Program-made: the position numbers and the translations under genes | In this document: one piece after another, positions 1 to 56,414 of the stretch | Numbering within the stretch: the stretch's first letter is position 1 | Layout: every line of letters begins with the position of its first letter | The notes under the pieces: generated by a model | What the model saw: only the letters and a program-made list of their open reading frames with translations | Told to the model about the DNA's origin: nothing | The model's database searches: none | From: a virus | Taxonomy: Duplodnaviria > Caudoviricetes | Virus record (IMG/VR): IMGVR_UViG_3300024180_000007 | Location: 1 to 56,414 of that record | DNA: 56,414 nucleotides | Direction: 5' to 3' (one strand)

Positions 1-790
1 AACAGGAGCAAATTCATCTAATGGTATAAAAACAATAAATGATTATGAAAGTGTTTTGTTTAATGGAAGAGGTGCTGCTGGATTTGCGGTTATTGGAAAT
101 GCTGAGATTAGATTAGGTTTTGGTACAGCTTACACAGCTGCTCAATCAGACTTAATAATAACCCATACGAGTGGGCTTGTTGGAATCGGGGGAAATACTC
201 CATCATATTTATTTGATGTTAGAAAGAATACTGTAAGTGGTGCAATTGCAAGATTTTCTGCTATTAATCCTCACGTTATAATTGAATCAAGTACAGCAGG
301 TAATAGTGTTTTACATTTTAAACCAAATTTAACAAGTAGTAAATCTGGTCAATTCAAGGTAACAGCTGGAAATGGTTATAATTTTAAATGGACTAATGAT
401 GCTGCTGGTACAGGTGAAACTATTTATATGGACTTAGATACAAGTACCACAGGAGGTGGAGACTTGACAGTGAAAGGAGATATAATAGCTTATGGTGCGC
501 CTTCTGATAAAAAGTATAAAGAAAATATTAAGCCAATTGAAAGTGCTTTAGATAAAGCAATGCAACTTCAAGGTGTTACATTCGACTGGAAAGAAAGTGA
601 TAGTATATTAGATATAAAAGAAGATATAGGTTTTATAGCTCAAGATGTTGAAAAAGTTTTACCAGAACTTGTTAGAGATAATGGTAAAGGAAATTTATCT
701 TTAAGATACCAAGGTGTTACACCTATACTTTTAGAAGCTATAAAAGAATTAAAAGCGGAAATAGAAGAATTAAAAAAACAAATTAAATAA
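1..790 (+). CDS. Tail fibre/spike C-terminal part with intramolecular chaperone (peptidase S74) domain; 5'-truncated
   Basis: Frame is open from position 2. G/T/S-rich beta repeats are followed by SDKKYKENIKPIESALDKAMQLQGVTFDWK...GFIAQDVEKVLPELV and a terminal coiled coil, typical of S74 chaperones. Confidence 0.9.
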   Translation, partial: TGANSSNGIKTINDYESVLFNGRGAAGFAVIGNAEIRLGFGTAYTAAQSDLIITHTSGLVGIGGNTPSYLFDVRKNTVSGAIARFSAINPHVIIESSTAGNSVLHFKPNLTSSKSGQFKVTAGNGYNFKWTNDAAGTGETIYMDLDTSTTGGGDLTVKGDIIAYGAPSDKKYKENIKPIESALDKAMQLQGVTFDWKESDSILDIKEDIGFIAQDVEKVLPELVRDNGKGNLSLRYQGVTPILLEAIKELKAEIEELKKQIK

Positions 791-1254
791 TGGCAGTACC
801 AACATCAGGAGCATTATCTATGGAATCTATAGCGCAAGAAGCGTTATATGGCACTTGGGGTTCAGGAACTATAACTGGACCAATTTCTATGTATGATATG
901 ATAAATGGTGGAAACGCACACGGATCTGGTAATTCTTATCCTACAGTAAATGATGACTGTACGCCTAATCCAGTTGATAGATCTTACTACCAAATTACTC
1001 TAACAGAAGCTACTTATCCTTCTACCCCAAATGTTACTGTTTACACAACAAGAAACCCTATTACAGGTTTAACAACAAATGATGTTTTATATGATTATGT
1101 AAATGGATCATATACAGCCTGGACAGGTGCTTCACAAACTAATGATTATTGGATATGGAGTCAAGGAACGTTTTTTAATAATTGTACAGACTGTCCAATT
1201 ATTACAGTTAATTCATCTGGGGTAATAACTTCTACTGGTTGTTCTTGTCCTTAA
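790..1254 (+). CDS. Tail-fibre-associated virion protein with Cys-bounded C-terminal module
   Basis: TAATG overlap with the fibre gene; MAVPTSGALSM N-terminus; ends ITVNSSGVITSTGCSCP. Confidence 0.7.
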   Translation: MAVPTSGALSMESIAQEALYGTWGSGTITGPISMYDMINGGNAHGSGNSYPTVNDDCTPNPVDRSYYQITLTEATYPSTPNVTVYTTRNPITGLTTNDVLYDYVNGSYTAWTGASQTNDYWIWSQGTFFNNCTDCPIITVNSSGVITSTGCSCP

Positions 1255-1264
1255 AATTTAAATT

Positions 1265-2119
1265 ATGCCTATAGCTTACCCATATAGATTTTCAGACTGG
1301 TACGGTTACGATAAAGACTGTACGCCAGTTGGACCTGCTTTTTATATGACTACTACTTCTGTAACTGGTTCTACCGCAGCATATGCGTGTAACTATATAT
1401 TTGATGGGAGTTATTATGCTACACTTTATTACCACGATGGCACAGGAGCTACACCTGTAGTGGGAGACGTTGTTTATACAGATGCGGCTGGTAATAACGA
1501 ATATAATCCTTCAAGCGATAGATGGGTTGGTAATGCAACTGGGAGTACTTCAGGAGGCACAGGTTTATATAGGTTTGATAGCGGAGGTGGACAAGTAGAA
1601 CAATTGTACACTTGTGGTTTAAGCTCATTTAGTAGTTCTGTTGACAGCAATCCAAGTAGTGTTTGTAGTGCAACTATGAATCAAACTTACTACCATAATG
1701 GTAGTGGAACAATACCTATATCTGGTGACACTACTTATTCTTCAAACAGTGGCACATATCCTTATTTGTCAGCTGGAAATTATAAAATATCGTCAACTCA
1801 ATATATTACAGTTGGATCAAATGGTTTAGTTTCAAGTATAAATACTTGTATAACAACAACATCATTTAGTTCTGGCTCAGGGCAGGCAGATACTAAGTTC
1901 ATATGTACTCAATCTGTGAATACAACAAAATATCACGATGGTAGTGGTAACAACCCGACAACAGGAGATACTGTTTATGAGAATTCTGCTGGAACATCAT
2001 TTACTGCAAATGGTTATTACACAATACAAAACGGAGCATCGCCTCCTGCAACAATTGGTTATTATAGAATAACTGGTGGAAGTGGAGTAGTAGCCTCATT
2101 GGGATTATGCTTTCCATAA
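1265..2119 (+). CDS. Virion/fibre accessory protein with three Cys-bounded YYHxGxGxxPxxGDxxY repeats
   Basis: Three internal repeats: YYHDGTGATPVVGDVVY, YYHNGSGTIPISGDTTY, KYHDGSGNNPTTGDTVY. Confidence 0.75.
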   Translation: MPIAYPYRFSDWYGYDKDCTPVGPAFYMTTTSVTGSTAAYACNYIFDGSYYATLYYHDGTGATPVVGDVVYTDAAGNNEYNPSSDRWVGNATGSTSGGTGLYRFDSGGGQVEQLYTCGLSSFSSSVDSNPSSVCSATMNQTYYHNGSGTIPISGDTTYSSNSGTYPYLSAGNYKISSTQYITVGSNGLVSSINTCITTTSFSSGSGQADTKFICTQSVNTTKYHDGSGNNPTTGDTVYENSAGTSFTANGYYTIQNGASPPATIGYYRITGGSGVVASLGLCFP

Positions 2120-2136
2120 CATAAACTTAAAATTTG

Positions 2137-2144
2137 TATATTTG
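2137..2144 (+). promoter_or_regulatory. Bacteroidota-type -7 promoter element TATATTTG
   Basis: Matches TAnnTTTG, intergenic, about 30 nt upstream of ATG 2174. Confidence 0.65.
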
Positions 2145-2173
2145 TACAAATAAATTAATTTAAAAAACAAACA

Positions 2174-2590
2174 ATGGTAGTTACTTATAAATGGAATATT
2201 AATCAAATGGATGCTCACATTCAATCAGAGGGTGAAAGCAATGTTATTTATACTGTTCATTATACATATACAGGATCTACTATAGCTGAAAATGGAGAAA
2301 CATTTTATGCACAAAGTATTGGTGCTGAAACTTACACATATGTAGCTGGAGAACCTTTTACTCCATACGAAAATACTGAAGCTTTTGAGAGTGTAGTTAT
2401 TGGATGGCTTGAAGGGTCTTGTGATATACCTTCAATGCAAGCTAATATAATAGCTGGCTTAGAAGCTCAAATTGCTCCAATAAACGAAGCCTTGTATTTT
2501 TCTTGGCAAGATCCTGAACCAACACCACCTCCAGTTATAGAACCTGAAGAACCAATTGAGGAAGAAGAAGAAGTTGTTGATGGAGAGTAA
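2174..2590 (+). CDS. Phage protein, probably tail-fibre associated; acidic Pro/Glu tail
   Basis: ORF with A-rich leader; YKWNI...NVIYTVHY...FTPYEN...VIGWL pattern; follows the fibre genes. Confidence 0.65.
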   Translation: MVVTYKWNINQMDAHIQSEGESNVIYTVHYTYTGSTIAENGETFYAQSIGAETYTYVAGEPFTPYENTEAFESVVIGWLEGSCDIPSMQANIIAGLEAQIAPINEALYFSWQDPEPTPPPVIEPEEPIEEEEEVVDGE

Positions 2591-2601
2591 ATAATATTTA
2601 T

Positions 2602-2609
2602 TATATTTG
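2602..2609 (+). promoter_or_regulatory. -7 promoter element TATATTTG
   Basis: TAnnTTTG, intergenic, 30 nt upstream of ATG 2639. Confidence 0.65.
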
Positions 2610-2638
2610 TATATAAATTTAATCTAAAATAATCTAAA

Positions 2639-2896
2639 ATGTCAAAAAATTTAACACCAGAAGAGTTACAGAATTTACAAGCTCTTAATCAGGAATTTAC
2701 TCAAGTAAAACTAAAGTTAGCTGATTCAGTTTATCAACAAGTTTTATTTACTAAAGACCTGGACACAATAAGAGAAAAGTTTTCGTCTGTTGAAAAAGAG
2801 TTGTCAGAAAAGTATGGAGCTAATTCTATTATTGATTTAGCAACTGGAGAAGTAAAAGAAAATCAACCAGCTGAAACAGCAGAGGTTATAGAATAA
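2639..2896 (+). CDS. Small coiled-coil protein (possible fibre chaperone)
   Basis: Heptad pattern ending EKYGANSIIDLATGEV. Confidence 0.65.
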   Translation: MSKNLTPEELQNLQALNQEFTQVKLKLADSVYQQVLFTKDLDTIREKFSSVEKELSEKYGANSIIDLATGEVKENQPAETAEVIE

Positions 2897-2902
2897 AAAA
2901 AC

Positions 2903-3133
2903 ATGGCAAAAATTAGCAACACATCAGCGTACCCAAATATTACAGTTATTGACTCAAATGATTATTTAATTCTTACTGATGCAGAAAATGATCTAATGAC
3001 TAAGTCTTGTAAAATTTCAACGCTTTCTAATTTTATAATAGATGGTGGTGTTGTTAAATTAATTGCGCCAGATAATAGCGTTTGGAGACTTCTTGTTAGT
3101 AATACAGGAGTTCTTTCAACTGAGGCTGTTTAG
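2903..3133 (+). CDS. Small virion protein with fibre-attachment-like N-terminus
   Basis: MAKISNTSAY...DYLILTDAEN..TKS resembles the N-terminus of 54730..55434 (MARISTY...DKWIGSDSQN..TRN). Confidence 0.6.
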   Translation: MAKISNTSAYPNITVIDSNDYLILTDAENDLMTKSCKISTLSNFIIDGGVVKLIAPDNSVWRLLVSNTGVLSTEAV

Positions 3134-3144
3134 CCAAATTAAAA

Positions 3145-3369
3145 ATGGACATAAGAAAAATTTCAATTGGAGCAGACTATAAGTCTGGTGCTATGCATTA
3201 CATAGTAGGTCAGGATGTTTTAGGCGGCAGTTATGGAATACATCTTATACAGCATGATGTTTCAGCAGATTCATATAAGATATGGATTATGAAAAAAGAT
3301 GAAATTTTACTTTGGAAGGAATTTAAATGCACTCTACCTATATCTTTAGAATATAATATAAACTTTTAA
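3145..3369 (+). CDS. Hypothetical phage protein
   Basis: Tightly packed ORF; TAATG overlap with the next gene. Confidence 0.65.
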   Translation: MDIRKISIGADYKSGAMHYIVGQDVLGGSYGIHLIQHDVSADSYKIWIMKKDEILLWKEFKCTLPISLEYNINF

Positions 3370-3938
3370 TGAAATCTCCTTACTCATTTATTGTTAAACC
3401 TTATAACAATAGAAGGTATGACAACATCAAAAACTACGGTGATGTAGAATTCATCACAAGCACTTCAGAAGAAGACCATAAAGCTTCTAATCGTTTTGCG
3501 ATTGTAGTCTCTACTCCTATACATTATAAAGGCCCTATAAAAGAGGGTGACATACTTTTAGTGCATCATAACGTGTTTAAGTTTTACAACGACATGTATG
3601 GTCGTAGAAAAAGTGGTAAAAGTTTTTTTAAAGACAATTTGTTTTTTGTAGATCCAGATCAATTTTATCTTTATAAAAGTAAAGAAGAATCTAATTGGAT
3701 GGGTTATAGCAAGTATTGTTTTGTAAAACCATTAAAAGCAAAAAAATCTTATCTTGATAAAAATTCTAAAAATGAACCATTAAGAGGTATTGTAAAATAC
3801 ATTAATAATGAGTTAATTGAAAAAGGAGTTAAAGTAGGTGATGAGGTTTTATATGAGCCTAACTCTGAATACGAATTTGTAGTAGATGATGAAAAATTAT
3901 ATAGGATGTTTACAAGAAATATAACAGTGGTGTTATGA
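3369..3938 (+). CDS. GroES-like (tandem co-chaperonin fold) protein
   Basis: Two GroES-like segments: AIVVSTP...IKEGDILLVHH and FVKP...RGIVKY...GVKVGDEVLY...YEFVVDDEKLYRM. Confidence 0.65.
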   Translation: MKSPYSFIVKPYNNRRYDNIKNYGDVEFITSTSEEDHKASNRFAIVVSTPIHYKGPIKEGDILLVHHNVFKFYNDMYGRRKSGKSFFKDNLFFVDPDQFYLYKSKEESNWMGYSKYCFVKPLKAKKSYLDKNSKNEPLRGIVKYINNELIEKGVKVGDEVLYEPNSEYEFVVDDEKLYRMFTRNITVVL

Positions 3939-4408
3939 TAAAATTTTATCAAAACGTAATTTCTAATCCTGATTTTTATGTAGAAGAAATATTAAAAAAA
4001 GGTTTTTATGATTTGCCAGATGGAGAAAATTTATTTAAAAATGTTTGTCAAAAACATCAAGATGAATTTTATCAATTTCTTTTAAATAACGTGCCTAATT
4101 ATAAAGTTGTTTTAAATTTTGTTCGTCAATCACCATTAGGTCAAAAAGAACCTAACTACATTCACACAGATGATATGATGGGTGATTTGACTGCTGTTTT
4201 GTATTTAAACAAAAAACATCCTAATGAATATGGAACAACACTATATGATGATGATGATAACAAGATATTAGTTTCCAAAGCAAAATACAATTCTGTTTTT
4301 ATATTTCCTTCAAGTGTTAAGCATTCGAGAAATACATTAGATAACTTTGGTAAAAAAAACGAATCAAGATTAGTTCAAGTAGCGTTTTTAAATAAAAAAA
4401 ATGAATGA
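3935..4408 (+). CDS. 2OG-Fe(II) dioxygenase
   Basis: HxD (IHTD), TAVLYLN, GTTLY, distal His (VKHS) and 2OG-binding Arg (RLVQVAF). Confidence 0.8.
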   Translation: MIKFYQNVISNPDFYVEEILKKGFYDLPDGENLFKNVCQKHQDEFYQFLLNNVPNYKVVLNFVRQSPLGQKEPNYIHTDDMMGDLTAVLYLNKKHPNEYGTTLYDDDDNKILVSKAKYNSVFIFPSSVKHSRNTLDNFGKKNESRLVQVAFLNKKNE

Positions 4409-4793
4409 TTTTAAGGAAATGCTAAATGAATTAAATATTAACCTTGAAGAGTTAAATATTTACATAGAGTCAGATAAATTTAAAAAAGAAGCTGGACCTG
4501 TTGTTGATGATAATAATAAAAATTATAAAGTGTTACCTTCAAAAATAGAAGGAAAAGGAATATTTGCTTGTAAAGATTTTAATAAAGGAGATTTCATAGG
4601 CTATGGTAAGTTAAATAATACAAGAACTTTAGCAGGAAGATATACAAATCACTCTAATTTAAACAATGCTAAATTTTATTATATTAAAAAAAACAGTAAT
4701 TTAGTTTTAATAGCTGAAAAAGATATTATTTCTGAAGATGAAATATTAGTTAATTACAGACACCACACCTATAATAAAGAATATTATGAGTAG
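4401..4793 (+). CDS. SET-domain protein (putative protein-lysine methyltransferase)
   Basis: SET motifs SKIEGKGIFA (GxG), RYTNHS and EILVNY. Confidence 0.85.
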   Translation: MNDFKEMLNELNINLEELNIYIESDKFKKEAGPVVDDNNKNYKVLPSKIEGKGIFACKDFNKGDFIGYGKLNNTRTLAGRYTNHSNLNNAKFYYIKKNSNLVLIAEKDIISEDEILVNYRHHTYNKEYYE

Positions 4794-4953
4794 AGAATGG
4801 GATTGGATGGATGATTTAGGTGAAGAAGTTTATCCAATAAAAAAAGTAAAGCGTATTAAAAATGAATACAAACGAAACAAAATTAAAAATAATAGAAGCA
4901 GGACACGAGGCGGTCAGACAACTGATCAAAGTGGCGAAGGAAGACATTATTAA
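4786..4953 (+). CDS. Small 55-aa ORF overlapping the SET gene and putative terS (not in ORF track)
   Basis: Hand translation MSREWDWMDDLGEEVYPIKKVKRIKNEYKRNKIKNNRSRTRGGQTTDQSGEGRHY*; fills the 4794-4861 gap. Confidence 0.5.
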   Translation: MSREWDWMDDLGEEVYPIKKVKRIKNEYKRNKIKNNRSRTRGGQTTDQSGEGRHY

Positions 4954-5137
4954 ATATGGTACAGATGATGAGTTAGCTGCAGATAGATTAAAAAATGCAG
5001 CTGCCACAAAAAAACTTTGTATTATGGATGCTTTTGAAATTTTAAAAAAAATACAAGAGGAAAAAGATTTATTAGAAGGAGTTGATACTAAAGTAAATAA
5101 CACACCAAAAGGATTTGCAGAATCAAGATCAAAATAA
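4862..5137 (+). CDS. Putative terminase small subunit
   Basis: Helical 91-aa protein directly upstream of and overlapping terL; positional inference. Confidence 0.55.
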   Translation: MNTNETKLKIIEAGHEAVRQLIKVAKEDIIKYGTDDELAADRLKNAAATKKLCIMDAFEILKKIQEEKDLLEGVDTKVNNTPKGFAESRSK

Positions 5138-7364
5138 AATATATATAGAACTAAAAAATATAGTTCCTAAAAATGTTTTGACTACAAAAAACAAAGCAAG
5201 AACCTGGACCTACGGTTATAATGAAAAATACAATTTTGTTGTAGTGTCTAAAACAGGTCAAATTGATCAGATAATAAATATTAGTGGTTTAAATGTTGCG
5301 CTTCCCAAAGCTCCTAAAGACATTTTTAAAAGATCTAAAAAAAAAGAAGACCAATACTGGGAGGCTAAAATATTACCAAAACAATTAACAAGAATTAAAT
5401 CTATATTTCAATGGCATGATACTCCTTCGAGTTTTAAAAACGAGTGGGTAGATTATATTGAAAATGAATTTAATTTTAGAGAAGAAGGATTTTGGTTTAT
5501 AAATAAAGGAGTTCCTACTTACATCACTGGAACGCATTACATGTATTTACAGTGGACTAAGATTGATGTTGGATTTCCAGACTTTAGAGAAGCTAACAGA
5601 ATATTTTATATTTTTTGGGAAGCCTGTAAGGCAGACAAAAGAAGTTTTGGAATGGATTACTTAAAAATAAGACGTTCTGGCTTTTCATTTATGGCCTCAT
5701 GCGAGGGAGTTAATATGGGTACAATAACTAAAGATGCTCGTATAGGTATACTTTCTAAAACTGGATCTGATGCAAAAAAAATGTTTACAGATAAAATTGT
5801 TCCTATATCTAATAATTATCCATTCTTTTTTAAACCTATACAAGATGGTATGGATAAGCCAAAAACTGAATTAGCTTATAGAGTTCCTGCTGCAAAAATT
5901 ACTAAAAAAAATATGTATTTAAATGAAGAGCAAGAGCTTGAAGGTTTAGATACTACTATTGATTGGAAAAATACTGGAGACAACAGTTATGATGGTGAGA
6001 AGCTTCGACTACTACTACACGATGAAAGTGGTAAATGGGAGCGTCCTGATAATATTTTAAATAACTGGAGGGTTACAAAAACTTGTTTACGTTTAGGTAG
6101 TAAAATAGTCGGTAAGTGTATGATGGGTTCTACATCTAATGCATTAGAGAAAGGTGGTGGTAATTTTAAAAAATTATATAACGATTCTAATGTGGGATCA
6201 CGAAACTCTAATGGTCAAACTAAAAGTGGGTTATATTCACTTTTTATCCCAATGGAGTGGAATATGGAAGGGTTTATAGATAGGTATGGAATGCCTGTAT
6301 TTAATAATCCATCAAGTCCAGTATTAGGAATTGACGGTGAAATGATACATCAAGGAGCTATAGATTACTGGCAGAACGAGGTTGATTCATTATCTAATGA
6401 CCCTGATGCTTTAAATGAATTTTATAGACAGTTTCCGAGAACTGAGTCTCACGCATTTAGAGATGAAAGTAAACAGTCTTTATTTAATTTAACTAAAATA
6501 TATCAACAAATTGATTATAATGACTCATTAATTATGGGTCAAAATATAACTCAAGGATCGTTTTCTTGGCATAACGGAGTTAAAGATACCAGGGTAATTT
6601 GGACTCCAGATAAAAGAGGAAGATTTTTTGTATCTTGGTTACCAGAAATGTCGTTACAAAATAAAGTAACAATAAAAAATGGGAGGAAATATCCAGGGAA
6701 CGAACACATTGGATCGTTTGGTTGTGACTCTTATGATATTTCTGGAGTTGTTGTAGGGAAGGGATCTAATGGTTCTTTGCATGGTATGACAAAGTTTAAT
6801 ATGGATAACGCTCCAAGTAATGAGTTTTTTTTAGAATATATAGCACGTCCTCAGACTGCAGAAATATTTTTTGAAGAAGTATTAATGGCTTGTGTGTTTT
6901 ATGGGATGCCAATATTGTGTGAAAACAATAAACCTCGATTACTCTATCATTTTAAAAATAGAGGTTATAGAGGGTTTAGTACAAATAGGCCTGACAAAAC
7001 ATTTAATAAATTATCCAAAACAGAAAAAGAATTAGGTGGTATACCAAATTCAAGTGAGGATGTAAAACAATCTCACGCTTCTGCAATAGAATCTTACATA
7101 GAAAAGCATGTAGGTTTAGATTTAGTTCAAAATTATAGAGATAGTGATGAGATGGGTGTAATGTATTTTCAAAGAACATTAGAGGATTGGGCAAAGTTTG
7201 ATATTAACAATAGAACTAAGTTTGATGCTTCTATAAGTTCAGGGTTAGCAATCATGGCTAATCAAAAACACTTGTATACCCCAGCTAAAGAAAAATCGAA
7301 AATAAGCATTAACTTTGCAAGATATAATAATAAGAATTCAGTTAGTCAATTACTTAATAAATGA
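5115..7364 (+). CDS. terL: Terminase large subunit
   Basis: KIRRSGFS (Walker A), LLLHDESGKW (Walker B), MMGSTS (motif III), GCDSYD nuclease motif; directly precedes portal. Start codon uncertain (TTG). Confidence 0.92.
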   Translation: MQNQDQNKIYIELKNIVPKNVLTTKNKARTWTYGYNEKYNFVVVSKTGQIDQIINISGLNVALPKAPKDIFKRSKKKEDQYWEAKILPKQLTRIKSIFQWHDTPSSFKNEWVDYIENEFNFREEGFWFINKGVPTYITGTHYMYLQWTKIDVGFPDFREANRIFYIFWEACKADKRSFGMDYLKIRRSGFSFMASCEGVNMGTITKDARIGILSKTGSDAKKMFTDKIVPISNNYPFFFKPIQDGMDKPKTELAYRVPAAKITKKNMYLNEEQELEGLDTTIDWKNTGDNSYDGEKLRLLLHDESGKWERPDNILNNWRVTKTCLRLGSKIVGKCMMGSTSNALEKGGGNFKKLYNDSNVGSRNSNGQTKSGLYSLFIPMEWNMEGFIDRYGMPVFNNPSSPVLGIDGEMIHQGAIDYWQNEVDSLSNDPDALNEFYRQFPRTESHAFRDESKQSLFNLTKIYQQIDYNDSLIMGQNITQGSFSWHNGVKDTRVIWTPDKRGRFFVSWLPEMSLQNKVTIKNGRKYPGNEHIGSFGCDSYDISGVVVGKGSNGSLHGMTKFNMDNAPSNEFFLEYIARPQTAEIFFEEVLMACVFYGMPILCENNKPRLLYHFKNRGYRGFSTNRPDKTFNKLSKTEKELGGIPNSSEDVKQSHASAIESYIEKHVGLDLVQNYRDSDEMGVMYFQRTLEDWAKFDINNRTKFDASISSGLAIMANQKHLYTPAKEKSKISINFARYNNKNSVSQLLNK

Positions 7365-9796
7365 AAGACGTAAAGATACAAGTAAATGCCTCTGCATTTC
7401 CAGACCAATTTGTTTCAGATTCTGTTAAAGACACAATGGAGTTTGGACTACAGGTTGGGCAAGCAATACAATACGAATGGTTTAGGAGAGATAGTGGTTC
7501 TTGTAGGTTTTACTCACAATGGGGTGATTTTAACAGACTAAGACTTTATGCTCGTGGAGAACAATCAGTTTCTAAATATAAAAATGAATTAGCAGTAGAT
7601 GGTGATTTATCTTATTTAAATTTAGATTGGACTCCAGTACCTATAATACCAAAATTTGTAGACATTGTAGTTAACGGAATGAACGATAGGCTTTTTAAAG
7701 TAAAAGCTGTTGCTCAAGATGCATTGTCAGCAGAAAAAAGAAATGAATATCAAGAAATGGTTGAAGGTGATATGCTTGCTAAACCATTACTTCAACAAAT
7801 TGAATCTGATTTTGGTATTGATGCTTTTCAAACAAAAGAAGAAGATTTACCAGAAAATGATGCAGAGTTAGAGCTTTTCATGCAAATGAATTACAAGCCA
7901 GCTATTGAGATTGCAACAGAAGAAGCTATAGATACTTTATTTCAAGAGAGTCATTATAGTGACACTCGAAAGAGAGTTGATATGGATATTACTACTTTAG
8001 GTATTGGTATGGCAAAGCATCTTTTTATGCCAGGTGAAGGTGTTAAAGTTGAGTATGTTGATCCTGCAAATGTGGTTTATAGCTATACTGAAGATCCTTA
8101 TTTTAAAGACACATTTTATTGGGGCGAAATAAAAACAGTTCCAATAACTGAATTAATAAAAATAGATCCTTCTTTAACTAACGAAGATTTAAAAGAAATT
8201 TCCAAGTACAGTCAATCTTGGTATGATTATTATAATTCACAGCAGTTTTATGAAAACAGTATGTTTCATAGAGATACAGCTACCCTATTATATTTTAATT
8301 ATAAGACCACACACACTTTTGTTTACAAAAAGAAAAGTATGTCTGATGGTACATTTAAAACTGTTGAGAAGGATGATCAATTCAATCCTCCACAAGAAAT
8401 GATGGATGAAGGAGGTTTTGAAAAAGTAACTAAAACTATTGACGTATGGTATGATGGTGTTATGGTTATGGGAACTAATATAATGCTCCAGTGGAAGCTT
8501 GGAGAAAATATGGTAAGACCAAAATCATCAAGTCAGTATGCAATGCCTAATTATGTTGCATGCGCTCCAAAAATGTACAAAGGTCAGTTAGAATCTTTAG
8601 TTAAAAGAATGATTCCTTTTGCTGATTTAATTCAGATTAGTCATTTAAAAATACAACAAGTAGTTTCAAGAGTAGTTCCAGACGGTGTTTTTATTGATGC
8701 CGATGGATTGAATGAAGTTGACTTAGGAACAGGAAACGCATATAATCCAGAAGATGCTTTAAGACTTTATTTCCAGACAGGTAGTGTTATTGGTAGAAGT
8801 TATACTCAAGATGGAGAATATAATAATGCACGAGTTCCAATTACTCAATTAACGGCTAATAGTGGCGCAAGCAAGATGCAAATGCTTATTGGCAACTACA
8901 ATCATTACTTAGATATGATTAGGTCTGTGACAGGATTAAATGAAGCTCGTGATGGTTCAAGTCCAGACCCTAACTCTTTGGTTGGCGTTCAAAAATTAGC
9001 TGCATTGAATTCAAATGTAGCAACAAGACATATATTAAATGCAAGTTTATATATAACAAAAACTTTAGCTGAATGTTTATCAATAAGAACAGCAGATGTT
9101 TTAGAGTATGCTGATTTCAAAGATGAGTTTGCTATGCAAATTGGTAAATATAATTTATCAATATTAGAAGATATTAAAAGTTTGTATTTACATGACTTTG
9201 GAATATTTATAGAGCTGATGCCTGATGAAGAACAGAAGGCTATGTTAGAACAAAATATACAAATGGCTTTATCTAAAGAAAATATAAGTTTAGAAGACGC
9301 TATAGATATTAGAGAAATTTCTAATATAAAAATGGCTAATCAATTACTTAAAGTAAAAAGAAAAGCTAAACAAGATAGGGAGCAGCAGCAGCAAATGCAA
9401 CAACAGCAAATGCAGGCACAAATGCAAATGCAAGCACAACAGGCTCAAGCTCAATTAGCAATGCAGACACAGCAGGCTGAAACACAATCTAAAATGGCTT
9501 TAAAAGAAGCAGAGGTTGGTTTTGATATACAAAAATTGCAAAGAGAAGCAGAATTAAAACAACAGTTAATGCAAGTAGAATTCCAAATGCAAATGCAGTT
9601 AAAAGGAATGGAAAGCGAAAATTTAAAGTCAAGAGAAAACGAAAGAGAAAAAGCAAAAGACAAAAGAATAAGTCAGCAGTCTACTCAAACGTCTAAAATG
9701 ATAGAACAAAAAAAGAGAGACTTACCAGCAATAAACTTTGAATCTAACGAAGACAGTTTAGATGGTTTTGATTTAGCTGAATTTAACCCAAGATAA
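7361..9796 (+). CDS. Portal protein
   Basis: 811 aa after terL with ATGA overlap; PVPIIPKFVDIVVNG and TGLNEARDG; Gln-rich C-terminal coiled coil typical of podovirus portal barrels. Confidence 0.88.
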   Translation: MKDVKIQVNASAFPDQFVSDSVKDTMEFGLQVGQAIQYEWFRRDSGSCRFYSQWGDFNRLRLYARGEQSVSKYKNELAVDGDLSYLNLDWTPVPIIPKFVDIVVNGMNDRLFKVKAVAQDALSAEKRNEYQEMVEGDMLAKPLLQQIESDFGIDAFQTKEEDLPENDAELELFMQMNYKPAIEIATEEAIDTLFQESHYSDTRKRVDMDITTLGIGMAKHLFMPGEGVKVEYVDPANVVYSYTEDPYFKDTFYWGEIKTVPITELIKIDPSLTNEDLKEISKYSQSWYDYYNSQQFYENSMFHRDTATLLYFNYKTTHTFVYKKKSMSDGTFKTVEKDDQFNPPQEMMDEGGFEKVTKTIDVWYDGVMVMGTNIMLQWKLGENMVRPKSSSQYAMPNYVACAPKMYKGQLESLVKRMIPFADLIQISHLKIQQVVSRVVPDGVFIDADGLNEVDLGTGNAYNPEDALRLYFQTGSVIGRSYTQDGEYNNARVPITQLTANSGASKMQMLIGNYNHYLDMIRSVTGLNEARDGSSPDPNSLVGVQKLAALNSNVATRHILNASLYITKTLAECLSIRTADVLEYADFKDEFAMQIGKYNLSILEDIKSLYLHDFGIFIELMPDEEQKAMLEQNIQMALSKENISLEDAIDIREISNIKMANQLLKVKRKAKQDREQQQQMQQQQMQAQMQMQAQQAQAQLAMQTQQAETQSKMALKEAEVGFDIQKLQREAELKQQLMQVEFQMQMQLKGMESENLKSRENEREKAKDKRISQQSTQTSKMIEQKKRDLPAINFESNEDSLDGFDLAEFNPR

Positions 9797-9805
9797 ATAT
9801 AAGTA

Positions 9806-9940
9806 ATGATAGAAAAGTCAGCAGGCCCACAATTAAATCAAGTAAGAGATGATTTTAATAAAAGGGTAGGTAAAAAAAGTATGCTTGGTAGAACCAAAAA
9901 AGTACAATGGGAAGCAAGGAGGCGTTTCTCGAATATTTAA
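9806..9940 (+). CDS. Small basic 44-aa protein (not in ORF track)
   Basis: MIEKSAGPQLNQVRDDFNKRVGKKSMLGRTKKVQWEARRRFSNI*; fills the portal-scaffold gap. Confidence 0.55.
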   Translation: MIEKSAGPQLNQVRDDFNKRVGKKSMLGRTKKVQWEARRRFSNI

Positions 9941-9970
9941 AATAGCTAAAAATTTAATTAAAATAAATAT

Positions 9971-9978
9971 TAACTTTG
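9971..9978 (+). promoter_or_regulatory. -7 promoter element TAACTTTG
   Basis: TAnnTTTG upstream of the scaffold/capsid operon. Confidence 0.65.
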
Positions 9979-9994
9979 TTAAAAATATAATCAA

Positions 9995-11146
9995 ATGGAA
10001 TTTAAAGTAAAAGCAGTAGACGCAAACGTTGAAGAAAAATCAAGGGCGCAAGTTGAAGAAGCATTATTAAAAGAACATGCAGAACAATTTGAAAACCAAC
10101 AGGATAATTCTCAGCAAGCAGAAAAAGTAGACTTAAGTCAAAATGAAAATTCAACTACCGAAGAAACATCGGTTGATGAAACTAAAATCGAAGAAGCGTC
10201 CACGCCAGAGTTTGGCGATGATGATGTTCTTTCGTATATAAAGAAAAGATACAATAAGGATATAAATTCTATTGATGATTTGTTTGAGGAAAAAAAATCA
10301 AACGAGGAATTACCAGAAGATGTATCTGCGTATTTGAAGTACAAGCAGGAAACTGGTCGTGGAATTAATGACTTTTATAAATTACAAAAAGACATTGATG
10401 CGATGGATGACAATGCTGTACTTGCTAATTATTATGAATCTACTGAAGATGGTTTAGATTCTGATGATATTCAAGACATTATTAATGACAAGTTTTCATA
10501 TGATGAAGACTTAGATGATGAGAAAGATATTAGAAAAATAAAATTAGCGAAAAAAAGAGAACTTTCTAAGGCAAAGAAATTTCTTAATGAACAGAAAGAC
10601 AAATATAAAATTCCTCTTGAGTCAAGTGGGGGTGGGTTGTCAGAAGATCAGGAAGAAAGCATCGAAGCTTATAAAAAGTATATGGAGGAATCTAAAAGTA
10701 TTGAAGATTTAAACAAAAAGAGGTACAGTTATTTCTTAGATAAAACCGAGTCGGTTTTTAACAACGAGTTCAAAGGTTTTGAATTTTCAGTTGGTGAAAA
10801 AAATATTTCTTTTAAACCAGGAGATGCACAAGAATTAAAAAATGTTCAGTCTGATGTTAATAATTTCATTAACAAATTTATGGACAAAGATGGTTTAATT
10901 GCTGATCCTGTTGGATATCATAAGGCCTTTTCGGTAGCTATGAATCCTGATAAATTTGCAAAGCACTTTTACGAACAGGGAGTTGCAGCAACCGTTGATA
11001 ATGTTTCAAGGAAATCAAAAAACATTAACATGGATGTTAGACAACAATCTCAATCGGTTTCCAAAAATGGAATTACGATTAGACCTATGGGTGTAAGCAA
11101 CGATAGTGGAAGAGGACTCAAAATTAAAAGTAGAAAAAATAATTAA
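9995..11146 (+). CDS. Capsid scaffolding/assembly protein
   Basis: Acidic and helical, between portal and capsid; basic C-terminal tip. Confidence 0.7.
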   Translation: MEFKVKAVDANVEEKSRAQVEEALLKEHAEQFENQQDNSQQAEKVDLSQNENSTTEETSVDETKIEEASTPEFGDDDVLSYIKKRYNKDINSIDDLFEEKKSNEELPEDVSAYLKYKQETGRGINDFYKLQKDIDAMDDNAVLANYYESTEDGLDSDDIQDIINDKFSYDEDLDDEKDIRKIKLAKKRELSKAKKFLNEQKDKYKIPLESSGGGLSEDQEESIEAYKKYMEESKSIEDLNKKRYSYFLDKTESVFNNEFKGFEFSVGEKNISFKPGDAQELKNVQSDVNNFINKFMDKDGLIADPVGYHKAFSVAMNPDKFAKHFYEQGVAATVDNVSRKSKNINMDVRQQSQSVSKNGITIRPMGVSNDSGRGLKIKSRKNN

Positions 11147-11166
11147 AAAATTAAAAATTAAAAATT

Positions 11167-12627
11167 ATGGCAGTAAATGTAACACCAGGATTTGACTTGC
11201 AGCCAAGTGCGCAGCAAACTCCTTTATCAACAAACTACATAACTAACTTTGATTTCTTGAACCAATATCTTCCAGATGTTCATGAAAAGGAATTTGAGCG
11301 TTATGGAAACAGATCAGTAGCATCATTCTTAAGAATGGTAGGTGCTGAAATGCCTTCTAATTCTGACCTTATTAAATGGGCAGAACAAGGAAGATTACAC
11401 ACTAAATATCAAGCTTGTACATCAGCTGCGGCTGTTGGAGCTGATGATGGTGTTTGGACTATTCCAAATAACATTACTAACTTCAATCCAGCTTTAGGTG
11501 GAACAGCAAGTCAAGCAGCTTTAAGAGCTGGGCAAACTGTAATGATCTCTGATAACACACCAGGTTCAACTTTACAAAACAAAGGTATTATATCTGTAGC
11601 TCCAACAGCTGCTAATCCAAACAAGGTAACTATTGCTTACTACGAAGGTGGTGGACAAACAATGGCTCTTGGAACTTCATGTGATATATTTGTATATGGT
11701 TCTGAATTTGCAAAAGGAGTAAACGGAATGCAAGGTTCTTTAGAATCTGATGATTTCTTTTTCCAAAACAAACCAATCATTATCAAAGACAAGTATTCTG
11801 TTTCTGGTTCTGACATGGCTCAAATTGGATGGGTAGAAGTAACAAGTGAAGGCGGAGCAAATGGATACTTATGGTATTTAAAATCTGAACACGATACAAG
11901 ATTGCGTTTTGAAGATTACTTAGAAACAGCAATGATTGAAGCAGTACCAGCAGCAGCAGCATCTGGTGCAGGAGACTACTTACAAGGTACAGCAGCAGGA
12001 GCTTCTGTAGCAGGAGAGTCTGGATCTGAAGGAATTTTCTATGTAGTAGGAAACAGAGGTAACGTATTCGGTGGTGGAAACCCAACGACTTTAGCTCAAT
12101 TTGACACTATAATTCAAAGACTTGATAAGCAAGGAGCTATTGAAGAAAATGTTATTTTCGTAGATAGAGATTTTTCTTTTGATATTGACGATATGTTAGC
12201 TGCTCAAAATGCAGGATATGCAGGTGGTACTTCATATGGTTTATTTGATAATGATAAAGATATGGCGTTAAACTTAGGGTTTACAGGATTCCGAAGAGGA
12301 TATGACTTCTACAAGTCTGACTGGAAATACTTAAACGATCCTACAATGAGAGGTGGTATCAATGCAGGTAAAGTCAATGGACTTTTAGTACCAGCTGGAT
12401 CTACAACTGTGTATGATCAAGTATTAGGTAAAAACGCTAAGAGACCATTCTTACACGTTAGATATAGAGCTTCAGAAACTGAAGACAGACGTTACAAGTC
12501 TTGGATCACTGGTTCAGCTGGTGGAGCAAGAACAAGTGACTTAGATGCTATGGAAGTAAATTTCTTGAGTGAGAGAGCTGTATGTACTTTAGGTGCAAAC
12601 AACTTCTTCTTATTCCAAGATGCATAG
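11167..12627 (+). CDS. Major capsid protein
   Basis: 486 aa after the scaffold; IKWAEQGRLH, YGSEFAKG, IIIKDKYSVSGSD; followed by a strong terminator. Confidence 0.88.
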   Translation: MAVNVTPGFDLQPSAQQTPLSTNYITNFDFLNQYLPDVHEKEFERYGNRSVASFLRMVGAEMPSNSDLIKWAEQGRLHTKYQACTSAAAVGADDGVWTIPNNITNFNPALGGTASQAALRAGQTVMISDNTPGSTLQNKGIISVAPTAANPNKVTIAYYEGGGQTMALGTSCDIFVYGSEFAKGVNGMQGSLESDDFFFQNKPIIIKDKYSVSGSDMAQIGWVEVTSEGGANGYLWYLKSEHDTRLRFEDYLETAMIEAVPAAAASGAGDYLQGTAAGASVAGESGSEGIFYVVGNRGNVFGGGNPTTLAQFDTIIQRLDKQGAIEENVIFVDRDFSFDIDDMLAAQNAGYAGGTSYGLFDNDKDMALNLGFTGFRRGYDFYKSDWKYLNDPTMRGGINAGKVNGLLVPAGSTTVYDQVLGKNAKRPFLHVRYRASETEDRRYKSWITGSAGGARTSDLDAMEVNFLSERAVCTLGANNFFLFQDA

Positions 12628-12643
12628 TAGACAGTAGTAATAT

Positions 12644-12681
12644 TTACCCTCGTTATAAAAACGGGGGTAATTATTTTTTTT
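12644..12681 (+). terminator. Intrinsic terminator after major capsid gene
   Basis: Stem TTACCCTCGTT/AACGGGGGTAA followed by a T-tract. Confidence 0.8.
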
Positions 12682-12704
12682 AAATCAAATTAAATTATAT
12701 TATA

Positions 12705-13460
12705 ATGAAAGCAAAAAAAGAACAGTACAAAGCAAAGTCGTATAGACTAAAAGGAGACCAAGCGCCTCTATCATACATGTTATCTTCACGACATTCACAA
12801 AGATCACCCTTATTATATTTTGACGAAAAAACAGGAGTCAATGAACCATTACGTTATGCACGTAATCAAAAGTCACCTTTTGAAAACCAACAAGATGGAA
12901 ATGCTATTTTAGAACCTATTGTGTTTGAAGATGGTATGTTGTCAGTTTCAAAAGAAAATCAAGTGTTGCAGAAATTTTTAGAACTACATCCAAGTAATGG
13001 GTATGTATTTGAAGAAATAAACAAAGAGCGTGATGCTGCTTCAGAATTAGAGCAAGTAGAGTTTGAATTAGAAGCTCAATTAGAAGCTAAAAAAGTAACT
13101 ACAGATCTTTCTAAGTTAACACAAGTATGTAGAGTGTTAATGGGTAATGCTGTAGAAAATATGACAACAGCAGAGCTAAAAAGAGACATATTAGTTTATG
13201 CTAAAAATTATCCAGATGATTTTTTAGACACTATTAATGATCCAATGTTAGAGTTAATGGACGATGTTTATCAGTTTTTTAATTTATCGTTATTAACAAT
13301 AAGAAACAATGGTAAAGATGTTTATTACAATTTATCTAATAATAAAAAGAAAATGCTTACTATTCCATTTGGGGAAGACCCTAATTTTATTGTAGCTTCA
13401 TTTATGAGAAGTGACGATGGTTTAGAAGTATATAAGCTTTTAAAAAACAAAATAAAGTAA
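12705..13460 (+). CDS. Hypothetical protein downstream of capsid gene
   Basis: 251-aa ORF; LRYARNQKSPF, LQKFLELHP; function unknown. Confidence 0.7.
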   Translation: MKAKKEQYKAKSYRLKGDQAPLSYMLSSRHSQRSPLLYFDEKTGVNEPLRYARNQKSPFENQQDGNAILEPIVFEDGMLSVSKENQVLQKFLELHPSNGYVFEEINKERDAASELEQVEFELEAQLEAKKVTTDLSKLTQVCRVLMGNAVENMTTAELKRDILVYAKNYPDDFLDTINDPMLELMDDVYQFFNLSLLTIRNNGKDVYYNLSNNKKKMLTIPFGEDPNFIVASFMRSDDGLEVYKLLKNKIK

Positions 13461-13484
13461 CACAAGTACAACTAACTGGAAATT

Positions 13485-13513
13485 AGCTACCTCAAAAGGG
13501 TAGCTTTTTTTTT
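13485..13513 (+). terminator. Intrinsic terminator (first of a tandem pair)
   Basis: AGCTACCT/GGGTAGCT stem plus T-tract. Confidence 0.75.
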
Positions 13514-13550
13514 GCTATCTTTAAGCCTGACTGTTTTGATTGAATAATTA

Positions 13551-13587
13551 AAGAGAAGCTCTAAAAAAATAGGGCCTCTTTTTTTTT
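13551..13587 (+). terminator. Intrinsic terminator (second of a tandem pair)
   Basis: AAGAG..GCTCTA/TAGGGC.CTCTT stem plus T-tract. Confidence 0.65.
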
Positions 13588-13589
13588 GC

Positions 13590-13597
13590 TATCTTTG
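13590..13597 (+). promoter_or_regulatory. -7 promoter element TATCTTTG
   Basis: TAnnTTTG 15 nt upstream of the tail operon ATG 13613. Confidence 0.65.
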
Positions 13598-13612
13598 TAA
13601 AAAGAATTAATT

Positions 13613-14590
13613 ATGCCAATAAATGAAGTAAGAAATACCGTATTAGCAATAGCTAATAAAAATAATTACGGATACATATCTCCACAAGATTTTAATCTTT
13701 ATGCTTCTCAAGCACAAATGGATATGTTTGAAGATTACTTTTATCAATACAACAATCAGTTAGTAAAAGAAAACCAAAGAACTTCAGGGACTGGATACGC
13801 AGATATAACAAAAGGTTTAGTGGAAGTTATTGATACTTTTTACGTAGACACTCCTTTATTAAACTCTGCAACAACGCAGTTGGGAGATATACAGACTAAT
13901 TTATACACACTGCCTTCTGATTATTATTTAATTAATAAGATGATGGTATACACAAAAGAATTAGCTTCAGGGGTTACCACTTCGACCAACGGCGGTTCTA
14001 TAGCGGTGAACGACACTTCTGCAGACTTTATTGCAGCAGGAGTATCGGTAGGAGATATAGTATCTACTATTACAGGAGGAGTGGTTTATAATACTGTAAT
14101 TTCACAAGTAGTTAGTGCAACTAATCTTTTAGTTTTTGCAACAACAGGCGCACAAGTCTGGAATGCTGTAGGAAAAACATACAACATATATTCAGCTAAT
14201 AATGTTATGGATGCTGAACGTGTTTCACAAGCTAAAATAACTATGCTAAATAATTCTATTTTAACAAAACCAACTTTAGGGTATCCTGCTTATACTCAGG
14301 ATGCTTTAGTTGCTCAGGCTTTTCCTATTACAATAAATAAAATAGGACAGCTTACATCGCAGTATGTTAGATATCCATTTACACCAAACTGGACTTATGC
14401 TACATTATTGGCTGGTGAACCTTTGTTTGACCCAACCGCAGCAGATTATCAAGACTTTGAATTACCTTTATCGGATGAACCTGCATTGATTGCAAAAATA
14501 TGTCAGTATGTAGGTATAGAAATAAGAGAGGCTGATGTTTATAATTTTGGTACTCAAGAATTACAACAAGAACAAATAACACAAGGATAG
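13613..14590 (+). CDS. Tail tubular/adaptor (ring) protein
   Basis: NKNNYGYISPQDFNLYA, YTLPSDYY, YVRYP..PNW, DFELP; first gene of the tail operon; carries an inserted beta-rich domain. Confidence 0.7.
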   Translation: MPINEVRNTVLAIANKNNYGYISPQDFNLYASQAQMDMFEDYFYQYNNQLVKENQRTSGTGYADITKGLVEVIDTFYVDTPLLNSATTQLGDIQTNLYTLPSDYYLINKMMVYTKELASGVTTSTNGGSIAVNDTSADFIAAGVSVGDIVSTITGGVVYNTVISQVVSATNLLVFATTGAQVWNAVGKTYNIYSANNVMDAERVSQAKITMLNNSILTKPTLGYPAYTQDALVAQAFPITINKIGQLTSQYVRYPFTPNWTYATLLAGEPLFDPTAADYQDFELPLSDEPALIAKICQYVGIEIREADVYNFGTQELQQEQITQG

Positions 14591-15514
14591 ATGGCATATA
14601 TAAACGACTACGCGTATTACACGAACTCAGGAGCAACTCCAACTAATTCAAACTGGGGATCATATCAGTATGTTTCATTAGCGGATATAGTTAACAACTT
14701 TATGTTAATGTATCAAGGTAATCATGAATTAATAAATAATATTGAAAGATATCAGATATTATTTCACGCCAAAAGAGGGATACAGGAATTAAATTATGAT
14801 GCAATGAAGGAGATTAAAATTCTTCAATTAGACATCACACAACAATTAAGATTTGTATTACCACAAGATTATGTTAATTGGGTTAGAATATCTCAATTTA
14901 AAAATGGTGGTTTATATCCTTTATCAGAAAATATACAAACAAACTGGTCTTCTTCTTATTTACAAGATAATCAGTCTAATGTTTTGTTTGATCAAAATGG
15001 AAACGTTTTAAGACCACAAGATTCACAACTTGATTTATCTACTATTTTAAGAGGAAACAAAAGTATTTACTTAAATCAAAACAGTCAATACAATGGAGCT
15101 GAAGGATATAACTATGAAGGCGATTGGTATTTTGATTATCCTATAGGGTCACGATTTGGTTTAAATACTGAGACTGCAAATGCAAATCCTACATTCACTA
15201 TTGACAAACAATCTGGTGTAATTAATTTTAGTAATATATCAGGAGCTGCATCGGTTGTTTTAGAGTATGTTTCTGACGGAATGAAGAATGGAGTAGATAG
15301 CGAAGTACAATTAAATAAGTTATTTGAAGAATATATATATGCTTATATTAGATATTCTATTTTAAATGGTAGATTAGGAGTTCAGGAGTATGTTGTTAAT
15401 AGAGCGAGAAAAGACAAATCTTCTTTATTAAGAAATGCAAAAATACGATTAAGTAATATACATCCTGGAAGACTTTTAATGAATTTAAGAGGTCAAAATA
15501 AAATTATAAAATAA
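14591..15514 (+). CDS. Tail tubular/ring structural protein
   Basis: AKRGIQELNYD, LPQDYVNWVRIS, VVLEYVSDG; tail operon position. Confidence 0.7.
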   Translation: MAYINDYAYYTNSGATPTNSNWGSYQYVSLADIVNNFMLMYQGNHELINNIERYQILFHAKRGIQELNYDAMKEIKILQLDITQQLRFVLPQDYVNWVRISQFKNGGLYPLSENIQTNWSSSYLQDNQSNVLFDQNGNVLRPQDSQLDLSTILRGNKSIYLNQNSQYNGAEGYNYEGDWYFDYPIGSRFGLNTETANANPTFTIDKQSGVINFSNISGAASVVLEYVSDGMKNGVDSEVQLNKLFEEYIYAYIRYSILNGRLGVQEYVVNRARKDKSSLLRNAKIRLSNIHPGRLLMNLRGQNKIIK

Positions 15515-15515
15515 T

Positions 15516-18500
15516 ATGCCAATAGTTACAACAAATTTTATTGCAGGTAGAATGAATAAATCTGTGGATGAAAGACTTCTTCCGCCAGGTGAATACATTG
15601 ACGCTATGAATGTTCGTTTAGGTTCTACTGAATCTACTGAAATAGGAGCTGTAGAGAACTCAAAAGGAAATGAGCAACTAACTACAATACAGTACAATGG
15701 AGTTCCTCTAAGCTCTTCTGCTGTCTGTATAGGAGCATATGAAGATGGTGTTAGAGAAAATATTTATTGGTTTATTCATGATGGTTCAAACACTCAAAAT
15801 CCTAAAGGGGTAGTTGATTTAGTAGTTTCTTATAACACTACAAATGAGATAGTTAATTACCACGTAGTAACAGTAGATTTATTAAATTTTGATCCTAAAT
15901 TTTTAATTACAGGTGTTGATTTAATTGAAGACCTTTTGTTTTGGACTGACGATAAAAATCCTCCAAGAACAATAAATATAAATAGGAGTTATCCAGAGCC
16001 TATTTCAAACGTAGATCAAATTGTAGAAGAAGATATATCAGTGGTTGTAAAACCACCTGGTTTTGAAAGTGCTGTAGGGACACATGTTCCATTACCAGCA
16101 CCAACAATAAGTTTTTTAAATATTGCAGGAAATCAAAACTATATTGAAAACAGATTTTTATGTTTTGCTTATAGATATAGATATGATGATGGTCAATACA
16201 GTGCAACATCTTTATTTACCAATCCAGCATTTGTACCTAAGCCTTTTGCTTTTAGTACAAAAAATTATTGTAATGATGGGATGCTAAATCTTTACAATGG
16301 TGTAGAGATTAAATTTTCTACAGGAAGCTCAAGAGTAAAAGAAGTAGATTTATTATTTAAAGATACAAACTCTACTACTTTAAATGTAATTGAAAGATTT
16401 AAAAAAGAAGATTATGGTTGGTCAAATAATACAAATAAAAGCTACACATTTACTAATAACAAAATATATACAGTATTAGGTAATGATGAATTACTAAGAC
16501 AGTATGACAATGTTCCAAGGTTAGCAAAAGCTCAAACCATACAGGGAAACAGATTAATGTATGGTAATTATGTAGACGGATACAATATAACAAGACCAGA
16601 TGCAGATGGAAATAACATTGCTATTAACTATAATACAAGTTTGGTTAATACGCTTTTAGGTTTTTCTGAATTACCTTTTGGCTTACTAAATACTGGTGAA
16701 ACATATACAATAGATCCTAATCCAGGACAGAGCGAAAACATAGAGAACTCTAAGGTTACAATAGACTTAACAGCAATAGCTGATAAATTAAATGCTAATT
16801 CTTTAATAGGACTAACATTTGATTTTCATAGTGACAAAAGAGTTTTTTTTCCGTCTAACACTACTGCAGCTACAGAAAATATTGATTTTGAAAATCAACC
16901 ATTTACTCTTAATGTAAATATAACTTTAGATCAAGACTATGCAAGTCCGTATGATTTCTTTAACAGTCCTTTGTTTGCAGAACGTATTGGAACTATTCTT
17001 AATACAAACTTTCAACCTCTTGCTACAGCAGATCAAGGAAACTCATTGACAGATTTTTTTAATAATGAACTTTCTTCTCCAGCCATAGGAACATATCCTT
17101 TTGTTAAACACAATAGTAGTATTACAGACGCGACTAATCAGCAAGGTTTTACACTTTCTAATTTTGCTCCAGGATCAAATACGTGTGACATTCAAGTAAT
17201 TGCTATGGCTTTTCAGAGTACGGATTTAACTAATCCCTCTACTCCAGTAATAACTACGCTATATGAATACTTTAGGTTTGTTAGCGTTCAAGGATCATTT
17301 AATACAGATTTAGATACAGGTAGCTTACATAGTGATCGTGACTTTGAAACAGGTATTGTTTATAGCGATGAGTATGGAAGATCATCTACAGTTTTAGTTT
17401 CTGAATATAACACTGTATATGTAGAACCTGGTAATAGTGTTACAGCAAATAGTATACAAGTAGCGGTATCGTCAAGAGCGCCTTATTGGGCAGAACGATA
17501 TAAGTTTGTAGTGAAGCCAAGTAAAGGGGGTTATGAAACTATTTTTTCTAATTTTTATTATGTTAGACCAAGTGATAATATGGTATTTTTTAGGCTTGAA
17601 GGTGACAACGCAAATAAAGTTCAAAAAGGACAAACTCTTGTGGTTAAGGCTGATGTTAGTGGACCTTTAACAAGAGTAGAAAAATGTGAGATTTTAGAAA
17701 TAAGTGCAGAGCCTACTAATTTTTTAAATGACGTAAATGAATATGGTGAAGACTCTTTTCAACTTAAAGGTCTTTACATGTTAATTAAAAATCAAAATTT
17801 TGACATTGTTATTCCAGATGATTCTATTATTGAGTTTGGAATGGAGAGAAAAAGGAGTGCTGTAAGAGGATGTACAAATGCCAGAAAAATTGGGTATAAA
17901 TGTTTTACTACTGATCCTGATACAAATGTTACTACAAACTATGAAGTTCCAGGAGGTTCAGTTATTAAAATAAAAGTAAGAATGTTTCGTAATGATACAT
18001 TTAATGGAAATAGCTGTGAAGAAAGAGAGTGGTTATGGGAGCAAGAATATGTTGCAAGTAGAGATTATATTGATATGAGAAGATGGTGGATTGGAGATAA
18101 CATAAACCCAGCTCTTGGTTTGCCTGGAAATATTTCAGAAGAAACAGATATAATAAATGATACTACTTTAGCAACTCCATACTTTAGTGGTAATAGTGTT
18201 GCAAACAATATGTCGTGTACAACTTGGGCTGTAACATTTCAATGGATACAAAATAGTAGTCAAGGTATTAATGACCCACTGTACTTAGGTGTTTCGTCTG
18301 GAGTAAAAGGGTGTAATAGACCTTTTAATCCTGACAGAACTTCTGATTTAGAAGTTGAACTTATAGTTTTTAGAGCAAACACATTAATGGTATTTGAGAC
18401 AGAACCAAATGATGCAAATGCTGAATTATATTATGACGCATCTCAGTCTTTTCCTATATCTCAGCCTGATGGATTTCATATGTCGGGAGTTAATTCAGAT

Positions 18501-20303
18501 TTAGGAGACCAAAATCAAACTGCTTCACAAGACGCTGTAATAAATTTAAATTTTATAGATTGTTACACTTTTGGAAATGGTGTTGAAAGTTTTAAAATAA
18601 AAGATCAGTTAGCTGGAAGACCTTTTCAATTAGGTCAAAGAACATTAGCTGTATCTAATCAAGACTATAAAGAAGCTGATAGATTTGAAGGTATAACATA
18701 CAGTGGAATCTTTAGTAGTAATAGTGGTGTTAACAACTTAAATGAATTTAATTTAGGTTTAGTAAACTTTAAAGATTGTGAAACATCTTTTGGTCCAATA
18801 CAAAAAATGCATCCAAGAGAGACTGATATATTAGTTTTACAAGAAGATAGAATCACTTATGTTTTATCAAGTAAAAATTTAATAAGCGACAGTACAGGCG
18901 GAGGTGTTATAGCATCTATTCCTGAAATATTAGGAACTCAAATTGCACGTATTGAAGAATATGGTATTAGTTATAATCCAGAAAGTTTTGTTTCTCATGG
19001 TTATGATATGTTTTTTACTGATGTAAAAAGAAGTGCCGTAATAAAATTAAGAGGAACAAGCAGAAACAATGATTCTTTGGAAGTAATCTCTGATATGGGA
19101 ATGAGATCGTGGTTTAGAGATGAGTTTCATAAATCAATACAAACTCAAAAATTAGGAGGATATGATCCTTACATGGATGAATATGTTTTAGGAATGAATT
19201 GTAATGAAGTTCCTTTGCCACCAGAAATTTTTCAATGTGGATATAAATTACAAAGAAATAATTTAGCTGTTGGGGCGTCTAATGCAATTGTTAGCGAGAT
19301 AAGTTATGGTTCATTAATTGGCACAGCAGGATTTAGTTATAACGTTACTGCTGGTTCAATAATTATTTCTGTATTATGGAATGGAACAACAACAACAAGT
19401 TCAACACTAACAGGTTCTGGAACATTTACATTTGACAAAACTTTAAACAGTCCTGCTAATGCAGAAGTAACAATTACAGCTGTATCAACAGCATCATTTG
19501 TTGTAACAGCTAACTGTGTTGAATCAGAGTCTATAACGGTAGTAAAAGTAGTTATGAACTCTCCAAATGAAAGTGGAGAATTTATTCATGCTGAATACTT
19601 TTGGGAGGACAGTATAAATATTAGTCCAGTAGATTCAGATTTAGCAGAGTTTGGCAATAATAATTTAACAGCATCATACTATGACAGTCAAGTTGGGGTA
19701 AGATCATTGGGAGTTTTTCCATATGATGGTATAGATTTAACTATTAGATCTAATAAGATTAATTTTGATACATATGACTGGAACTATCCTAACGATAATT
19801 TTAAATATTTATCAAGCAATACTTTATACTCTAATAATCAAGCTGATATAGCTTCGTTGTTAGCAGCTGCAACTACAGTGCCAGACAGTTCGGTAACCAA
19901 TCCATCTGCAGGTCTGTATGAAACAACTATTAGTAGTTTGTCATTACCTACTGCAAATCAATATTTGTATTTAATATATGATTACAGATTAGTTAGCTGT
20001 CAAGAGTTTTGTTATGACGCAAGTTCAGCGGCATCAGCATGCTGTGAATGTGCATTTACATACACTGCTTATCCAAGTAGTACTGTATTTACCGTAGAAG
20101 CAAACGTTTGTAATCAACCTTTAAATGCTACATACTATCATTCAGGTAGCGGAACTTTGCCAGCATATGGAGATTTTGTATATTATGCATCAGATGGTGC
20201 AGTTGGTAGTAATTTAGGAGTAGGACTATATAAGGTAAGCGCAACAGATTATATAACAGTAAATCAATTTGGCTTAGTTACTGCGGTAACTACATGCCCA
20301 TAA
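15516..20303 (+). CDS. Tail stabilization/nozzle (muzzle) protein with appended Cys-rich domains
   Basis: N-terminal FIAGRMNKSVDERLLPPGEYIDAMNVR, LLFWTDDKNPPR, GNRLMYGNY, FGNGVES, YGISYNPESF, GGYDPY. Confidence 0.8.
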   Translation: MPIVTTNFIAGRMNKSVDERLLPPGEYIDAMNVRLGSTESTEIGAVENSKGNEQLTTIQYNGVPLSSSAVCIGAYEDGVRENIYWFIHDGSNTQNPKGVVDLVVSYNTTNEIVNYHVVTVDLLNFDPKFLITGVDLIEDLLFWTDDKNPPRTININRSYPEPISNVDQIVEEDISVVVKPPGFESAVGTHVPLPAPTISFLNIAGNQNYIENRFLCFAYRYRYDDGQYSATSLFTNPAFVPKPFAFSTKNYCNDGMLNLYNGVEIKFSTGSSRVKEVDLLFKDTNSTTLNVIERFKKEDYGWSNNTNKSYTFTNNKIYTVLGNDELLRQYDNVPRLAKAQTIQGNRLMYGNYVDGYNITRPDADGNNIAINYNTSLVNTLLGFSELPFGLLNTGETYTIDPNPGQSENIENSKVTIDLTAIADKLNANSLIGLTFDFHSDKRVFFPSNTTAATENIDFENQPFTLNVNITLDQDYASPYDFFNSPLFAERIGTILNTNFQPLATADQGNSLTDFFNNELSSPAIGTYPFVKHNSSITDATNQQGFTLSNFAPGSNTCDIQVIAMAFQSTDLTNPSTPVITTLYEYFRFVSVQGSFNTDLDTGSLHSDRDFETGIVYSDEYGRSSTVLVSEYNTVYVEPGNSVTANSIQVAVSSRAPYWAERYKFVVKPSKGGYETIFSNFYYVRPSDNMVFFRLEGDNANKVQKGQTLVVKADVSGPLTRVEKCEILEISAEPTNFLNDVNEYGEDSFQLKGLYMLIKNQNFDIVIPDDSIIEFGMERKRSAVRGCTNARKIGYKCFTTDPDTNVTTNYEVPGGSVIKIKVRMFRNDTFNGNSCEEREWLWEQEYVASRDYIDMRRWWIGDNINPALGLPGNISEETDIINDTTLATPYFSGNSVANNMSCTTWAVTFQWIQNSSQGINDPLYLGVSSGVKGCNRPFNPDRTSDLEVELIVFRANTLMVFETEPNDANAELYYDASQSFPISQPDGFHMSGVNSDLGDQNQTASQDAVINLNFIDCYTFGNGVESFKIKDQLAGRPFQLGQRTLAVSNQDYKEADRFEGITYSGIFSSNSGVNNLNEFNLGLVNFKDCETSFGPIQKMHPRETDILVLQEDRITYVLSSKNLISDSTGGGVIASIPEILGTQIARIEEYGISYNPESFVSHGYDMFFTDVKRSAVIKLRGTSRNNDSLEVISDMGMRSWFRDEFHKSIQTQKLGGYDPYMDEYVLGMNCNEVPLPPEIFQCGYKLQRNNLAVGASNAIVSEISYGSLIGTAGFSYNVTAGSIIISVLWNGTTTTSSTLTGSGTFTFDKTLNSPANAEVTITAVSTASFVVTANCVESESITVVKVVMNSPNESGEFIHAEYFWEDSINISPVDSDLAEFGNNNLTASYYDSQVGVRSLGVFPYDGIDLTIRSNKINFDTYDWNYPNDNFKYLSSNTLYSNNQADIASLLAAATTVPDSSVTNPSAGLYETTISSLSLPTANQYLYLIYDYRLVSCQEFCYDASSAASACCECAFTYTAYPSSTVFTVEANVCNQPLNATYYHSGSGTLPAYGDFVYYASDGAVGSNLGVGLYKVSATDYITVNQFGLVTAVTTCP

Positions 20304-20315
20304 ATAAAATAATAA

Positions 20316-21578
20316 ATGGCAGCATTAGGAACATATTGTTTTGATGGATTAAATTTTTCGCAAGCTACGGCTTTGTATACAGATTCAACATTAACAACCC
20401 TATCTCCTGACGGATGGTATTCTCAGGGAAATATTATAAGACAACAATTAAATGGTGTGCTGTTAAATGCACAACCTTGTGGAGAATGCTTAGTTCCTTG
20501 TGGATCAGGTATCAATGCTTCTTTTAGTAGCAATGGATTCTTTAGTGCAGATGTTGACTTAGCAAGTGATACTGGAGCAGTAGTTTTATATTTTTATATG
20601 GGTTCTTCTATACCTGATGGTGTTTTAGCTACATATAACTCTAATACATACAACAGACTTACTTGTCACGGAAACCACAATACTGATACTATCGTTGATG
20701 GAGCTAATAATCAAGTTGATTATGCAGGTGTATTTAATCAAGGTACTGGAAGAATTACTTATGTTGGAAATAGTAATCCATCATTATTAAGTGATTCACC
20801 TTATAATAATACGCCATCTGGTTCTTGTACATCAGGTGATAAGCCTCAAAATTATACATATACTGGATCCGCGTATGTTGCTCAAGGTACTTTTGAAACA
20901 GTAACTGTAGCTTCAAACGAAATTGGAGTTAATCCAGGAACAGCAAGTAAAGTTTTTACAATGGTTGTTCCTAAAACTTCAGCAGCAGTAACTTCAATAA
21001 ACCTTTTAATTGCTGCGCCTATGTGTGGTACATTTTTTAAATGGGAAGTAGATTGCCCAGTGGCTTTACCAAGTTTTTATGGGTCAGCGTCTCAAAGCAC
21101 AACAGCTTGTGCAACATCAACGACAACATACTATTTTGCAAGAAACGCTGTAGGAACGTCTAATGCGTTTGCGGTAGACACAAATATAATTCCAAACGTG
21201 GGTAACTGGGTTTTTACAGATTCAGACGGATCTACATATTTAAATGACACATCTCTTTTACTTTATTATATAGTAGGTGGAACTACTGCAATAGGTGTAC
21301 GAAATGGAGTTGTTGTATCATCAGTGGCTTGTTCAGGAGGTTCTACTGGTTCTAATATAGTTATTGAAGGTTGTGAAACAGGAAATATAGAAAATGCAGT
21401 AAACACATACAACAACGTTCTTGGAGACGTTATAGAAATTCAGACTGGTACTCCAGGAGCAGGAGCAGTGTATTGTGGTACTGTCATTTCAGTAAATCAA
21501 CCAGGACCTGCAACCTCAACTGTTTTAAACGGACAGGCAAGACCAGGATGTAACGATACAATACATTGTTTCCAATAA
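20316..21578 (+). CDS. Cys-rich tail accessory protein
   Basis: ALYTDSTLTTLSPDGWYS...QPCGECLVPCG; many Cys-bounded beta modules. Confidence 0.7.
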   Translation: MAALGTYCFDGLNFSQATALYTDSTLTTLSPDGWYSQGNIIRQQLNGVLLNAQPCGECLVPCGSGINASFSSNGFFSADVDLASDTGAVVLYFYMGSSIPDGVLATYNSNTYNRLTCHGNHNTDTIVDGANNQVDYAGVFNQGTGRITYVGNSNPSLLSDSPYNNTPSGSCTSGDKPQNYTYTGSAYVAQGTFETVTVASNEIGVNPGTASKVFTMVVPKTSAAVTSINLLIAAPMCGTFFKWEVDCPVALPSFYGSASQSTTACATSTTTYYFARNAVGTSNAFAVDTNIIPNVGNWVFTDSDGSTYLNDTSLLLYYIVGGTTAIGVRNGVVVSSVACSGGSTGSNIVIEGCETGNIENAVNTYNNVLGDVIEIQTGTPGAGAVYCGTVISVNQPGPATSTVLNGQARPGCNDTIHCFQ

Positions 21579-21594
21579 TAAAAATATATATTAT

Positions 21595-22410
21595 ATGAGT
21601 TTAAATTGCGAGTCATACACATTATCATACAGCGAAACATCTAAAGGGTGGCCATCGTTTTATTCATTTAATCCTGACTTTATGATAGGGATGAATAGTT
21701 ATTTTTATAGTTTTAAAGGAGGGAATATATGGAGACATAACACTGGAGCTAACCGTAATACTTATTATGGTCAATTTAGTAGAGCTACTATAAGGAGTGT
21801 TTTTAATCCTGAGCCAACACTAAGTATAAAATTATTTAAAACATTATCATATGAAGCCACTACAACTGTGGATGATACTAATCAAGCAAGATGGGAATGT
21901 ACATCGTTGTTTACTGATTTAACAGATGGTAACCCAGGATCTATGTTGGACACTTATTTTGAAGAGAAAGAAGGAGAGTGGTTTAGCTATCTTAGAACAA
22001 ATTCTGGAACAGTAAACTGGAAGCAAAGATCTGCTAATGGTGTAGGTGTATGTACTAATGTAAGCGGACCAAACACTGCTGTTGTAGTTACATTTTCAAC
22101 TTCTATTGGATCAATTTTAAATATTGGAGATAATGTTTATGCCGCTACCTTAACGGCTGGAGTTGCAACAACACAGCCTATTTTAGCAGGAGTAGTTACT
22201 GGTAAAACATCTACAACCATAACAATAGATAGTTCGTCAGCATCTGCTACAACGCCAACAATTGGACAGTTTATAATGTTTATAAAAAATGCTGTAGCAG
22301 AGTCTCATGGGGCAAGAGGATATTATTTAGAATTTAAGCTTGAGAATGACTCAACAGACCCAGTAGAACTGTTTTCTGTAGGTAGTAGCGTCATGAAAAG
22401 TTATCCATAG
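21595..22410 (+). CDS. Tail protein; probable separated C-terminal part of the stabilization protein
   Basis: TLSYSETSKGWPSFYSFNPD...YSFKGGNIWRH, FEEKEGEWF, RGYYLEFKL...VELFSVGS. Confidence 0.7.
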   Translation: MSLNCESYTLSYSETSKGWPSFYSFNPDFMIGMNSYFYSFKGGNIWRHNTGANRNTYYGQFSRATIRSVFNPEPTLSIKLFKTLSYEATTTVDDTNQARWECTSLFTDLTDGNPGSMLDTYFEEKEGEWFSYLRTNSGTVNWKQRSANGVGVCTNVSGPNTAVVVTFSTSIGSILNIGDNVYAATLTAGVATTQPILAGVVTGKTSTTITIDSSSASATTPTIGQFIMFIKNAVAESHGARGYYLEFKLENDSTDPVELFSVGSSVMKSYP

Positions 22411-22418
22411 AAATTTGC

Positions 22419-22426
22419 TATCTTTG
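22419..22426 (+). promoter_or_regulatory. -7 promoter element TATCTTTG
   Basis: TAnnTTTG, intergenic, upstream of the internal-protein operon. Confidence 0.65.
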
Positions 22427-22443
22427 TTATTAAATTATATTTA

Positions 22444-22851
22444 ATGGAATTTAATATACGAAGGCTTGAAGAAAAGGATTGGGACACATTAGTGTCTTGG
22501 TGGGATGAGTGGCCAGATTGGCAAAATCCTCCAAAAGATTTTTTACCAGACAATGGCACAGGCGGTTTGATGGTAGAGAAAGATAGCATTCCTATTGTTG
22601 CAGGATTTATGTATTTTACAAACTCTAAGGGGGTTTTATTAGAGTGGATTGTTTCTAATCCTTCTTATAGAGATGACGACAGGCAAGATGCTATTGAGTT
22701 TTTAATTTTAACATGTGAAGAATACATAAAGGCTAATGGTAAAAAATATATATTCAGCATTGGTAGAAATAAACATTTAATGGATACTCACAGAAAATTA
22801 GGGTATAACGTAGATACAAAAGTGTCTCATGAAATAATAAAAAAAATATAG
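22444..22851 (+). CDS. GNAT-like acetyltransferase-fold protein
   Basis: IRRLEEKDW start, IVAGFMY, LEWIVSNPSYR, HRKLGY; lies between tail and ejection genes. Confidence 0.6.
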   Translation: MEFNIRRLEEKDWDTLVSWWDEWPDWQNPPKDFLPDNGTGGLMVEKDSIPIVAGFMYFTNSKGVLLEWIVSNPSYRDDDRQDAIEFLILTCEEYIKANGKKYIFSIGRNKHLMDTHRKLGYNVDTKVSHEIIKKI

Positions 22852-22852
22852 T

Positions 22853-23716
22853 ATGGCAGCAGCAACAGCAATAGCAGCAACAGGGGTTTTAATTAGTGCC
22901 ACTTCAGCTGGTATGAGTTTTTCCCAAGCGGCAAAAGCAAGAAAACAAGGAGAAAAAGCAACTGAAGCAAGCAAGAAGTTAATGAAAGAAGCAGAGCGTA
23001 AAGCTGAGGTGGAATTTATGCAAAAACTAAACGTACCTTTAGATGCTTATGGAAGAGAAGAGCGTCAAATTATACAAGGTCAACAACAAACCATACAAGC
23101 ACTTCAAGAAGGTGATAATCGCAATTTAGCAGCTGGTGTAGGGATTGTTGGTGCTGGTGCTACCGAGGCAGCTGAAGGGTCACGAATTGCTTTTGGTAAA
23201 GAGTTATTCGATTTACAAAAAACGCAAGTTCAAGAACAGTCTGATATTAATCAAGACTTAAAAGATATGAGTGTTGGTGCAGCAGCAGATCAACAACAAA
23301 TCTCAAGAGATTCTGAAGAAGCTTCAGCAGCAGCAATGCAGCAAGGCGTTGCGTCAGTTGGGCAAGCAGTGCAAGGTGCTGCAGGAGTAATACCTTTATT
23401 TCCTAAAGGTGCAGCAGACAGACAGGCTAATAAAATGGCAGATGGTTTAGATCAGTCTTTATTAAAAACAACAACTGTAAACCAACCAGGGACAACAGCA
23501 GAAGGGATGAAAACTTATGCAGATCTTTCAGATCCAAATAGTAAAAATTACGACATGAACAAAGCAGCGTTATTCGCTCCAACTGTAACTCAACCTTTAG
23601 GAAGAAATCAAGTAATAGCAAGATTACAAGATGGAAGATTTTCACCTGAGCAATTAAAAGGGTATAGAAAAACTGGCGTATATGATCAAGCTTTTTATGA
23701 CATTTTAAACAGATAA
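22853..23716 (+). CDS. Internal virion (ejection) protein
   Basis: Ala/Gly/Gln-rich, hydrophobic N-terminus, helical. Confidence 0.7.
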   Translation: MAAATAIAATGVLISATSAGMSFSQAAKARKQGEKATEASKKLMKEAERKAEVEFMQKLNVPLDAYGREERQIIQGQQQTIQALQEGDNRNLAAGVGIVGAGATEAAEGSRIAFGKELFDLQKTQVQEQSDINQDLKDMSVGAAADQQQISRDSEEASAAAMQQGVASVGQAVQGAAGVIPLFPKGAADRQANKMADGLDQSLLKTTTVNQPGTTAEGMKTYADLSDPNSKNYDMNKAALFAPTVTQPLGRNQVIARLQDGRFSPEQLKGYRKTGVYDQAFYDILNR

Positions 23717-23721
23717 AAGAT

Positions 23722-26037
23722 ATGGCGGAAGATACATCAAGACCTTCAGGGGCAAATAAATATTCTATATATGCTCAAAGAAGTGTAGATAGCACTCAAA
23801 TGGACTGGAACGCAGCGTCTAAAGAATTAGTGACTGGGCTGCAAACCATACAGGCCGACAGAAATGCTCGTAAAGCTGCGATTGAAGAATCTACTCAGAA
23901 TGCTATAGAGCAGTTAAGCAAAGTTCCAGAAACTGGAACTCAAGACGCTGCATCTTTACTGATAAACGGTTCAAGTATGTCTGTAAAAGGTATACAAGAA
24001 CAAAACAATTTATTAAAGCGTGGTTTAATTAGCCCTTCAGATTATAAGCTGTATATGCAGCAACAAAAAAATGGTTATTCAAGTTTAAGTACGGCTGTAA
24101 AAGGTTGGGATGACTGGGCTGTTCAAGCAAAAGACAGATTACAAGCTGCAAAAGATGGCGGTGCAACAGCTTCAGAGTTAGAAATATTTTCAAATTTATC
24201 CGTTGAAGCTTTAGGTAATTTGAGAAATAAAAAACTATGGTCTAACCCTACTAACGGTAAAATGCAGTTAGTAACAATGGGTAAGAATACAAAAACTGGT
24301 TTATATGATGTAATGCCTGATTACGAAAAAAGAAAACAAGACTATCAAAATCCTAACCAGATAATGAATTTCATGAAGTTTGAACAGGATAGAATTGATG
24401 TTGATGATATGGCAACTGCTCAAACTGCTCAAATAGCAGACATTATACAAATAACTCTGGAAGGAGATGAGTATAAAAGACTGACAGGTGGTGGAAGACA
24501 GTTAAGCACAGAAGACTTTAGAAACCTTGGAGACTTTGGTACAGATGAAAATGGTAATGCAATAACATATGACATGTGGAAGTCTTCACAGTTAGATGCT
24601 ATGATTGGAGCGCCTGGAGATAAAAATAACATGAATGCGGCACAGGTTTTAACAAACTCTGGAAGATTTTTCTTTGCAGAAACAGAAAGTCAATTTGAGG
24701 AGAAACATCCAGGGATAGATAAAAAATATATGATTAAAGTGGATATGAGTTCAGGACAACCAGTTCCTGAAATGACTGATTCTCAGTACAAAGATGCTCG
24801 TAGACTTGCTGACATTGCAGTTGAATCACAAGTAAGTCATATAGAAAAAGTTGCAGAAGCAGCTAAATCAGCACAAGCACCACCACAACCAAATAGCACT
24901 ACAGTTGCAAAAAACAAACTGGATAGATCAATGGTTGGGTATATGGATGATGCAAATGCTATTGCGTCTGATGACGAATCAATATTTGAGGCTACAGCAC
25001 AAGATCGTATAGTAGCTTTAAATAAAGAAATGCAAAATTCTGGTGGTGATCCGAATAAAATGATTGATAGCATAACTCGTGATGACACATCTATTAAATT
25101 TACTTTAGCCGACGGAACAGTAGAAACAATACCAAGACTTGATGATAACGGTGTTCCAAGAAACGCTGAAGAGGTTGTTAGAGAGGTTTATAGATTGATT
25201 ACACCTCAAACATCTGAATATCAAAACTCATATAAAGACGCTGCAATATTATATAAAAAAGAGCCAGGCGGAGGTTTTAGAGCAACAGATAGAGATATGA
25301 CTGATATTGAGTTAATTGCAGCAGCTAAAGAAAAAAGAGCTGTGGCTAAATTGGATGCTGATGGAATTCCAAAAGAAATAGCTGAAACTAATGACCAAGG
25401 TGTTGCAACTGGTAAAATGATTCAAAATCCAGCATACGAACCAGCTCTTTCACAAGCGATTCTTAATGACACAGATAATATTACTGCTGATGAAAAAAAG
25501 GCTGTAAAGAAAAGAATATTAAAGAATATAACTGGAGAGAAATACAGAGCTTTAGCTCCTCTTCCAGCTCTAAAACAAAACACTGCTATAATTGGCGCTA
25601 AAATGGTAGACGGTGATGCAGTGGGAGCTACTGGTACAGAGCTTATCGAAGAAAAAGTAGGTGATAAATTATCAGGACTTAATGCTGGTTCTATTGGTGA
25701 CGATCCAGTAGAAGTTAATGATGTTTTAAGTCAGGTTATGAATGATTACCTTCCAGACGAAATAAAGGGTGGTGCTAAAGTTATGTTTAAAAAAGACAGA
25801 ATTGATGATAGTAAATGGGTTATTGAAGTTTCTTATTTTGATAGAGCTGGAGTACAGCAATCACTTCCTCCAATATATCCAGAGGTAGGAGCTATGCTGA
25901 ATACGAAAGGAGCAACACCTTCTCAGTTAAACGAAATGATGCATAAAGCAGCACAAGAAGTTTTAAACGAAGAAAACGCAAGACTTACAACAAGAAATCA
26001 AAGAGGTACAGGTAAAAACCGAAAAAAGTTTAATTAA
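23722..26037 (+). CDS. Internal virion (ejection) protein
   Basis: 771 aa, helical; TAATG overlap with the giant gene. Confidence 0.7.
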   Translation: MAEDTSRPSGANKYSIYAQRSVDSTQMDWNAASKELVTGLQTIQADRNARKAAIEESTQNAIEQLSKVPETGTQDAASLLINGSSMSVKGIQEQNNLLKRGLISPSDYKLYMQQQKNGYSSLSTAVKGWDDWAVQAKDRLQAAKDGGATASELEIFSNLSVEALGNLRNKKLWSNPTNGKMQLVTMGKNTKTGLYDVMPDYEKRKQDYQNPNQIMNFMKFEQDRIDVDDMATAQTAQIADIIQITLEGDEYKRLTGGGRQLSTEDFRNLGDFGTDENGNAITYDMWKSSQLDAMIGAPGDKNNMNAAQVLTNSGRFFFAETESQFEEKHPGIDKKYMIKVDMSSGQPVPEMTDSQYKDARRLADIAVESQVSHIEKVAEAAKSAQAPPQPNSTTVAKNKLDRSMVGYMDDANAIASDDESIFEATAQDRIVALNKEMQNSGGDPNKMIDSITRDDTSIKFTLADGTVETIPRLDDNGVPRNAEEVVREVYRLITPQTSEYQNSYKDAAILYKKEPGGGFRATDRDMTDIELIAAAKEKRAVAKLDADGIPKEIAETNDQGVATGKMIQNPAYEPALSQAILNDTDNITADEKKAVKKRILKNITGEKYRALAPLPALKQNTAIIGAKMVDGDAVGATGTELIEEKVGDKLSGLNAGSIGDDPVEVNDVLSQVMNDYLPDEIKGGAKVMFKKDRIDDSKWVIEVSYFDRAGVQQSLPPIYPEVGAMLNTKGATPSQLNEMMHKAAQEVLNEENARLTTRNQRGTGKNRKKFN

Positions 26038-29000
26038 TGGATAAGTTTACAGAGTTATACAATTACTTGAAGGAAGAAGGATTAACAGATTTATCTGCTG
26101 AAGAATTTAAAGCTGAGTATGCAGCAGGTACTGCTAAAAACACAGAGTTATATTCTTATTTAAAATCTGAAAAATTAACAGATTTAGATGCTGAAAAATT
26201 TAATATAGAGTATTTTCCTGGTGTTGAAAAAAAAAATCCAAACGACATTTCTCCTTCAAACACTCCAGAGGTTATTACGGACTCTACTACCGAAACTCCA
26301 GAGGTCGTGGATACTTCTTTGGATACCTCCACACTTGAAAAACCTTTAGATGAAAATACTGTAGTAGATGTACAGGAAGAAGACACTACAGTTACTGAGT
26401 TCCCTGCATACGATCCGCGTGAGCAGGGTAAGGAAATAAATGCAAATCCAATTACATATAATTCCAGCGACTCTCAATTTGACAAATCATTAGCTTTTGT
26501 AACTAAAGATTTAATAGACAGAGAAGAAAGTGAAGTAGTCAACAGAATGAAATATCATTTTGAAGATTATGGTTTTGACTTTGAACAAGGCGGTGGATTT
26601 ATGAGTGGATTAGATGGTATGAAAGTTACGTCTAAAGATGATCCAACTAAAAGCATAAACATTAATCTTGATCCTGTTTTTGGAGATTTTTTTGGTGGTG
26701 AATCAGGACCTGCAAAAGAACTTAGAAAGTTTTTAAAAGAAAACAGAAGAACTGACCAGAGAATGGAAAGTCTGGATGCTTCTTATGATAAAAACAGAAA
26801 AAAATATTTTAGTGCTGAAGCAACTAAAGAAGACATTCAAGCTGTAAGAAATTCAGCAAAGAATCTAAATTCTAATTATAAAGTTTATCAGGACAGAAAA
26901 GCTATTCATGAAGCAGAAATAGACGCTTTATTAGGACAACCTAAAGAAATACAAAATACTCCTGAGTGGGAGTTAAAATATCAGCAAACTTTATTAGCAG
27001 GAAAAAGATTAAAACAATTTAAGAATCAATTAACAACAAATTATAATAGTTATAAAAAATTTGAAGGTCAAATAAACTCATCTGTTGGTAATTACATTGA
27101 CATGAAAGAAGCGGACGATAGTACGTTTTTTGGTGGTTTAGTAAATGATATTGTTGGGCCTGGTGTCAGTGATGTTCTTGCAGCTGTTTGGGGTGCTGGT
27201 GTTGATGGGTTTTATAAAGCGGCGCAGTTTATTTACGAAGATTTTGGGATGAATGCTGAGGAAAAAAAAGATCGTTACATTGATATTGCAAGAGATCTTG
27301 GGTATCCAGTTCCTGAAAATATAGAAGACGATGCTGTTTATACAAAGTGGTTAGAAAACTTGCAGGATCAAGGGTTTGATGATGATAAAGCAGAAGGTGA
27401 ATTTTCAATTAGTACGTTTTCTAAAGAAACAATGGAACGACTTGAAGCTGATGGTTTTGATTTAAGTAAACCAACTGTAAATGGACAATACTTCAATAAA
27501 AATCAGTCAGGATTAAATAGATTTTTAAATGGACAATACATTGACCTTCCTGACTATGCTTATGATAAAACAAAAGGTGAAAGACTAAAACGATTAGTAT
27601 TAGATCAAGAGGTAAAAGAAAATAAAAATCCACAAAAAGATTTTATAAAAAAATACTGGAACGAAATTGTTTCAGCTGATGACATTTCAGATGAAAAATA
27701 CGCAAAACAATCTAATAGTAACATTGTTTACACTGGACTTTCTGGTCTTGCTAAATCACTTCCATCTGTATTAACTTCTTTTGCGTCCAGAGGAAAAATA
27801 GCTCCAGCTGTTGGATTAGGAGCAGCAAAAAGAAATTTAATTGCAAAAGGATTAGGCTTAACAACAAGAGGTGGCATTGCTCAAACAGTTTCATTTGCTA
27901 TGCTCCAAGCTGAAGCAATGAATGTTGAAATGAACAATGACCCTGATTTTAAGTATGTTACTGAATCAGAAAGAAAGAACATTGTTATACCTACTGCTAT
28001 CACAGTTGGTATATTAGAGCGTTATGGTTTTAGAAATATAGCAGGTAACAAAGCTATAATGACTGGTTTAATGAACAAGGTAACTAATATGTTACCTAAA
28101 AACGCAACTGCAGCAATGTTTAAAAACCAAATGAACAAACTTGTTCAAAGTAATATTGCAAAAGGAATTTTTTCAAACACAGCTGTAAAAACTGCTGCGA
28201 CTTTTACTGGTCGAGTTACTAAAGCTGCTTTAGCAGAAGCAGAAACAGGTGGTCTTCAGCAAATAGCTGAAATGGGATACAAGGATGTATGGAATAACAT
28301 GAATAATAAAGACATGTTTGATCAACCTGAATTATGGACTAAAGAATTTTGGGGAACAGTTGGACATGCTGCAGCTGCTGAGGCTGTTGGTGGTTTTGTA
28401 ATGGGTGTTCCAGGAGCAGTAATTGCAGCGGCTAAAAACAAGACTTCCGATTTACTATCTGATGATCTTGTTGAAATGTTTGACATGATAAGAAATGATG
28501 AAATAACTGTAGAAGCTTATCAAACACAGTTAGACTTAGGCGTTTCTAATGGTAAGATAACATCAGAGCAAGCATCAAAACAGATGTTAGATTTTCAAAC
28601 ATTAAGTGGAGCTGCTAACACTCTTCCAAGTGACTTAGATGTTAACTCAAGAAAAAAAGGATTAGTTTTAATTTTTGAGCAGCAACAATTAGAAGCTGAA
28701 ATGGAAAAAATGAATAAGAATTTAAATTCTTATAAAACCAGAGAAGCCAGAGTTGAACAAATAAAAACCGAAATTGGACAGCTTGGGACTAATCAAGCTC
28801 AAGCAAATACTAATTTAAAAAATGAGACTGAAGGAATTCAAGAATCTGTTTTAGTAACAGAAGAAGATGCCACAAAATCTTTACAAGATAAGGGGGTGCA
28901 AAACCCTACAGTTGAACAAATTAAAACCGAACAAGATGCCCTACAAAAGCAAAGCACAACGAGCCTGGATGCACAAGAATCTTCCAGAAGTGGCGAAACG

Positions 29001-32000
29001 GTGGGACAAAGCGTACCCAACATCCAGTCTACCCAACAGAGCAAAAGCGAAACCGAAACTCAAAACAGGGAGAAGACCCAAGAGGAAGTAAGTCAAGAAG
29101 AGCAAAATGATATAGACGATTTCTTTGGTGATGAAGTTTTAGATGACGTTGAAACCTCTTCAGATAATTTATCTATAAATAGAAAACAAGTAGAGGGAGA
29201 TACAGAAATAGAGAACACAACTTTAGCATCAGCTGTAGTAAATAAAGCTAAAAAAGCTGCACGTGCAATTGCAAAAATAGCACCTGAAGTAAAAATAGTT
29301 TTACACGACACACAAGCAGAATACGAAAAGTATGCAACAAAAGGTAGTCGTGGGTATTACAATCCAAACAGTAAAGTTATACATATTAACTTAACTAAAG
29401 CTAAAGGAAATACAGTGGCACACGAAGTTTTTCATGCGGTGTTTTTAGATAAAATATCAGGTGGAGATGTTCAAGCTCAACAAGCAGCTTTAAAATTAAT
29501 AACTTCTGTAAGAAAAACCTTACCAGCTGAATCTTTATTAGCTAAAAGAATAGATAATTTTGCTAAAAATTATGATGAAAATATTAAAAATGAAGAGAAG
29601 TTAGCAGAATTATTCTCTTTGATGGCCACTGAATATAAAACATTAAAGAAGCCAGGGAAGAACAAAGTTATAGAATTTATAAGATCAATGGCGGCTAAGT
29701 TAGGCGTTACAATACCTGGTGGTTTTGGAAAAACAGACGAGTCAGTTATAGATTTTATGAACGCATTTTCTAAAAAAGTTAGAACTGGTACGGAAATAAC
29801 AGAAGGTGATGTAGATGTTTTAAATAAAATAGATGAAGAGTTAGATGTAGAGCAAGAACAGGGTGAATCTGGGCAAGTTGGTACTTTTACTTTTAAAGGT
29901 AGAGAATCAAAAGCTCCAGACATTAATACAGATACCAGGTCTTATGCAAAAAACATTATTCAAAAAGATTTACAAGATTATAATGGGCAAAACTTTGTGA
30001 CTAACATGTATGATTTTACTAATGCTGGACCAACTGACATTGGAGCTGGTATTGTATTAGACTTGTATGGAGGTAAAAATTATGTTGCTGATATGATGGA
30101 AAAAACAGGAACTAAATTAGGAGAGGTTTCTAATGTTGCTGCTTTTAACACTAAAGGTCAAGCTGAAGGATTTATTAAAAACGCTATAGATGGAAATGCA
30201 AATTTATTTGCTCCACACGTAGGAACTAAAGAAGGTTCTTGGCAGTTTCAACAAAATATATTTGAGCAGTTAACTGAAAAATTATTAGATAATAATATAC
30301 TAACTAATCAAGAGTTAATTGAAAGTTTTAATGATGGTTTAAAAAGTAAAAATGGTCAAAGTGCATTAAATATATTTAATAAAAAATATAAAAAAAACCT
30401 AACTAATTTAAATGAATTTAAAGATAATCCTAAAAGATTAGTAGAGCTTTTAGATATTGATAATAATTATTCGCCAGATTTAAGAAAAATATTAAACGAT
30501 AAAATAGCTTCAAACAAAAAAGTTCAAGCTGCTTTAGGTATTAAAAATAAAATTCAATTTGCTGAGTTATTAGAAGACCCTATGAATGTAGGAAGTCAAA
30601 AATTTGATATCATAGGTCTTGTTGAATTTGATAATACTACTTTTAAAACTCCTTCAAGACCAAAGAAAGGAGATGCTGATTATCATCCTTCTTTTGCATG
30701 GACTGTAAAAGCCAAAATAAAAGCTATTGTTCAACCTACAAATTTTTATCAAAGCACTGAGGTTACCGATTCTTATACAAAATTTAACAAGTCAGGAGCA
30801 GTAGTTTCTACAAGAGAAAATACTAAAGACTTTAAGTCGTCTAATGTATCCAGTAGTGCAGGTTCAGGGCCTAAAGTAGCCACTGTAAAATCTGAAATAA
30901 GACAAGGTAGAGAGCAATCTACTGAACAGCAAGTAAAAGATCAAACTGGAATGCCAGCAAGTGGGTTCTATAGCGCTCAAGCTATGGTGTCAGACATCCA
31001 ACGTCAGTTTAATAGAATTGGTCCAGGATATGTAGCTAAAAGAGCTAAACAAGGAGCTTATGGGGGCGGAGGCGGAGTGTTTGTTGTTGGTCCTAATAAA
31101 CGTATTGTAAAAAATCCTACACGAAAAGGACGTCAGCAGGCAATGGATAATGAAAACGATTTGCTTAGAATTATAATAGCTGGCCGAGAAGAAGGAGGTT
31201 TTGAAGATGCAGCTATAAAAGATTATTTAAAGAGAAGAAAAAGAAAGGTTGATGGTAAAACAGCAAGTGCTTATAGTGCAAAAGAAATTAATGCTGCATT
31301 CAAAGTTTTAGAAAGCGAAGCTTTTGATTCTTACATGTTTAGAGAATACCCTACAAGTTTTAATGACATAAAAGGTGGTTTTCTGGCTGGTCTTAAATTA
31401 ATGAAAGATGTTGATACTTACTATAAAAAATTAGTTGAAAAGAATAATTTAATTAAAGACAGAGTTGCAAAAAACAGAAAGACAAAACAAGTTCCTTTAA
31501 CTGACGAACAAATTAATTTGAAAGTTTTAGATTACTTTATGTCGCTTCCAGGATACAAAAGCGTAGGGGTAAAAGGCAAAAGACAGACATCCCAGCAGCT
31601 TGCTATGGAACGTGATATGTTAAACATACTGCTTCCTGATCCATTAAAGGCTAATCCTAAACGTATTGCAGCAATAAACAGAAGAATAAAAAACATAAAG
31701 TTCACTGAAAGAAACCTTAAAGGTGTTCAGAGAGCTTTAAGAAATTACATAAGAACAGTACTACCAAGGGATTTATATACTAAAAAAGAAATAACTGATT
31801 TAATTGATAAAGTGAATAGAGTAAACGCTACAAACTTTGAATCAGTTAAAGATGAGGTTTTTAAAATAGTTACTACAAAAACAAACAAAAGACTTGAGAG
31901 TGTTTTATTTAAGATGCTTGATAAAGCTTATACCACTATTCAAAGCGGTAGATTTAAAGGTGTTAAAATTGATAATGAAACTCGTAAAAAGTTAAATCGT

Positions 32001-34928
32001 ATCAATAAATTAGTAGTGAACCCTAAGTCAACTGGCGATCAAATAATGGAAGCTAATGAAAAACTTTTGAAGTTATATAACCAAGTTTCTACAGAAGAGA
32101 TAGTAGACGAAAAAGATAAAAAAAGTCGTAAGACTAAATCTACATTTAGTAAAAGTGATTTGCAGCAGATGGCTGAAATTACATTAGCTATGCAGATAAA
32201 CACATCTTTTACTCAAGACATGAATGACTCTAATAAAACTACTCAGTTAAGCTCAGTAATCAATAGCTTAAAACAAATAGAAGAGTCTGGGAAAGCTAAT
32301 TTTGAGTACGAATTACTACAAGACGCTATACAATACAGAGAGAATGAGAGAGCTGTATACAAGGATATGACAGGTATAGATATTGATGCAAAACAATCAC
32401 TTATTGACCAAGGTATACCTGAGAATGAAATTACTGAGTTTATGGTAAACGAAGAGTTTCAAAAAATTAAAAAAGATGTTTCACTTGATGCTAAAGAATC
32501 AGGTGGCTTAAAAGTAGAGGGTGTTATAAAAAGATTCAAAGGTTCACTAAATAGTTTAGCTACTAAAATTGAGCAAGGGTTATTTGGAAGTGCAGAAGAT
32601 ATGACAGGTTTGATAGACAGAATATCTACACAACCAGGAGAAATATTTGAAGGAGCAACTCAAGAACTTACACAGAAAAAAATACGTTCTTCTTCAAGAG
32701 TTTATAAGTCAAGAATGATTGGACAGCAATTAAGTCTTTCTAATAAAATGACAGAATTATTTGGCAACAAATGGGTTAACATAAACAGAAAAAACTCTCA
32801 GATGACTGAATCTATTGTTCGTAGTAAGGTCAAAGATGATTTACTTCAAGGACAATTAAAAGAAGCTCAAGAAAATAAAACTTTAAAGAAAGGAGAACGA
32901 ACAGCTTTAATTAATTCAATACAAAAGGAGATTGATCAAAACACAGTAAACCTAAGTCAAAACCAATTGCTTTATTATTATTCACAGATGCAAGATCCTT
33001 CTTTAGAAGGGAGCATGATAAACACTTTTAATCCTACAAGAAAGGGAAATATAGTGTTTGACAATGAATTTAAGAGTAGAATAGAGCAAGAGATATCAGA
33101 TAAATTAGATGAAAGATTAAAAGACTTATCTGAGTGGATGATAAAAGATTATTACCCATCTTCTTATGACCACTACAACAATACTTACAAGAAAATTTAC
33201 AGGACTGATATGCCTTGGAATCAAAACTATGCTGGTCGTGTGTATCGCCAAAACGAAAACGACATGGAAGCCTTAGATTTATTAGCCGACAGTCAATCAT
33301 GGATTACAAACGTTGGCTCTGCCAGTACTAAAGTAAGAGTTCAAAATACTAATCCAATAGAAAAAGTAGATGGTGTAGACGCATTACTTAATTACACCAA
33401 AGACATGGAGTATTTTGCTGCATATGGTGTTGCTATAAGAGATATAAATAAAATATTTTCATCACCAATGATAAAAGAAACCATTAAAGAAAAATTTGGT
33501 TCTACTATTTACACATACATTGATGATTCTATTAAAAAAATAGCAAACAAGGGAATACAATCACAAAGACAAATACAAGTAATAAATACCTTTAATAATA
33601 CATTTTTATTATCTCGTTTAGGTTTAAACCCAACACTTATACTAAAACAAATGACATCTTTCATCACGTATGGAAATGACATTGGTTATATAAATTGGGT
33701 TAAAAATGCTGCCATGAGTACGACTCAAGCAAAAAAATTAGTAAACGAAGTTTTAGACAACTCAATTGTTCTACAGGACAGGTACGGACAAACAATTAAA
33801 AGAGCTGTAGAGACATATGCTGATGAAAAGTTTGAAAAAATGAATGGTGGTCTTTTAGAGCGTTTTGGATTAACAAACGCAAAGCAAGACAAGATTAGTA
33901 AAATTTTAATGTGGACCACAATGACAGGGGATAAAGGTGCTATACTTGTTGGTGGTGTTCCAAATTACTTATACTATAAAAATGAATTTAAAAAGAAAAA
34001 CCCTGAAGCTTCAGAACAAGAGGTTATTGATCATGCAATAAAAAAGTTTGAAGCTGACACATTAAGAACTCAACAGTCATCTGATTTACAAGATAAAGAT
34101 TACTTTCAAACTAAAGGGGCGCTTATAAGAGCCTTTAATATGTTCTTGACAACTCCAAAACAATATTTCCGTAGAGAAATTATTGCAGCAAGAAACATGT
34201 ATAGAATTGTTAAAAGTGGCGGTAAGCAGGGTAAAGGTGTTATAAAAGATAATGGAGAATTAAATTACTGGAAAAGTTTAGGTAAATCTGCAAGAAGTTT
34301 AGCAGTGTATCATGTGGTGATGCCAGTGGTTTTTCAGTGGGTGTCTGCTGGATTGCCAGGTCTTTTAAGAGGGATGAATGATGAGGATAAAAAAGATTTA
34401 GGAATAGCCGCTCTTTTAGGTAACTTAAATGCTTTGTTTATTATAGGAAAAGTAGCCGAGACCCTTAAAGATGTTGCGTTAGGTAAGCCTTGGGCAAAAA
34501 CTCCATCAACAATTCCAATTTTAGGGCAAACATCACAGTTGGCAGATTTATACATGCGTGCGCAAAAAGCAAAAGGTGTAAAAAAAGAAGAAGCTATGAA
34601 TAAATTCATGGCAGAAGCAATTGCCCTTACAGGTATACCAGCACCACAATTAAGAAAGTTTATGAAAAACTTTTCTGAAATTGGTGACTCAAAATCTATG
34701 GGTGAGTTTATATTAAAACTTTTTAATTTTTCTGAATATCAGCAAAGAGGAGGTAAGAAAGGTAAGGGTCTTAAATTAACAAAAGCTGAACTAAAAAGAT
34801 ATTTTCCAGAACTATATCCAGACGTTCAAGAGGACGGACCATTGGAGGATTTTCTTAAATTACAAAAAGAAGCTAAAGCAGAACAAAAACGTTTAAGAAA
34901 AGAGCTTCTTGATCAAATGTATAAGTAA
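26037..34928 (+). CDS. Giant internal virion (polyvalent-type) protein with HExxH metallopeptidase-like motif
   Basis: 2963 aa; RGYYNPNSKVIHIN...AHEVFHAVF (HEVFH at 29421-29435) with downstream EEKLAE; N-terminal tandem repeat; helical C-terminus. Confidence 0.8.
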   Translation: MDKFTELYNYLKEEGLTDLSAEEFKAEYAAGTAKNTELYSYLKSEKLTDLDAEKFNIEYFPGVEKKNPNDISPSNTPEVITDSTTETPEVVDTSLDTSTLEKPLDENTVVDVQEEDTTVTEFPAYDPREQGKEINANPITYNSSDSQFDKSLAFVTKDLIDREESEVVNRMKYHFEDYGFDFEQGGGFMSGLDGMKVTSKDDPTKSININLDPVFGDFFGGESGPAKELRKFLKENRRTDQRMESLDASYDKNRKKYFSAEATKEDIQAVRNSAKNLNSNYKVYQDRKAIHEAEIDALLGQPKEIQNTPEWELKYQQTLLAGKRLKQFKNQLTTNYNSYKKFEGQINSSVGNYIDMKEADDSTFFGGLVNDIVGPGVSDVLAAVWGAGVDGFYKAAQFIYEDFGMNAEEKKDRYIDIARDLGYPVPENIEDDAVYTKWLENLQDQGFDDDKAEGEFSISTFSKETMERLEADGFDLSKPTVNGQYFNKNQSGLNRFLNGQYIDLPDYAYDKTKGERLKRLVLDQEVKENKNPQKDFIKKYWNEIVSADDISDEKYAKQSNSNIVYTGLSGLAKSLPSVLTSFASRGKIAPAVGLGAAKRNLIAKGLGLTTRGGIAQTVSFAMLQAEAMNVEMNNDPDFKYVTESERKNIVIPTAITVGILERYGFRNIAGNKAIMTGLMNKVTNMLPKNATAAMFKNQMNKLVQSNIAKGIFSNTAVKTAATFTGRVTKAALAEAETGGLQQIAEMGYKDVWNNMNNKDMFDQPELWTKEFWGTVGHAAAAEAVGGFVMGVPGAVIAAAKNKTSDLLSDDLVEMFDMIRNDEITVEAYQTQLDLGVSNGKITSEQASKQMLDFQTLSGAANTLPSDLDVNSRKKGLVLIFEQQQLEAEMEKMNKNLNSYKTREARVEQIKTEIGQLGTNQAQANTNLKNETEGIQESVLVTEEDATKSLQDKGVQNPTVEQIKTEQDALQKQSTTSLDAQESSRSGETVGQSVPNIQSTQQSKSETETQNREKTQEEVSQEEQNDIDDFFGDEVLDDVETSSDNLSINRKQVEGDTEIENTTLASAVVNKAKKAARAIAKIAPEVKIVLHDTQAEYEKYATKGSRGYYNPNSKVIHINLTKAKGNTVAHEVFHAVFLDKISGGDVQAQQAALKLITSVRKTLPAESLLAKRIDNFAKNYDENIKNEEKLAELFSLMATEYKTLKKPGKNKVIEFIRSMAAKLGVTIPGGFGKTDESVIDFMNAFSKKVRTGTEITEGDVDVLNKIDEELDVEQEQGESGQVGTFTFKGRESKAPDINTDTRSYAKNIIQKDLQDYNGQNFVTNMYDFTNAGPTDIGAGIVLDLYGGKNYVADMMEKTGTKLGEVSNVAAFNTKGQAEGFIKNAIDGNANLFAPHVGTKEGSWQFQQNIFEQLTEKLLDNNILTNQELIESFNDGLKSKNGQSALNIFNKKYKKNLTNLNEFKDNPKRLVELLDIDNNYSPDLRKILNDKIASNKKVQAALGIKNKIQFAELLEDPMNVGSQKFDIIGLVEFDNTTFKTPSRPKKGDADYHPSFAWTVKAKIKAIVQPTNFYQSTEVTDSYTKFNKSGAVVSTRENTKDFKSSNVSSSAGSGPKVATVKSEIRQGREQSTEQQVKDQTGMPASGFYSAQAMVSDIQRQFNRIGPGYVAKRAKQGAYGGGGGVFVVGPNKRIVKNPTRKGRQQAMDNENDLLRIIIAGREEGGFEDAAIKDYLKRRKRKVDGKTASAYSAKEINAAFKVLESEAFDSYMFREYPTSFNDIKGGFLAGLKLMKDVDTYYKKLVEKNNLIKDRVAKNRKTKQVPLTDEQINLKVLDYFMSLPGYKSVGVKGKRQTSQQLAMERDMLNILLPDPLKANPKRIAAINRRIKNIKFTERNLKGVQRALRNYIRTVLPRDLYTKKEITDLIDKVNRVNATNFESVKDEVFKIVTTKTNKRLESVLFKMLDKAYTTIQSGRFKGVKIDNETRKKLNRINKLVVNPKSTGDQIMEANEKLLKLYNQVSTEEIVDEKDKKSRKTKSTFSKSDLQQMAEITLAMQINTSFTQDMNDSNKTTQLSSVINSLKQIEESGKANFEYELLQDAIQYRENERAVYKDMTGIDIDAKQSLIDQGIPENEITEFMVNEEFQKIKKDVSLDAKESGGLKVEGVIKRFKGSLNSLATKIEQGLFGSAEDMTGLIDRISTQPGEIFEGATQELTQKKIRSSSRVYKSRMIGQQLSLSNKMTELFGNKWVNINRKNSQMTESIVRSKVKDDLLQGQLKEAQENKTLKKGERTALINSIQKEIDQNTVNLSQNQLLYYYSQMQDPSLEGSMINTFNPTRKGNIVFDNEFKSRIEQEISDKLDERLKDLSEWMIKDYYPSSYDHYNNTYKKIYRTDMPWNQNYAGRVYRQNENDMEALDLLADSQSWITNVGSASTKVRVQNTNPIEKVDGVDALLNYTKDMEYFAAYGVAIRDINKIFSSPMIKETIKEKFGSTIYTYIDDSIKKIANKGIQSQRQIQVINTFNNTFLLSRLGLNPTLILKQMTSFITYGNDIGYINWVKNAAMSTTQAKKLVNEVLDNSIVLQDRYGQTIKRAVETYADEKFEKMNGGLLERFGLTNAKQDKISKILMWTTMTGDKGAILVGGVPNYLYYKNEFKKKNPEASEQEVIDHAIKKFEADTLRTQQSSDLQDKDYFQTKGALIRAFNMFLTTPKQYFRREIIAARNMYRIVKSGGKQGKGVIKDNGELNYWKSLGKSARSLAVYHVVMPVVFQWVSAGLPGLLRGMNDEDKKDLGIAALLGNLNALFIIGKVAETLKDVALGKPWAKTPSTIPILGQTSQLADLYMRAQKAKGVKKEEAMNKFMAEAIALTGIPAPQLRKFMKNFSEIGDSKSMGEFILKLFNFSEYQQRGGKKGKGLKLTKAELKRYFPELYPDVQEDGPLEDFLKLQKEAKAEQKRLRKELLDQMYK
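26043..26213 (+). repeat. Tandem protein repeat at the N-terminus of the giant protein
   Basis: TELYNYLKEEGLTDLSAEEFKAEY / TELYSYLKSEKLTDLDAEKFNIEY; DNA copies of ACAGAGTTATA and ATTAACAGATTTA. Confidence 0.85.
26227..26338 (+). other. Candidate programmed -1 frameshift/slippage site (A10) and 33-codon trans-frame tail
   Basis: GAA AAA AAA AAT; the -1 frame is closed by TGA at 26225-27 and then reads SKRHFSFKHSRGYYGLYYRNSRGRGYFFGYLHT* to 26338. Confidence 0.5.
28936..29091 (+). CDS. Nested +1-frame gene: 51-aa basic protein of the MP(F/Y)KSKAQR type
   Basis: MPYKSKAQRAWMHKNLPEVAKRWDKAYPTSSLPNRAKAKPKLKTGRRPKRK*; A-rich leader; locally raised GC. Confidence 0.7.
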   Translation: MPYKSKAQRAWMHKNLPEVAKRWDKAYPTSSLPNRAKAKPKLKTGRRPKRK

Positions 34929-34933
34929 AATGT

Positions 34934-35173
34934 ATGGCGTTTAACGAACACCTTTGTATGCTGCAAAGCTATAGAATTTTAACTGGCAAAGACTCTTTTA
35001 GCACGTTGCTGGAAGAGTTTGATGAAGTTGAATTAGTGTTCGACCCTACACGAGCTGTGGTTGTAATGGATGATGATGTGTATGATTTAGTTAGATATTA
35101 TTTTGAGTCCAAGGAAGACTATGAGAAGTGTGCTGAAATACATTGGGCTAAGTGTAAAGCTAAAAATTCTTAG
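34934..35173 (+). CDS. Hypothetical protein
   Basis: Last plus-strand ORF before the strand switch; YFESKEDYEKCAEI. Confidence 0.6.
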   Translation: MAFNEHLCMLQSYRILTGKDSFSTLLEEFDEVELVFDPTRAVVVMDDDVYDLVRYYFESKEDYEKCAEIHWAKCKAKNS

Positions 35174-35480
35174 AGAAATTTCTACGCTCCGCTTCCAGTT
35201 TATAATATAAAAACGCTTGGAATCCATTTACGTGAGAATCTGTTGGGAAAAAATATTTCCAGCCTTTTGACCTTCCTTTATTTATGTAGTAGAAAAATGC
35301 AACAGCTACTTTACCTCCTGTTTTTGAAAAATTTACACATGCGCTATGGTCTGAGGTTGGTATAATTTCTTCTACTGTAAAAGATTCATTATTTACATTC
35401 CCTACTCTTGTAACATTAGAGTATCTGTTAGCGATGGTTTCACAAAACTCCTGCAATTCAATTGCTATTCCTTTATTCAT
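35160..35480 (-). CDS. Hypothetical protein
   Basis: Packed ORF; PTSDH...KTGGK...WKYFFPTDSH. Confidence 0.65.
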   Translation of the reverse strand: MNKGIAIELQEFCETIANRYSNVTRVGNVNNESFTVEEIIPTSDHSACVNFSKTGGKVAVAFFYYINKGRSKGWKYFFPTDSHVNGFQAFLYYKLEAERRNFSKNF

Positions 35481-35593
35481 AACTTTTGTTGTAGTTTCTG
35501 TATCTTTAATACAATTTTAGAAGACTGAGGTAATTTTTTGAGTCTTAATATTTCTTTTATAACAGAAGGTCTTGTATCTGTTTTAGATTTCAT
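35477..35593 (-). CDS. Small basic 38-aa protein (not in ORF track)
   Basis: MKSKTDTRPSVIKEILRLKKLPQSSKIVLKIQKLQQKL*; ATGA overlap with the start at 35480. Confidence 0.55.
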   Translation of the reverse strand: MKSKTDTRPSVIKEILRLKKLPQSSKIVLKIQKLQQKL

Positions 35594-35777
35594 CTGACAG
35601 AGATTTTATTAGTTCACTCATAGTCTGTATAATATTTTTAGCTTTTTTTTTAGCCGCCTCGTGATCCCTGTCCATTAAGTCTTCGTAAATATTATCAGTT
35701 AATGAATGCAAGTTGTTAGTCACATAGTTAATATGTGTAATAGCTTGAATGTCATCAGCAGAAACAGGGTTTGACAT
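35583..35777 (-). CDS. Hypothetical protein
   Basis: Packed ORF with TAATG overlap. Confidence 0.6.
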   Translation of the reverse strand: MSNPVSADDIQAITHINYVTNNLHSLTDNIYEDLMDRDHEAAKKKAKNIIQTMSELIKSLSDEI

Positions 35778-36007
35778 TAATCTAAGGAATTAAGTATTTG
35801 TTTTCCTACAGCTGTATCTATTTTGCCAATGGCTCTATAAAGTTTTCTTGACTTGACTTTAGTTGCGTGTCGTTCTGTTTGTGTGGATTCTGTACCCATG
35901 TTTGTGTAAAGACAGCAGTCTATAAATAAAAGGGTATCAATTTTCTTTTTGTCAGACCAAGTTTTAAAATTTAAAATTTTATCTATGTCTTCTACGCTAT
36001 AATCCAT
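35777..36007 (-). CDS. Hypothetical protein
   Basis: Packed ORF. Confidence 0.6.
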   Translation of the reverse strand: MDYSVEDIDKILNFKTWSDKKKIDTLLFIDCCLYTNMGTESTQTERHATKVKSRKLYRAIGKIDTAVGKQILNSLD

Positions 36008-36521
36008 TTAAATATGTATTTATTTTTCGTTCAAAAGCTGAAAAATTGTTTCCTGTTCTATGTTCAATATCAGCGACCAGTTTATAGAACTTTTTATACT
36101 TACCAGTGTAGTGATTAACTTCCTTCCTCAAGTCACTTACCTCCAAATTTAACTTTTTATTTTGATTTACGAGAAATTTTATTCTGTTTTTTAAATCAGA
36201 ATCCAGTATTGGGTCAAAGTTTTCAACATTTTCAAGCCAATTATTGACAATATTATTGTATGAAAGCTGTATGTCAGGATCATATTTTATTATGTAAGGA
36301 AGTTGTTTTAGACTATGCAATACAGTTGCATGGTTTTTGTTGAAAACTTTTGCTATATCAGTTAAGCTCATTCGTAAATGTTTTCGTAAAATATCGTATA
36401 CAACAGCTCTTGCAAATATATACTCACGTTTTCTTGTATTTAACCTTGGGTCCAGTCCCAGTACTTCTTCTACATTTAGGATTATGGCCTCTATTGTTTT
36501 TTCTTTAAGAGATAATTTCAT
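35997..36521 (-). CDS. DnaA domain IV-like HTH protein with coiled coil
   Basis: TRKREYIFARAVVYDILR...SLTDIAKVFNKNHATVLHSLK matches the DnaA C-terminal HTH pattern. Confidence 0.78.
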   Translation of the reverse strand: MKLSLKEKTIEAIILNVEEVLGLDPRLNTRKREYIFARAVVYDILRKHLRMSLTDIAKVFNKNHATVLHSLKQLPYIIKYDPDIQLSYNNIVNNWLENVENFDPILDSDLKNRIKFLVNQNKKLNLEVSDLRKEVNHYTGKYKKFYKLVADIEHRTGNNFSAFERKINTYLNGL

Positions 36522-36835
36522 TTTATATATGATTTTAAATTTATTAAATCTAAGTATTCATCAGATTCTATGATGTGAAAATCAGTTAGTGTAAGAAACT
36601 CCCCAGCAGACCTTAAAATTTCTATTGCAAAATATACTGGTTCATCTCTATGTATTACAACCCCACCAACCACGTATGTTGTAAGTTCATTTATAGGGTA
36701 CTCTTTTAGGTTGTTGTCTATATAGTCAGATATAAGTATTTTAAGAGTTATATCACTTAGTTCAGATAAAGAATCAATAAAATCATCTTCAACCTCATAT
36801 CCTTTATCCTTTATATACTTCGGTTTTAAACCCAT
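36518..36835 (-). CDS. Hypothetical acidic protein
   Basis: Packed ORF with ATGA overlap. Confidence 0.6.
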   Translation of the reverse strand: MGLKPKYIKDKGYEVEDDFIDSLSELSDITLKILISDYIDNNLKEYPINELTTYVVGGVVIHRDEPVYFAIEILRSAGEFLTLTDFHIIESDEYLDLINLKSYIK

Positions 36836-37043
36836 GCTTTTCTAATTCTTTTAATCTATATTTTTGTAGCTCTGACAAAACTCCTTTTGGTTTTTTTATT
36901 TCTGAAAAAAGCACGTCACAATTTGGAGGTAAAGCAATTAAATCTGGAATACCATTTTTATTTGTAAGCTTGAGTTTTATAACATAATAACCCTCAGCTT
37001 CGAGTTCTTTTATTCGTTTGTTTTGTATCTGTTGTTCCGTCAT
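36804..37043 (-). CDS. VRR-NUC nuclease
   Basis: MTEQQIQ...GIPDLI...FSEIKKPKGVLSELQK; start reassigned to ATG 37043. Confidence 0.85.
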   Translation of the reverse strand: MTEQQIQNKRIKELEAEGYYVIKLKLTNKNGIPDLIALPPNCDVLFSEIKKPKGVLSELQKYRLKELEKHGFKTEVYKG

Positions 37044-37224
37044 GTCCGTTTTGTTTCCAATCAATCCAAAAGCCAACCGCAACCATAACGTGTAAAAATA
37101 TAGACAAAGCGTATTCATATAGGTCATGCCAGGTGGCAAAATGTAAATGTACGTGTCCAATTATCCAAAAAGGTATCGCCATTTGTTGACTGTACCAAAT
37201 TAAAAAAAATTTTATAAACTTCAT
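36994..37224 (-). CDS. Small membrane protein
   Basis: Hydrophobic segments; ATGA overlap with the helicase gene. Confidence 0.6.
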   Translation of the reverse strand: MKFIKFFLIWYSQQMAIPFWIIGHVHLHFATWHDLYEYALSIFLHVMVAVGFWIDWKQNGHDGTTDTKQTNKRTRS

Positions 37225-38450
37225 AGGGACAATAGATCTCTTTTAAAATGTCTTAGCGTATAATCTTTTTTCTTAGTTACAGCTTTGTAGATATCTTTTT
37301 CAATACCACCTCGTGAAAAAATCCAATAGACATCACTTTCAAGTCTGTCTTTTGTTGTCATTCTATCTCTTGACTGCCAGTAACTGGTTGCGCTAAAATC
37401 AATATTGTAATACACCAAGCAAGCAGCTTTCCTCAAAGATATACCTTCTCTTCCACTTACTATTTGCAAAGCTATGGTTTTATCTGTACTATTAAATTCT
37501 TCAAGCTCTGTGCATAATTGTTTACCATAAACTTCTTTTAGTGCATTCAATTCTTCCTTAAACTTATAGAATATTCCTACTTGTACATCAGCAAAATTGT
37601 CATGGATAAACTGTGCCTTACTTAAATCTAATATCATAGAGTTACCAGACTCAAATTTAACAGTACCAGAATACATTTGATGAAGTTTCATCATGAGCTT
37701 TACTGGTGTGTCAGCCAATATAACATCATTATTACCTTCAATAACTAAATGCTTTTTTAGTTTAGCTGTAAGGTCATAGGTCCTTGAATTCATCTCTACC
37801 TCTAATACATGTTCTTTGGTATTAACTTTGAACCCAGCTTCTTTTTGAGTGTATGAAATTGTATATGGTTTCATTTCGTCTATAATAGTTTGTAGGCCAT
37901 CAGAATAATCGTTTATGTAAAGAGAATTGATTTTTCTTTGCTTAACGTTTACGTATTGTTTAGAAAACTTATAAAAGTTTACATAATCACTAAATGGATG
38001 CCTACGAACTACAGAAACCTGATGGTACATTTGACTAAATGATTCAGGTGTTGGTGTTCCTGACAGGAATATTACAAAAGGGTCGTTTTCCAAGATCAAA
38101 GAACGAACTTGTTTTGACCTTTTGTTTCTTTTTGGAAATGCACCCATGCCATGAGCTTCATCACATATTACCATATCCCAACCTAATTGGTCTATTTTAT
38201 GTAATGACTCGTAATTTATAACTGTAATGCTGTATGATGGATTAAGAAGTTTATAATCACTTTCAATACTGCTTATGGCTTTTTTCTTGGTAATAAACAA
38301 GAGGTTCGATACTGGCAAAAGCGCACTTACACCCAAGCTCGTGAGAGTTTTACCAGTTCGTACCTCCATCGCAAGATAAACAAATTTATGTTTTTGCAAC
38401 AAAGGTTTGGCTTTATTTATTATTGATGTTTGATAGTCTCTAAACTCCAT
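37221..38450 (-). CDS. SF2 (SNF2-like) helicase
   Basis: FRDYQ, EVRTGKT, INYESL, CDEAH, LSGTP, GREGISL, WQSRDR; start reassigned to 38450. Confidence 0.88.
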   Translation of the reverse strand: MEFRDYQTSIINKAKPLLQKHKFVYLAMEVRTGKTLTSLGVSALLPVSNLLFITKKKAISSIESDYKLLNPSYSITVINYESLHKIDQLGWDMVICDEAHGMGAFPKRNKRSKQVRSLILENDPFVIFLSGTPTPESFSQMYHQVSVVRRHPFSDYVNFYKFSKQYVNVKQRKINSLYINDYSDGLQTIIDEMKPYTISYTQKEAGFKVNTKEHVLEVEMNSRTYDLTAKLKKHLVIEGNNDVILADTPVKLMMKLHQMYSGTVKFESGNSMILDLSKAQFIHDNFADVQVGIFYKFKEELNALKEVYGKQLCTELEEFNSTDKTIALQIVSGREGISLRKAACLVYYNIDFSATSYWQSRDRMTTKDRLESDVYWIFSRGGIEKDIYKAVTKKKDYTLRHFKRDLLSL

Positions 38451-38451
38451 A

Positions 38452-40863
38452 TTAAAAATCAAAATTACCGTTAGTTTCTAACTCATGTTTTGTTCTAAAA
38501 CGTAACCATCTACCTACAGAATCTCTATCAGCTTCAGGCTTACAGTCATACTTATACATTGAGTATGCTTCCAACCATTTGTTAAACTTAGTTCTTGATA
38601 CAGTCATTTTAGATTTAGGAGCAAAATCAGGATTGTCTTCTACAAAATCTAAATACAAATCATTTTTATAAACCTTGTAACCTTTTGCTAACTTTTCATT
38701 TATGTTGTTAGTTCCAATCAATCCACACCACTCTAAAAACTCATGACAGGTTGCAGCTGATAGCTGTCTGATTTTTAAGTTTACAAACTTTGATTTAATC
38801 AGTCCATGCATCATGTATTGTTGTAGGCATCCAATCATGTAGTTATCAAACTTACACCACTCTTCATCATCCCACTCTCCAAACATAAGCTTACCAAATT
38901 CTTTTAATGGTGTTAAATCTTTAGTGTAGTATTGTGCTAACTCCAGCTCCCACTTTCTCCTGGCAAAAGATGAACCTTGGCCTTTGATAGCGTAGTTAGT
39001 TGTGATAGCAATTTTAGGAGACTTACTAAATGGTATCTTTATAGCATCTTTGTTCTTTTTCTCCAACACCAATCCCTCTGTTATAACACTAAACAATCTT
39101 TCAAAATCAAAGTGCTTTTTAACATCATCAAAACATAAAACCTGTGTGTCAACGCTAACAGTCTGATAAGCAAAGCTTTTCTCAAAATTAAAAGACTTAC
39201 CATCTATAAACACTAATTTCTTCATGTGGCTCAGTGCATTCATAAACAATCCTTTACCTGTTCCTCCTTCAGGGTTGTCTGATATAACCTCATCGTTTAA
39301 AATGACAGCTGGACAGTAGGAAAGATTCTTCCACTGGTGTAGAAGATAACCTATTGTAGATTTCATAGATTTTATTCTGCTTTCATCCTGACCACATATG
39401 TTAGTAATGAACTGCTGGTAGTCACATCCATCTCCATCACATAGTTGAAAATTTCTGTCAATAACATGATCACTCCAAACGTATCCTCCCAAGTCTAAAT
39501 AATCAATCCTTGTTACAGAGTCATGCTTGACTTTGACAGCTCCGTTTTTATAGTACAAGTATGCAGTATCTTTGTTGTCCTCTATAAAGTACACATCTAT
39601 TGAAGATAGTAAAGTAAGAAACTCCTCTCTAAAATAACGTGTGTGTTCAGCAAAATAATTATAAACTGACAGGTCATCCACCTCCAGCAAATAATTAAGA
39701 ATAAAATCTTTTATTTCTTTTTCTGAAGTATGGTCTATTAAGTTGTTTGTCACTTTTACAAACACGTAATTTTTACTTCCTTCAGGATTAAATTTAAAGA
39801 ATCCATTTTCTTCTAAAAATTGTTTAAAAAGAATGTGTACTATTTTTATAACACCCTTATCGTTTTTAGTCCAAAACTGATTGTTTGCATTTTCTTGGTC
39901 TAATCTTGATATGACATTCTCTATTGTCGTTGGTTCTACATCAGAGTTCTCAAGCTCAACTCTGATATCTTTTTTTGACACACCACGTTTTAGCTTCATT
40001 CTCACATTGTTAACCTTGTCCTCGTCTTCGTAGTACTTAGTTCCGTGATTATGCTTCTGTGAGTATGCACTGTCTATAGTTCTTTTAATCTCTGATATTG
40101 TAAATGTTTTTGTTCTGTAGTTCATTAGCTGTGACTCAGCTAAAGACTGATAAATTCCAAAATCATTGAAAGCTGCAGCCAAAACATAAGCGTTGTTGTT
40201 TCTCTCCCCTTCATTCATAGGAAACTTTTTGGTCCACCACTTTACAAGTATATCTACTATCTTGTTCTCATCTGTCAAAGGGATGGTTGGTATATCTGAG
40301 TGCTTATTTATTTCTACATACTCTTGCTCTTCAATTTTATCCCATAAACTTGATTGTGCATTGATATGAATTAGTGGGTCATAAGACTCATAGCAGACAC
40401 GTGAGACATTTTTACAGGTCTTGTCAAAGTATTCGCTATCAAAGTAATTTTGAAGGCTTAAAAAGTAGCTTTTATGATTGTCTTGAATAGGTGGTATTTT
40501 TACCAGTGCCTTTAATCCATTTCCACTTGGAGAAATAAATACAGAGTACACATATTTATCTTTTGATAGTCTCTCTTTTTCTTGCAGCAAATCTCTGTTT
40601 GATTTGTAACCATCAAAATCTAAGCAGATAAATCCACTGTGTTCCTTTAACGCATTGTCAGCTCTTTTAGAAAACAAGCCACTGAAACAAATTGCTGGTA
40701 ATTTTTGCTTGAGAATGTTTCTATTTTCCTTGTCTTTCTCTGCTCGTATCTTTTTTACTATATCTTTTGAAGCTCCGTCCTGTATTCTTGTAAGTATTAA
40801 ATTTATGTTTCTATAGAAGGGCTGAGATGTCTGTTTTATGTCTTTAAATATTGTAATGTCCAT
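38452..40863 (-). CDS. Primase-helicase (VirE-N/BT4734-like primase, PriCT, SF3-type helicase)
   Basis: LPAICFSG, HSGFICLDFD, FISPSGNGLK, GERNNNAYVLA, GGTGKG, LCFDD, ITTN. Confidence 0.88.
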   Translation of the reverse strand: MDITIFKDIKQTSQPFYRNINLILTRIQDGASKDIVKKIRAEKDKENRNILKQKLPAICFSGLFSKRADNALKEHSGFICLDFDGYKSNRDLLQEKERLSKDKYVYSVFISPSGNGLKALVKIPPIQDNHKSYFLSLQNYFDSEYFDKTCKNVSRVCYESYDPLIHINAQSSLWDKIEEQEYVEINKHSDIPTIPLTDENKIVDILVKWWTKKFPMNEGERNNNAYVLAAAFNDFGIYQSLAESQLMNYRTKTFTISEIKRTIDSAYSQKHNHGTKYYEDEDKVNNVRMKLKRGVSKKDIRVELENSDVEPTTIENVISRLDQENANNQFWTKNDKGVIKIVHILFKQFLEENGFFKFNPEGSKNYVFVKVTNNLIDHTSEKEIKDFILNYLLEVDDLSVYNYFAEHTRYFREEFLTLLSSIDVYFIEDNKDTAYLYYKNGAVKVKHDSVTRIDYLDLGGYVWSDHVIDRNFQLCDGDGCDYQQFITNICGQDESRIKSMKSTIGYLLHQWKNLSYCPAVILNDEVISDNPEGGTGKGLFMNALSHMKKLVFIDGKSFNFEKSFAYQTVSVDTQVLCFDDVKKHFDFERLFSVITEGLVLEKKNKDAIKIPFSKSPKIAITTNYAIKGQGSSFARRKWELELAQYYTKDLTPLKEFGKLMFGEWDDEEWCKFDNYMIGCLQQYMMHGLIKSKFVNLKIRQLSAATCHEFLEWCGLIGTNNINEKLAKGYKVYKNDLYLDFVEDNPDFAPKSKMTVSRTKFNKWLEAYSMYKYDCKPEADRDSVGRWLRFRTKHELETNGNFDF

Positions 40864-41037
40864 TTTATGTCGATTTAATGTCGTTTTAATTTTATCTATT
40901 TTACTGATATTTAACTATTTATATTATTTAATGTTGATAATGTTAATAATAATGTTAAAAATATAGATAAGTAATAGTTGATTTAATTTTTTTATTATAG
41001 AGTCCAGTATAACCCCTTAAAAGTGACATTCGTCACA
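40827..41037. repeat. Iteron-like ATGTC/ATGTT array with AT-rich core (copy 1; candidate origin)
   Basis: ATGTC at 40827, 40838, 40856, 40867, 40878; ATGTTGATAATGTT at 40931; inverted GACATTCG at 41025. Confidence 0.55.
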
Positions 41038-41046
41038 GTTTGAAGC

Positions 41047-41070
41047 AAAGAAAAGGGGCAAAAGCCCCTT
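41047..41070 (-). terminator. Intrinsic terminator after putative SSB gene
   Basis: Minus strand AAGGGGC-TTTT-GCCCCTT followed by TTCTTT. Confidence 0.75.
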
Positions 41071-41090
41071 CGTCTTATCGCTCCGTAAAT

Positions 41091-41342
41091 TTAAAAAAGG
41101 TCATCGTCTTTAGCTTCAGCTTTTTGTTCTGGCTTAAATGTATCAATGGCCACATAGTGTGTCTTACCATACTGGTCTACCTCTCTCTTTTTTTGTACAA
41201 TAAGTTTAACATATTTCTTGTCATTGTACTCAAAAATAAACTCTTTTGGAAGATCAGATAAACATACCGATACAGCCACTTGGTCTCCATCGAACTTTGA
41301 TTTTCCACTTCCTACGTAAATTTTGTCTTTTTGTTCACTCAT
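41091..41342 (-). CDS. Putative single-stranded DNA-binding protein
   Basis: Small beta-rich protein with acidic/aromatic tip DDDLF, next to recombinase and exonuclease genes. Confidence 0.55.
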   Translation of the reverse strand: MSEQKDKIYVGSGKSKFDGDQVAVSVCLSDLPKEFIFEYNDKKYVKLIVQKKREVDQYGKTHYVAIDTFKPEQKAEAKDDDLF

Positions 41343-41343
41343 T

Positions 41344-41526
41344 TTATTTAATTTTAATTGTTCGCTCCATATGGTTTAATGTAGATAACATAATTTTATT
41401 TTTCTGCTCTACGCTGTCACAGGACATTGGAACTTCTATCCACATAACAGTTTCTTTTGGCGTTAACTTAAACGGACTACAGAGTCTGTCTATGTATGTA
41501 CGCATTGATGTCTTCAGTTGATTCAT
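41344..41526 (-). CDS. Hypothetical protein
   Basis: Fills the gap; start probably ATG 41526. Confidence 0.5.
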   Translation of the reverse strand: MNQLKTSMRTYIDRLCSPFKLTPKETVMWIEVPMSCDSVEQKNKIMLSTLNHMERTIKIK

Positions 41527-42217
41527 TGCTAAAAAATTTAGTGTAAACTTCAACAGCTCTTTCTACCTTTTCCTGTCCACCACTTAAAAAAGTAGAAGAA
41601 CAATCAAAAATACCGAGTCTTCCAGTTCTCTTGTCAATAACAAAAAATACAAGGGGCTTATTGAATAGTCTCTGATAAATGTAAGCTTGACTGTCATAAT
41701 TATAAGTCTTTGCACTGTACATAAATTTATCAATATCAGAACTTGTTTTAATGTCAATAATTAACTCGCTGCCGTTGTTTATAATATCAGCTTTTCCTTT
41801 CCAATCTAAATTCATTATTTTTTGAATCTCAGGAACTTCAAACTGATTTCCTTCCTCATAGATGAGGTCACACATCTCCATGTTAGATGTCATTTTAGTA
41901 CACAGGAAATCAAGATGCTCTTTCTCTTTTTTAAGTAAAAGCATTTCTCCGACTTCAGCTTCCTTCTCTTTATAACGCACAGTGTTACGTGACGCTACAT
42001 CAACAACCTGAAAGTCATCTAACTTGTGTGGCTCTAAGATTTTAGTATGGAAGTATCTGCCCTCTAACATGGGCTTTGTAAATTCAGAGCTAACTCTAAA
42101 TTGCGTAGGATTCTTGAGCAGCTTACCTATATCAGAGTTGGACAGGTATTGTTGTCCGAACTCTCCATAGTATTTGCTGTCATCCTCAAGAGCCTTGAGT
42201 ATATCTGCTTTAGTCAT
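41477..42217 (-). CDS. PD-(D/E)XK exonuclease (RecE/DUF3799-like)
   Basis: YLSNSDI, GRYFHTKILEP, KGKADII...IIDIKTS, YNYDSQAYIY. Confidence 0.82.
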   Translation of the reverse strand: MTKADILKALEDDSKYYGEFGQQYLSNSDIGKLLKNPTQFRVSSEFTKPMLEGRYFHTKILEPHKLDDFQVVDVASRNTVRYKEKEAEVGEMLLLKKEKEHLDFLCTKMTSNMEMCDLIYEEGNQFEVPEIQKIMNLDWKGKADIINNGSELIIDIKTSSDIDKFMYSAKTYNYDSQAYIYQRLFNKPLVFFVIDKRTGRLGIFDCSSTFLSGGQEKVERAVEVYTKFFSNESTEDINAYIHRQTL

Positions 42218-42836
42218 TCTTTATATTTTTTTTGATTTCAGTCTTAACCTTGGCACTAATCTTATACTTGGTCTCAAGATTCTTTACTATCGTAGCCAAT
42301 CCTAACTCTTTGTTTTTAGAAACATAAGTCAGCACCTTGCTCCAGTTTGTATCTCCAATGTTAAGCTCGTATGTAGTTACAGTTTTTTTATCACTGGCAC
42401 TGGCTTTTACTGGTGCTTTTGCAATATCCTGTCCTGTAGTTTCTAATAGGTCCTCTCCAGCATACAAACTTAATCCAAGTCCATGCATAGCAATTGCTTT
42501 TGCTGTTGCTCTTTGAATAGCTGTGTTAACGTCCATAGATGTAATCTTGTCAACTGTAATAGACTTGTTTCTGAAATCTTTAATTGGAAGATAATCAATA
42601 TGTTCAATACTGTTGACTACTATTCCAACCTTTACATATCCTGTAACGCCATCAGTGAACCAGTTTAATCCAGTCTCAGGAGATTCGTATACATTTCTTT
42701 GTGCATCGGAATGCTCTAATTTTAGGTATGCCCACGCATTTGCCCATGATAGGTAATCGAGGTTACCTTTTTTTTCTACCTTGCTCTTTACATTAACTGC
42801 AACAAGCTTTTCAAAATAACTTTGTTTTGTACTCAT
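42210..42836 (-). CDS. Sak/Rad52-like single-strand annealing protein (DUF1071)
   Basis: VEKKGNLDYLSWANAW, LPIKDFRN, NTAIQRATAKAIAMHGLGLSLYAGEDL. Confidence 0.85.
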   Translation of the reverse strand: MSTKQSYFEKLVAVNVKSKVEKKGNLDYLSWANAWAYLKLEHSDAQRNVYESPETGLNWFTDGVTGYVKVGIVVNSIEHIDYLPIKDFRNKSITVDKITSMDVNTAIQRATAKAIAMHGLGLSLYAGEDLLETTGQDIAKAPVKASASDKKTVTTYELNIGDTNWSKVLTYVSKNKELGLATIVKNLETKYKISAKVKTEIKKNIKND

Positions 42837-42847
42837 TTGATTTTAAT

Positions 42848-43246
42848 TTAATTAATAATTGATTTTAATTTTAACTGCAGCTCTGCATACTTATTCAAAG
42901 CTACTTCTCTTCTATTTTTTAAGTTCTTAATATGCTTATCGTTTTTCCGTGTGTTCACTTCATTCTTGATTTTTGTTTCAATAAGGTCCAGCTTGTGCAG
43001 ACAGTTTGATATGCCTAATTTTACACAGCCCACGTTCCAACCATTTTCATAGAAATAAGAATATTCTATTGGTGTACACTCTTTATAATACGAACCTCCT
43101 TTACCAGTATTTAGTATTTCGATTCGGTCACTAAATTTTTGAATCTTCACACCTCTTTTTATAACATTAAAACCTACAGGCTGGTCACTTATAACTGCCT
43201 GATTCTGTTCAGATGCTTGATGTAATATTTCTTTAAGACTGTACAT
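42848..43246 (-). CDS. Hypothetical protein
   Basis: Packed ORF with C-terminal coiled coil. Confidence 0.6.
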   Translation of the reverse strand: MYSLKEILHQASEQNQAVISDQPVGFNVIKRGVKIQKFSDRIEILNTGKGGSYYKECTPIEYSYFYENGWNVGCVKLGISNCLHKLDLIETKIKNEVNTRKNDKHIKNLKNRREVALNKYAELQLKLKSIIN

Positions 43247-43247
43247 T

Positions 43248-43541
43248 TTACTTTTTTAATATTTCTGTTATAAAGTTTTGAAAGTCAGCATCCCCATCAA
43301 TCAACTCTTTAGCTTTCTTGTAGCTGTAAAGAATATTGGAGTGCGTCACGGCATGTCCGTTCTCTTCCATAAATCTTTTTATGTAGGAAACTCTAATAGG
43401 TCTCTCCATACATAAATAATAAAGCAGCTGCCTTGCATCTACAATGTCTCGTCTTCTGTTTTTTGTAAACATATCATCTAATGTGATATGAAATTTTTTA
43501 GCTATTGCTGTAGCATAAACATCAAATATGTCTCTCTTCAT
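43248..43541 (-). CDS. Second DnaA domain IV-like HTH protein
   Basis: FHITLDDMFTKNRRRDIVDARQLLYYL...HSNILYSYKK. Confidence 0.72.
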   Translation of the reverse strand: MKRDIFDVYATAIAKKFHITLDDMFTKNRRRDIVDARQLLYYLCMERPIRVSYIKRFMEENGHAVTHSNILYSYKKAKELIDGDADFQNFITEILKK

Positions 43542-43793
43542 CTATTGGTTTTTTAGTTTGTTTAATTCAAAATTTAAGTGATCTATAGCTTTCTGAATAT
43601 CCTCGTTTGGAGACTCGTGCTTTTTGTATGCTCTCAAGATATAAGTACATGCAGTTCCAAGGTTGTAATTTAAATCAAAATTGGTCACTACGTCTATAGC
43701 TTTGTAATTATTTTTACCATCGTAGTACGATGGCGTTTCAACCTTCCCTTGGTCAGAGCTGGTGGTGGTCCAGTATTTTTTGTTTATATCCAT
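43542..43793 (-). CDS. DUF3310-like phage protein
   Basis: PSYY...AIDVV...NYNLGTACTYILRA.KK...EDIQKA; start reassigned to 43793. Confidence 0.75.
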   Translation of the reverse strand: MDINKKYWTTTSSDQGKVETPSYYDGKNNYKAIDVVTNFDLNYNLGTACTYILRAYKKHESPNEDIQKAIDHLNFELNKLKNQ

Positions 43794-43805
43794 TTTCGTT
43801 ATGTT

Positions 43806-43842
43806 TTGTACCACAAAAACCCCCATGCGTAAACATGGAGGC
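43806..43842 (-). terminator. Hairpin + U-tract + GTGGTACAA element (copy 1)
   Basis: CCTCCATG-TTTACG-CATGGGGG-TTTTTGTGGTACAA. Confidence 0.6.
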
Positions 43843-43880
43843 GATTGCTTGAATCAACTACAATTCAGATTAATGGCTAA

Positions 43881-44054
43881 CTATATTCCCAGTGGGTAAT
43901 CATCTTCTACTTCTTCATGCTCAACATCGATTGTGTTTTCTTCGTCATCAACATTGTTTATTATATTGTGACACATAGCCATGTGGATAGCGTTGTTTCT
44001 TGTGATAGGGTCGCTTGGGTCAAACGACTCGAAAAGTTTTTGTAATATGCTCAT
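43881..44054 (-). CDS. Small acidic 57-aa protein (not in ORF track)
   Basis: MSILQKLFESFDPSDPITRNNAIHMAMCHNIINNVDDEENTIDVEHEEVEDDYPLGI*; promoter and A-rich leader upstream. Confidence 0.6.
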   Translation of the reverse strand: MSILQKLFESFDPSDPITRNNAIHMAMCHNIINNVDDEENTIDVEHEEVEDDYPLGI

Positions 44055-44084
44055 AATTTGATTAAATTTTAATTATACTTGGTT

Positions 44085-44094
44085 TGTAAAGGTA
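44085..44094 (-). promoter_or_regulatory. Variant -7 element TACCTTTACA
   Basis: Intergenic, 30 nt upstream of ATG 44054; same TAnnTTTACA form at 47458 and 50635. Confidence 0.5.
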
Positions 44095-44128
44095 CTATAA
44101 ATATGTTATAACTCCACTATGTTTTTGG

Positions 44129-44172
44129 AAAAAGATATGACACCATACCTAAAAAGATATGATGCCGTACCC
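44129..44172. repeat. 22-bp tandem direct repeat
   Basis: AAAAAGATATGACACCATACCT / AAAAAGATATGATGCCGTACCC. Confidence 0.8.
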
Positions 44173-44184
44173 AAAAAACGCTTG

Positions 44185-44787
44185 TTACGAATTAACAACA
44201 GAATTAGTTTCTAACACCATATCTATGAATTCTTTTATGTGTCTTTCCTCTGCATAATCATGCTCTTTCATAGCGTGTTCTAACTCCTCTCTGTCGGTTT
44301 CATCCTCGAAATTGTATTGCAGATTTTCCATCCAAGAATGAACACAATCATGGTATCTGTACTCATGATAAGTCATTTCTTGATGTTCTACTGTTCCAGT
44401 ATGATTGAATTTAACTGTACCAGCAAAATCCTCTCCACACTCTTCATATTCCATCTCAGCTGTCAAGCTGTAGTGCTTACATATCTCTTCAACTAATGTT
44501 ACTGGTGGACTCCATGCACTGTCTCCAGCAACAGTGAAAGTTTCCTCATCATCACATGGATAATCATCTAAGTCGAAGTCCCACCAGCGTGTTCCGTAGT
44601 GGTAAAAATCTTTATACTTTTTTGCAAGCTCCTCTTGAGTAACTCCAATCTTACCCTTGTCCAGTACGAAGTCTCCAAACTCTACGAAGTAATTGGTTTT
44701 ATCATACTCCTTGAACTTGTTTCTTAGTTTTTTTAATGCAGCAGCGTTTCCATTAAACGTTACGTAATTCCAACAATTGTTTGCCAT
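44185..44787 (-). CDS. YubB/DUF1281-like ferredoxin-fold protein
   Basis: MANNCWN, YGTRW, DSAWSPP, YEECGEDFAG. Confidence 0.72.
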   Translation of the reverse strand: MANNCWNYVTFNGNAAALKKLRNKFKEYDKTNYFVEFGDFVLDKGKIGVTQEELAKKYKDFYHYGTRWWDFDLDDYPCDDEETFTVAGDSAWSPPVTLVEEICKHYSLTAEMEYEECGEDFAGTVKFNHTGTVEHQEMTYHEYRYHDCVHSWMENLQYNFEDETDREELEHAMKEHDYAEERHIKEFIDMVLETNSVVNS

Positions 44788-44821
44788 TTTTATTTAATTT
44801 AAGTTATGTGACTTATGTCGT

Positions 44822-44861
44822 GAATAGGGAGGAATCGAACCTCCCAAGCACCATGCTATTC
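44822..44861 (-). ncRNA. 40-nt tRNA-like minihelix (copy 1)
   Basis: GAATAG-CATGGTGCTTG-GGAGG-TTCGATT-CCTCC-CTATTC. Confidence 0.6.
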
Positions 44862-44866
44862 TTTAA

Positions 44867-45232
44867 TTATTCTGCTGGTAGCATCACTGTAATATTATTG
44901 TCCTCTACAACAATAGTACCTGTGTCTCCCCACTCTTCTCCTCTCCATTCAATCTCTCCAGTCAGTTTCAATCCCCATCCTTTGAAGATGTACTTGATTA
45001 CGTACTCTAACCACTTTACGTACTCGTAGAATTTTTCTCCACCATCCCATTCTAAGCGATATTCTCCGTTCTGCTCTATAATCTCCCACTGCAGCCATAT
45101 TGATGGCTTTCCGTTTGGCTGGTAGCCATCCTCGTGTCGCTGATTAGCAAACTTTTCGTATGTCTCAACCATGTCCTTTGTTAATGGTTTATCAAAATTT
45201 AAACTGCCTCTAAAATCTGTACTGTATCCCAT
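44867..45232 (-). CDS. Hypothetical phage protein
   Basis: MGYSTDFRG...WDGGEKFYEYVKWLEY...GEIEWRGEE. Confidence 0.72.
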   Translation of the reverse strand: MGYSTDFRGSLNFDKPLTKDMVETYEKFANQRHEDGYQPNGKPSIWLQWEIIEQNGEYRLEWDGGEKFYEYVKWLEYVIKYIFKGWGLKLTGEIEWRGEEWGDTGTIVVEDNNITVMLPAE

Positions 45233-45242
45233 GTCTATTTAT

Positions 45243-45377
45243 TTAAGTTAATTTGAATATTATTAATGATATTACTACTCCTAAGATTCCAATAAATATT
45301 GCAATCATGCTGTCGCTGTATTTTCTATCAGAACGTCCTTGTCTTGAACGATACTGTCTTGGTTTTTTATCTTTCAT
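45243..45377 (-). CDS. Small 44-aa membrane protein (not in ORF track)
   Basis: MKDKKPRQYRSRQGRSDRKYSDSMIAIFIGILGVVISLIIFKLT*: basic N-terminus plus one TM helix. Confidence 0.6.
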   Translation of the reverse strand: MKDKKPRQYRSRQGRSDRKYSDSMIAIFIGILGVVISLIIFKLT

Positions 45378-45380
45378 AGC

Positions 45381-45614
45381 TTACTTGTTTTTGATTGCAC
45401 TACGATTAATAAAAGTCACTATTTGATTCAGCTCATAAATCTCATCACTACCTATTCTTTGACTCCAGTCCAGTATTCCTTTGACTGCAGCTCTGACTTC
45501 ATTTAAGTCTTTACGTAATGATTTTACTTTCTTTTGAGACTCTAAATAGTCTCCCATTAATTCAGTGATTCTGTTGAAATCTCTGTCTTTTTGTGTTTCT
45601 TGATAACTGCTCAT
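45381..45614 (-). CDS. Hypothetical coiled-coil protein
   Basis: ORF with the shared TAACTTAAAT leader. Confidence 0.6.
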   Translation of the reverse strand: MSSYQETQKDRDFNRITELMGDYLESQKKVKSLRKDLNEVRAAVKGILDWSQRIGSDEIYELNQIVTFINRSAIKNK

Positions 45615-45645
45615 TGTATTAAATTTAAGTTATGGCATTATTGCC

Positions 45646-45684
45646 TTGTACCACCAAAACCCCACTCCGTTTTGGAAGTGAGGT
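45646..45684 (-). terminator. Hairpin + U-tract + GTGGTACAA element (copy 2)
   Basis: ACCTCACTTCC-AAAAC-GGAGTGGGG-TTTTGGTGGTACAA. Confidence 0.6.
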
Positions 45685-45709
45685 AGGGGTGTTTAGGGAT
45701 CTGTGGATT

Positions 45710-45934
45710 TTACTCTTTGCTCTCTGTTATAGCTTGCTCAATATCATCAATTGTATTTTGTGAAATCATGTCCCATATGCATACTCCACAGTGCGTGATA
45801 GATGTAATACTTATCTCAGCTGGACTACCACAATAGTCGTGAGTCTGAGGTTCAGCGTGTGCATACTCATAGTATACATCAAGCTCTATGTCATCCACTT
45901 TGTAAGTGAATATTTCGTCATTCCAAATGCTCAT
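45710..45934 (-). CDS. Small acidic hypothetical protein
   Basis: ATGA overlap; EPQTHDYCGSPAE. Confidence 0.62.
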   Translation of the reverse strand: MSIWNDEIFTYKVDDIELDVYYEYAHAEPQTHDYCGSPAEISITSITHCGVCIWDMISQNTIDDIEQAITESKE

Positions 45935-46182
45935 AAAAGATTGTTTAACTGGTTAATACTATCACTGAAATCTACTCCAGCAATCACATTTGATTTTGGC
46001 TCTTCACATCCTTCCATTTCCATCCACTGGTCATAACTCCTGTAGGTTGTACGCACATAAATAATAGACTCTAATGACTCTATACTTGTGCCATTGATGT
46101 TGCACACTAATCGCATTTCTTCTTCGGTTGCGATGCTCATGACATCTTCCCATACTTGATTGAATTTATCTATCTTCCCCAT
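45931..46182 (-). CDS. Hypothetical protein
   Basis: IATEEEMRLVCNING...IIYVRT.Y. Confidence 0.62.
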   Translation of the reverse strand: MGKIDKFNQVWEDVMSIATEEEMRLVCNINGTSIESLESIIYVRTTYRSYDQWMEMEGCEEPKSNVIAGVDFSDSINQLNNLL

Positions 46183-46337
46183 TTTGATTTCTTGTGTTTT
46201 TTGTTAGACTTCCAGTAGTTGTTCTTTGCCCATTTTTTTTTGGCTTTAGAGGTCTTGCATCCTCGTGATGATGCACAGCTCGTTAACGTGGGTGTAGCTA
46301 TAAGCATACACATCACAAACATTAAAATTTTCTTCAT
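46170..46337 (-). CDS. Small basic lipoprotein
   Basis: MKK, hydrophobic core, lipobox LTSC; start reassigned to 46337. Confidence 0.68.
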   Translation of the reverse strand: MKKILMFVMCMLIATPTLTSCASSRGCKTSKAKKKWAKNNYWKSNKKHKKSKWGR

Positions 46338-46375
46338 AATTGTAGTTTTAAATATCTGCCAATATTGGCATTGAT

Positions 46376-46415
46376 ACTGGAGAAGGAATCGAACCTTGCT
46401 TACAACCATTCCAGT
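46376..46415 (-). ncRNA. 40-nt tRNA-like minihelix (copy 2)
   Basis: ACTGGA-ATGGTTGTAAG-CAAGG-TTCGATT-CCTTC-TCCAGT. Confidence 0.58.
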
Positions 46416-46432
46416 TAGTCGAACAGCGTGTG

Positions 46433-46957
46433 CTAAAGCTTATAACTATAGTTCTCTGCTACCCACGTACATAAAGTCTCTCTATTGCCCTCTGACAGCT
46501 CCATGAATAGATTAAATACATTCGCAGTTCCACCATGACCATTTCTCTTGTTGAGGTTCTGCCATTTAGCCTCTATATGATTAGCCAGTGACGTACCCTC
46601 TCCAAAAGCTTTTTGTATCCAGCCTGCTGGAAAGTTATACGCAAAGTACATGAAGTTAGTTATTTGGTCAGCTGCAGCATCTTTCTTCTCTTCTGCTTCG
46701 TCATACTCGTCATACCATTCTGTCCATATGTACAGCTCCTGCTCGTGTGCATCTTCTAAGATAAATTCATCAGAATACCACACTTCTTTGTCATTTTTAA
46801 AATCATAATTAATATACTCTTCTTTGTGGTTTTCCTTTAGCCATAGTAATAGACTTGACTCTTCTTTAATGGTCTCTCCATTGTGAAGAAGGAAACCTTC
46901 ATACATTCCTGCTCCAGTAATAATACACGTTCTTGGTGCTTTGTTTAAATTGCTCAT
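46433..46957 (-). CDS. Hypothetical two-domain early protein
   Basis: RTCIITGAGMYEGF...YIWTEW, then NFMYFAYNFP. Confidence 0.65.
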   Translation of the reverse strand: MSNLNKAPRTCIITGAGMYEGFLLHNGETIKEESSLLLWLKENHKEEYINYDFKNDKEVWYSDEFILEDAHEQELYIWTEWYDEYDEAEEKKDAAADQITNFMYFAYNFPAGWIQKAFGEGTSLANHIEAKWQNLNKRNGHGGTANVFNLFMELSEGNRETLCTWVAENYSYKL

Positions 46958-46976
46958 AATTGTAGTTTTTAATTGA

Positions 46977-47216
46977 TTAATATAATTCTGATTTCTCGAT
47001 TTGTTTTACCTCTCTTGCTGGTAGTTCACTGGTATACTCTTCGTACTTGTCAAATGTCTTCTGACATCTTTTGTCCCAGTACTTGTAGTTCTTTTCGTTA
47101 CCAGCACTGTCAGCAATGTTACGCTGTCTATCTGCCTCGTTATGCTGGATTAACCAGTACACTGCTTTGTTTACTATTGCTTGGTGCTTCTTGTTTAATG
47201 CTATCATATTACTCAT
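46977..47216 (-). CDS. Hypothetical early protein
   Basis: TAATG overlap; ELPAREVKQIEK. Confidence 0.62.
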   Translation of the reverse strand: MSNMIALNKKHQAIVNKAVYWLIQHNEADRQRNIADSAGNEKNYKYWDKRCQKTFDKYEEYTSELPAREVKQIEKSELY

Positions 47217-47359
47217 TATTGAAATGGATTAGATGTTACAAAATAGCTTAGTGCTATTACATTCTTTTTTACTTGGTCTAACTCATACAGCTTTTGTGCT
47301 GTCTTGATTAATGCACAGTCGATACGTACATACTTAATTACTGTTTTTGATTCTTTCAT
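47216..47359 (-). CDS. First early gene, 47 aa
   Basis: Start reassigned to ATG 47359 (leader AAATTCAACTACAATG resembles the leaders at 46337 and 46957). Confidence 0.5.
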   Translation of the reverse strand: MKESKTVIKYVRIDCALIKTAQKLYELDQVKKNVIALSYFVTSNPFQ

Positions 47360-47448
47360 TGTAGTTGAATTTAAATGATTTGTAGGAGATAACGTGCTGA
47401 CTCTCAGCGTGTTAAGTGATTTCTCTATGATATTTAGCTCTCCCATGC

Positions 47449-47458
47449 TGTAAATATA
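47449..47458 (-). promoter_or_regulatory. Variant -7 element TATATTTACA (first early promoter)
   Basis: Upstream of the first minus-strand gene. Confidence 0.5.
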
Positions 47459-47459
47459 A

Positions 47460-48260
47460 GGAATTATACTTTAATATTACTATAACTTGTCAATAACTTG
47501 TCAGTAACTCCTGTTGTCCAGCACTCAACTCTCTTTATATACTTTATACAAACTCTCTAATACTTTTACTTGCGTATTACTAACATGTTAACTGGAAAGC
47601 TTTAACTATGTTTTGTTTGGGGTGTGTGACATCCGTACTGGGGTTAAGAGAAGGGTCTCTCCTTCTTCTTTTCTTTCCCCCTGTGGGGGGATGGTAGGCA
47701 GCACTGGAGCAGAGCAGCTAATCAAAGCTGTAATCAACAGCAGTACAGCACAGATACTGCAGCTATTACTGGAGCTGCAGCACTGGAGCTGGAGCTGGTC
47801 ATAAGGAATCCTGAAACAATCCAACAAAAAAGTTTGAAAAGTTCTGACAAGCTGAGAAAAAAACGACTTTCCTCAGGCCAACCACAACTGTATAAGCTAC
47901 TATAGCCCTAAACTTATAAGTGTCTGAACCCAAAAAAAAATTTAATAATATTTTTTATTTTGATCCCTTAATTTATGTCAGTAAAATGTAAATAACTTAT
48001 TTGTGTCAGTAAAATGTCAGTAACTAATTTTTGTATTTTAAAGCGTGTTTGTTATCGACATTCTTATGACAGTTATTGTGTCGACTTTTTTTTGCTAACT
48101 TATTAGTTCTTAGTTCTTTATTCTTTTAATGTCGATAATGTCAATAATAAATAGAATAATAATATATAAAAAAAGAAGAAGAATAGAAATATATATAAAG
48201 AGTAAGTGGGGAACTTTTGTCGACATTCGACATTGCATTTTTATTTTAGTATAAATATAT
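47460..48260. other. Non-coding divergence region; candidate genome terminus/packaging site and origin
   Basis: About 800 bp between divergent operons, with a GC-rich CTGGAGC repeat block, phased A-tracts and a TGTC array. Confidence 0.5.
47975..48234. repeat. Iteron-like TGTC array with AT-rich core (copy 2)
   Basis: TGTCAGTAAAATGT twice; ATGTCGATAATGTC at 48129; inverted GACATTCG at 48222. Confidence 0.55.
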
Positions 48261-48266
48261 TTTTAC

Positions 48267-48274
48267 TATATTTG
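48267..48274 (+). promoter_or_regulatory. -7 promoter element TATATTTG
   Basis: TAnnTTTG 20 nt upstream of groEL. Confidence 0.65.
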
Positions 48275-48294
48275 CTTAAATTAAATCTAATATA

Positions 48295-49893
48295 ATGAGC
48301 AATTACATTCCAAAGAACCTTGAGTTCGATCAACCTGGTCGAAATAAATTAATCAAAGGGATTACAAAAATTTCTAAAGCAGTTAAGAGTACGTTAGGCC
48401 CACGCGGAAAAACGGTTCTAATAGAATCACCTGAACATATCGGAGGTATGACAATTACAAAAGATGGTGTAACTGTTGCTAACTCTATTTTTTTAGATGA
48501 TCCTGTAGAAAACCTTGCGGTTCAAATGCTAAAAGATGCAGCACGTAGGACTGCTAACTCAGCTGGGGATGGAACTACTACAGCAATTGTATTAACCGAG
48601 GCTATTATAAAAGCTGGAGAAAGAAATTTATCAAAAGAGAATAATATAACTGAGGTTGTGAAATCAATAAACCAATTCAGTAAAATTATTCTTAAAGAAT
48701 TAAAAAAGAACTCACGAAAAATTACTAAAGCAAGACTACTGGATGTTGCAACAATTTCAGCAAACAACGATAAAGTTTTAGGAAAAATAATTGCTGACGC
48801 ATATAGCAAGGTTGGCAAAAATGGAATAGTTACTGTAGAGCGTTCTCAAAACCATGAGACGTATGCAACTGTTACAAACGGAATAAAAGTTGATAGAGGC
48901 TATACTTCAAACTTATTTATCACAAACCAAAAAAATGACGAGTCAGTTTTAGAAGACGTGTTGGTTTTAGTTTGTGACCAGGAGATAAGTAACATTCTAC
49001 AAATAGAAAGTATATTAAAGCCAATCATTCAGCAAAACAAAAAGCTTCTCATCATTGGTCCATGCTCAGTCAATGTTGTGAACACCCTGGCGGCAAACGT
49101 GGTGCGTAACGGACTTAAGTTATGTAATATTATACCTCCACAATTTGGATATAAACAACACGAGCTTATGCAAGACATTGCGTTGTCGGTAGGGGCGAAA
49201 TACTTTTCAGAAAAGACTGGAGATGATTTAAGTCTGTTAAGCATGAAAGATCTTGGTCATGCAGATAAAATTATTTCAGGAAAAAGTCAAACGGTTATTA
49301 TTAAAAATAATCAAATAACTGAAGAGATAGAAAAAAGAATTTCTGATCTTAAAGAACAGCAGGAGAATACAGAGTTAGTTGCAGACAAAGAATTTATAAA
49401 CGAGCGTATTGCAAGTTTGTCTGGATCTATTGGAGCTATTTATGTTGGAGGTAATTCTGATGTAGAGCAAAAAGAAAAGTATGACAGGGTTGAAGATGCC
49501 GTGTGTGCTGTCCGTAGTGCTTTAGAAGAAGGTATTGTAAAAGGTGGAGGAATGGCACTATTAAATTGTCAAAGAAAAATAGAAGAAGTATTTATGACTA
49601 AAGTAAACGATGATGAGAAAACAGCGTTTCTAATTTTGTCAGATGCTATTGAAGCTCCAGCTGTGCAAATTTTAGAGAATGCTGGAAAAAAATATGGAGA
49701 CATTTATCCTCATGAAGATATACAAAAAAATGAGGACTACAATGTAAAGACTGAAAAGTATGGAGACTTTTTTAAGATGGGTGTTATAGATCCATTGAAA
49801 GTAACTAAGACTGCTTTTGAAAATGCAGTAAGTGTAGCTACTACTATTTTAACAACTAATGCAATAATAACACACGCGCGAGCTAAAGAATAA
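48295..49893 (+). CDS. groEL: Phage chaperonin GroEL
   Basis: KSTLGPRG, ITKDGVTVA, AGDGTTTA, ATISAN, RVEDAVCA, GIVKGGG, GVIDPLKV; lacks the GGM tail. Confidence 0.96.
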   Translation: MSNYIPKNLEFDQPGRNKLIKGITKISKAVKSTLGPRGKTVLIESPEHIGGMTITKDGVTVANSIFLDDPVENLAVQMLKDAARRTANSAGDGTTTAIVLTEAIIKAGERNLSKENNITEVVKSINQFSKIILKELKKNSRKITKARLLDVATISANNDKVLGKIIADAYSKVGKNGIVTVERSQNHETYATVTNGIKVDRGYTSNLFITNQKNDESVLEDVLVLVCDQEISNILQIESILKPIIQQNKKLLIIGPCSVNVVNTLAANVVRNGLKLCNIIPPQFGYKQHELMQDIALSVGAKYFSEKTGDDLSLLSMKDLGHADKIISGKSQTVIIKNNQITEEIEKRISDLKEQQENTELVADKEFINERIASLSGSIGAIYVGGNSDVEQKEKYDRVEDAVCAVRSALEEGIVKGGGMALLNCQRKIEEVFMTKVNDDEKTAFLILSDAIEAPAVQILENAGKKYGDIYPHEDIQKNEDYNVKTEKYGDFFKMGVIDPLKVTKTAFENAVSVATTILTTNAIITHARAKE

Positions 49894-49896
49894 ATT

Positions 49897-50154
49897 ATGA
49901 AACCAGTTGGAAAGTACATTGTAATAAAAACCATAGAGGAAGAGATTAAAACCTCTTCAGGTTTATTGTTGTCTGCAACAGACGTTGATGAATTTAGGTA
50001 TAGAAAAGGATCTGTAATCAAGCCAGGGACAGATGTTTCTGTTGTTAAACCAGAAGATATTATTTATTACGATAAGAATTCTGGATTTACTATGTTGATA
50101 GATGAAGAGCCTTACACTATTATCCAGGAGCGAGATGTAGTTATTGTTCTCTAA
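49897..50154 (+). CDS. groES: Co-chaperonin GroES
   Basis: MKPVGKYIVI, KTSSGLLL mobile loop, VKPEDIIYY, IIQERDVV. Confidence 0.9.
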   Translation: MKPVGKYIVIKTIEEEIKTSSGLLLSATDVDEFRYRKGSVIKPGTDVSVVKPEDIIYYDKNSGFTMLIDEEPYTIIQERDVVIVL

Positions 50155-50605
50155 TTTCTTTATTCATTTCTTTAATCATATTTCGATAAACTTTATCCAT
50201 GTATGATGCATCGTTTCTAAACAATGGATTTACAGCAGCACTTTCAGCAATCTCTTCTCCATTAATTTTTTTATAAATAGTATTTATTATTCTTTTAGAC
50301 TTGTATGTAAGCTCATACAGTGTGGCTTCTTTTCCATTACGTTTTCTCCATACGTGAATCCACTCTTCTTTTAATAATTTACCAAAACGATTTACGTCCC
50401 AGGACATTATTTCTTCGTACTCTTTGAATTGGCTTTTATTAAATATTTGTTCGCTATATAAAAACAAAAGCATCTCTAAGTCTGGAGTACCAAGTCCGTA
50501 TTTAGCTTTTACCCAGTACCTTATAACTCTCCAGTATTTTAGAAAGTCATGGTCAGGTAATGTTCGTGTAGTATTTTTTCTTGGATAGACTCCCTTAAAC
50601 TTCAT
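50141..50605 (-). CDS. Winged-helix-like protein (putative transcription regulator)
   Basis: Fills the gap exactly; DLEMLLFLY...LLKEEWIHVWRK...LYELTYKSK resembles a MarR-type wHTH. Confidence 0.6.
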   Translation of the reverse strand: MKFKGVYPRKNTTRTLPDHDFLKYWRVIRYWVKAKYGLGTPDLEMLLFLYSEQIFNKSQFKEYEEIMSWDVNRFGKLLKEEWIHVWRKRNGKEATLYELTYKSKRIINTIYKKINGEEIAESAAVNPLFRNDASYMDKVYRNMIKEMNKEIREQ

Positions 50606-50619
50606 TAAATTAAATTTTT

Positions 50620-50635
50620 TATATTTGTAAAGATA
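50620..50635. promoter_or_regulatory. Overlapping opposed -7 elements: + TATATTTG (50620-27) and - TATCTTTACA (50635-26)
   Basis: Both lie in the 55-bp gap between divergent genes. Confidence 0.55.
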
Positions 50636-50660
50636 AAATAATTAATTAAAATTATAAGTT

Positions 50661-50759
50661 ATGCCACAAGGAATGGGAACATACGGTTCTAAGGTTGGAA
50701 GGCCAAAATCAAAAAAGAAAGTAGTTAAGAAGAAGGTTATTAAGAAAAAAAAGAAATAG
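50661..50759 (+). CDS. 32-aa Lys-rich peptide (not in ORF track)
   Basis: MPQGMGTYGSKVGRPKSKKKVVKKKVIKKKKK*. Confidence 0.72.
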   Translation: MPQGMGTYGSKVGRPKSKKKVVKKKVIKKKKK

Positions 50760-50761
50760 TT

Positions 50762-50971
50762 ATGCCAGATCCAAAAAGAAAAAGAGTAAGAACTCAAGTT
50801 TGTAAAACAAACAAAAAAGGAGAAAAAAAGTGTAAGTACAAGATGGTTAAAAGAACACCAAAGCAGTTAAAAGCTTATGACGCAATGAAATCGTCAAATA
50901 AAAAACGTAACTCAAGTTTTGGAAAACTAAGTGATCTTGATATTACAAGTCCAGGGCCTATACAAAGATAA
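50762..50971 (+). CDS. Small Lys/Arg-rich protein (MPDPK start)
   Basis: Packed ORF; same N-terminus as 53309 and 53713. Confidence 0.65.
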   Translation: MPDPKRKRVRTQVCKTNKKGEKKCKYKMVKRTPKQLKAYDAMKSSNKKRNSSFGKLSDLDITSPGPIQR

Positions 50972-50975
50972 GTTC

Positions 50976-51290
50976 ATGGGAAAATGTAGTTATAATTTTA
51001 ATGGAGAGCATGTTACTGGTAATACACCAGAACAGTGTGCTAAGTTAAAAGCGAGATTTCAGAAAGCAAAGGAAAAGATGGAGCGCCAATTTGATAGCGT
51101 TGCTGGTAGGTCACGTAATAATAAAAAAGAAACACCTAAGCCAAATAAAAAGAAAAACTCCCCATCTAAGATAAAGAAAAAAGCAACACAATTAATTACA
51201 AATTTTAAAAACCGCAGAGCGGTTGCCAAAAAAAGAAGAGCTGTACAAAGCAGCAGAAGAAGAGGATTAGATCGTAACACTAAGAACTAA
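50976..51290 (+). CDS. Lys/Arg-rich protein
   Basis: Start reassigned to ATG 50976 (MGKCSY). Confidence 0.62.
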   Translation: MGKCSYNFNGEHVTGNTPEQCAKLKARFQKAKEKMERQFDSVAGRSRNNKKETPKPNKKKNSPSKIKKKATQLITNFKNRRAVAKKRRAVQSSRRRGLDRNTKN

Positions 51291-51311
51291 AAAAGTTTTT
51301 ATAAATATTTG

Positions 51312-51319
51312 TATATTTG
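51312..51319 (+). promoter_or_regulatory. -7 promoter element TATATTTG
   Basis: Intergenic TAnnTTTG. Confidence 0.6.
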
Positions 51320-51348
51320 TAATATACCAAAATTAATAGCTGAATACA

Positions 51349-51489
51349 ATGGGAAGATTATTAGTAAAAGTAGGATTATGGATGCAGGCAGTGTGGTGTA
51401 AATTCCAATGTGCCTGGAACTATGGAGTATCTAAATTATTATTTAGCGTTAATTCATGTCCAAATAAATTATGTACTTGTAAGAAATGA
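51349..51489 (+). CDS. 46-aa Cys/Trp-rich hydrophobic peptide (not in ORF track)
   Basis: MGRLLVKVGLWMQAVWCKFQCAWNYGVSKLLFSVNSCPNKLCTCKK*; ATGA overlap. Confidence 0.62.
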   Translation: MGRLLVKVGLWMQAVWCKFQCAWNYGVSKLLFSVNSCPNKLCTCKK

Positions 51490-51662
51490 AAGATTATACT
51501 CGAATGCAAAAAAATAACAGGTCAAAAGGATTTGGAGATACAGTAGAGAAATTTACTAAAGCAACAGGAATAAAAAAAGTTGTAGACACAGTTACAAAAG
51601 GTGATTGTGGTTGCAACAAACGTAGGGATACATTAAATAGAATGTTTCCTTATAAGAAATAA
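51486..51662 (+). CDS. 58-aa phage protein with GDTV...TGIK...DCGC motif (not in ORF track)
   Basis: SKGFGDTVEKFTKATGIKKVVDTVTKGDCGCNKRRDTLNRMFPY. Confidence 0.72.
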   Translation: MKDYTRMQKNNRSKGFGDTVEKFTKATGIKKVVDTVTKGDCGCNKRRDTLNRMFPYKK

Positions 51663-51692
51663 ACGAGATTTTTAACCCTCAAAAAAAAAGAA

Positions 51693-52226
51693 ATGGCATA
51701 TCCAAAAATTACGGTAAACACTGGAGTAGCATTAGAAATAATAGCCAGTGACACATTACCAATCCCAGCACCAAGCCTTCCAGTACTATCTGGAACAGCA
51801 TCAGCAACATCAACAAATAAATTAGTATCTATTTTCGGAAACTTCAATGACGCATCTGTCGGAGACATTGTATATAATACAGCCGATAAAACATCAGCAT
51901 CAGTAGTTGCTGTAGAAAGCACAACAACATTAGAACTAAGTGCTGATATTTTTACATCTGGAAAAACATATACTATATTTTTAGGAGGACCAAATGGATC
52001 TTCAAGAATAGACTCGTCTGAAGGATGTTTGTTATATGTTGGAAGTAATGATCCTGGAATGAACTTCAATGAATCAATTCAAGATGTTAAAGTAAAAACA
52101 GTAGCTGGAAGTATTGTAACATTTACAAATTTTCCAATAGGACATTATTTACCAGTTCAAGTATTACAATTGTATTCTACTGGTACAGACACACCTGTTC
52201 AAAATAATTGTATAGCAATTTGGTAA
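51693..52226 (+). CDS. Probable virion structural/decoration protein
   Basis: Beta-rich; GCLLYVG...VTFTNFPIGHYLPVQV...TGT; shares an inserted domain with 13613..14590. Confidence 0.65.
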   Translation: MAYPKITVNTGVALEIIASDTLPIPAPSLPVLSGTASATSTNKLVSIFGNFNDASVGDIVYNTADKTSASVVAVESTTTLELSADIFTSGKTYTIFLGGPNGSSRIDSSEGCLLYVGSNDPGMNFNESIQDVKVKTVAGSIVTFTNFPIGHYLPVQVLQLYSTGTDTPVQNNCIAIW

Positions 52227-52227
52227 T

Positions 52228-52404
52228 ATGGAATTTAATATGTCAGATATAAAATTATACGCATTAAACGCAACGTCTTTGGCCCTATCTTTTTCACATC
52301 TTGATATGGTCTTGAAAATTATTTTATTACTTTTAAGTGTGGGGTATACTGCACAAAAGTGGTATTTGTTAGATAAAGATAGAAGAGATAAGAAAAAGAA
52401 ATAA
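52228..52404 (+). CDS. Putative holin, 58 aa (not in ORF track)
   Basis: Hydrophobic helices and a basic C-terminus (DRRDKKKK); directly upstream of the endolysin. Confidence 0.6.
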   Translation: MEFNMSDIKLYALNATSLALSFSHLDMVLKIILLLLSVGYTAQKWYLLDKDRRDKKKK

Positions 52405-52431
52405 AAAGTTCTAAATCTTAATTAAAAAAAT

Positions 52432-52463
52432 AAGAGACACAGAACAACTGTGTCTTTTTTTTT
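52432..52463 (+). terminator. Intrinsic terminator between putative holin and endolysin
   Basis: AGAGACACAG/CTGTGTCTTT stem plus T-tract. Confidence 0.72.
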
Positions 52464-52474
52464 ACATATACGTT

Positions 52475-52903
52475 ATGAAAAAAGTTGAAAAAATTATCAT
52501 TCATTGCTCTGCTACAAGAGAAGGTGATGACTCTATTAATGCTGAGGTTATAGATCGATGGCATAAAAAAAGAGGTTGGAAAGGTATTGGGTATCATTTT
52601 TTAGTTTTAATAGACGGATCTATTGAGACTGGAAGAATGATAAATAAATGCGGTGCGCATACAAAAGGTTTGAATTGCAGCTCTATATCGATTTGTTATG
52701 TGGGAGGAGTAGAGTCTGAAAAAGATTCAAAAGGAAAGTATCCTGCAAAAGATACAAGAACACCAGAACAAAAAGAAACATTGTTAGAATTATTGCATGT
52801 GTTACGTAAAATGTATCCAGATGCAAAAATTCATTCCCATCGAGACTTTGCTGCTAAAGCATGCCCAAGTTTTGATGCAACAACAGAATATTGTAATATT
52901 TAA
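52475..52903 (+). CDS. Endolysin, N-acetylmuramoyl-L-alanine amidase (T7 lysozyme/Amidase_2 type)
   Basis: IIIHCSAT, IGYHF, GAHTKG, ICYVGG, HRDF..KACPSFD. Confidence 0.93.
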   Translation: MKKVEKIIIHCSATREGDDSINAEVIDRWHKKRGWKGIGYHFLVLIDGSIETGRMINKCGAHTKGLNCSSISICYVGGVESEKDSKGKYPAKDTRTPEQKETLLELLHVLRKMYPDAKIHSHRDFAAKACPSFDATTEYCNI

Positions 52904-52914
52904 AATTTATAATT

Positions 52915-53025
52915 ATGGCTAAAAAGAAAATGAAAAACCCATGCTGGAAAGGATTTATAGCATACGGTACTAAAACTAAAAACGGAAAGAAAGTTCCAAA
53001 TTGTGTTCCTAAAAAGAAGAAATAA
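52915..53025 (+). CDS. 36-aa basic peptide with CWKG...VPNCVP motif (not in ORF track)
   Basis: MAKKKMKNPCWKGFIAYGTKTKNGKKVPNCVPKKKK*. Confidence 0.72.
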   Translation: MAKKKMKNPCWKGFIAYGTKTKNGKKVPNCVPKKKK

Positions 53026-53027
53026 TT

Positions 53028-53309
53028 ATGAGTTGTAAAGGATTAAAAGGTAGAAAATATAGAAAGTGTATGAAGGCTTATGTTAAACAGTCTAAAAGAA
53101 CTTTTCCTTCATTTAATAAGGATTTAGATACAGTATCAACTGCAATACAAACCAACAATCGAGGTATGGTAGAAAGAATGCGTAATAATAAAAGAAATTT
53201 TGTAGTTCAAAGGAATTTAAAAGGAGCAGTTAAAGAGCAACTTGTTAAGAGCAATGACCCGAAAGATAAATACCCATTTAAACTTAAAGTTTTAAAAAAG
53301 AAGAAATAA
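53028..53309 (+). CDS. Lys/Arg-rich protein
   Basis: Packed ORF with TAATG overlap. Confidence 0.65.
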   Translation: MSCKGLKGRKYRKCMKAYVKQSKRTFPSFNKDLDTVSTAIQTNNRGMVERMRNNKRNFVVQRNLKGAVKEQLVKSNDPKDKYPFKLKVLKKKK

Positions 53310-53713
53310 TGCCAGATCCAAAAAAGAAAAAAACTATAGTCTATGCTAAGGGAGCAAAAAAAACTAAAGGTGAAAGCAATGTAAAAGTGCCTGGCTCTTT
53401 TAAGGTAACTAAAAGAAGTGAGGTAAAAATGAAGGGTAGAAAGGGAGGTAAAAATACTGAAACTTTTAAAAGCAAATCTTATGTTTCAAACATGGATGAT
53501 ACTAAAATTAGTCGTGTAAAAATGAAGACTAATAAAAAAGGTAAAGGAACTGAATCTTTTAAACAAATTAAAAAAAACAAAGACGGAACTTATGCGTTGT
53601 CTAAGTGTAATAAAAAAGGTAAATGTACAAACAGAAAAGTTTCTAAATTAAGGGGTAAATTTATTACAAGTAGAATGAAAAAAAATAGAGATAAAATGAA
53701 AAAGAAGAAATAA
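53309..53713 (+). CDS. Lys-rich protein, paralog A
   Basis: Shares its C-terminal part with the next gene. Confidence 0.7.
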   Translation: MPDPKKKKTIVYAKGAKKTKGESNVKVPGSFKVTKRSEVKMKGRKGGKNTETFKSKSYVSNMDDTKISRVKMKTNKKGKGTESFKQIKKNKDGTYALSKCNKKGKCTNRKVSKLRGKFITSRMKKNRDKMKKKK

Positions 53714-54033
53714 TGCCAGATCCAAAAAAAATACCAGCATCAAGAATTAAGTCAAAAATTGAGCTTAAAGAAAAAATTAAAAAAAACAGGGCAACTGAAA
53801 GTGCGAAAGAGACTATTTATGATACAAGCATGGATGGTAACCGTATTAGTCGTGTAAAATCAAAGCTTAAAAATAGAAAATCAACTGAAACTTTTAAAGA
53901 AATTAAAAAAAACAAAGATGGTACTTACACATTGTCTAAGTGTAAAAGAGGTAAATGTAAAACCAGCAAAGTTTCTAAATTAAGAGGCAAGTTCATTCAA
54001 AGTAGAATGAAAAAAAAGAGAGATAAGTTATAA
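53713..54033 (+). CDS. Lys-rich protein, paralog B
   Basis: ISRVK...FK.IKKNKDGTY.LSKC...KVSKLRGKFI.SRMKK.RDK shared with the previous gene. Confidence 0.7.
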   Translation: MPDPKKIPASRIKSKIELKEKIKKNRATESAKETIYDTSMDGNRISRVKSKLKNRKSTETFKEIKKNKDGTYTLSKCKRGKCKTSKVSKLRGKFIQSRMKKKRDKL

Positions 54034-54287
54034 TGGCAAAACCAAGAAAAGGAAAAGCAAAAGTAAAAATAACATCTTCTGGAAAGAAAGTTAGTTATGG
54101 ACAAGCAGGTAGAGCAAGAGGCGGCGGTCCAAGAGTAAAGCCTGGAACGTCTAAAGGTGATTCTTATTGCGCACGTAGTTTTGGAATTAAGAAAAGATTA
54201 TCTAAGAAAAAACAAAGTGATCCTAATACTCCAAACAATTTGTCTCGTAAAAGATGGAAGTGTTCTGGTAAAAAATCAAGAAAATGA
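54033..54287 (+). CDS. Basic phage protein (KVSYG...YCARS...RWKC type)
   Basis: KKVSYGQAG, KGDSYCARS, PNNLSRKRWKC. Confidence 0.72.
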   Translation: MAKPRKGKAKVKITSSGKKVSYGQAGRARGGGPRVKPGTSKGDSYCARSFGIKKRLSKKKQSDPNTPNNLSRKRWKCSGKKSRK

Positions 54288-54679
54288 AAAAAATAATAGA
54301 TTGGTTCGGTGGAACTGTTGTTAAGGATTTGTTAGGTGGATTAGATAAATTATTTACTTCTAAAGAAGAAAAAATAAAAGCTGAAAATGTTATAAAGCAA
54401 ATTCTAATACAAAAAGAATTAGAGTTACAAAAAATGCAAACTGAAATTATTTTAGCTGAAGCAAAAGGTAATTGGTTGCAAAGATCATGGAGGCCTATAT
54501 TAATGTTAGCTTTTGGATTTATTGTTATATATGTAAAATTTTTAGCTCCTTTATTTGATTTAAAAATTCCAGAATTAGAAAATGAATTTTGGAACTTATT
54601 ACAATTAGGTATAGGCGGTTATGTTATTGGGCGTAGTGCAGAGAAGATATCTCAAAATATACATATTTCTAAAAAATAA
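54284..54679 (+). CDS. 3TM holin-family membrane protein
   Basis: LDKLFTSKEEK, WLQRSWRPILML, LGIGGYVIGRSAEK. Confidence 0.78.
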   Translation: MKKIIDWFGGTVVKDLLGGLDKLFTSKEEKIKAENVIKQILIQKELELQKMQTEIILAEAKGNWLQRSWRPILMLAFGFIVIYVKFLAPLFDLKIPELENEFWNLLQLGIGGYVIGRSAEKISQNIHISKK

Positions 54680-54696
54680 ACTACAAAAAAAAAGAT

Positions 54697-54704
54697 TAAC
54701 TTTG
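54697..54704 (+). promoter_or_regulatory. -7 promoter element TAACTTTG
   Basis: Upstream of the fibre operon. Confidence 0.62.
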
Positions 54705-54729
54705 TGTTTGTAAAAAATAACTTATATAG

Positions 54730-55434
54730 ATGGCAAGAATAAGTACATACAAGAAAACTGTTCCTGTTGTAGCTGCAGATAAATGGATAGGTTCTGACTC
54801 TCAGAATCAAATGCGTACCAGAAATTTCACAGCTCAAGATGTTGCTGATTTTATTAACAAAAAAGGTGGAGAGGATCAAAACTTACGTTATACTTACAAT
54901 GACACTACAGGTTATGAAACTGGAACATTATCTTTTACAGGTGGTGGACCGTATTCAAAAGCGTTAGATACTATTACAACTTTTAATATAAGTTCTCATG
55001 ACTTAAGAAGTCCTGTATTAGATTTAGGTGACTGGATAACTAAAGCTCTTTTAAATTCAGATGTATTGTTAACACAGTGTGACGATCTAAATAACTGGGC
55101 TATATACTCATGGGATTCAGCTGTTTCGTCTGGTGTTAAAGATGAATATCAGATAGATTTAAGTTTTAGAGCAGGATATGGGAGCTTGACTGCTGGTGAA
55201 GATTATTTCATATCTTTGCTTAGTTACGCAGGGGATGGTGATTTACACTTTACTTATGTACAAGGAGTTCCTTCTACGAGTTGGAGTATACAGCATAATT
55301 TAGGAAAGTTTCCTTCTATAACAGTAATTGATAGTGCAGGAACAGTTGTAACTGGACAATATACATATAACGATATAAACAACGTGACATTAACATTTTC
55401 AGCACCGTTTGCTGGAACAGCATATTTAAATTAA
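54730..55434 (+). CDS. Tail fibre base/attachment protein
   Basis: C-terminal WSIQHNLGKFPSITVID...TLTFSAPFAGTAYLN. Confidence 0.7.
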   Translation: MARISTYKKTVPVVAADKWIGSDSQNQMRTRNFTAQDVADFINKKGGEDQNLRYTYNDTTGYETGTLSFTGGGPYSKALDTITTFNISSHDLRSPVLDLGDWITKALLNSDVLLTQCDDLNNWAIYSWDSAVSSGVKDEYQIDLSFRAGYGSLTAGEDYFISLLSYAGDGDLHFTYVQGVPSTSWSIQHNLGKFPSITVIDSAGTVVTGQYTYNDINNVTLTFSAPFAGTAYLN

Positions 55435-55440
55435 AAAACT

Positions 55441-56414
55441 ATGGCAATACAATATTTAAACACAGTTGATCTTAATCAGAATCAATTAAACCAGGCAGTT
55501 ATACAAAATGTAGGTACTGATCCTGCAACAGGTGTAGTTGGTCAAATTATATTCAACACATCTGCCGACACGTTAAAGCAATATGTTGCTGATACTCAAA
55601 ACCCACCAGTTCCAGCTTCACCAACTCCAGGTTGGATTGAGGTAGGTGCTACAAGTGCGGTTGAGTCTATTAATACTACAAACGGTACATTTATAAATCT
55701 TACGCCAACATCAAAAACAACAGGTAATGTTGTTATAACTGCTGACTTGTCTGCTACAGGAACTGCAAGCAATACAACTTTTTTAAGAGGTGATAATGCT
55801 TGGGCTGTAGTTGATAATTATGTAAGCTGGACATTAACTGGTGATTCTGGAACTCCTGAATCAGTAAGTTCTGGAGAAACAGTAGATATTGCAGGAGGAT
55901 TAAAAATAACTACCGATATAGCTGCTAATAGAACTTTAAATATAGTTCACGACTTACAAGCTCAAACAGATACCACATCAACAGGTTCACCTTCAGCAGG
56001 AGGAACATTCACAACAGTTGATTCTGTTACAAGAGATACAACAGGTCACGTTACAGGAATAAATGTTAAAACCATTACACTTCCAAGAGATGATTATAGT
56101 ATTGTTTCAAAAGCAAATGCTACAGCAGGAGCTGATGTAGATTTAGTAGATTCAGGAGGAGTTATAGATTCAACAGTTAACTTTATAGGAACAGCTGGTG
56201 AAATAGTTGTTGCACAATCAGCAACAGCAAATAAAATAGTTATAAGTCAACCTTCTGATGTTACAATTGGAAATGACTTACAAGTAGATAACGATGCAAC
56301 TGTAGACGGTAGTTTAACTGTTGTAGGTACAGGTGATTTTACAGGGGAGGTAACAGTTCCAACTGCAACAGCAGGAACAAGCGCACCTAACTTAGCTCAA
56401 GTAGAATTACTTGT
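55441..56414 (+). CDS. Tail fibre protein, 3'-truncated (not in ORF track)
   Basis: Starts MAIQYLNTVDLNQNQLNQAVIQN; TFLRGDNAW, WTLTGDSG, TGHVTGI; appears open to the window end. Confidence 0.78.
   Translation, partial: MAIQYLNTVDLNQNQLNQAVIQNVGTDPATGVVGQIIFNTSADTLKQYVADTQNPPVPASPTPGWIEVGATSAVESINTTNGTFINLTPTSKTTGNVVITADLSATGTASNTTFLRGDNAWAVVDNYVSWTLTGDSGTPESVSSGETVDIAGGLKITTDIAANRTLNIVHDLQAQTDTTSTGSPSAGGTFTTVDSVTRDTTGHVTGINVKTITLPRDDYSIVSKANATAGADVDLVDSGGVIDSTVNFIGTAGEIVVAQSATANKIVISQPSDVTIGNDLQVDNDATVDGSLTVVGTGDFTGEVTVPTATAGTSAPNLAQVELL

What the first reader, a model, noticed from the sequence alone, without database searches (positions are those of the whole stretch)
26037..26338. Candidate -1 frameshift producing a 100-aa protein with an RG/YG aromatic tail
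Seen: right after the N-terminal tandem repeat lies an A10 run (GAA AAA AAA AAT). The -1 frame has a TGA immediately before the run and no start codon. It reads SKRHFSFKHSRGYYGLYYRNSRGRGYFFGYLHT*, a strongly biased Arg/Gly/Tyr/Phe peptide. In the 0 frame the same stretch is a low-complexity S/T/P/acidic linker, with 13 of 33 third positions G/C, which looks high for this genome. Established: A_AAA_AAN heptamers and long A-runs promote ribosomal or polymerase slippage. Inference: the gene yields both a 2963-aa protein and a short repeat-domain protein whose tail could bind nucleic acid or self-associate, perhaps setting the ratio of packaged cargo.
Basis: partly seen in the sequence, partly recalled or inferred. 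Interest (0 to 1): 0.8.

Follow-up and report, generated by a model that had tools for sequence, protein, structure and literature searches.

The report
Conserved slippery A-run makes hidden short protein
A run of ten A's near the start of a giant phage virion-protein gene is conserved across many marine and freshwater flavobacterial phages together with a short hidden reading frame behind it, so the gene very probably makes a second, roughly 100-residue protein by slippage, which nobody seems to have described.

Summary
There is an A10 run at 26227-26236, a TGA just before it in the -1 frame, and 36 open -1 codons ending at TGA 26336-26338.

An A9-A11 run sits at the same domain boundary in 25 of 26 lineages (clusters at 60% identity) of this gene, including cultured Flavobacterium, Tenacibaculum and Cellulophaga phages. 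The lysine codons stay AAA even where AAG is the commoner codon.

The -1 frame stays open far longer than synonymous shuffling predicts; the +1 frame does not. The -1 frame encodes a conserved basic and aromatic tail with two invariant glycines. Those glycines are made possible by rare G-ending 0-frame codons. The one clade without the run also lacks the tail.

The best reading is programmed slippage that gives an N-terminal isoform of about 100 residues. RNA-polymerase slippage is favoured over ribosomal -1 frameshifting. There is no direct RNA or protein evidence, and the tail's function is unknown.

This is a new member of a known kind of recoding. In passing, I found a second small gene nested in the +1 frame of the same giant gene.

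The parts
26037..34928 (+). Giant virion-protein gene (2963 aa), the 0 frame.
   Evidence: ORF list and translation. It has no Pfam, PHROG, NCBIfam or PDB sequence relative. Distant homologs are annotated as 'structural protein' in cultured phages. The record notes for phi40:1 gp101 and phi18:3 gp123 say 'experimental MS/MS proteomics'.
26037..26225 (+). N-terminal domain (codons 1-63), shared by both products. It is two tandem repeats.
   Evidence: Repeats are 17 of 24 identical. AlphaFold2 on a 23-sequence alignment gives four helices at mean pLDDT 84.5. There is no PDB fold match (best E 8.6). The best BFVD matches are N-termini of large uncharacterized marine-virus proteins (E 0.019).
26225..26227 (+). 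TGA in the -1 frame. It closes that frame immediately upstream of the run.
   Evidence: Read.
26227..26236 (+). A10 run, the slippage site.
   Evidence: An A9-A11 run is present at the same boundary in 46 of 49 related loci and in 25 of 26 clusters. The joint probability of runs this long, given the residues and each gene's own codon usage, is about 1e-20.
26228..26335 (+). -1-frame tail of 36 codons: a basic KKK-type start followed by an aromatic/Gly/Arg segment.
   Evidence: Alignment A4. The open length was reached in 0 of 2000 synonymous shuffles. The tail profile finds this one place in the record (E 1.4e-8).
26268..26318 (+). Core of the overlap (0-frame codons 78-94), with almost no synonymous change among the 67-96% identical homologs.
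   Evidence: Codon rows. Synonymous observed/expected is 0.25-0.5 over codons about 56-100.
26279..26281 (+). First invariant -1-frame glycine (GGA). Its first G is the wobble base of the rare 0-frame codon ACG.
26321..26323 (+). Second invariant -1-frame glycine (GGA). Its first G is the wobble base of the rare 0-frame codon TTG.
26336..26338 (+). TGA stop of the -1 frame.
   Evidence: The stop falls at the same codon in all 10 homologs of 67-96% identity that were read through the gene start.

Best explanation
The A10 run is a programmed slippage site.

**Products.** Most expression gives the 2963-aa virion protein. A set fraction ends up in the -1 frame. That fraction yields a roughly 100-aa isoform: the four-helix N-terminal repeat domain, a KKK(R/S) basic stretch, and a 20-45-residue aromatic/Gly/Arg tail that ends at a nearby stop.

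**Route.** The likeliest route is transcriptional. The RNA polymerase realigns on the T-run of the template and adds one A, so ordinary translation of the A11 mRNA reads the tail.

**What is shown by comparison.** The run, the open -1 frame and the -1-frame peptide are all under selection.

**What is inferred.** That the product is made, that the polymerase rather than the ribosome slips, and what the isoform does.

**Guess at function.** The isoform keeps the giant protein's N-terminal docking domain but swaps the 2900-residue body for a small basic, aromatic, possibly beta-hairpin anchor. It could then act as an assembly or packaging accessory, or as a competitor of the giant protein.

**Odds.** I put about 0.85 on a real, functional trans-frame product by any route. 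The 0.5 given here is for the transcriptional route specifically.
For: **1. Run conservation.**
- The run is present in 46 of 49 related viral-contig loci.
- It is present in 25 of 26 clusters at 60% identity: A10 in 21, A9 in 2, A11 in 1, and mixed A11/A10 in 1.
- It is also present in cultured phages: elemoA, Gundel_1 and phi40:1, and in the uncultured record MW202828.1.
- The flanking residues differ (EKKN, VKKK, LKKK, IKKK, PKKK, QKKK, SKKKI), yet the flanking bases are always A.
- All lysine codons are AAA even where AAA is only 35-60% of Lys codons. Per-lineage P is 0.007-0.58 and the product is 1.1e-20.

**2. Frame openness.**
- The -1 open length was reached in 0.8% or fewer of 2000 synonymous shuffles for 24 of 38 distinct regions.
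- It was reached in 5% or fewer for 28 of 38.
- The +1 frame behaves as expected: 5 of 38 are at or below 0.05 and none is below 0.01.

**3. Conservation of the -1 peptide.**
- Mean pairwise identity is 42% in the -1 frame against 35% for the 0 frame over the same bases (703 pairs).
- Two glycines are invariant in 25 of 25 tails.
- At those two glycines the 0-frame wobble base is G in 50 of 50 cases.
- In 45 of the 50 that G comes from ACG, TCG, TTG, GTG or GCG. G-ending codons make up only 2-22% of codons for those residues in the same genes.
- The next 0-frame residue varies among D, E, V, A and G, which is synonymous for the -1 glycine.

**4. Synonymous variation.** Synonymous variation of the 0 frame falls to 0.25-0.5 of expectation exactly between the run and the -1 stop.

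**5. Co-loss.** The one clade without the run (L036, L037, L041) has a -1 frame full of stops. The tail profile finds nothing in its records, one of which is 89 kb and rated complete by CheckV. The same profile hits the window's own record and 4 of 5 control records.

**6. No independent start.** The -1 ORF has no start codon and is closed just upstream, so it can only be entered by shifting.

**7. For the transcriptional route.**
- No lineage has a run of 7-8. All have 9-11.
- This matches the roughly 9-base threshold for bacterial RNA-polymerase slippage and the 9-10 bp hybrid (passages of Atkins et al. 2016, PMC5009743).
- No consistent downstream RNA structure is seen. Z-scores run from -1.96 to +1.35 in 11 lineages.
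- Ribosome sliding needed A11 in E. coli, with little at A9 or A10 (passages of Koutmou et al. 2015, PMC4363877).

**8. Length-variant forms in public data.**
- Short ORFs equal to the -1 product are P0003 and P0005 (clusters of 3 and 4 members) and P0021-P0024.
- Short ORFs equal to the +1 product are P0002, P0004 and P0007.
Against: - There is no direct evidence. Contigs from RNA libraries X15 and X16 cross the run as A10 with no insertion. They are low-depth contigs (3-6x) that drop minority variants, so this says little.
- One clade has lost both the run and the tail, so the isoform is dispensable there.
- Two lineages with a run have tails without the shared motif: L051 (left out of A4) and MW202828.1.
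- In 8 of 19 clusters the -1 openness is not individually significant, with P from 0.07 to 0.52.
- Every run also contains an in-phase A_AAA_AAA heptamer, so a ribosomal -1 shift cannot be excluded.
- The aromatic, Arg and Gly composition is partly an automatic by-product of a Ser/Thr/Asp/Glu linker written with T-ending codons (my reasoning).
- Lineages are related, so products of probabilities overstate independence.
- In the phi18:3 record the N-terminal ORF gp122 carries no MS/MS note, whereas the giant gp123 does.
Confidence: 0.5

Rival explanations
1. The same trans-frame isoform is made by the ribosome. Either it makes a programmed -1 frameshift on the in-phase A_AAA_AAA heptamer, or it slides on the lysine codons. 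The mRNA remains A10.
For: - Every one of the 25 lineage representatives carries an A_AAA_AAA heptamer in phase with the 0 frame (codon contexts).
- Tailed phages are known to use low-efficiency shifts without stimulators (passage of Atkins et al. 2016).
- Three of 11 lineages have a modestly stable hairpin starting right after the run, with z from -1.7 to -2.0.
- RNA-library contigs show only A10 (weak evidence).
Against: - A heptamer would suffice, yet no lineage has fewer than 9 A's and 21 of 25 clusters have exactly 10.
- The flanking wobble bases are held at A.
- There is no consistent downstream structure in 11 lineages and none upstream in the window.
- Sliding in E. coli needed A11.
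Confidence: 0.3
2. The run varies in length at the DNA level as a contingency tract. Phage subpopulations with A9, A10 or A11 encode different products by ordinary decoding, and the conserved tail is read from A11 genomes.
For: - Four cultured Cellulophaga phage records (phi13:2, phi18:3, phi46:3, phi19:3) carry A9. This puts the N-terminal ORF out of frame with the giant ORF.
- Public assemblies hold ORFs of both shifted forms.
Against: - 46 of 49 metagenomic loci keep the run, and in these the N-terminal domain runs on into the 0 frame past the run (L056 shifts frame further downstream).
- A genome locked in A11 would lack a virion protein that the phi40:1 and phi18:3 record notes call structural on MS/MS evidence.
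- The four A9 records are nearly identical here, so they are not independent. From recall, they date from pyrosequencing, which miscounts homopolymers.
- The assemblies with shifted ORFs are short contigs of unknown library type.
Confidence: 0.07
3. No trans-frame product is made. The run reflects a conserved lysine patch written in an AT-rich code, and the nucleotide conservation reflects another constraint such as an RNA or DNA element or recent recombination.
For: - Given EKKN and this gene's codon usage, an A10 is expected about 56% of the time in the window itself.
- The +1 frame is also open.
- A second, even more conserved block exists in the same gene, so mosaic conservation does occur here.
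Against: This reading does not explain:
- the all-AAA lysines in lineages that prefer AAG;
- the rare G-ending codons at the two invariant -1 glycines in 45 of 45 free choices;
- the excess openness being specific to the -1 frame;
- the higher identity of the -1 peptide;
- the co-loss of run and tail.

No RNA structure is supported.
Confidence: 0.08
4. The -1 ORF is an independent overlapping gene started by internal initiation.
For: A nested gene with its own ATG does exist elsewhere in this same gene, at 28936..29091.
Against: - The -1 ORF holds no ATG, GTG or TTG in the window.
- In all lineages it begins at the run.
- Public short ORFs join it to the N-terminal domain.
Confidence: 0.01

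Closest known systems
Thermus thermophilus dnaX (tau/gamma) transcriptional slippage
   Same: The long product is encoded by one ORF. A run of 9 A/T lets RNA polymerase add bases. Shifted mRNAs give a shorter protein with the same N-terminus that ends at a nearby out-of-frame stop (passages of Atkins et al. 2016).
   Different: - Here the host is a phage gene for a giant virion protein.
- The trans-frame part is long (19-46 residues) and itself conserved, with invariant residues.
- Only the -1 frame shows constraint.
- The short form keeps only about 2% of the long one.
E. coli dnaX -1 ribosomal frameshift (A_AAA_AAG with stimulators)
   Same: It uses a lysine-codon slippery heptamer and gives a truncated isoform with a shared N-terminus.
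   Different: No Shine-Dalgarno-like or hairpin stimulator is evident. The run is held at 9-11 bases, not 7.
Potyvirus P3N-PIPO (polymerase slippage at GA6)
   Same: It is a hidden short ORF with no start codon inside a large ORF. It is reached by adding one A at an A-run. It was discovered through reduced synonymous variation (review passage; the discovery route is recalled).
   Different: That case is an RNA virus with a viral RdRp and about 2% slippage. Here the case is a dsDNA phage with a longer run.
Phage lambda G/GT and other tail-assembly-chaperone frameshifts
   Same: It is a conserved recoding event in the structural module of a tailed phage, giving two proteins with a common N-terminus in a set ratio (recalled; the review mentions tailed phages).
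   Different: There the shift extends the protein and lies between the tail-tube and tape-measure genes. Here the shift truncates a 2963-aa protein at residue 64, in a podovirus-type module.
Shigella spa13 and related type III secretion genes (transcriptional slippage)
   Same: Slippage early in the gene sets the proportion of two products of a secretion or injection machine (review passage).
   Different: There, slippage supplies a C-terminal extension needed for function. Here it replaces the body with a short tail.

Membership tests
Programmed transcriptional slippage site | Homopolymeric A/T run of about 9 or more, matching the RNA:DNA hybrid length. | tested here: met
   A10 in the window. 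A9-A11 in 25 of 26 clusters, and none with 7-8. The threshold comes from passages of PMC5009743.
Programmed transcriptional slippage site | The run is conserved at nucleotide level beyond what the protein requires. | tested here: met
   Per-lineage P is 0.007-0.58 and the product is 1.1e-20.
Programmed transcriptional slippage site | A heterogeneous mRNA population with added or lost bases at the run. | tested here: inconclusive
   Only low-depth contigs of RNA libraries were available. They show A10 and no indel. Raw RNA reads were not on hand.
Programmed transcriptional slippage site | A trans-frame protein product is detected. | not testable with these tools
   Only gene calls equal to the product exist in public assemblies. 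No proteomic data were seen, and the supplements were closed.
-1 programmed ribosomal frameshift | Slippery heptamer X_XXY_YYZ in phase with the 0 frame. | tested here: met
   A_AAA_AAA is in phase in all 25 representatives.
-1 programmed ribosomal frameshift | A stimulatory element: a downstream hairpin or pseudoknot at about 5-9 nt, or an upstream rRNA-pairing site. | tested here: not met
   The window's downstream z is +0.51 and its upstream z is -0.19. Ten other lineages have z from -1.96 to +1.35 with no common structure. Some phage shifts need no stimulator, so this weakens the case but does not exclude it.
Functional overlapping (dual-coding) region | The alternative frame stays open beyond expectation and shows purifying selection. 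| tested here: met
Phage tail assembly chaperone frameshift (G/GT type) | Lies between the tail-tube and tape-measure genes, and the shift extends the product. | tested here: not met
   The gene is the last and largest of the structural block, after the 771-aa gene. The shift truncates the product at residue 64.
Phase-variable homopolymer tract (DNA level) | Run length differs among genomes, so that the gene is switched out of frame. | tested here: inconclusive
   In 46 of 49 metagenomic loci the run keeps the N-terminal domain in frame with the giant gene's linker. Four near-identical Cellulophaga records have A9 out of frame. Sequencing error cannot be excluded.
Overlapping gene with internal initiation | A start codon within the alternative ORF. 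| tested here: not met
   There is no ATG, GTG or TTG in 26228-26335.

The most novel reading that the evidence does not exclude
The run may be a ratio-setting stutter site, where no single genomic run length defines 'the' product. RNA polymerase would make a ladder of A9-A12 transcripts. Genomes with A9 (the four Cellulophaga phages, if their records are right), A10 or A11 would then all be viable and differ only in the ratio of giant protein to short isoform.

The short isoform would be a previously unseen virion-assembly or host-directed factor, common to at least three family-level groups of flavobacterial phages.

Taken together with the nested +1 gene at 28936..29091, this would make the low-complexity linkers of giant virion proteins a recurrent place where new small genes are overprinted.
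Probability: 0.25. Interest if true: 0.85.

Novelty: new member of a known kind. Interest (0 to 1): 0.72.

Why it matters
- It adds a hidden, conserved protein to a widespread group of phages of marine and freshwater Flavobacteriia (Pachyviridae, Pervagoviridae, Elemovirus and many uncultured lineages).
- Several of these phages have cultured hosts, so the prediction can be tested directly.
- It would be a clear natural case of homopolymer slippage used for gene expression in a phage of Bacteroidota.
- It explains why GenBank records of four Cellulophaga phages split the gene into a small N-terminal ORF and a headless giant ORF.
- The analysis also shows that gene callers miss products of this kind.
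- I found no description in print. The searches 'Cellulophaga phage' + frameshift (12 papers, none relevant by title or abstract) and 'Flavobacterium phage' + slippage (0 papers) found nothing. A broader slippage search also found nothing. The flavophage paper PMC8776804 contains neither 'frameshift' nor 'slippage'. Subscription papers and supplements were not searchable.

Tried and rejected
- **Complex prediction.** Complex prediction on two copies of the N-terminal domain (alignment A2) gave no verdict (score 0.00). It says nothing either way.
- **Reads.** Only contigs were available, at depth 3-6. RNA-library contigs cover the site as A10. One run's contigs break at 26210/26227, but breaks are frequent along the stretch. 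This is uninformative on slippage.
- **Family and structure searches.**
  - The giant protein, the N-terminal domain and the tail gave nothing significant.
  - The best match for the tail was PSA_CBD at E 0.13, well under the cut-off.
  - Fold search of the N-terminal model found no PDB match.
  - In BFVD it found only uncharacterized relatives.
- **Single-sequence fold.** AlphaFold2 on P0003 draws the tail as three beta strands, but at pLDDT 43-48, which is too low to use.
- **Tail profile search.** The tail profile against 1.84 billion representative proteins returned only 4 hits, all short ORFs of this same kind. No ordinary protein family carries the tail.
- **My error.** Searches used 26227-26335, which is the +1 frame. 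The alignment and the Pfam scan were redone with 26228-26335. The PHROG scan of the true tail was not repeated.
- **Other.** A near-identity DNA search of phage records found nothing. Earlier-findings look-up was empty.
- **Rejected readings.** Chance; an independent overlapping gene; a tail-chaperone-type frameshift.

Full report
**What is in the window**

- The record is a 56.4-kb virus contig at about 32% G+C. CheckV rates it 87% complete.
- It has a podovirus-type structural block. The block holds a large terminase (5115-7364), a portal (7361-9796) and PHROG 'virion structural protein' genes (11167-12627 and 15516-20303).
- The block ends in a 2963-aa gene at 26037..34928.
- By terminase, the nearest named relatives are Flavobacterium elemo phages, Cellulophaga phages, Tenacibaculum phage Gundel_1 and an uncultured freshwater podovirus.
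- The giant protein has no Pfam, PHROG, NCBIfam or PDB-sequence relative.
- Its distant homologs in cultured phages are annotated as structural proteins. Two of them (phi40:1 gp101 and phi18:3 gp123) carry the record note 'experimental MS/MS proteomics'.

**The observation**

- The A10 run is at 26227-26236, in GAA AAA AAA AAT.
- A -1-frame TGA sits at 26225-26227.
- 36 open -1 codons follow at 26228-26335.
- TGA closes the frame at 26336-26338, and there is no start codon in that frame.
- The run lies right after a tandem repeat, residues 5-28 and 36-59, which are 17 of 24 identical.

How unusual this is within the window:
- Third-position G/C is 13 of 33 here, against 21.4% window-wide (P 0.015).
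- None of the 7 internal GAN codons follows a T-ending codon, although 39.7% of 1939 do so elsewhere.
- Only 1.2% of -1 positions have 36 or more open codons ahead.
- The A10 is the longest homopolymer in the window. By composition alone, about one such run is expected (my estimate).

**Conservation of the run**

Two scans of viral contigs gave 71 loci.
- All 10 homologs of 67-96% identity that were read through the gene start keep GAA AAA AAA AAT. They also keep the -1 stop at the same codon.
- Relatives at 32-47% identity have A10 or A11 at the same domain boundary, with different flanking residues.
- Of the 49 loci of the second scan that include the gene start, my script found an A9-A11 run in 44.
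- Two of the five misses (L056 and L060) were my own start-codon errors, and both have A10. The count is therefore 46 of 49.
- The remaining three (L036, L037, L041) form one clade.
- Adding four phage records from GenBank gives 54 genes, which fall into 26 clusters at 60% identity. Of these, 25 carry the run.
- The run is A10 in 21 clusters, A9 in 2, A11 in 1, and mixed A11/A10 in 1.

This is not just a lysine patch.
- The residues around the run differ: EKKN, VKKK, LKKK, IKKK, PKKK, QKKK, SKKKI.
- The flanking wobble base is always A.
- The lysines are all AAA, even in lineages where AAA is only 35-60% of Lys codons.
- Given the residues and each gene's own codon usage, the probability of a run this long is 0.007-0.58 per lineage and 1.1e-20 jointly. 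Lineages are related, so the product overstates independence.

**The -1 frame is coding**

*(a) Openness.*
- I kept the protein fixed and redrew synonymous codons 2000 times per region.
- The observed -1 open length was reached in 0.8% or fewer of draws for 24 of 38 distinct regions (0 of 2000 for the window).
- It was reached in 5% or fewer of draws for 28 of 38 regions.
- By cluster, 11 of 19 clusters are at or below 0.05 for all members, and 8 are not.
- The +1 frame is also open, but this is expected: 5 of 38 regions are at or below 0.05 and none is below 0.01.
- My reasoning for the difference: a hydrophilic linker has no T at codon position 2, which removes +1 stops. By contrast, -1 stops would be frequent before Asp and Glu codons unless T-ending codons are avoided.

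*(b) Peptide conservation.*
- The -1 peptides align better than the 0-frame peptides read from the same bases: 42% against 35% mean pairwise identity.
- They share a pattern: a basic start, an aromatic residue followed by Gly, and then an aromatic-[FLI]-[FI]-Gly segment shortly before the stop.
- Two glycines are invariant in 25 of 25 tails.

*(c) The two invariant glycines.*
- The first G of each -1 glycine codon is the wobble base of a 0-frame codon.
- In 45 of 50 cases that codon is ACG, TCG, TTG, GTG or GCG. In the other 5 it is ATG.
- G-ending codons make up only 2-22% of codons for those residues in the same genes.
- The following 0-frame residue varies among D, E, V, A and G. Those changes are silent for the -1 glycine.

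*(d) Synonymous variation.* Among seven non-redundant full-length homologs, synonymous differences fall to 0.25-0.5 of expectation over codons about 56-100. For the 25-codon window starting at codon 66, 34 were observed against 108 expected. That is the sixth-lowest window in the gene.

*(e) Co-loss.*
- The clade without the run has a -1 frame full of stops.
- The tail profile finds nothing in its three records, one of which is an 89-kb record rated complete.
- The same profile hits the window once (E 1.4e-8) and 4 of 5 control records.

*(f) No independent entry.* The frame has no start codon and is closed just upstream, so it can only be reached from the N-terminal domain.

**Cultured phages**

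- The run and a -1 tail are present in four records:

| Record | Run | -1 tail (codons) |
|---|---|---|
| Flavobacterium phage elemoA | A10 | 46 |
| Tenacibaculum phage Gundel_1 | A10 | 33 |
| Cellulophaga phage phi40:1 gp101 | A10 | 27 |
| MW202828.1 (uncultured) | A11 | 28 |

- Four Cellulophaga Pachyviridae records (phi13:2, phi18:3, phi46:3, phi19:3) have A9. As a result the N-terminal domain is annotated as a separate 87-103-aa ORF, and the giant ORF starts 11 bases later.
- In those records one more A would join the domain to the giant frame. Two more A's would join it to a tail with the shared motif.
- The region is nearly identical in all four. I cannot tell a real A9 from a homopolymer miscount. 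That these genomes date from pyrosequencing is my recollection.

**Public gene calls**

- A search with the 67-residue N-terminus among short proteins returned 100-aa ORFs that are exactly the predicted -1 product. These are P0003 and P0005, in clusters of 3 and 4 members.
- It also returned 90-103-aa ORFs that are the +1 product: P0002, P0004 and P0007.
- The tail profile against 1.84 billion representative proteins found only four hits. All are 77-106-aa ORFs ending in the tail.
- So length variants of the run occur in public assemblies, and the tail occurs in no ordinary protein family.
- I do not know whether those assemblies are from DNA or RNA, or whether the variants are errors.

**Mechanism**

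- The run length is held at 9-11 and never 7-8. This matches the threshold for slippage by bacterial RNA polymerase and its 9-10 bp hybrid (passages of Atkins et al. 2016).
- Adding one A puts the downstream sequence in the -1 frame.
- No consistent RNA structure follows the run. The window's z is +0.51, and ten other lineages have z from -1.96 to +1.35.
- No structure precedes the run in the window either (z -0.19).
- Ribosome sliding in E. coli needed A11 (passages of Koutmou et al. 2015).
- I therefore favour transcriptional slippage at about 0.5, over a ribosomal -1 shift on the in-phase A_AAA_AAA heptamer at about 0.3.
- The one direct look I could take was at contigs of metatranscriptome libraries. 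They show A10 without indels at depth 3-6, which cannot reveal a minority species.

**The product**

- The shared N-terminal domain is predicted as four helices, that is, two helix-loop-helix repeats, at pLDDT 84.5.
- It has no known fold relative.
- The tail starts with KKK plus Arg or Ser. It then has aromatic and glycine residues with interspersed arginines.
- A single-sequence model draws three beta strands for the tail, but at pLDDT 43-48.
- Function is inferred only. The short isoform keeps the giant protein's N-terminal module and replaces about 2900 residues with a small basic, aromatic anchor. It may act in assembly or packaging of the giant protein, or on a host target.

**Comparison and novelty**

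- In kind, this is programmed slippage giving an N-terminally coincident short isoform. The closest cases are Thermus dnaX and, for the hidden startless ORF, potyvirus P3N-PIPO.
- It is not a tail-chaperone frameshift.
- I found no description in print. The searches were made, and PMC8776804 holds neither 'frameshift' nor 'slippage'. Subscription papers and supplements could not be searched.

**Verdict**

Expression, route and function remain to be shown.
- The probability of a real trans-frame product is about 0.85.
- Interest is 0.72.

Noticed in passing
window 28936..29091 (+1 frame of the giant gene); conserved block about 28810-29000; L013 11181..11369: A second hidden gene. A 51-aa ORF with its own ATG lies in the +1 frame inside the giant gene. 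It sits in the most synonymously constrained part of the gene: 5 differences observed against 133 expected, and 93-100% nucleotide identity between clades that are otherwise about 78% identical. It is open in all 8 homologs checked and in 9 loci. In the distant relative L013, a 62-aa homolog is a free-standing gene that starts 3 bases after the giant gene's stop. It has no Pfam or PHROG hit. It looks like a small gene that is nested here and separate elsewhere.
   Followed up: partly
L075 2501-2776, L078 1812-2135, L079 and L080 1815-2135 (Cellulophaga phages phi13:2, phi18:3, phi46:3, phi19:3): The GenBank records carry A9 at the run. The N-terminal domain is therefore annotated as a separate 87-103-aa ORF, and the giant gene is annotated without it. 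This is either a homopolymer miscount or a genome that depends on slippage for the full-length protein.
   Followed up: partly
window 29421..29435 (residues 1129-1133): An HExxH motif (HEVFH) lies in the only stretch of the giant protein that matches Flavobacterium elemo 'structural protein' (residues 1083-1259, 37.6% identity). The motif is also present in the 32%-identical homolog of L013. It may be a metallopeptidase-like domain. No family model matched.
   Followed up: no
window 5337-5345, 47932-47940, 51681-51689, 54685-54693: There are four further A9 runs. The first lies inside the large-terminase gene. I did not check whether they are conserved or backed by open alternative frames.
   Followed up: no
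L056 about 1017-1700: This contig has the A10 run and a typical tail, but the giant reading frame shifts again about 70 codons downstream of the run. It is either an assembly error or a broken gene.
   Followed up: no
L036, L037, L041 (gene start at 1501): This is one clade at 44-46% identity. It has the same N-terminal repeat domain but no lysine run and no tail anywhere in its records. It is a natural loss that could serve as a comparison in experiments.
   Followed up: partly
window 26036-26040: The stop of the upstream 771-aa gene overlaps the start of the giant gene (TAATG). This suggests coupled translation of the two.
   Followed up: no

Follow-up and report, generated by a model that had tools for sequence, protein, structure and literature searches.

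A conserved 51-codon gene of a small basic phage protein family nested in the +1 frame of a giant phage gene

The window analysed here is the whole 56,414-nucleotide stretch of IMG/VR record IMGVR_UViG_3300024180_000007, and the phage is a marine flavobacterial phage. Its giant gene (Table 1) is presumed to encode a virion protein, either internal or ejected. Pfam and PHROG searches of the giant protein returned no match, and the homologous giant gene of a cultured Elemovirus is annotated as 'structural protein'. An A10 run near the beginning of the gene (26227-26236), with which the initial annotation had suggested that one gene may yield three products, is present in all seven relatives checked. 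The HExxH zincin-like domain of the protein was found in 13 giant homologues, and the residues H88, E89 and H92 are invariant in 12 homologues. The likeness of this domain to IrrE/ImmA-type metallopeptidases is weak: the match to IrrE (E = 0.0019) covers 35 residues over the motif only, and a low-confidence model of the domain (pLDDT 64.6) gave no Foldseek match at E ≤ 0.001. A small open reading frame (ORF) overlaps giant codons 967-1018, which end 23 residues (aa 1019-1041) before the domain. Over this stretch the giant frame reads DALQKQSTTSLDAQESSRSGETVGQSVPNIQSTQQSKSETETQNREKTQEEVS, an acidic (pI 4.5), polar, low-complexity segment, in agreement with the initial annotation, which had described the host frame as a linker at this point.

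Table 1. Features at and around the nested gene (coordinates of the window)
Feature	Position	Strand	Remarks
Giant host gene	26037..34928	+	2963 codons; last gene of the structural module
First copy of 22-nt near-repeat	28752..28773	+	Giant frame VEQIKTE; 20/22 identical to second copy
Near-invariant stretch 5' of nested ATG	28816..28935	+	Eight close relatives, all codon positions
Translation initiation region of nested gene (putative)	28906..28965	+	Leader ...ATTAAAACCGAACAAG-ATG, low structure
Second copy of 22-nt near-repeat	28911-28932	+	Leader of nested gene
Nested gene	28936..29091	+	51 codons + TAA (29089-29091); ATG 28936
HExxH zincin-like domain of giant protein	29160..29915	+	HEVFH at aa 1129; domain from aa 1042

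The product of the nested ORF is MPYKSKAQRAWMHKNLPEVAKRWDKAYPTSSLPNRAKAKPKLKTGRRPKRK, and its ATG is offset by 2899 nt from the start of the giant ORF (26037), which places it in the +1 frame. The peptide is basic (pI 11.5, net charge about +15) and shows, in order, an MP[YF]KSKAQ start, two helices, an LPNRAK motif and a Lys/Arg/Pro tail; in an AF2 model (mean pLDDT 81.8) the helices span residues 6-15 and 17-26 and the rest is coil. Another ATG in the same open +1 frame, at 28867, lies 23 codons further 5', and the 74-aa form that would begin there is not kept in relatives. The locally raised GC content reported initially is real, with a maximum of 0.487 at 28925-29074 against 0.16-0.43 in those windows within 27500-30500 that lie clear of the nested gene. 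The longest +1 stop-free run of the giant gene (28858-29091, 77 codons, n = 281 runs) coincides with the longest run of the +2 frame (61 codons, n = 377), and all three frames are open here because the stretch is poor in T (15 T in 156 nt). The openness of the frame by itself is not above chance; what raises the ORF above chance is its homology and its substitution pattern.

The nested peptide belongs to an unnamed family of small basic phage proteins, characterized by an N-terminal MP[YF]KSKAQ, a two-helix hairpin, an LPxR/HVK motif, a Lys/Arg tail and a length of about 40-80 residues, and the peptide shares the hairpin, motif, tail and length of this family. Among 1.84 billion entries, a family profile search retrieved 4324 cluster representatives at E ≤ 0.001, of which 258 reach E ≤ 1e-10. 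Most of these representatives are free-standing, 45-70 codons long and initiated at the same Met, and the match begins at residue 1 in 133 of the 150 representatives listed; 1723 of 3353 candidate proteins score E ≤ 1e-5 with the family. The predicted protein P0005 is 82% identical to the nested peptide over 51/51 residues (E = 1.9e-18), and P0006 matches it at E = 7.5e-7 (database of 5.8 billion). By tblastn, relatives are encoded at 52 IMG/VR loci, and in two stand-alone genes, Streptomyces phage FlowerPower gene 48 (72 aa) and URG13095 of marine phage 023Pt_psg01 (39 aa), the match sets in precisely at the annotated start codon. The window's nested frame scores E = 1.2e-25 against the family profile, which itself includes that sequence. 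In the family alignment M1, P2, S5 and Q8 are invariant and the nested start codon is aligned with the family start, and other phages also use the N-terminal module ahead of a range of C-terminal domains, such as IF3_C and cupin. Searches for a curated family, a solved structure or an informative fold match to the nested family found none. The initial annotation had suggested a likeness to stand-alone phage proteins beginning MPFKS.AQR. The tblastn and profile matches substantiate this, and homologues exist both as stand-alone and as nested copies. Its further suggestion, that the peptide is akin to the basic peptides at 50661-54287, was not sustained, as the family profile scores only E = 4.5-5.5 there.

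Across phages, the small gene occurs in four layouts: nested, directly 3' of the giant gene, stand-alone or absent. All 36 nested loci (the window, 30 of the 52 tblastn loci, L074, L076, L077, L082 and L089) are in the +1 frame relative to the giant gene, in a non-random sample, since the collections were scanned with the pattern MPYKSKAQ and the first eight residues of the loci thus found are fixed. The nested hosts are giant ORFs belonging to about six BLAST-unrelated groups, and one of the nested loci, L076, is that of a cultured Elemovirus, grown on Flavobacterium sp. BAL314, in whose record the nested gene has no annotated feature; among the nested copies, only P0005 is present as a predicted protein in the protein collection. 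In L067 and L068 the small gene starts 2 nt past the stop of the homologous giant gene. Stand-alone copies often adjoin terminase and portal genes, with a large terminase gene within a few genes at 9 of 18 loci, a raw count given without a background rate. In the records L064-L066, which include one with a completeness rating of 100%, no copy was found anywhere, and the HExxH domain region is shared at 65-68% identity; the small gene is dispensable for some relatives.

This distribution bears on the possibility that the expressed nested gene serves as a dedicated partner of the giant protein, such as an inhibitor, chaperone or maturation factor, for example of the HExxH domain, rather than as a nucleic-acid or packaging protein of general use. 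The position of the small gene is suggestive in this respect, because it lies N-terminal to the domain in all 11 carrying homologues (gap of 23 to about 335 residues) or, in L067/L068, directly 3' of the giant gene, and a partner gene inside or beside its target gene follows the logic of Rz/Rz1. However, L064-L066 possess the domain without any copy, nested copies occur in giant ORFs that lack the domain (L036, L044, L052, L053 and L040), and there are thousands of stand-alone members, in phages without detectable giant homologues, which together make a dedicated partnership quite unlikely.

The substitution pattern is informative as to which of the two frames is conserved. Peptide identity is 80-92% in L006-L011 and L021, whereas the 200 aa of giant protein on each side reach 32-37% there. 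Among the 15 unique sequences of 21 nested ones (several loci being near-duplicates), the variable columns at peptide codon positions 1/2/3 number 18/21/40. On a parsimony tree, 88 inferred changes affect the giant protein and not the peptide and 31 the peptide and not the giant protein, with opportunities of 94:92 (binomial p = 2.8e-7). In eight close relatives, the minimal changes at giant codon positions 1/2/3 amount to 133/76/294 upstream and 188/165/320 downstream, and to 13/5/4 and 20/11/14 inside the nested gene, so that the peak of variation moves from giant codon position 3 in the flanks to position 1 within the nested gene. The peptide is 51 codons long in all 20 closest loci (a gap-free alignment) and 49-53 in L026, L027 and L029. 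The ATG and the stop are kept among the closest aligned loci, no stop interrupts the frame in relatives, and each of the 36 nested loci has an intact frame. The nested frame is under purifying selection of its own, and 28936-29091 is a real gene and not a compositional accident. The complete small +1 gene that the initial annotation had postulated is thus upheld by the ORF itself, by its family homologues and by the substitution pattern. Immediately 5' of the ATG lies a stretch that is nearly invariant (Table 1), with four minimal changes in the 69 sites of 28867-28935 and 3/1/4 changes by giant codon position in the 90-nt window from 28816, both among the eight close relatives. The giant-frame reading of this stretch is ..TEEDATKSLQDKGVQNPTVEQIKTEQ, a motif also kept in L007 and L074 (about 30% overall identity).

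The same data weigh on the proposal that the gene was captured by fusion or insertion and is now silent, its conservation reflecting constraint on the giant gene or on RNA. Although the stretch is compositionally open in three frames and some relatives lack the gene, changes silent in the +1 frame are in clear excess over the opposite class, the periodicity of variation switches to that frame exactly within the ORF, the peptide far exceeds its flanks in identity, and ATG, length and stop are all kept; a silent capture is therefore very improbable.

The region around the nested start has features expected of a translation initiation site. The leader has A at -3, -6, -12 and -13. All four are found in 12 of the 17 unique leaders of nested copies (17 unique among 33), and a further 3 leaders have three of them; the same four occur at only 4 of the 185 internal ATGs of the giant gene. 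The two exceptional, GC-richer leaders carry GAGGAG or GAGGTG at Shine-Dalgarno distance. The minimum free energy of the 60 nt around the nested ATG is -0.4 kcal/mol, compared with a mean of -6.9, and equally unstructured 60-nt windows make up only 1% of the giant gene; in 11 of 15 relatives the nested start falls within the least-structured 7% of its own giant gene. In a start-context weight matrix built from the phage's own genes, the nested ATG ranks 7th of 185 with 2.9 bits, where the median of true starts is 4.0. Initiation determinants of Bacteroidia are described as A-rich, structure-free and Shine-Dalgarno-independent in PMC6847099, and the nested start carries signals of this type. 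The leader also forms the second copy of a 22-nt near-repeat, which the initial annotation had recognized correctly apart from coordinates one base off (28751 and 28910), and none of 100 shuffles gave two matches. In addition, AAAACCGAA occurs four times in the window, once as the giant gene's own leader at 26015, and four occurrences were reached in 0 of 100 shuffles. The first repeat copy is not kept in more distant relatives, and a leader role would consequently belong to the second copy alone.

A programmed +1 frameshift before 28936, with termination at 29091, would instead produce a 1017-residue N-terminal fragment bearing a basic C-terminal domain. This would be compatible with the shared strand, the +1 relation and the 23 open codons 5' of the ATG in the window. 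In many relatives (for example L014, L022, L023, L026, L027, L039-41 and L052), however, the +1 frame is closed 4-7 codons 5' of the ATG, all 36 nested loci have the ATG, free-standing family members start at this Met, and inspection of the last 21 nt by eye revealed no shift-prone motif that is conserved, all of which renders a frameshift extremely improbable. That the ORF is a meaningless chance frame in a T-poor linker has negligible probability. Both alternative frames do have their longest stop-free runs at this point, but homology over the full length to a large family of annotated and predicted stand-alone proteins, together with frame-specific purifying selection, already contradicts such a reading.

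We therefore favour, with a probability of about 0.8, dual coding of 28936-29091, in which a basic family protein is produced through internal initiation with late, virion-timed expression. Frame 0 of the 156 nt encodes the acidic linker of the giant virion protein just 5' of the HExxH domain, and frame +1 encodes a complete, strongly basic 51-residue family protein. Most likely, internal initiation at AUG 28936 on the giant gene's late mRNA would yield the small protein, which would appear alongside the virion proteins. Purifying selection acts mainly on the +1 frame, and the giant frame can absorb the amino-acid changes that follow because it is only a linker there. That purine-rich DNA specifies Lys/Arg in one frame and Glu/Gln/Thr in the preceding frame would account for the uniform +1 placement of the nested copies. 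Translation of the nested gene is suggested by the signals at its start, and co-expression with ejection cargo by the position of the host as last gene of the structural module together with the annotation in Elemovirus. Four metatranscriptome runs contain contigs that agree with the window at every base of the gene. Such contigs mark neither a transcript start nor translation, DNA carry-over is possible in them, and the giant mRNA, also covering the stretch, would produce the match as well.

With respect to function, our best but tentative guess is a late accessory protein that binds nucleic acid or is associated with packaging or the virion, in view of its charge, the frequent location of stand-alone copies next to terminase and portal genes, and the N-terminal module preceding varied C-terminal domains. 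A broader and rather unlikely proposal is that the family represents a widespread but overlooked late or virion component of tailed phages, a small basic module that binds the packaged genome or the packaging/ejection apparatus and doubles as an N-terminal address tag for cargo domains. Its gene would have been captured repeatedly, each time in the +1 frame, within acidic linkers of giant ejected proteins, in phages whose hosts span at least four phyla. If so, capture inside giant genes would tie the dose and timing of the small protein to those of the giant protein, and giant virion-protein genes would be compound loci with hidden partners, systematically missed by gene callers. As a case of dual coding the locus is well supported, it comes from a large dsDNA phage, in which genome-size pressure is no obvious cause, and it indicates that a family of thousands escapes annotation whenever it is nested. 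It also offers a simple rule for +1 placement in acidic linkers, with purine-rich DNA giving Lys/Arg codons in the nested frame and Glu/Gln codons in the frame that precedes it, and a warning against assuming in engineering or evolutionary analyses that the linkers of giant virion proteins are functionless. As Elemovirus phages are in culture and a nested ATG-to-ACG change leaves the giant protein unaltered (GAT to GAC), the proposal is directly testable.

Several known systems can be compared with this arrangement. In phiX174, B in A and E in D are overprinted genes, usually explained by genome-size pressure and de novo birth. There, as here, different frames of the same DNA specify two proteins, but the present gene belongs to an old, widespread family that also occurs free-standing, was captured rather than born in place, and lies in a genome of about 60 kb. 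The giant host protein, being very large, mosaic and multi-domain with a zincin-like HExxH domain, may be set beside the polyvalent proteins (PMC5512222) by resemblance; genes hidden in linkers are not part of that description, in which 'overlapping' does not occur and 'nested' denotes a hairpin fold. Consistent with a mosaic build, the giant protein shares only its middle domain with L064/L066. In an ESM Atlas feature search, the nearest Pfam-labelled cluster was a viral DUF3008 cluster (PF11450; score 0.85), which can be taken as a lead only. DUF3008 proteins, which occur in bacteria and viruses, are small and basic, with an MPxKS-like N-terminal start. Membership in DUF3008 was rejected, as hmmscan gave no match for the peptide at E ≤ 10 or for 39 family members at E ≤ 1. 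The T4 proteins IPI-III are small internal head proteins that are packaged with the DNA and carry an N-terminal capsid-targeting sequence. They resemble the present family, as a functional analogy only, in being small, basic and late and in the use of an N-terminal module, which here precedes varied C-terminal domains, packaging being hypothetical in this case.

The closest parallel is the lambda Rz/Rz1 pair, in which Rz1 occupies the +1 frame relative to Rz. Both cases involve a small same-strand gene wholly inside a larger gene in another frame, and just as the Rz and Rz1 genes are embedded, adjacent or apart in different phages, the present gene is nested, placed directly after the giant gene or stand-alone. 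A two-component spanin with an Rz1-like o-spanin was rejected, the nested product having neither cysteine/lipobox nor hydrophobic signal segment. Unlike Rz1, an outer-membrane lipoprotein, the nested product is predicted to be soluble, strongly basic and helical; moreover, its host is a giant virion-protein gene rather than a lysis gene, one small gene is found in several BLAST-unrelated hosts, and any functional link between the nested and the giant product would be hypothetical. The arrangement is accordingly a variant of the known embedded-gene layout exemplified by Rz/Rz1.

The initial annotation had placed a complete small gene in the +1 frame of the giant virion protein gene, an observation confirmed by the 51-codon frame, homology and frame-specific selection; the overprinted-gene reading attached to it is likewise well supported. 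The window is a fragment of its virus record, with a completeness rating of 87%, and its structural genes form a podovirus-like module that includes a large terminase, a portal and several "virion structural protein" PHROGs; genes for GroEL/GroES, amidase and holin are also present. The giant ORF shows zero Pfam or PHROG matches. The nested product, MPYKSKAQRAWMHKNLPEVAKRWDKAYPTSSLPNRAKAKPKLKTGRRPKRK, has a net charge of about +15 and a pI of 11.5, while frame 0 (the giant frame) over the same bases encodes an acidic polar linker with a pI of 4.5. GC content climbs to 0.49 across the nested stretch, in keeping with the locally raised GC noted earlier, and the 22-nt near-repeat described in the same region proved genuine (20 of 22 bases identical). 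The +1 run at the nested gene is the longest of 281 in the +1 frame of the giant gene. However, the longest +2 run also falls at this stretch, because its low T content (15 of 156 nt) leaves few stop codons, so that openness by itself is insufficient against chance; the question is settled by homology and by the pattern of change.

Coordinates of the features discussed (window positions unless a locus in another phage is named)
Feature	Position	Remarks
GroES-like and GroEL-like proteins	3369-3938 and 48295-49893	both phage-encoded
Structural genes with homologues in L049	13613-14590 and 14591-15514	homologues: phrog_14543 and phrog_13977
AAAACCGAA sites	26015-26023, 28764-28772, 28923-28931, 36819-36827(-)	two are leaders of the giant and nested genes
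Giant gene	26037-34928 (+)	2963-codon ORF, final gene of structural module
A10 run	26227-26236	64 codons into giant gene (VEKKNP)
22-nt near-repeat	28752 and 28911
Nested gene	28936-29091 (+)	ATG 28936 to TAA 29091; 51 codons, offset +1, within giant gene
HExxH domain	29160-29915	giant aa 1042-1293; HEVFH at aa 1129
L033, stand-alone small gene	6001-6165	between terminase N-part and C-part ORFs
L033, apparent split terminase gene	4811-6899	small gene in gap
L049, stand-alone small gene and neighbours	5300-7887	between phrog_14543 and phrog_13977

In cultured phages, tblastn matches cover residues 1-25 of small annotated genes and begin precisely at the start codon; the genes are gene 48 of Streptomyces phage FlowerPower (72 aa) and URG13095 of marine phage 023Pt_psg01 (39 aa), both of which share the motif and a basic tail. 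The latter phage, whose copy is stand-alone, also has a GroES gene a few genes away. In a large protein collection, P0005 (51 residues) is 82% identical across its full length, and a second relative has 74 residues; a scan of IMG/VR yielded 52 loci. Profile A1, built from 39 family members and run against 1.84 billion cluster representatives, retrieved 4324 at E <= 0.001, mostly 45-70 residues long, and 258 at the stricter E <= 1e-10; by hand count, 133 of the 150 matches listed align from residue 1. Of the 3353 candidates in a second search, 1723 proteins scored E <= 1e-5; the 120 matches listed carry no Pfam domain and no name except "hypothetical protein". Pfam, PHROGs and NCBIfam contain no model for the family or the peptide, and a PHROGs match of the FlowerPower homologue to phrog_385 (E = 0.027) was set aside. 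A PDB sequence search found no relative of the peptide, a BFVD fold search returned just uncharacterised family members (E >= 0.098), and the ESM Atlas gave unnamed viral clusters alone. No paralogue was found elsewhere in the window with the family profile, and a DNA search of cultured phages with 1.2 kb around the nested gene gave zero matches. AlphaFold2 with the alignment predicts two helices, at residues 6-15 and 17-26, with a coil tail after them (mean pLDDT 81.8). In some longer members the module forms the N-terminus ahead of other domains, with IF3_C (P0024) and Cupin_2 (P0116) above the Pfam cut-off and weak P-loop and ParB-like matches below it; 22 of the 29 members scanned have no domain match. 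In P0024, a protein of 128 residues, the MPFKS module runs straight into an IF3 C-terminal domain that is complete (Pfam IF3_C, E = 1.5e-40); this protein is either an IF3 variant carried by a phage or a chimera created in assembly.

The pattern of change reveals a conserved, frame-specific coding signal. In L006-L011 and L021, the giant protein is 32-37% identical to that of the window over 200 residues on each side, whereas identity is 80-92% for the nested peptide and 60-77% for those bases read in frame 0. Across 21 ungapped copies (15 unique), variable columns number 18, 21 and 40 at peptide codon positions 1, 2 and 3. Reconstruction on a parsimony tree gives 88 changes that leave the peptide as it is but change the giant protein, versus 31 of the reverse kind (binomial p = 2.8e-7), the opportunity for the two classes being 94 and 92 single changes in the window sequence. 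Among eight close relatives, flanking variation is highest at giant codon position 3 (upstream, 133/76/294; downstream, 188/165/320), and inside the nested gene the peak moves to position 1 of the giant codon, equivalent to position 3 of the peptide codon (13/5/4 by giant position over codons 1-29; 20/11/14 over codons 30-51). The 69 nt upstream of the ATG carry 4 changes in total in these relatives, and the frame-0 motif EEDA..SL...G..NPT.EQIKTEQ before the ATG is kept even in relatives of approximately 30% identity.

The hosts are likely Flavobacteriia. Among cultured viruses, the nearest relatives of the giant gene belong to Flavobacterium phages, and a contig binned as a Polaribacter MAG carries a copy whose peptide is 75% identical, the MAG link being weak evidence for the host. 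According to PMC6847099, initiation in Flavobacterium johnsoniae does not use Shine-Dalgarno pairing and is favoured by A at -3, -6, -12 and -13 together with low mRNA structure. In the window leader, ATTAAAACCGAACAAG, each of these four positions is A, as in 12 of the 17 unique leaders of nested copies (three of four in 3 more), compared with just 4 of the 185 ATGs inside the giant gene. The two exceptions, L036 and L044, belong to GC-richer phages and have GAGGAG and GAGGTG at Shine-Dalgarno spacing. Folding energy for the 60 nt surrounding the nested ATG is -0.4 kcal/mol, whereas windows of the giant gene average -6.9 (sd 3.3) and only 1% of them are equally open; in 11 of 15 relatives the start falls within the most open 7% of its own giant gene. 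From these features, the nested start looks like a host-type initiation site. A position weight matrix built from 41 gene starts of the phage ranks the nested ATG 7th of 185 (2.9 bits versus a median of 4.0 for true starts), which is compatible with a true start without being decisive. No Bacteroidetes-type promoter motif was seen by eye within 28800-28935. The string AAAACCGAA occurs four times in the window against 0.43 expected, a number reached in 0 of 100 shuffles. Near the start of the giant gene, the A10 run is kept in position in 7 of 7 relatives checked, some of them 74-80% identical nearby, and is a possible slippage site; A9 runs across the window show no enrichment (11 found versus 15 expected).

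RNA is on record for 16 of 24 listed public runs, of which 9 hold at least a fifth of the sampled words of the stretch. Contigs from four runs are identical to the window over the nested gene (28719-29510, 28797-29184, 28716-29053 and 28902-29151); they indicate only presence in RNA libraries, carry no information on transcript ends or translation, and may include DNA carry-over. The contig starts at 28716 and 28719 in two runs were discounted as a transcript start, because depth there is 3-5 and no DNA run is available for comparison. In the proposed mechanism, ribosomes would start at an internal site on the late mRNA that carries the giant gene, and the small basic protein would then be produced alongside virion proteins.

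The peptide lies in the +1 frame of the giant ORF in all 36 nested loci (the window, 30 of the 52 IMG/VR loci, L074, L076, L077, L082 and L089), many of which are near-duplicates. Their host ORFs form about six groups without BLAST similarity to one another (the clade of the window including Elemovirus; L036 and L082; L053 and L040; L044; L052; L089), and GC content at the nested loci spans 0.32 to 0.63. Frame 0 over every nested copy is linker-like, with few hydrophobic residues. In purine-rich DNA, AAG/AAA/AGA codons (Lys/Arg) in one frame would read as GAA/CAA/ACA-like codons (Glu/Gln/Thr) in the preceding frame, so that an acidic linker could accommodate a Lys-rich gene with little harm to the host protein; this codon chemistry may explain the constant +1 relation. 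In the clade of the window, the nested gene is always within the linker N-terminal to the HExxH domain, ending 23 to about 335 residues before it. One such copy is in a cultured phage, Flavobacterium phage vB_FspP_elemoE_6-9C (L076, NC_055854.1), where it occupies L076:8180-8308 within the gene for a 3694-residue "structural protein"; the record annotates no feature for it. The elemo phages do not appear in PMC7077304, a paper on Baltic Flavobacterium phages.

Other placements also occur. In L067 and L068, the giant protein aligns over its full length with that of the window (32% identity), the linker has no nested gene, and the small gene begins 2 nt past the stop of the giant gene. L064-L066 have only the HExxH region in common with the window (65-68% identity), and their records, one rated 100% complete, contain no copy of the small gene. 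In the remaining 22 of the 52 IMG/VR loci, the small gene stands alone in a tightly packed operon. Of the 18 stand-alone loci whose neighbours were scanned, 9 have a large terminase gene only a few genes away, often with a portal gene, a raw count uncorrected for background. In L033, the small gene is located between ORFs matching the N-part (phrog_2 204-464) and C-part (480-616) of terminase, an arrangement that could represent an intron, an insertion or a true split; L043 looks alike. The L049 copy lies between homologues of structural genes of the window, so the small gene has moved within one type of structural module. Nested copies are present in both sequence subtypes of the family, which hints at more than one capture event; they may descend from several captures or from a single one, with later mosaic exchange of the giant gene.

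The charge of the product, its late-module and terminase/portal neighbourhoods and the use of the module as an N-terminal tag point tentatively to a nucleic-acid-binding or packaging/virion-associated accessory protein, a reading to which we assign a probability of about 0.3. The main rival is a dedicated partner of the giant protein. Complex prediction of the peptide with the HExxH domain (score 0.00, "no answer") bears neither way. The H, E and H of this domain are invariant in 12 homologues, its similarity to IrrE-type metallopeptidases is weak (E = 0.0019), and the giant proteins of L064/L066, unrelated in all other respects, share this part alone. A spanin role is ruled out, as the product has neither a cysteine nor a signal sequence.

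In the open-access papers and bioRxiv preprints searched, the family is undescribed, its N-terminal motif strings appear in unrelated uses alone, and this arrangement is not described among embedded or overprinted genes in giant virion proteins. The giant gene resembles the polyvalent proteins of PMC5512222, a word search of which finds no mention of genes hidden within them. The best-known embedded same-strand gene is Rz1 inside Rz, and the nested gene has the same layout. According to PMC6139136, Rz/Rz1 pairs exist in embedded, overlapped and separated forms, and the small-gene family described here similarly occupies several placements, namely embedded, adjacent and stand-alone.
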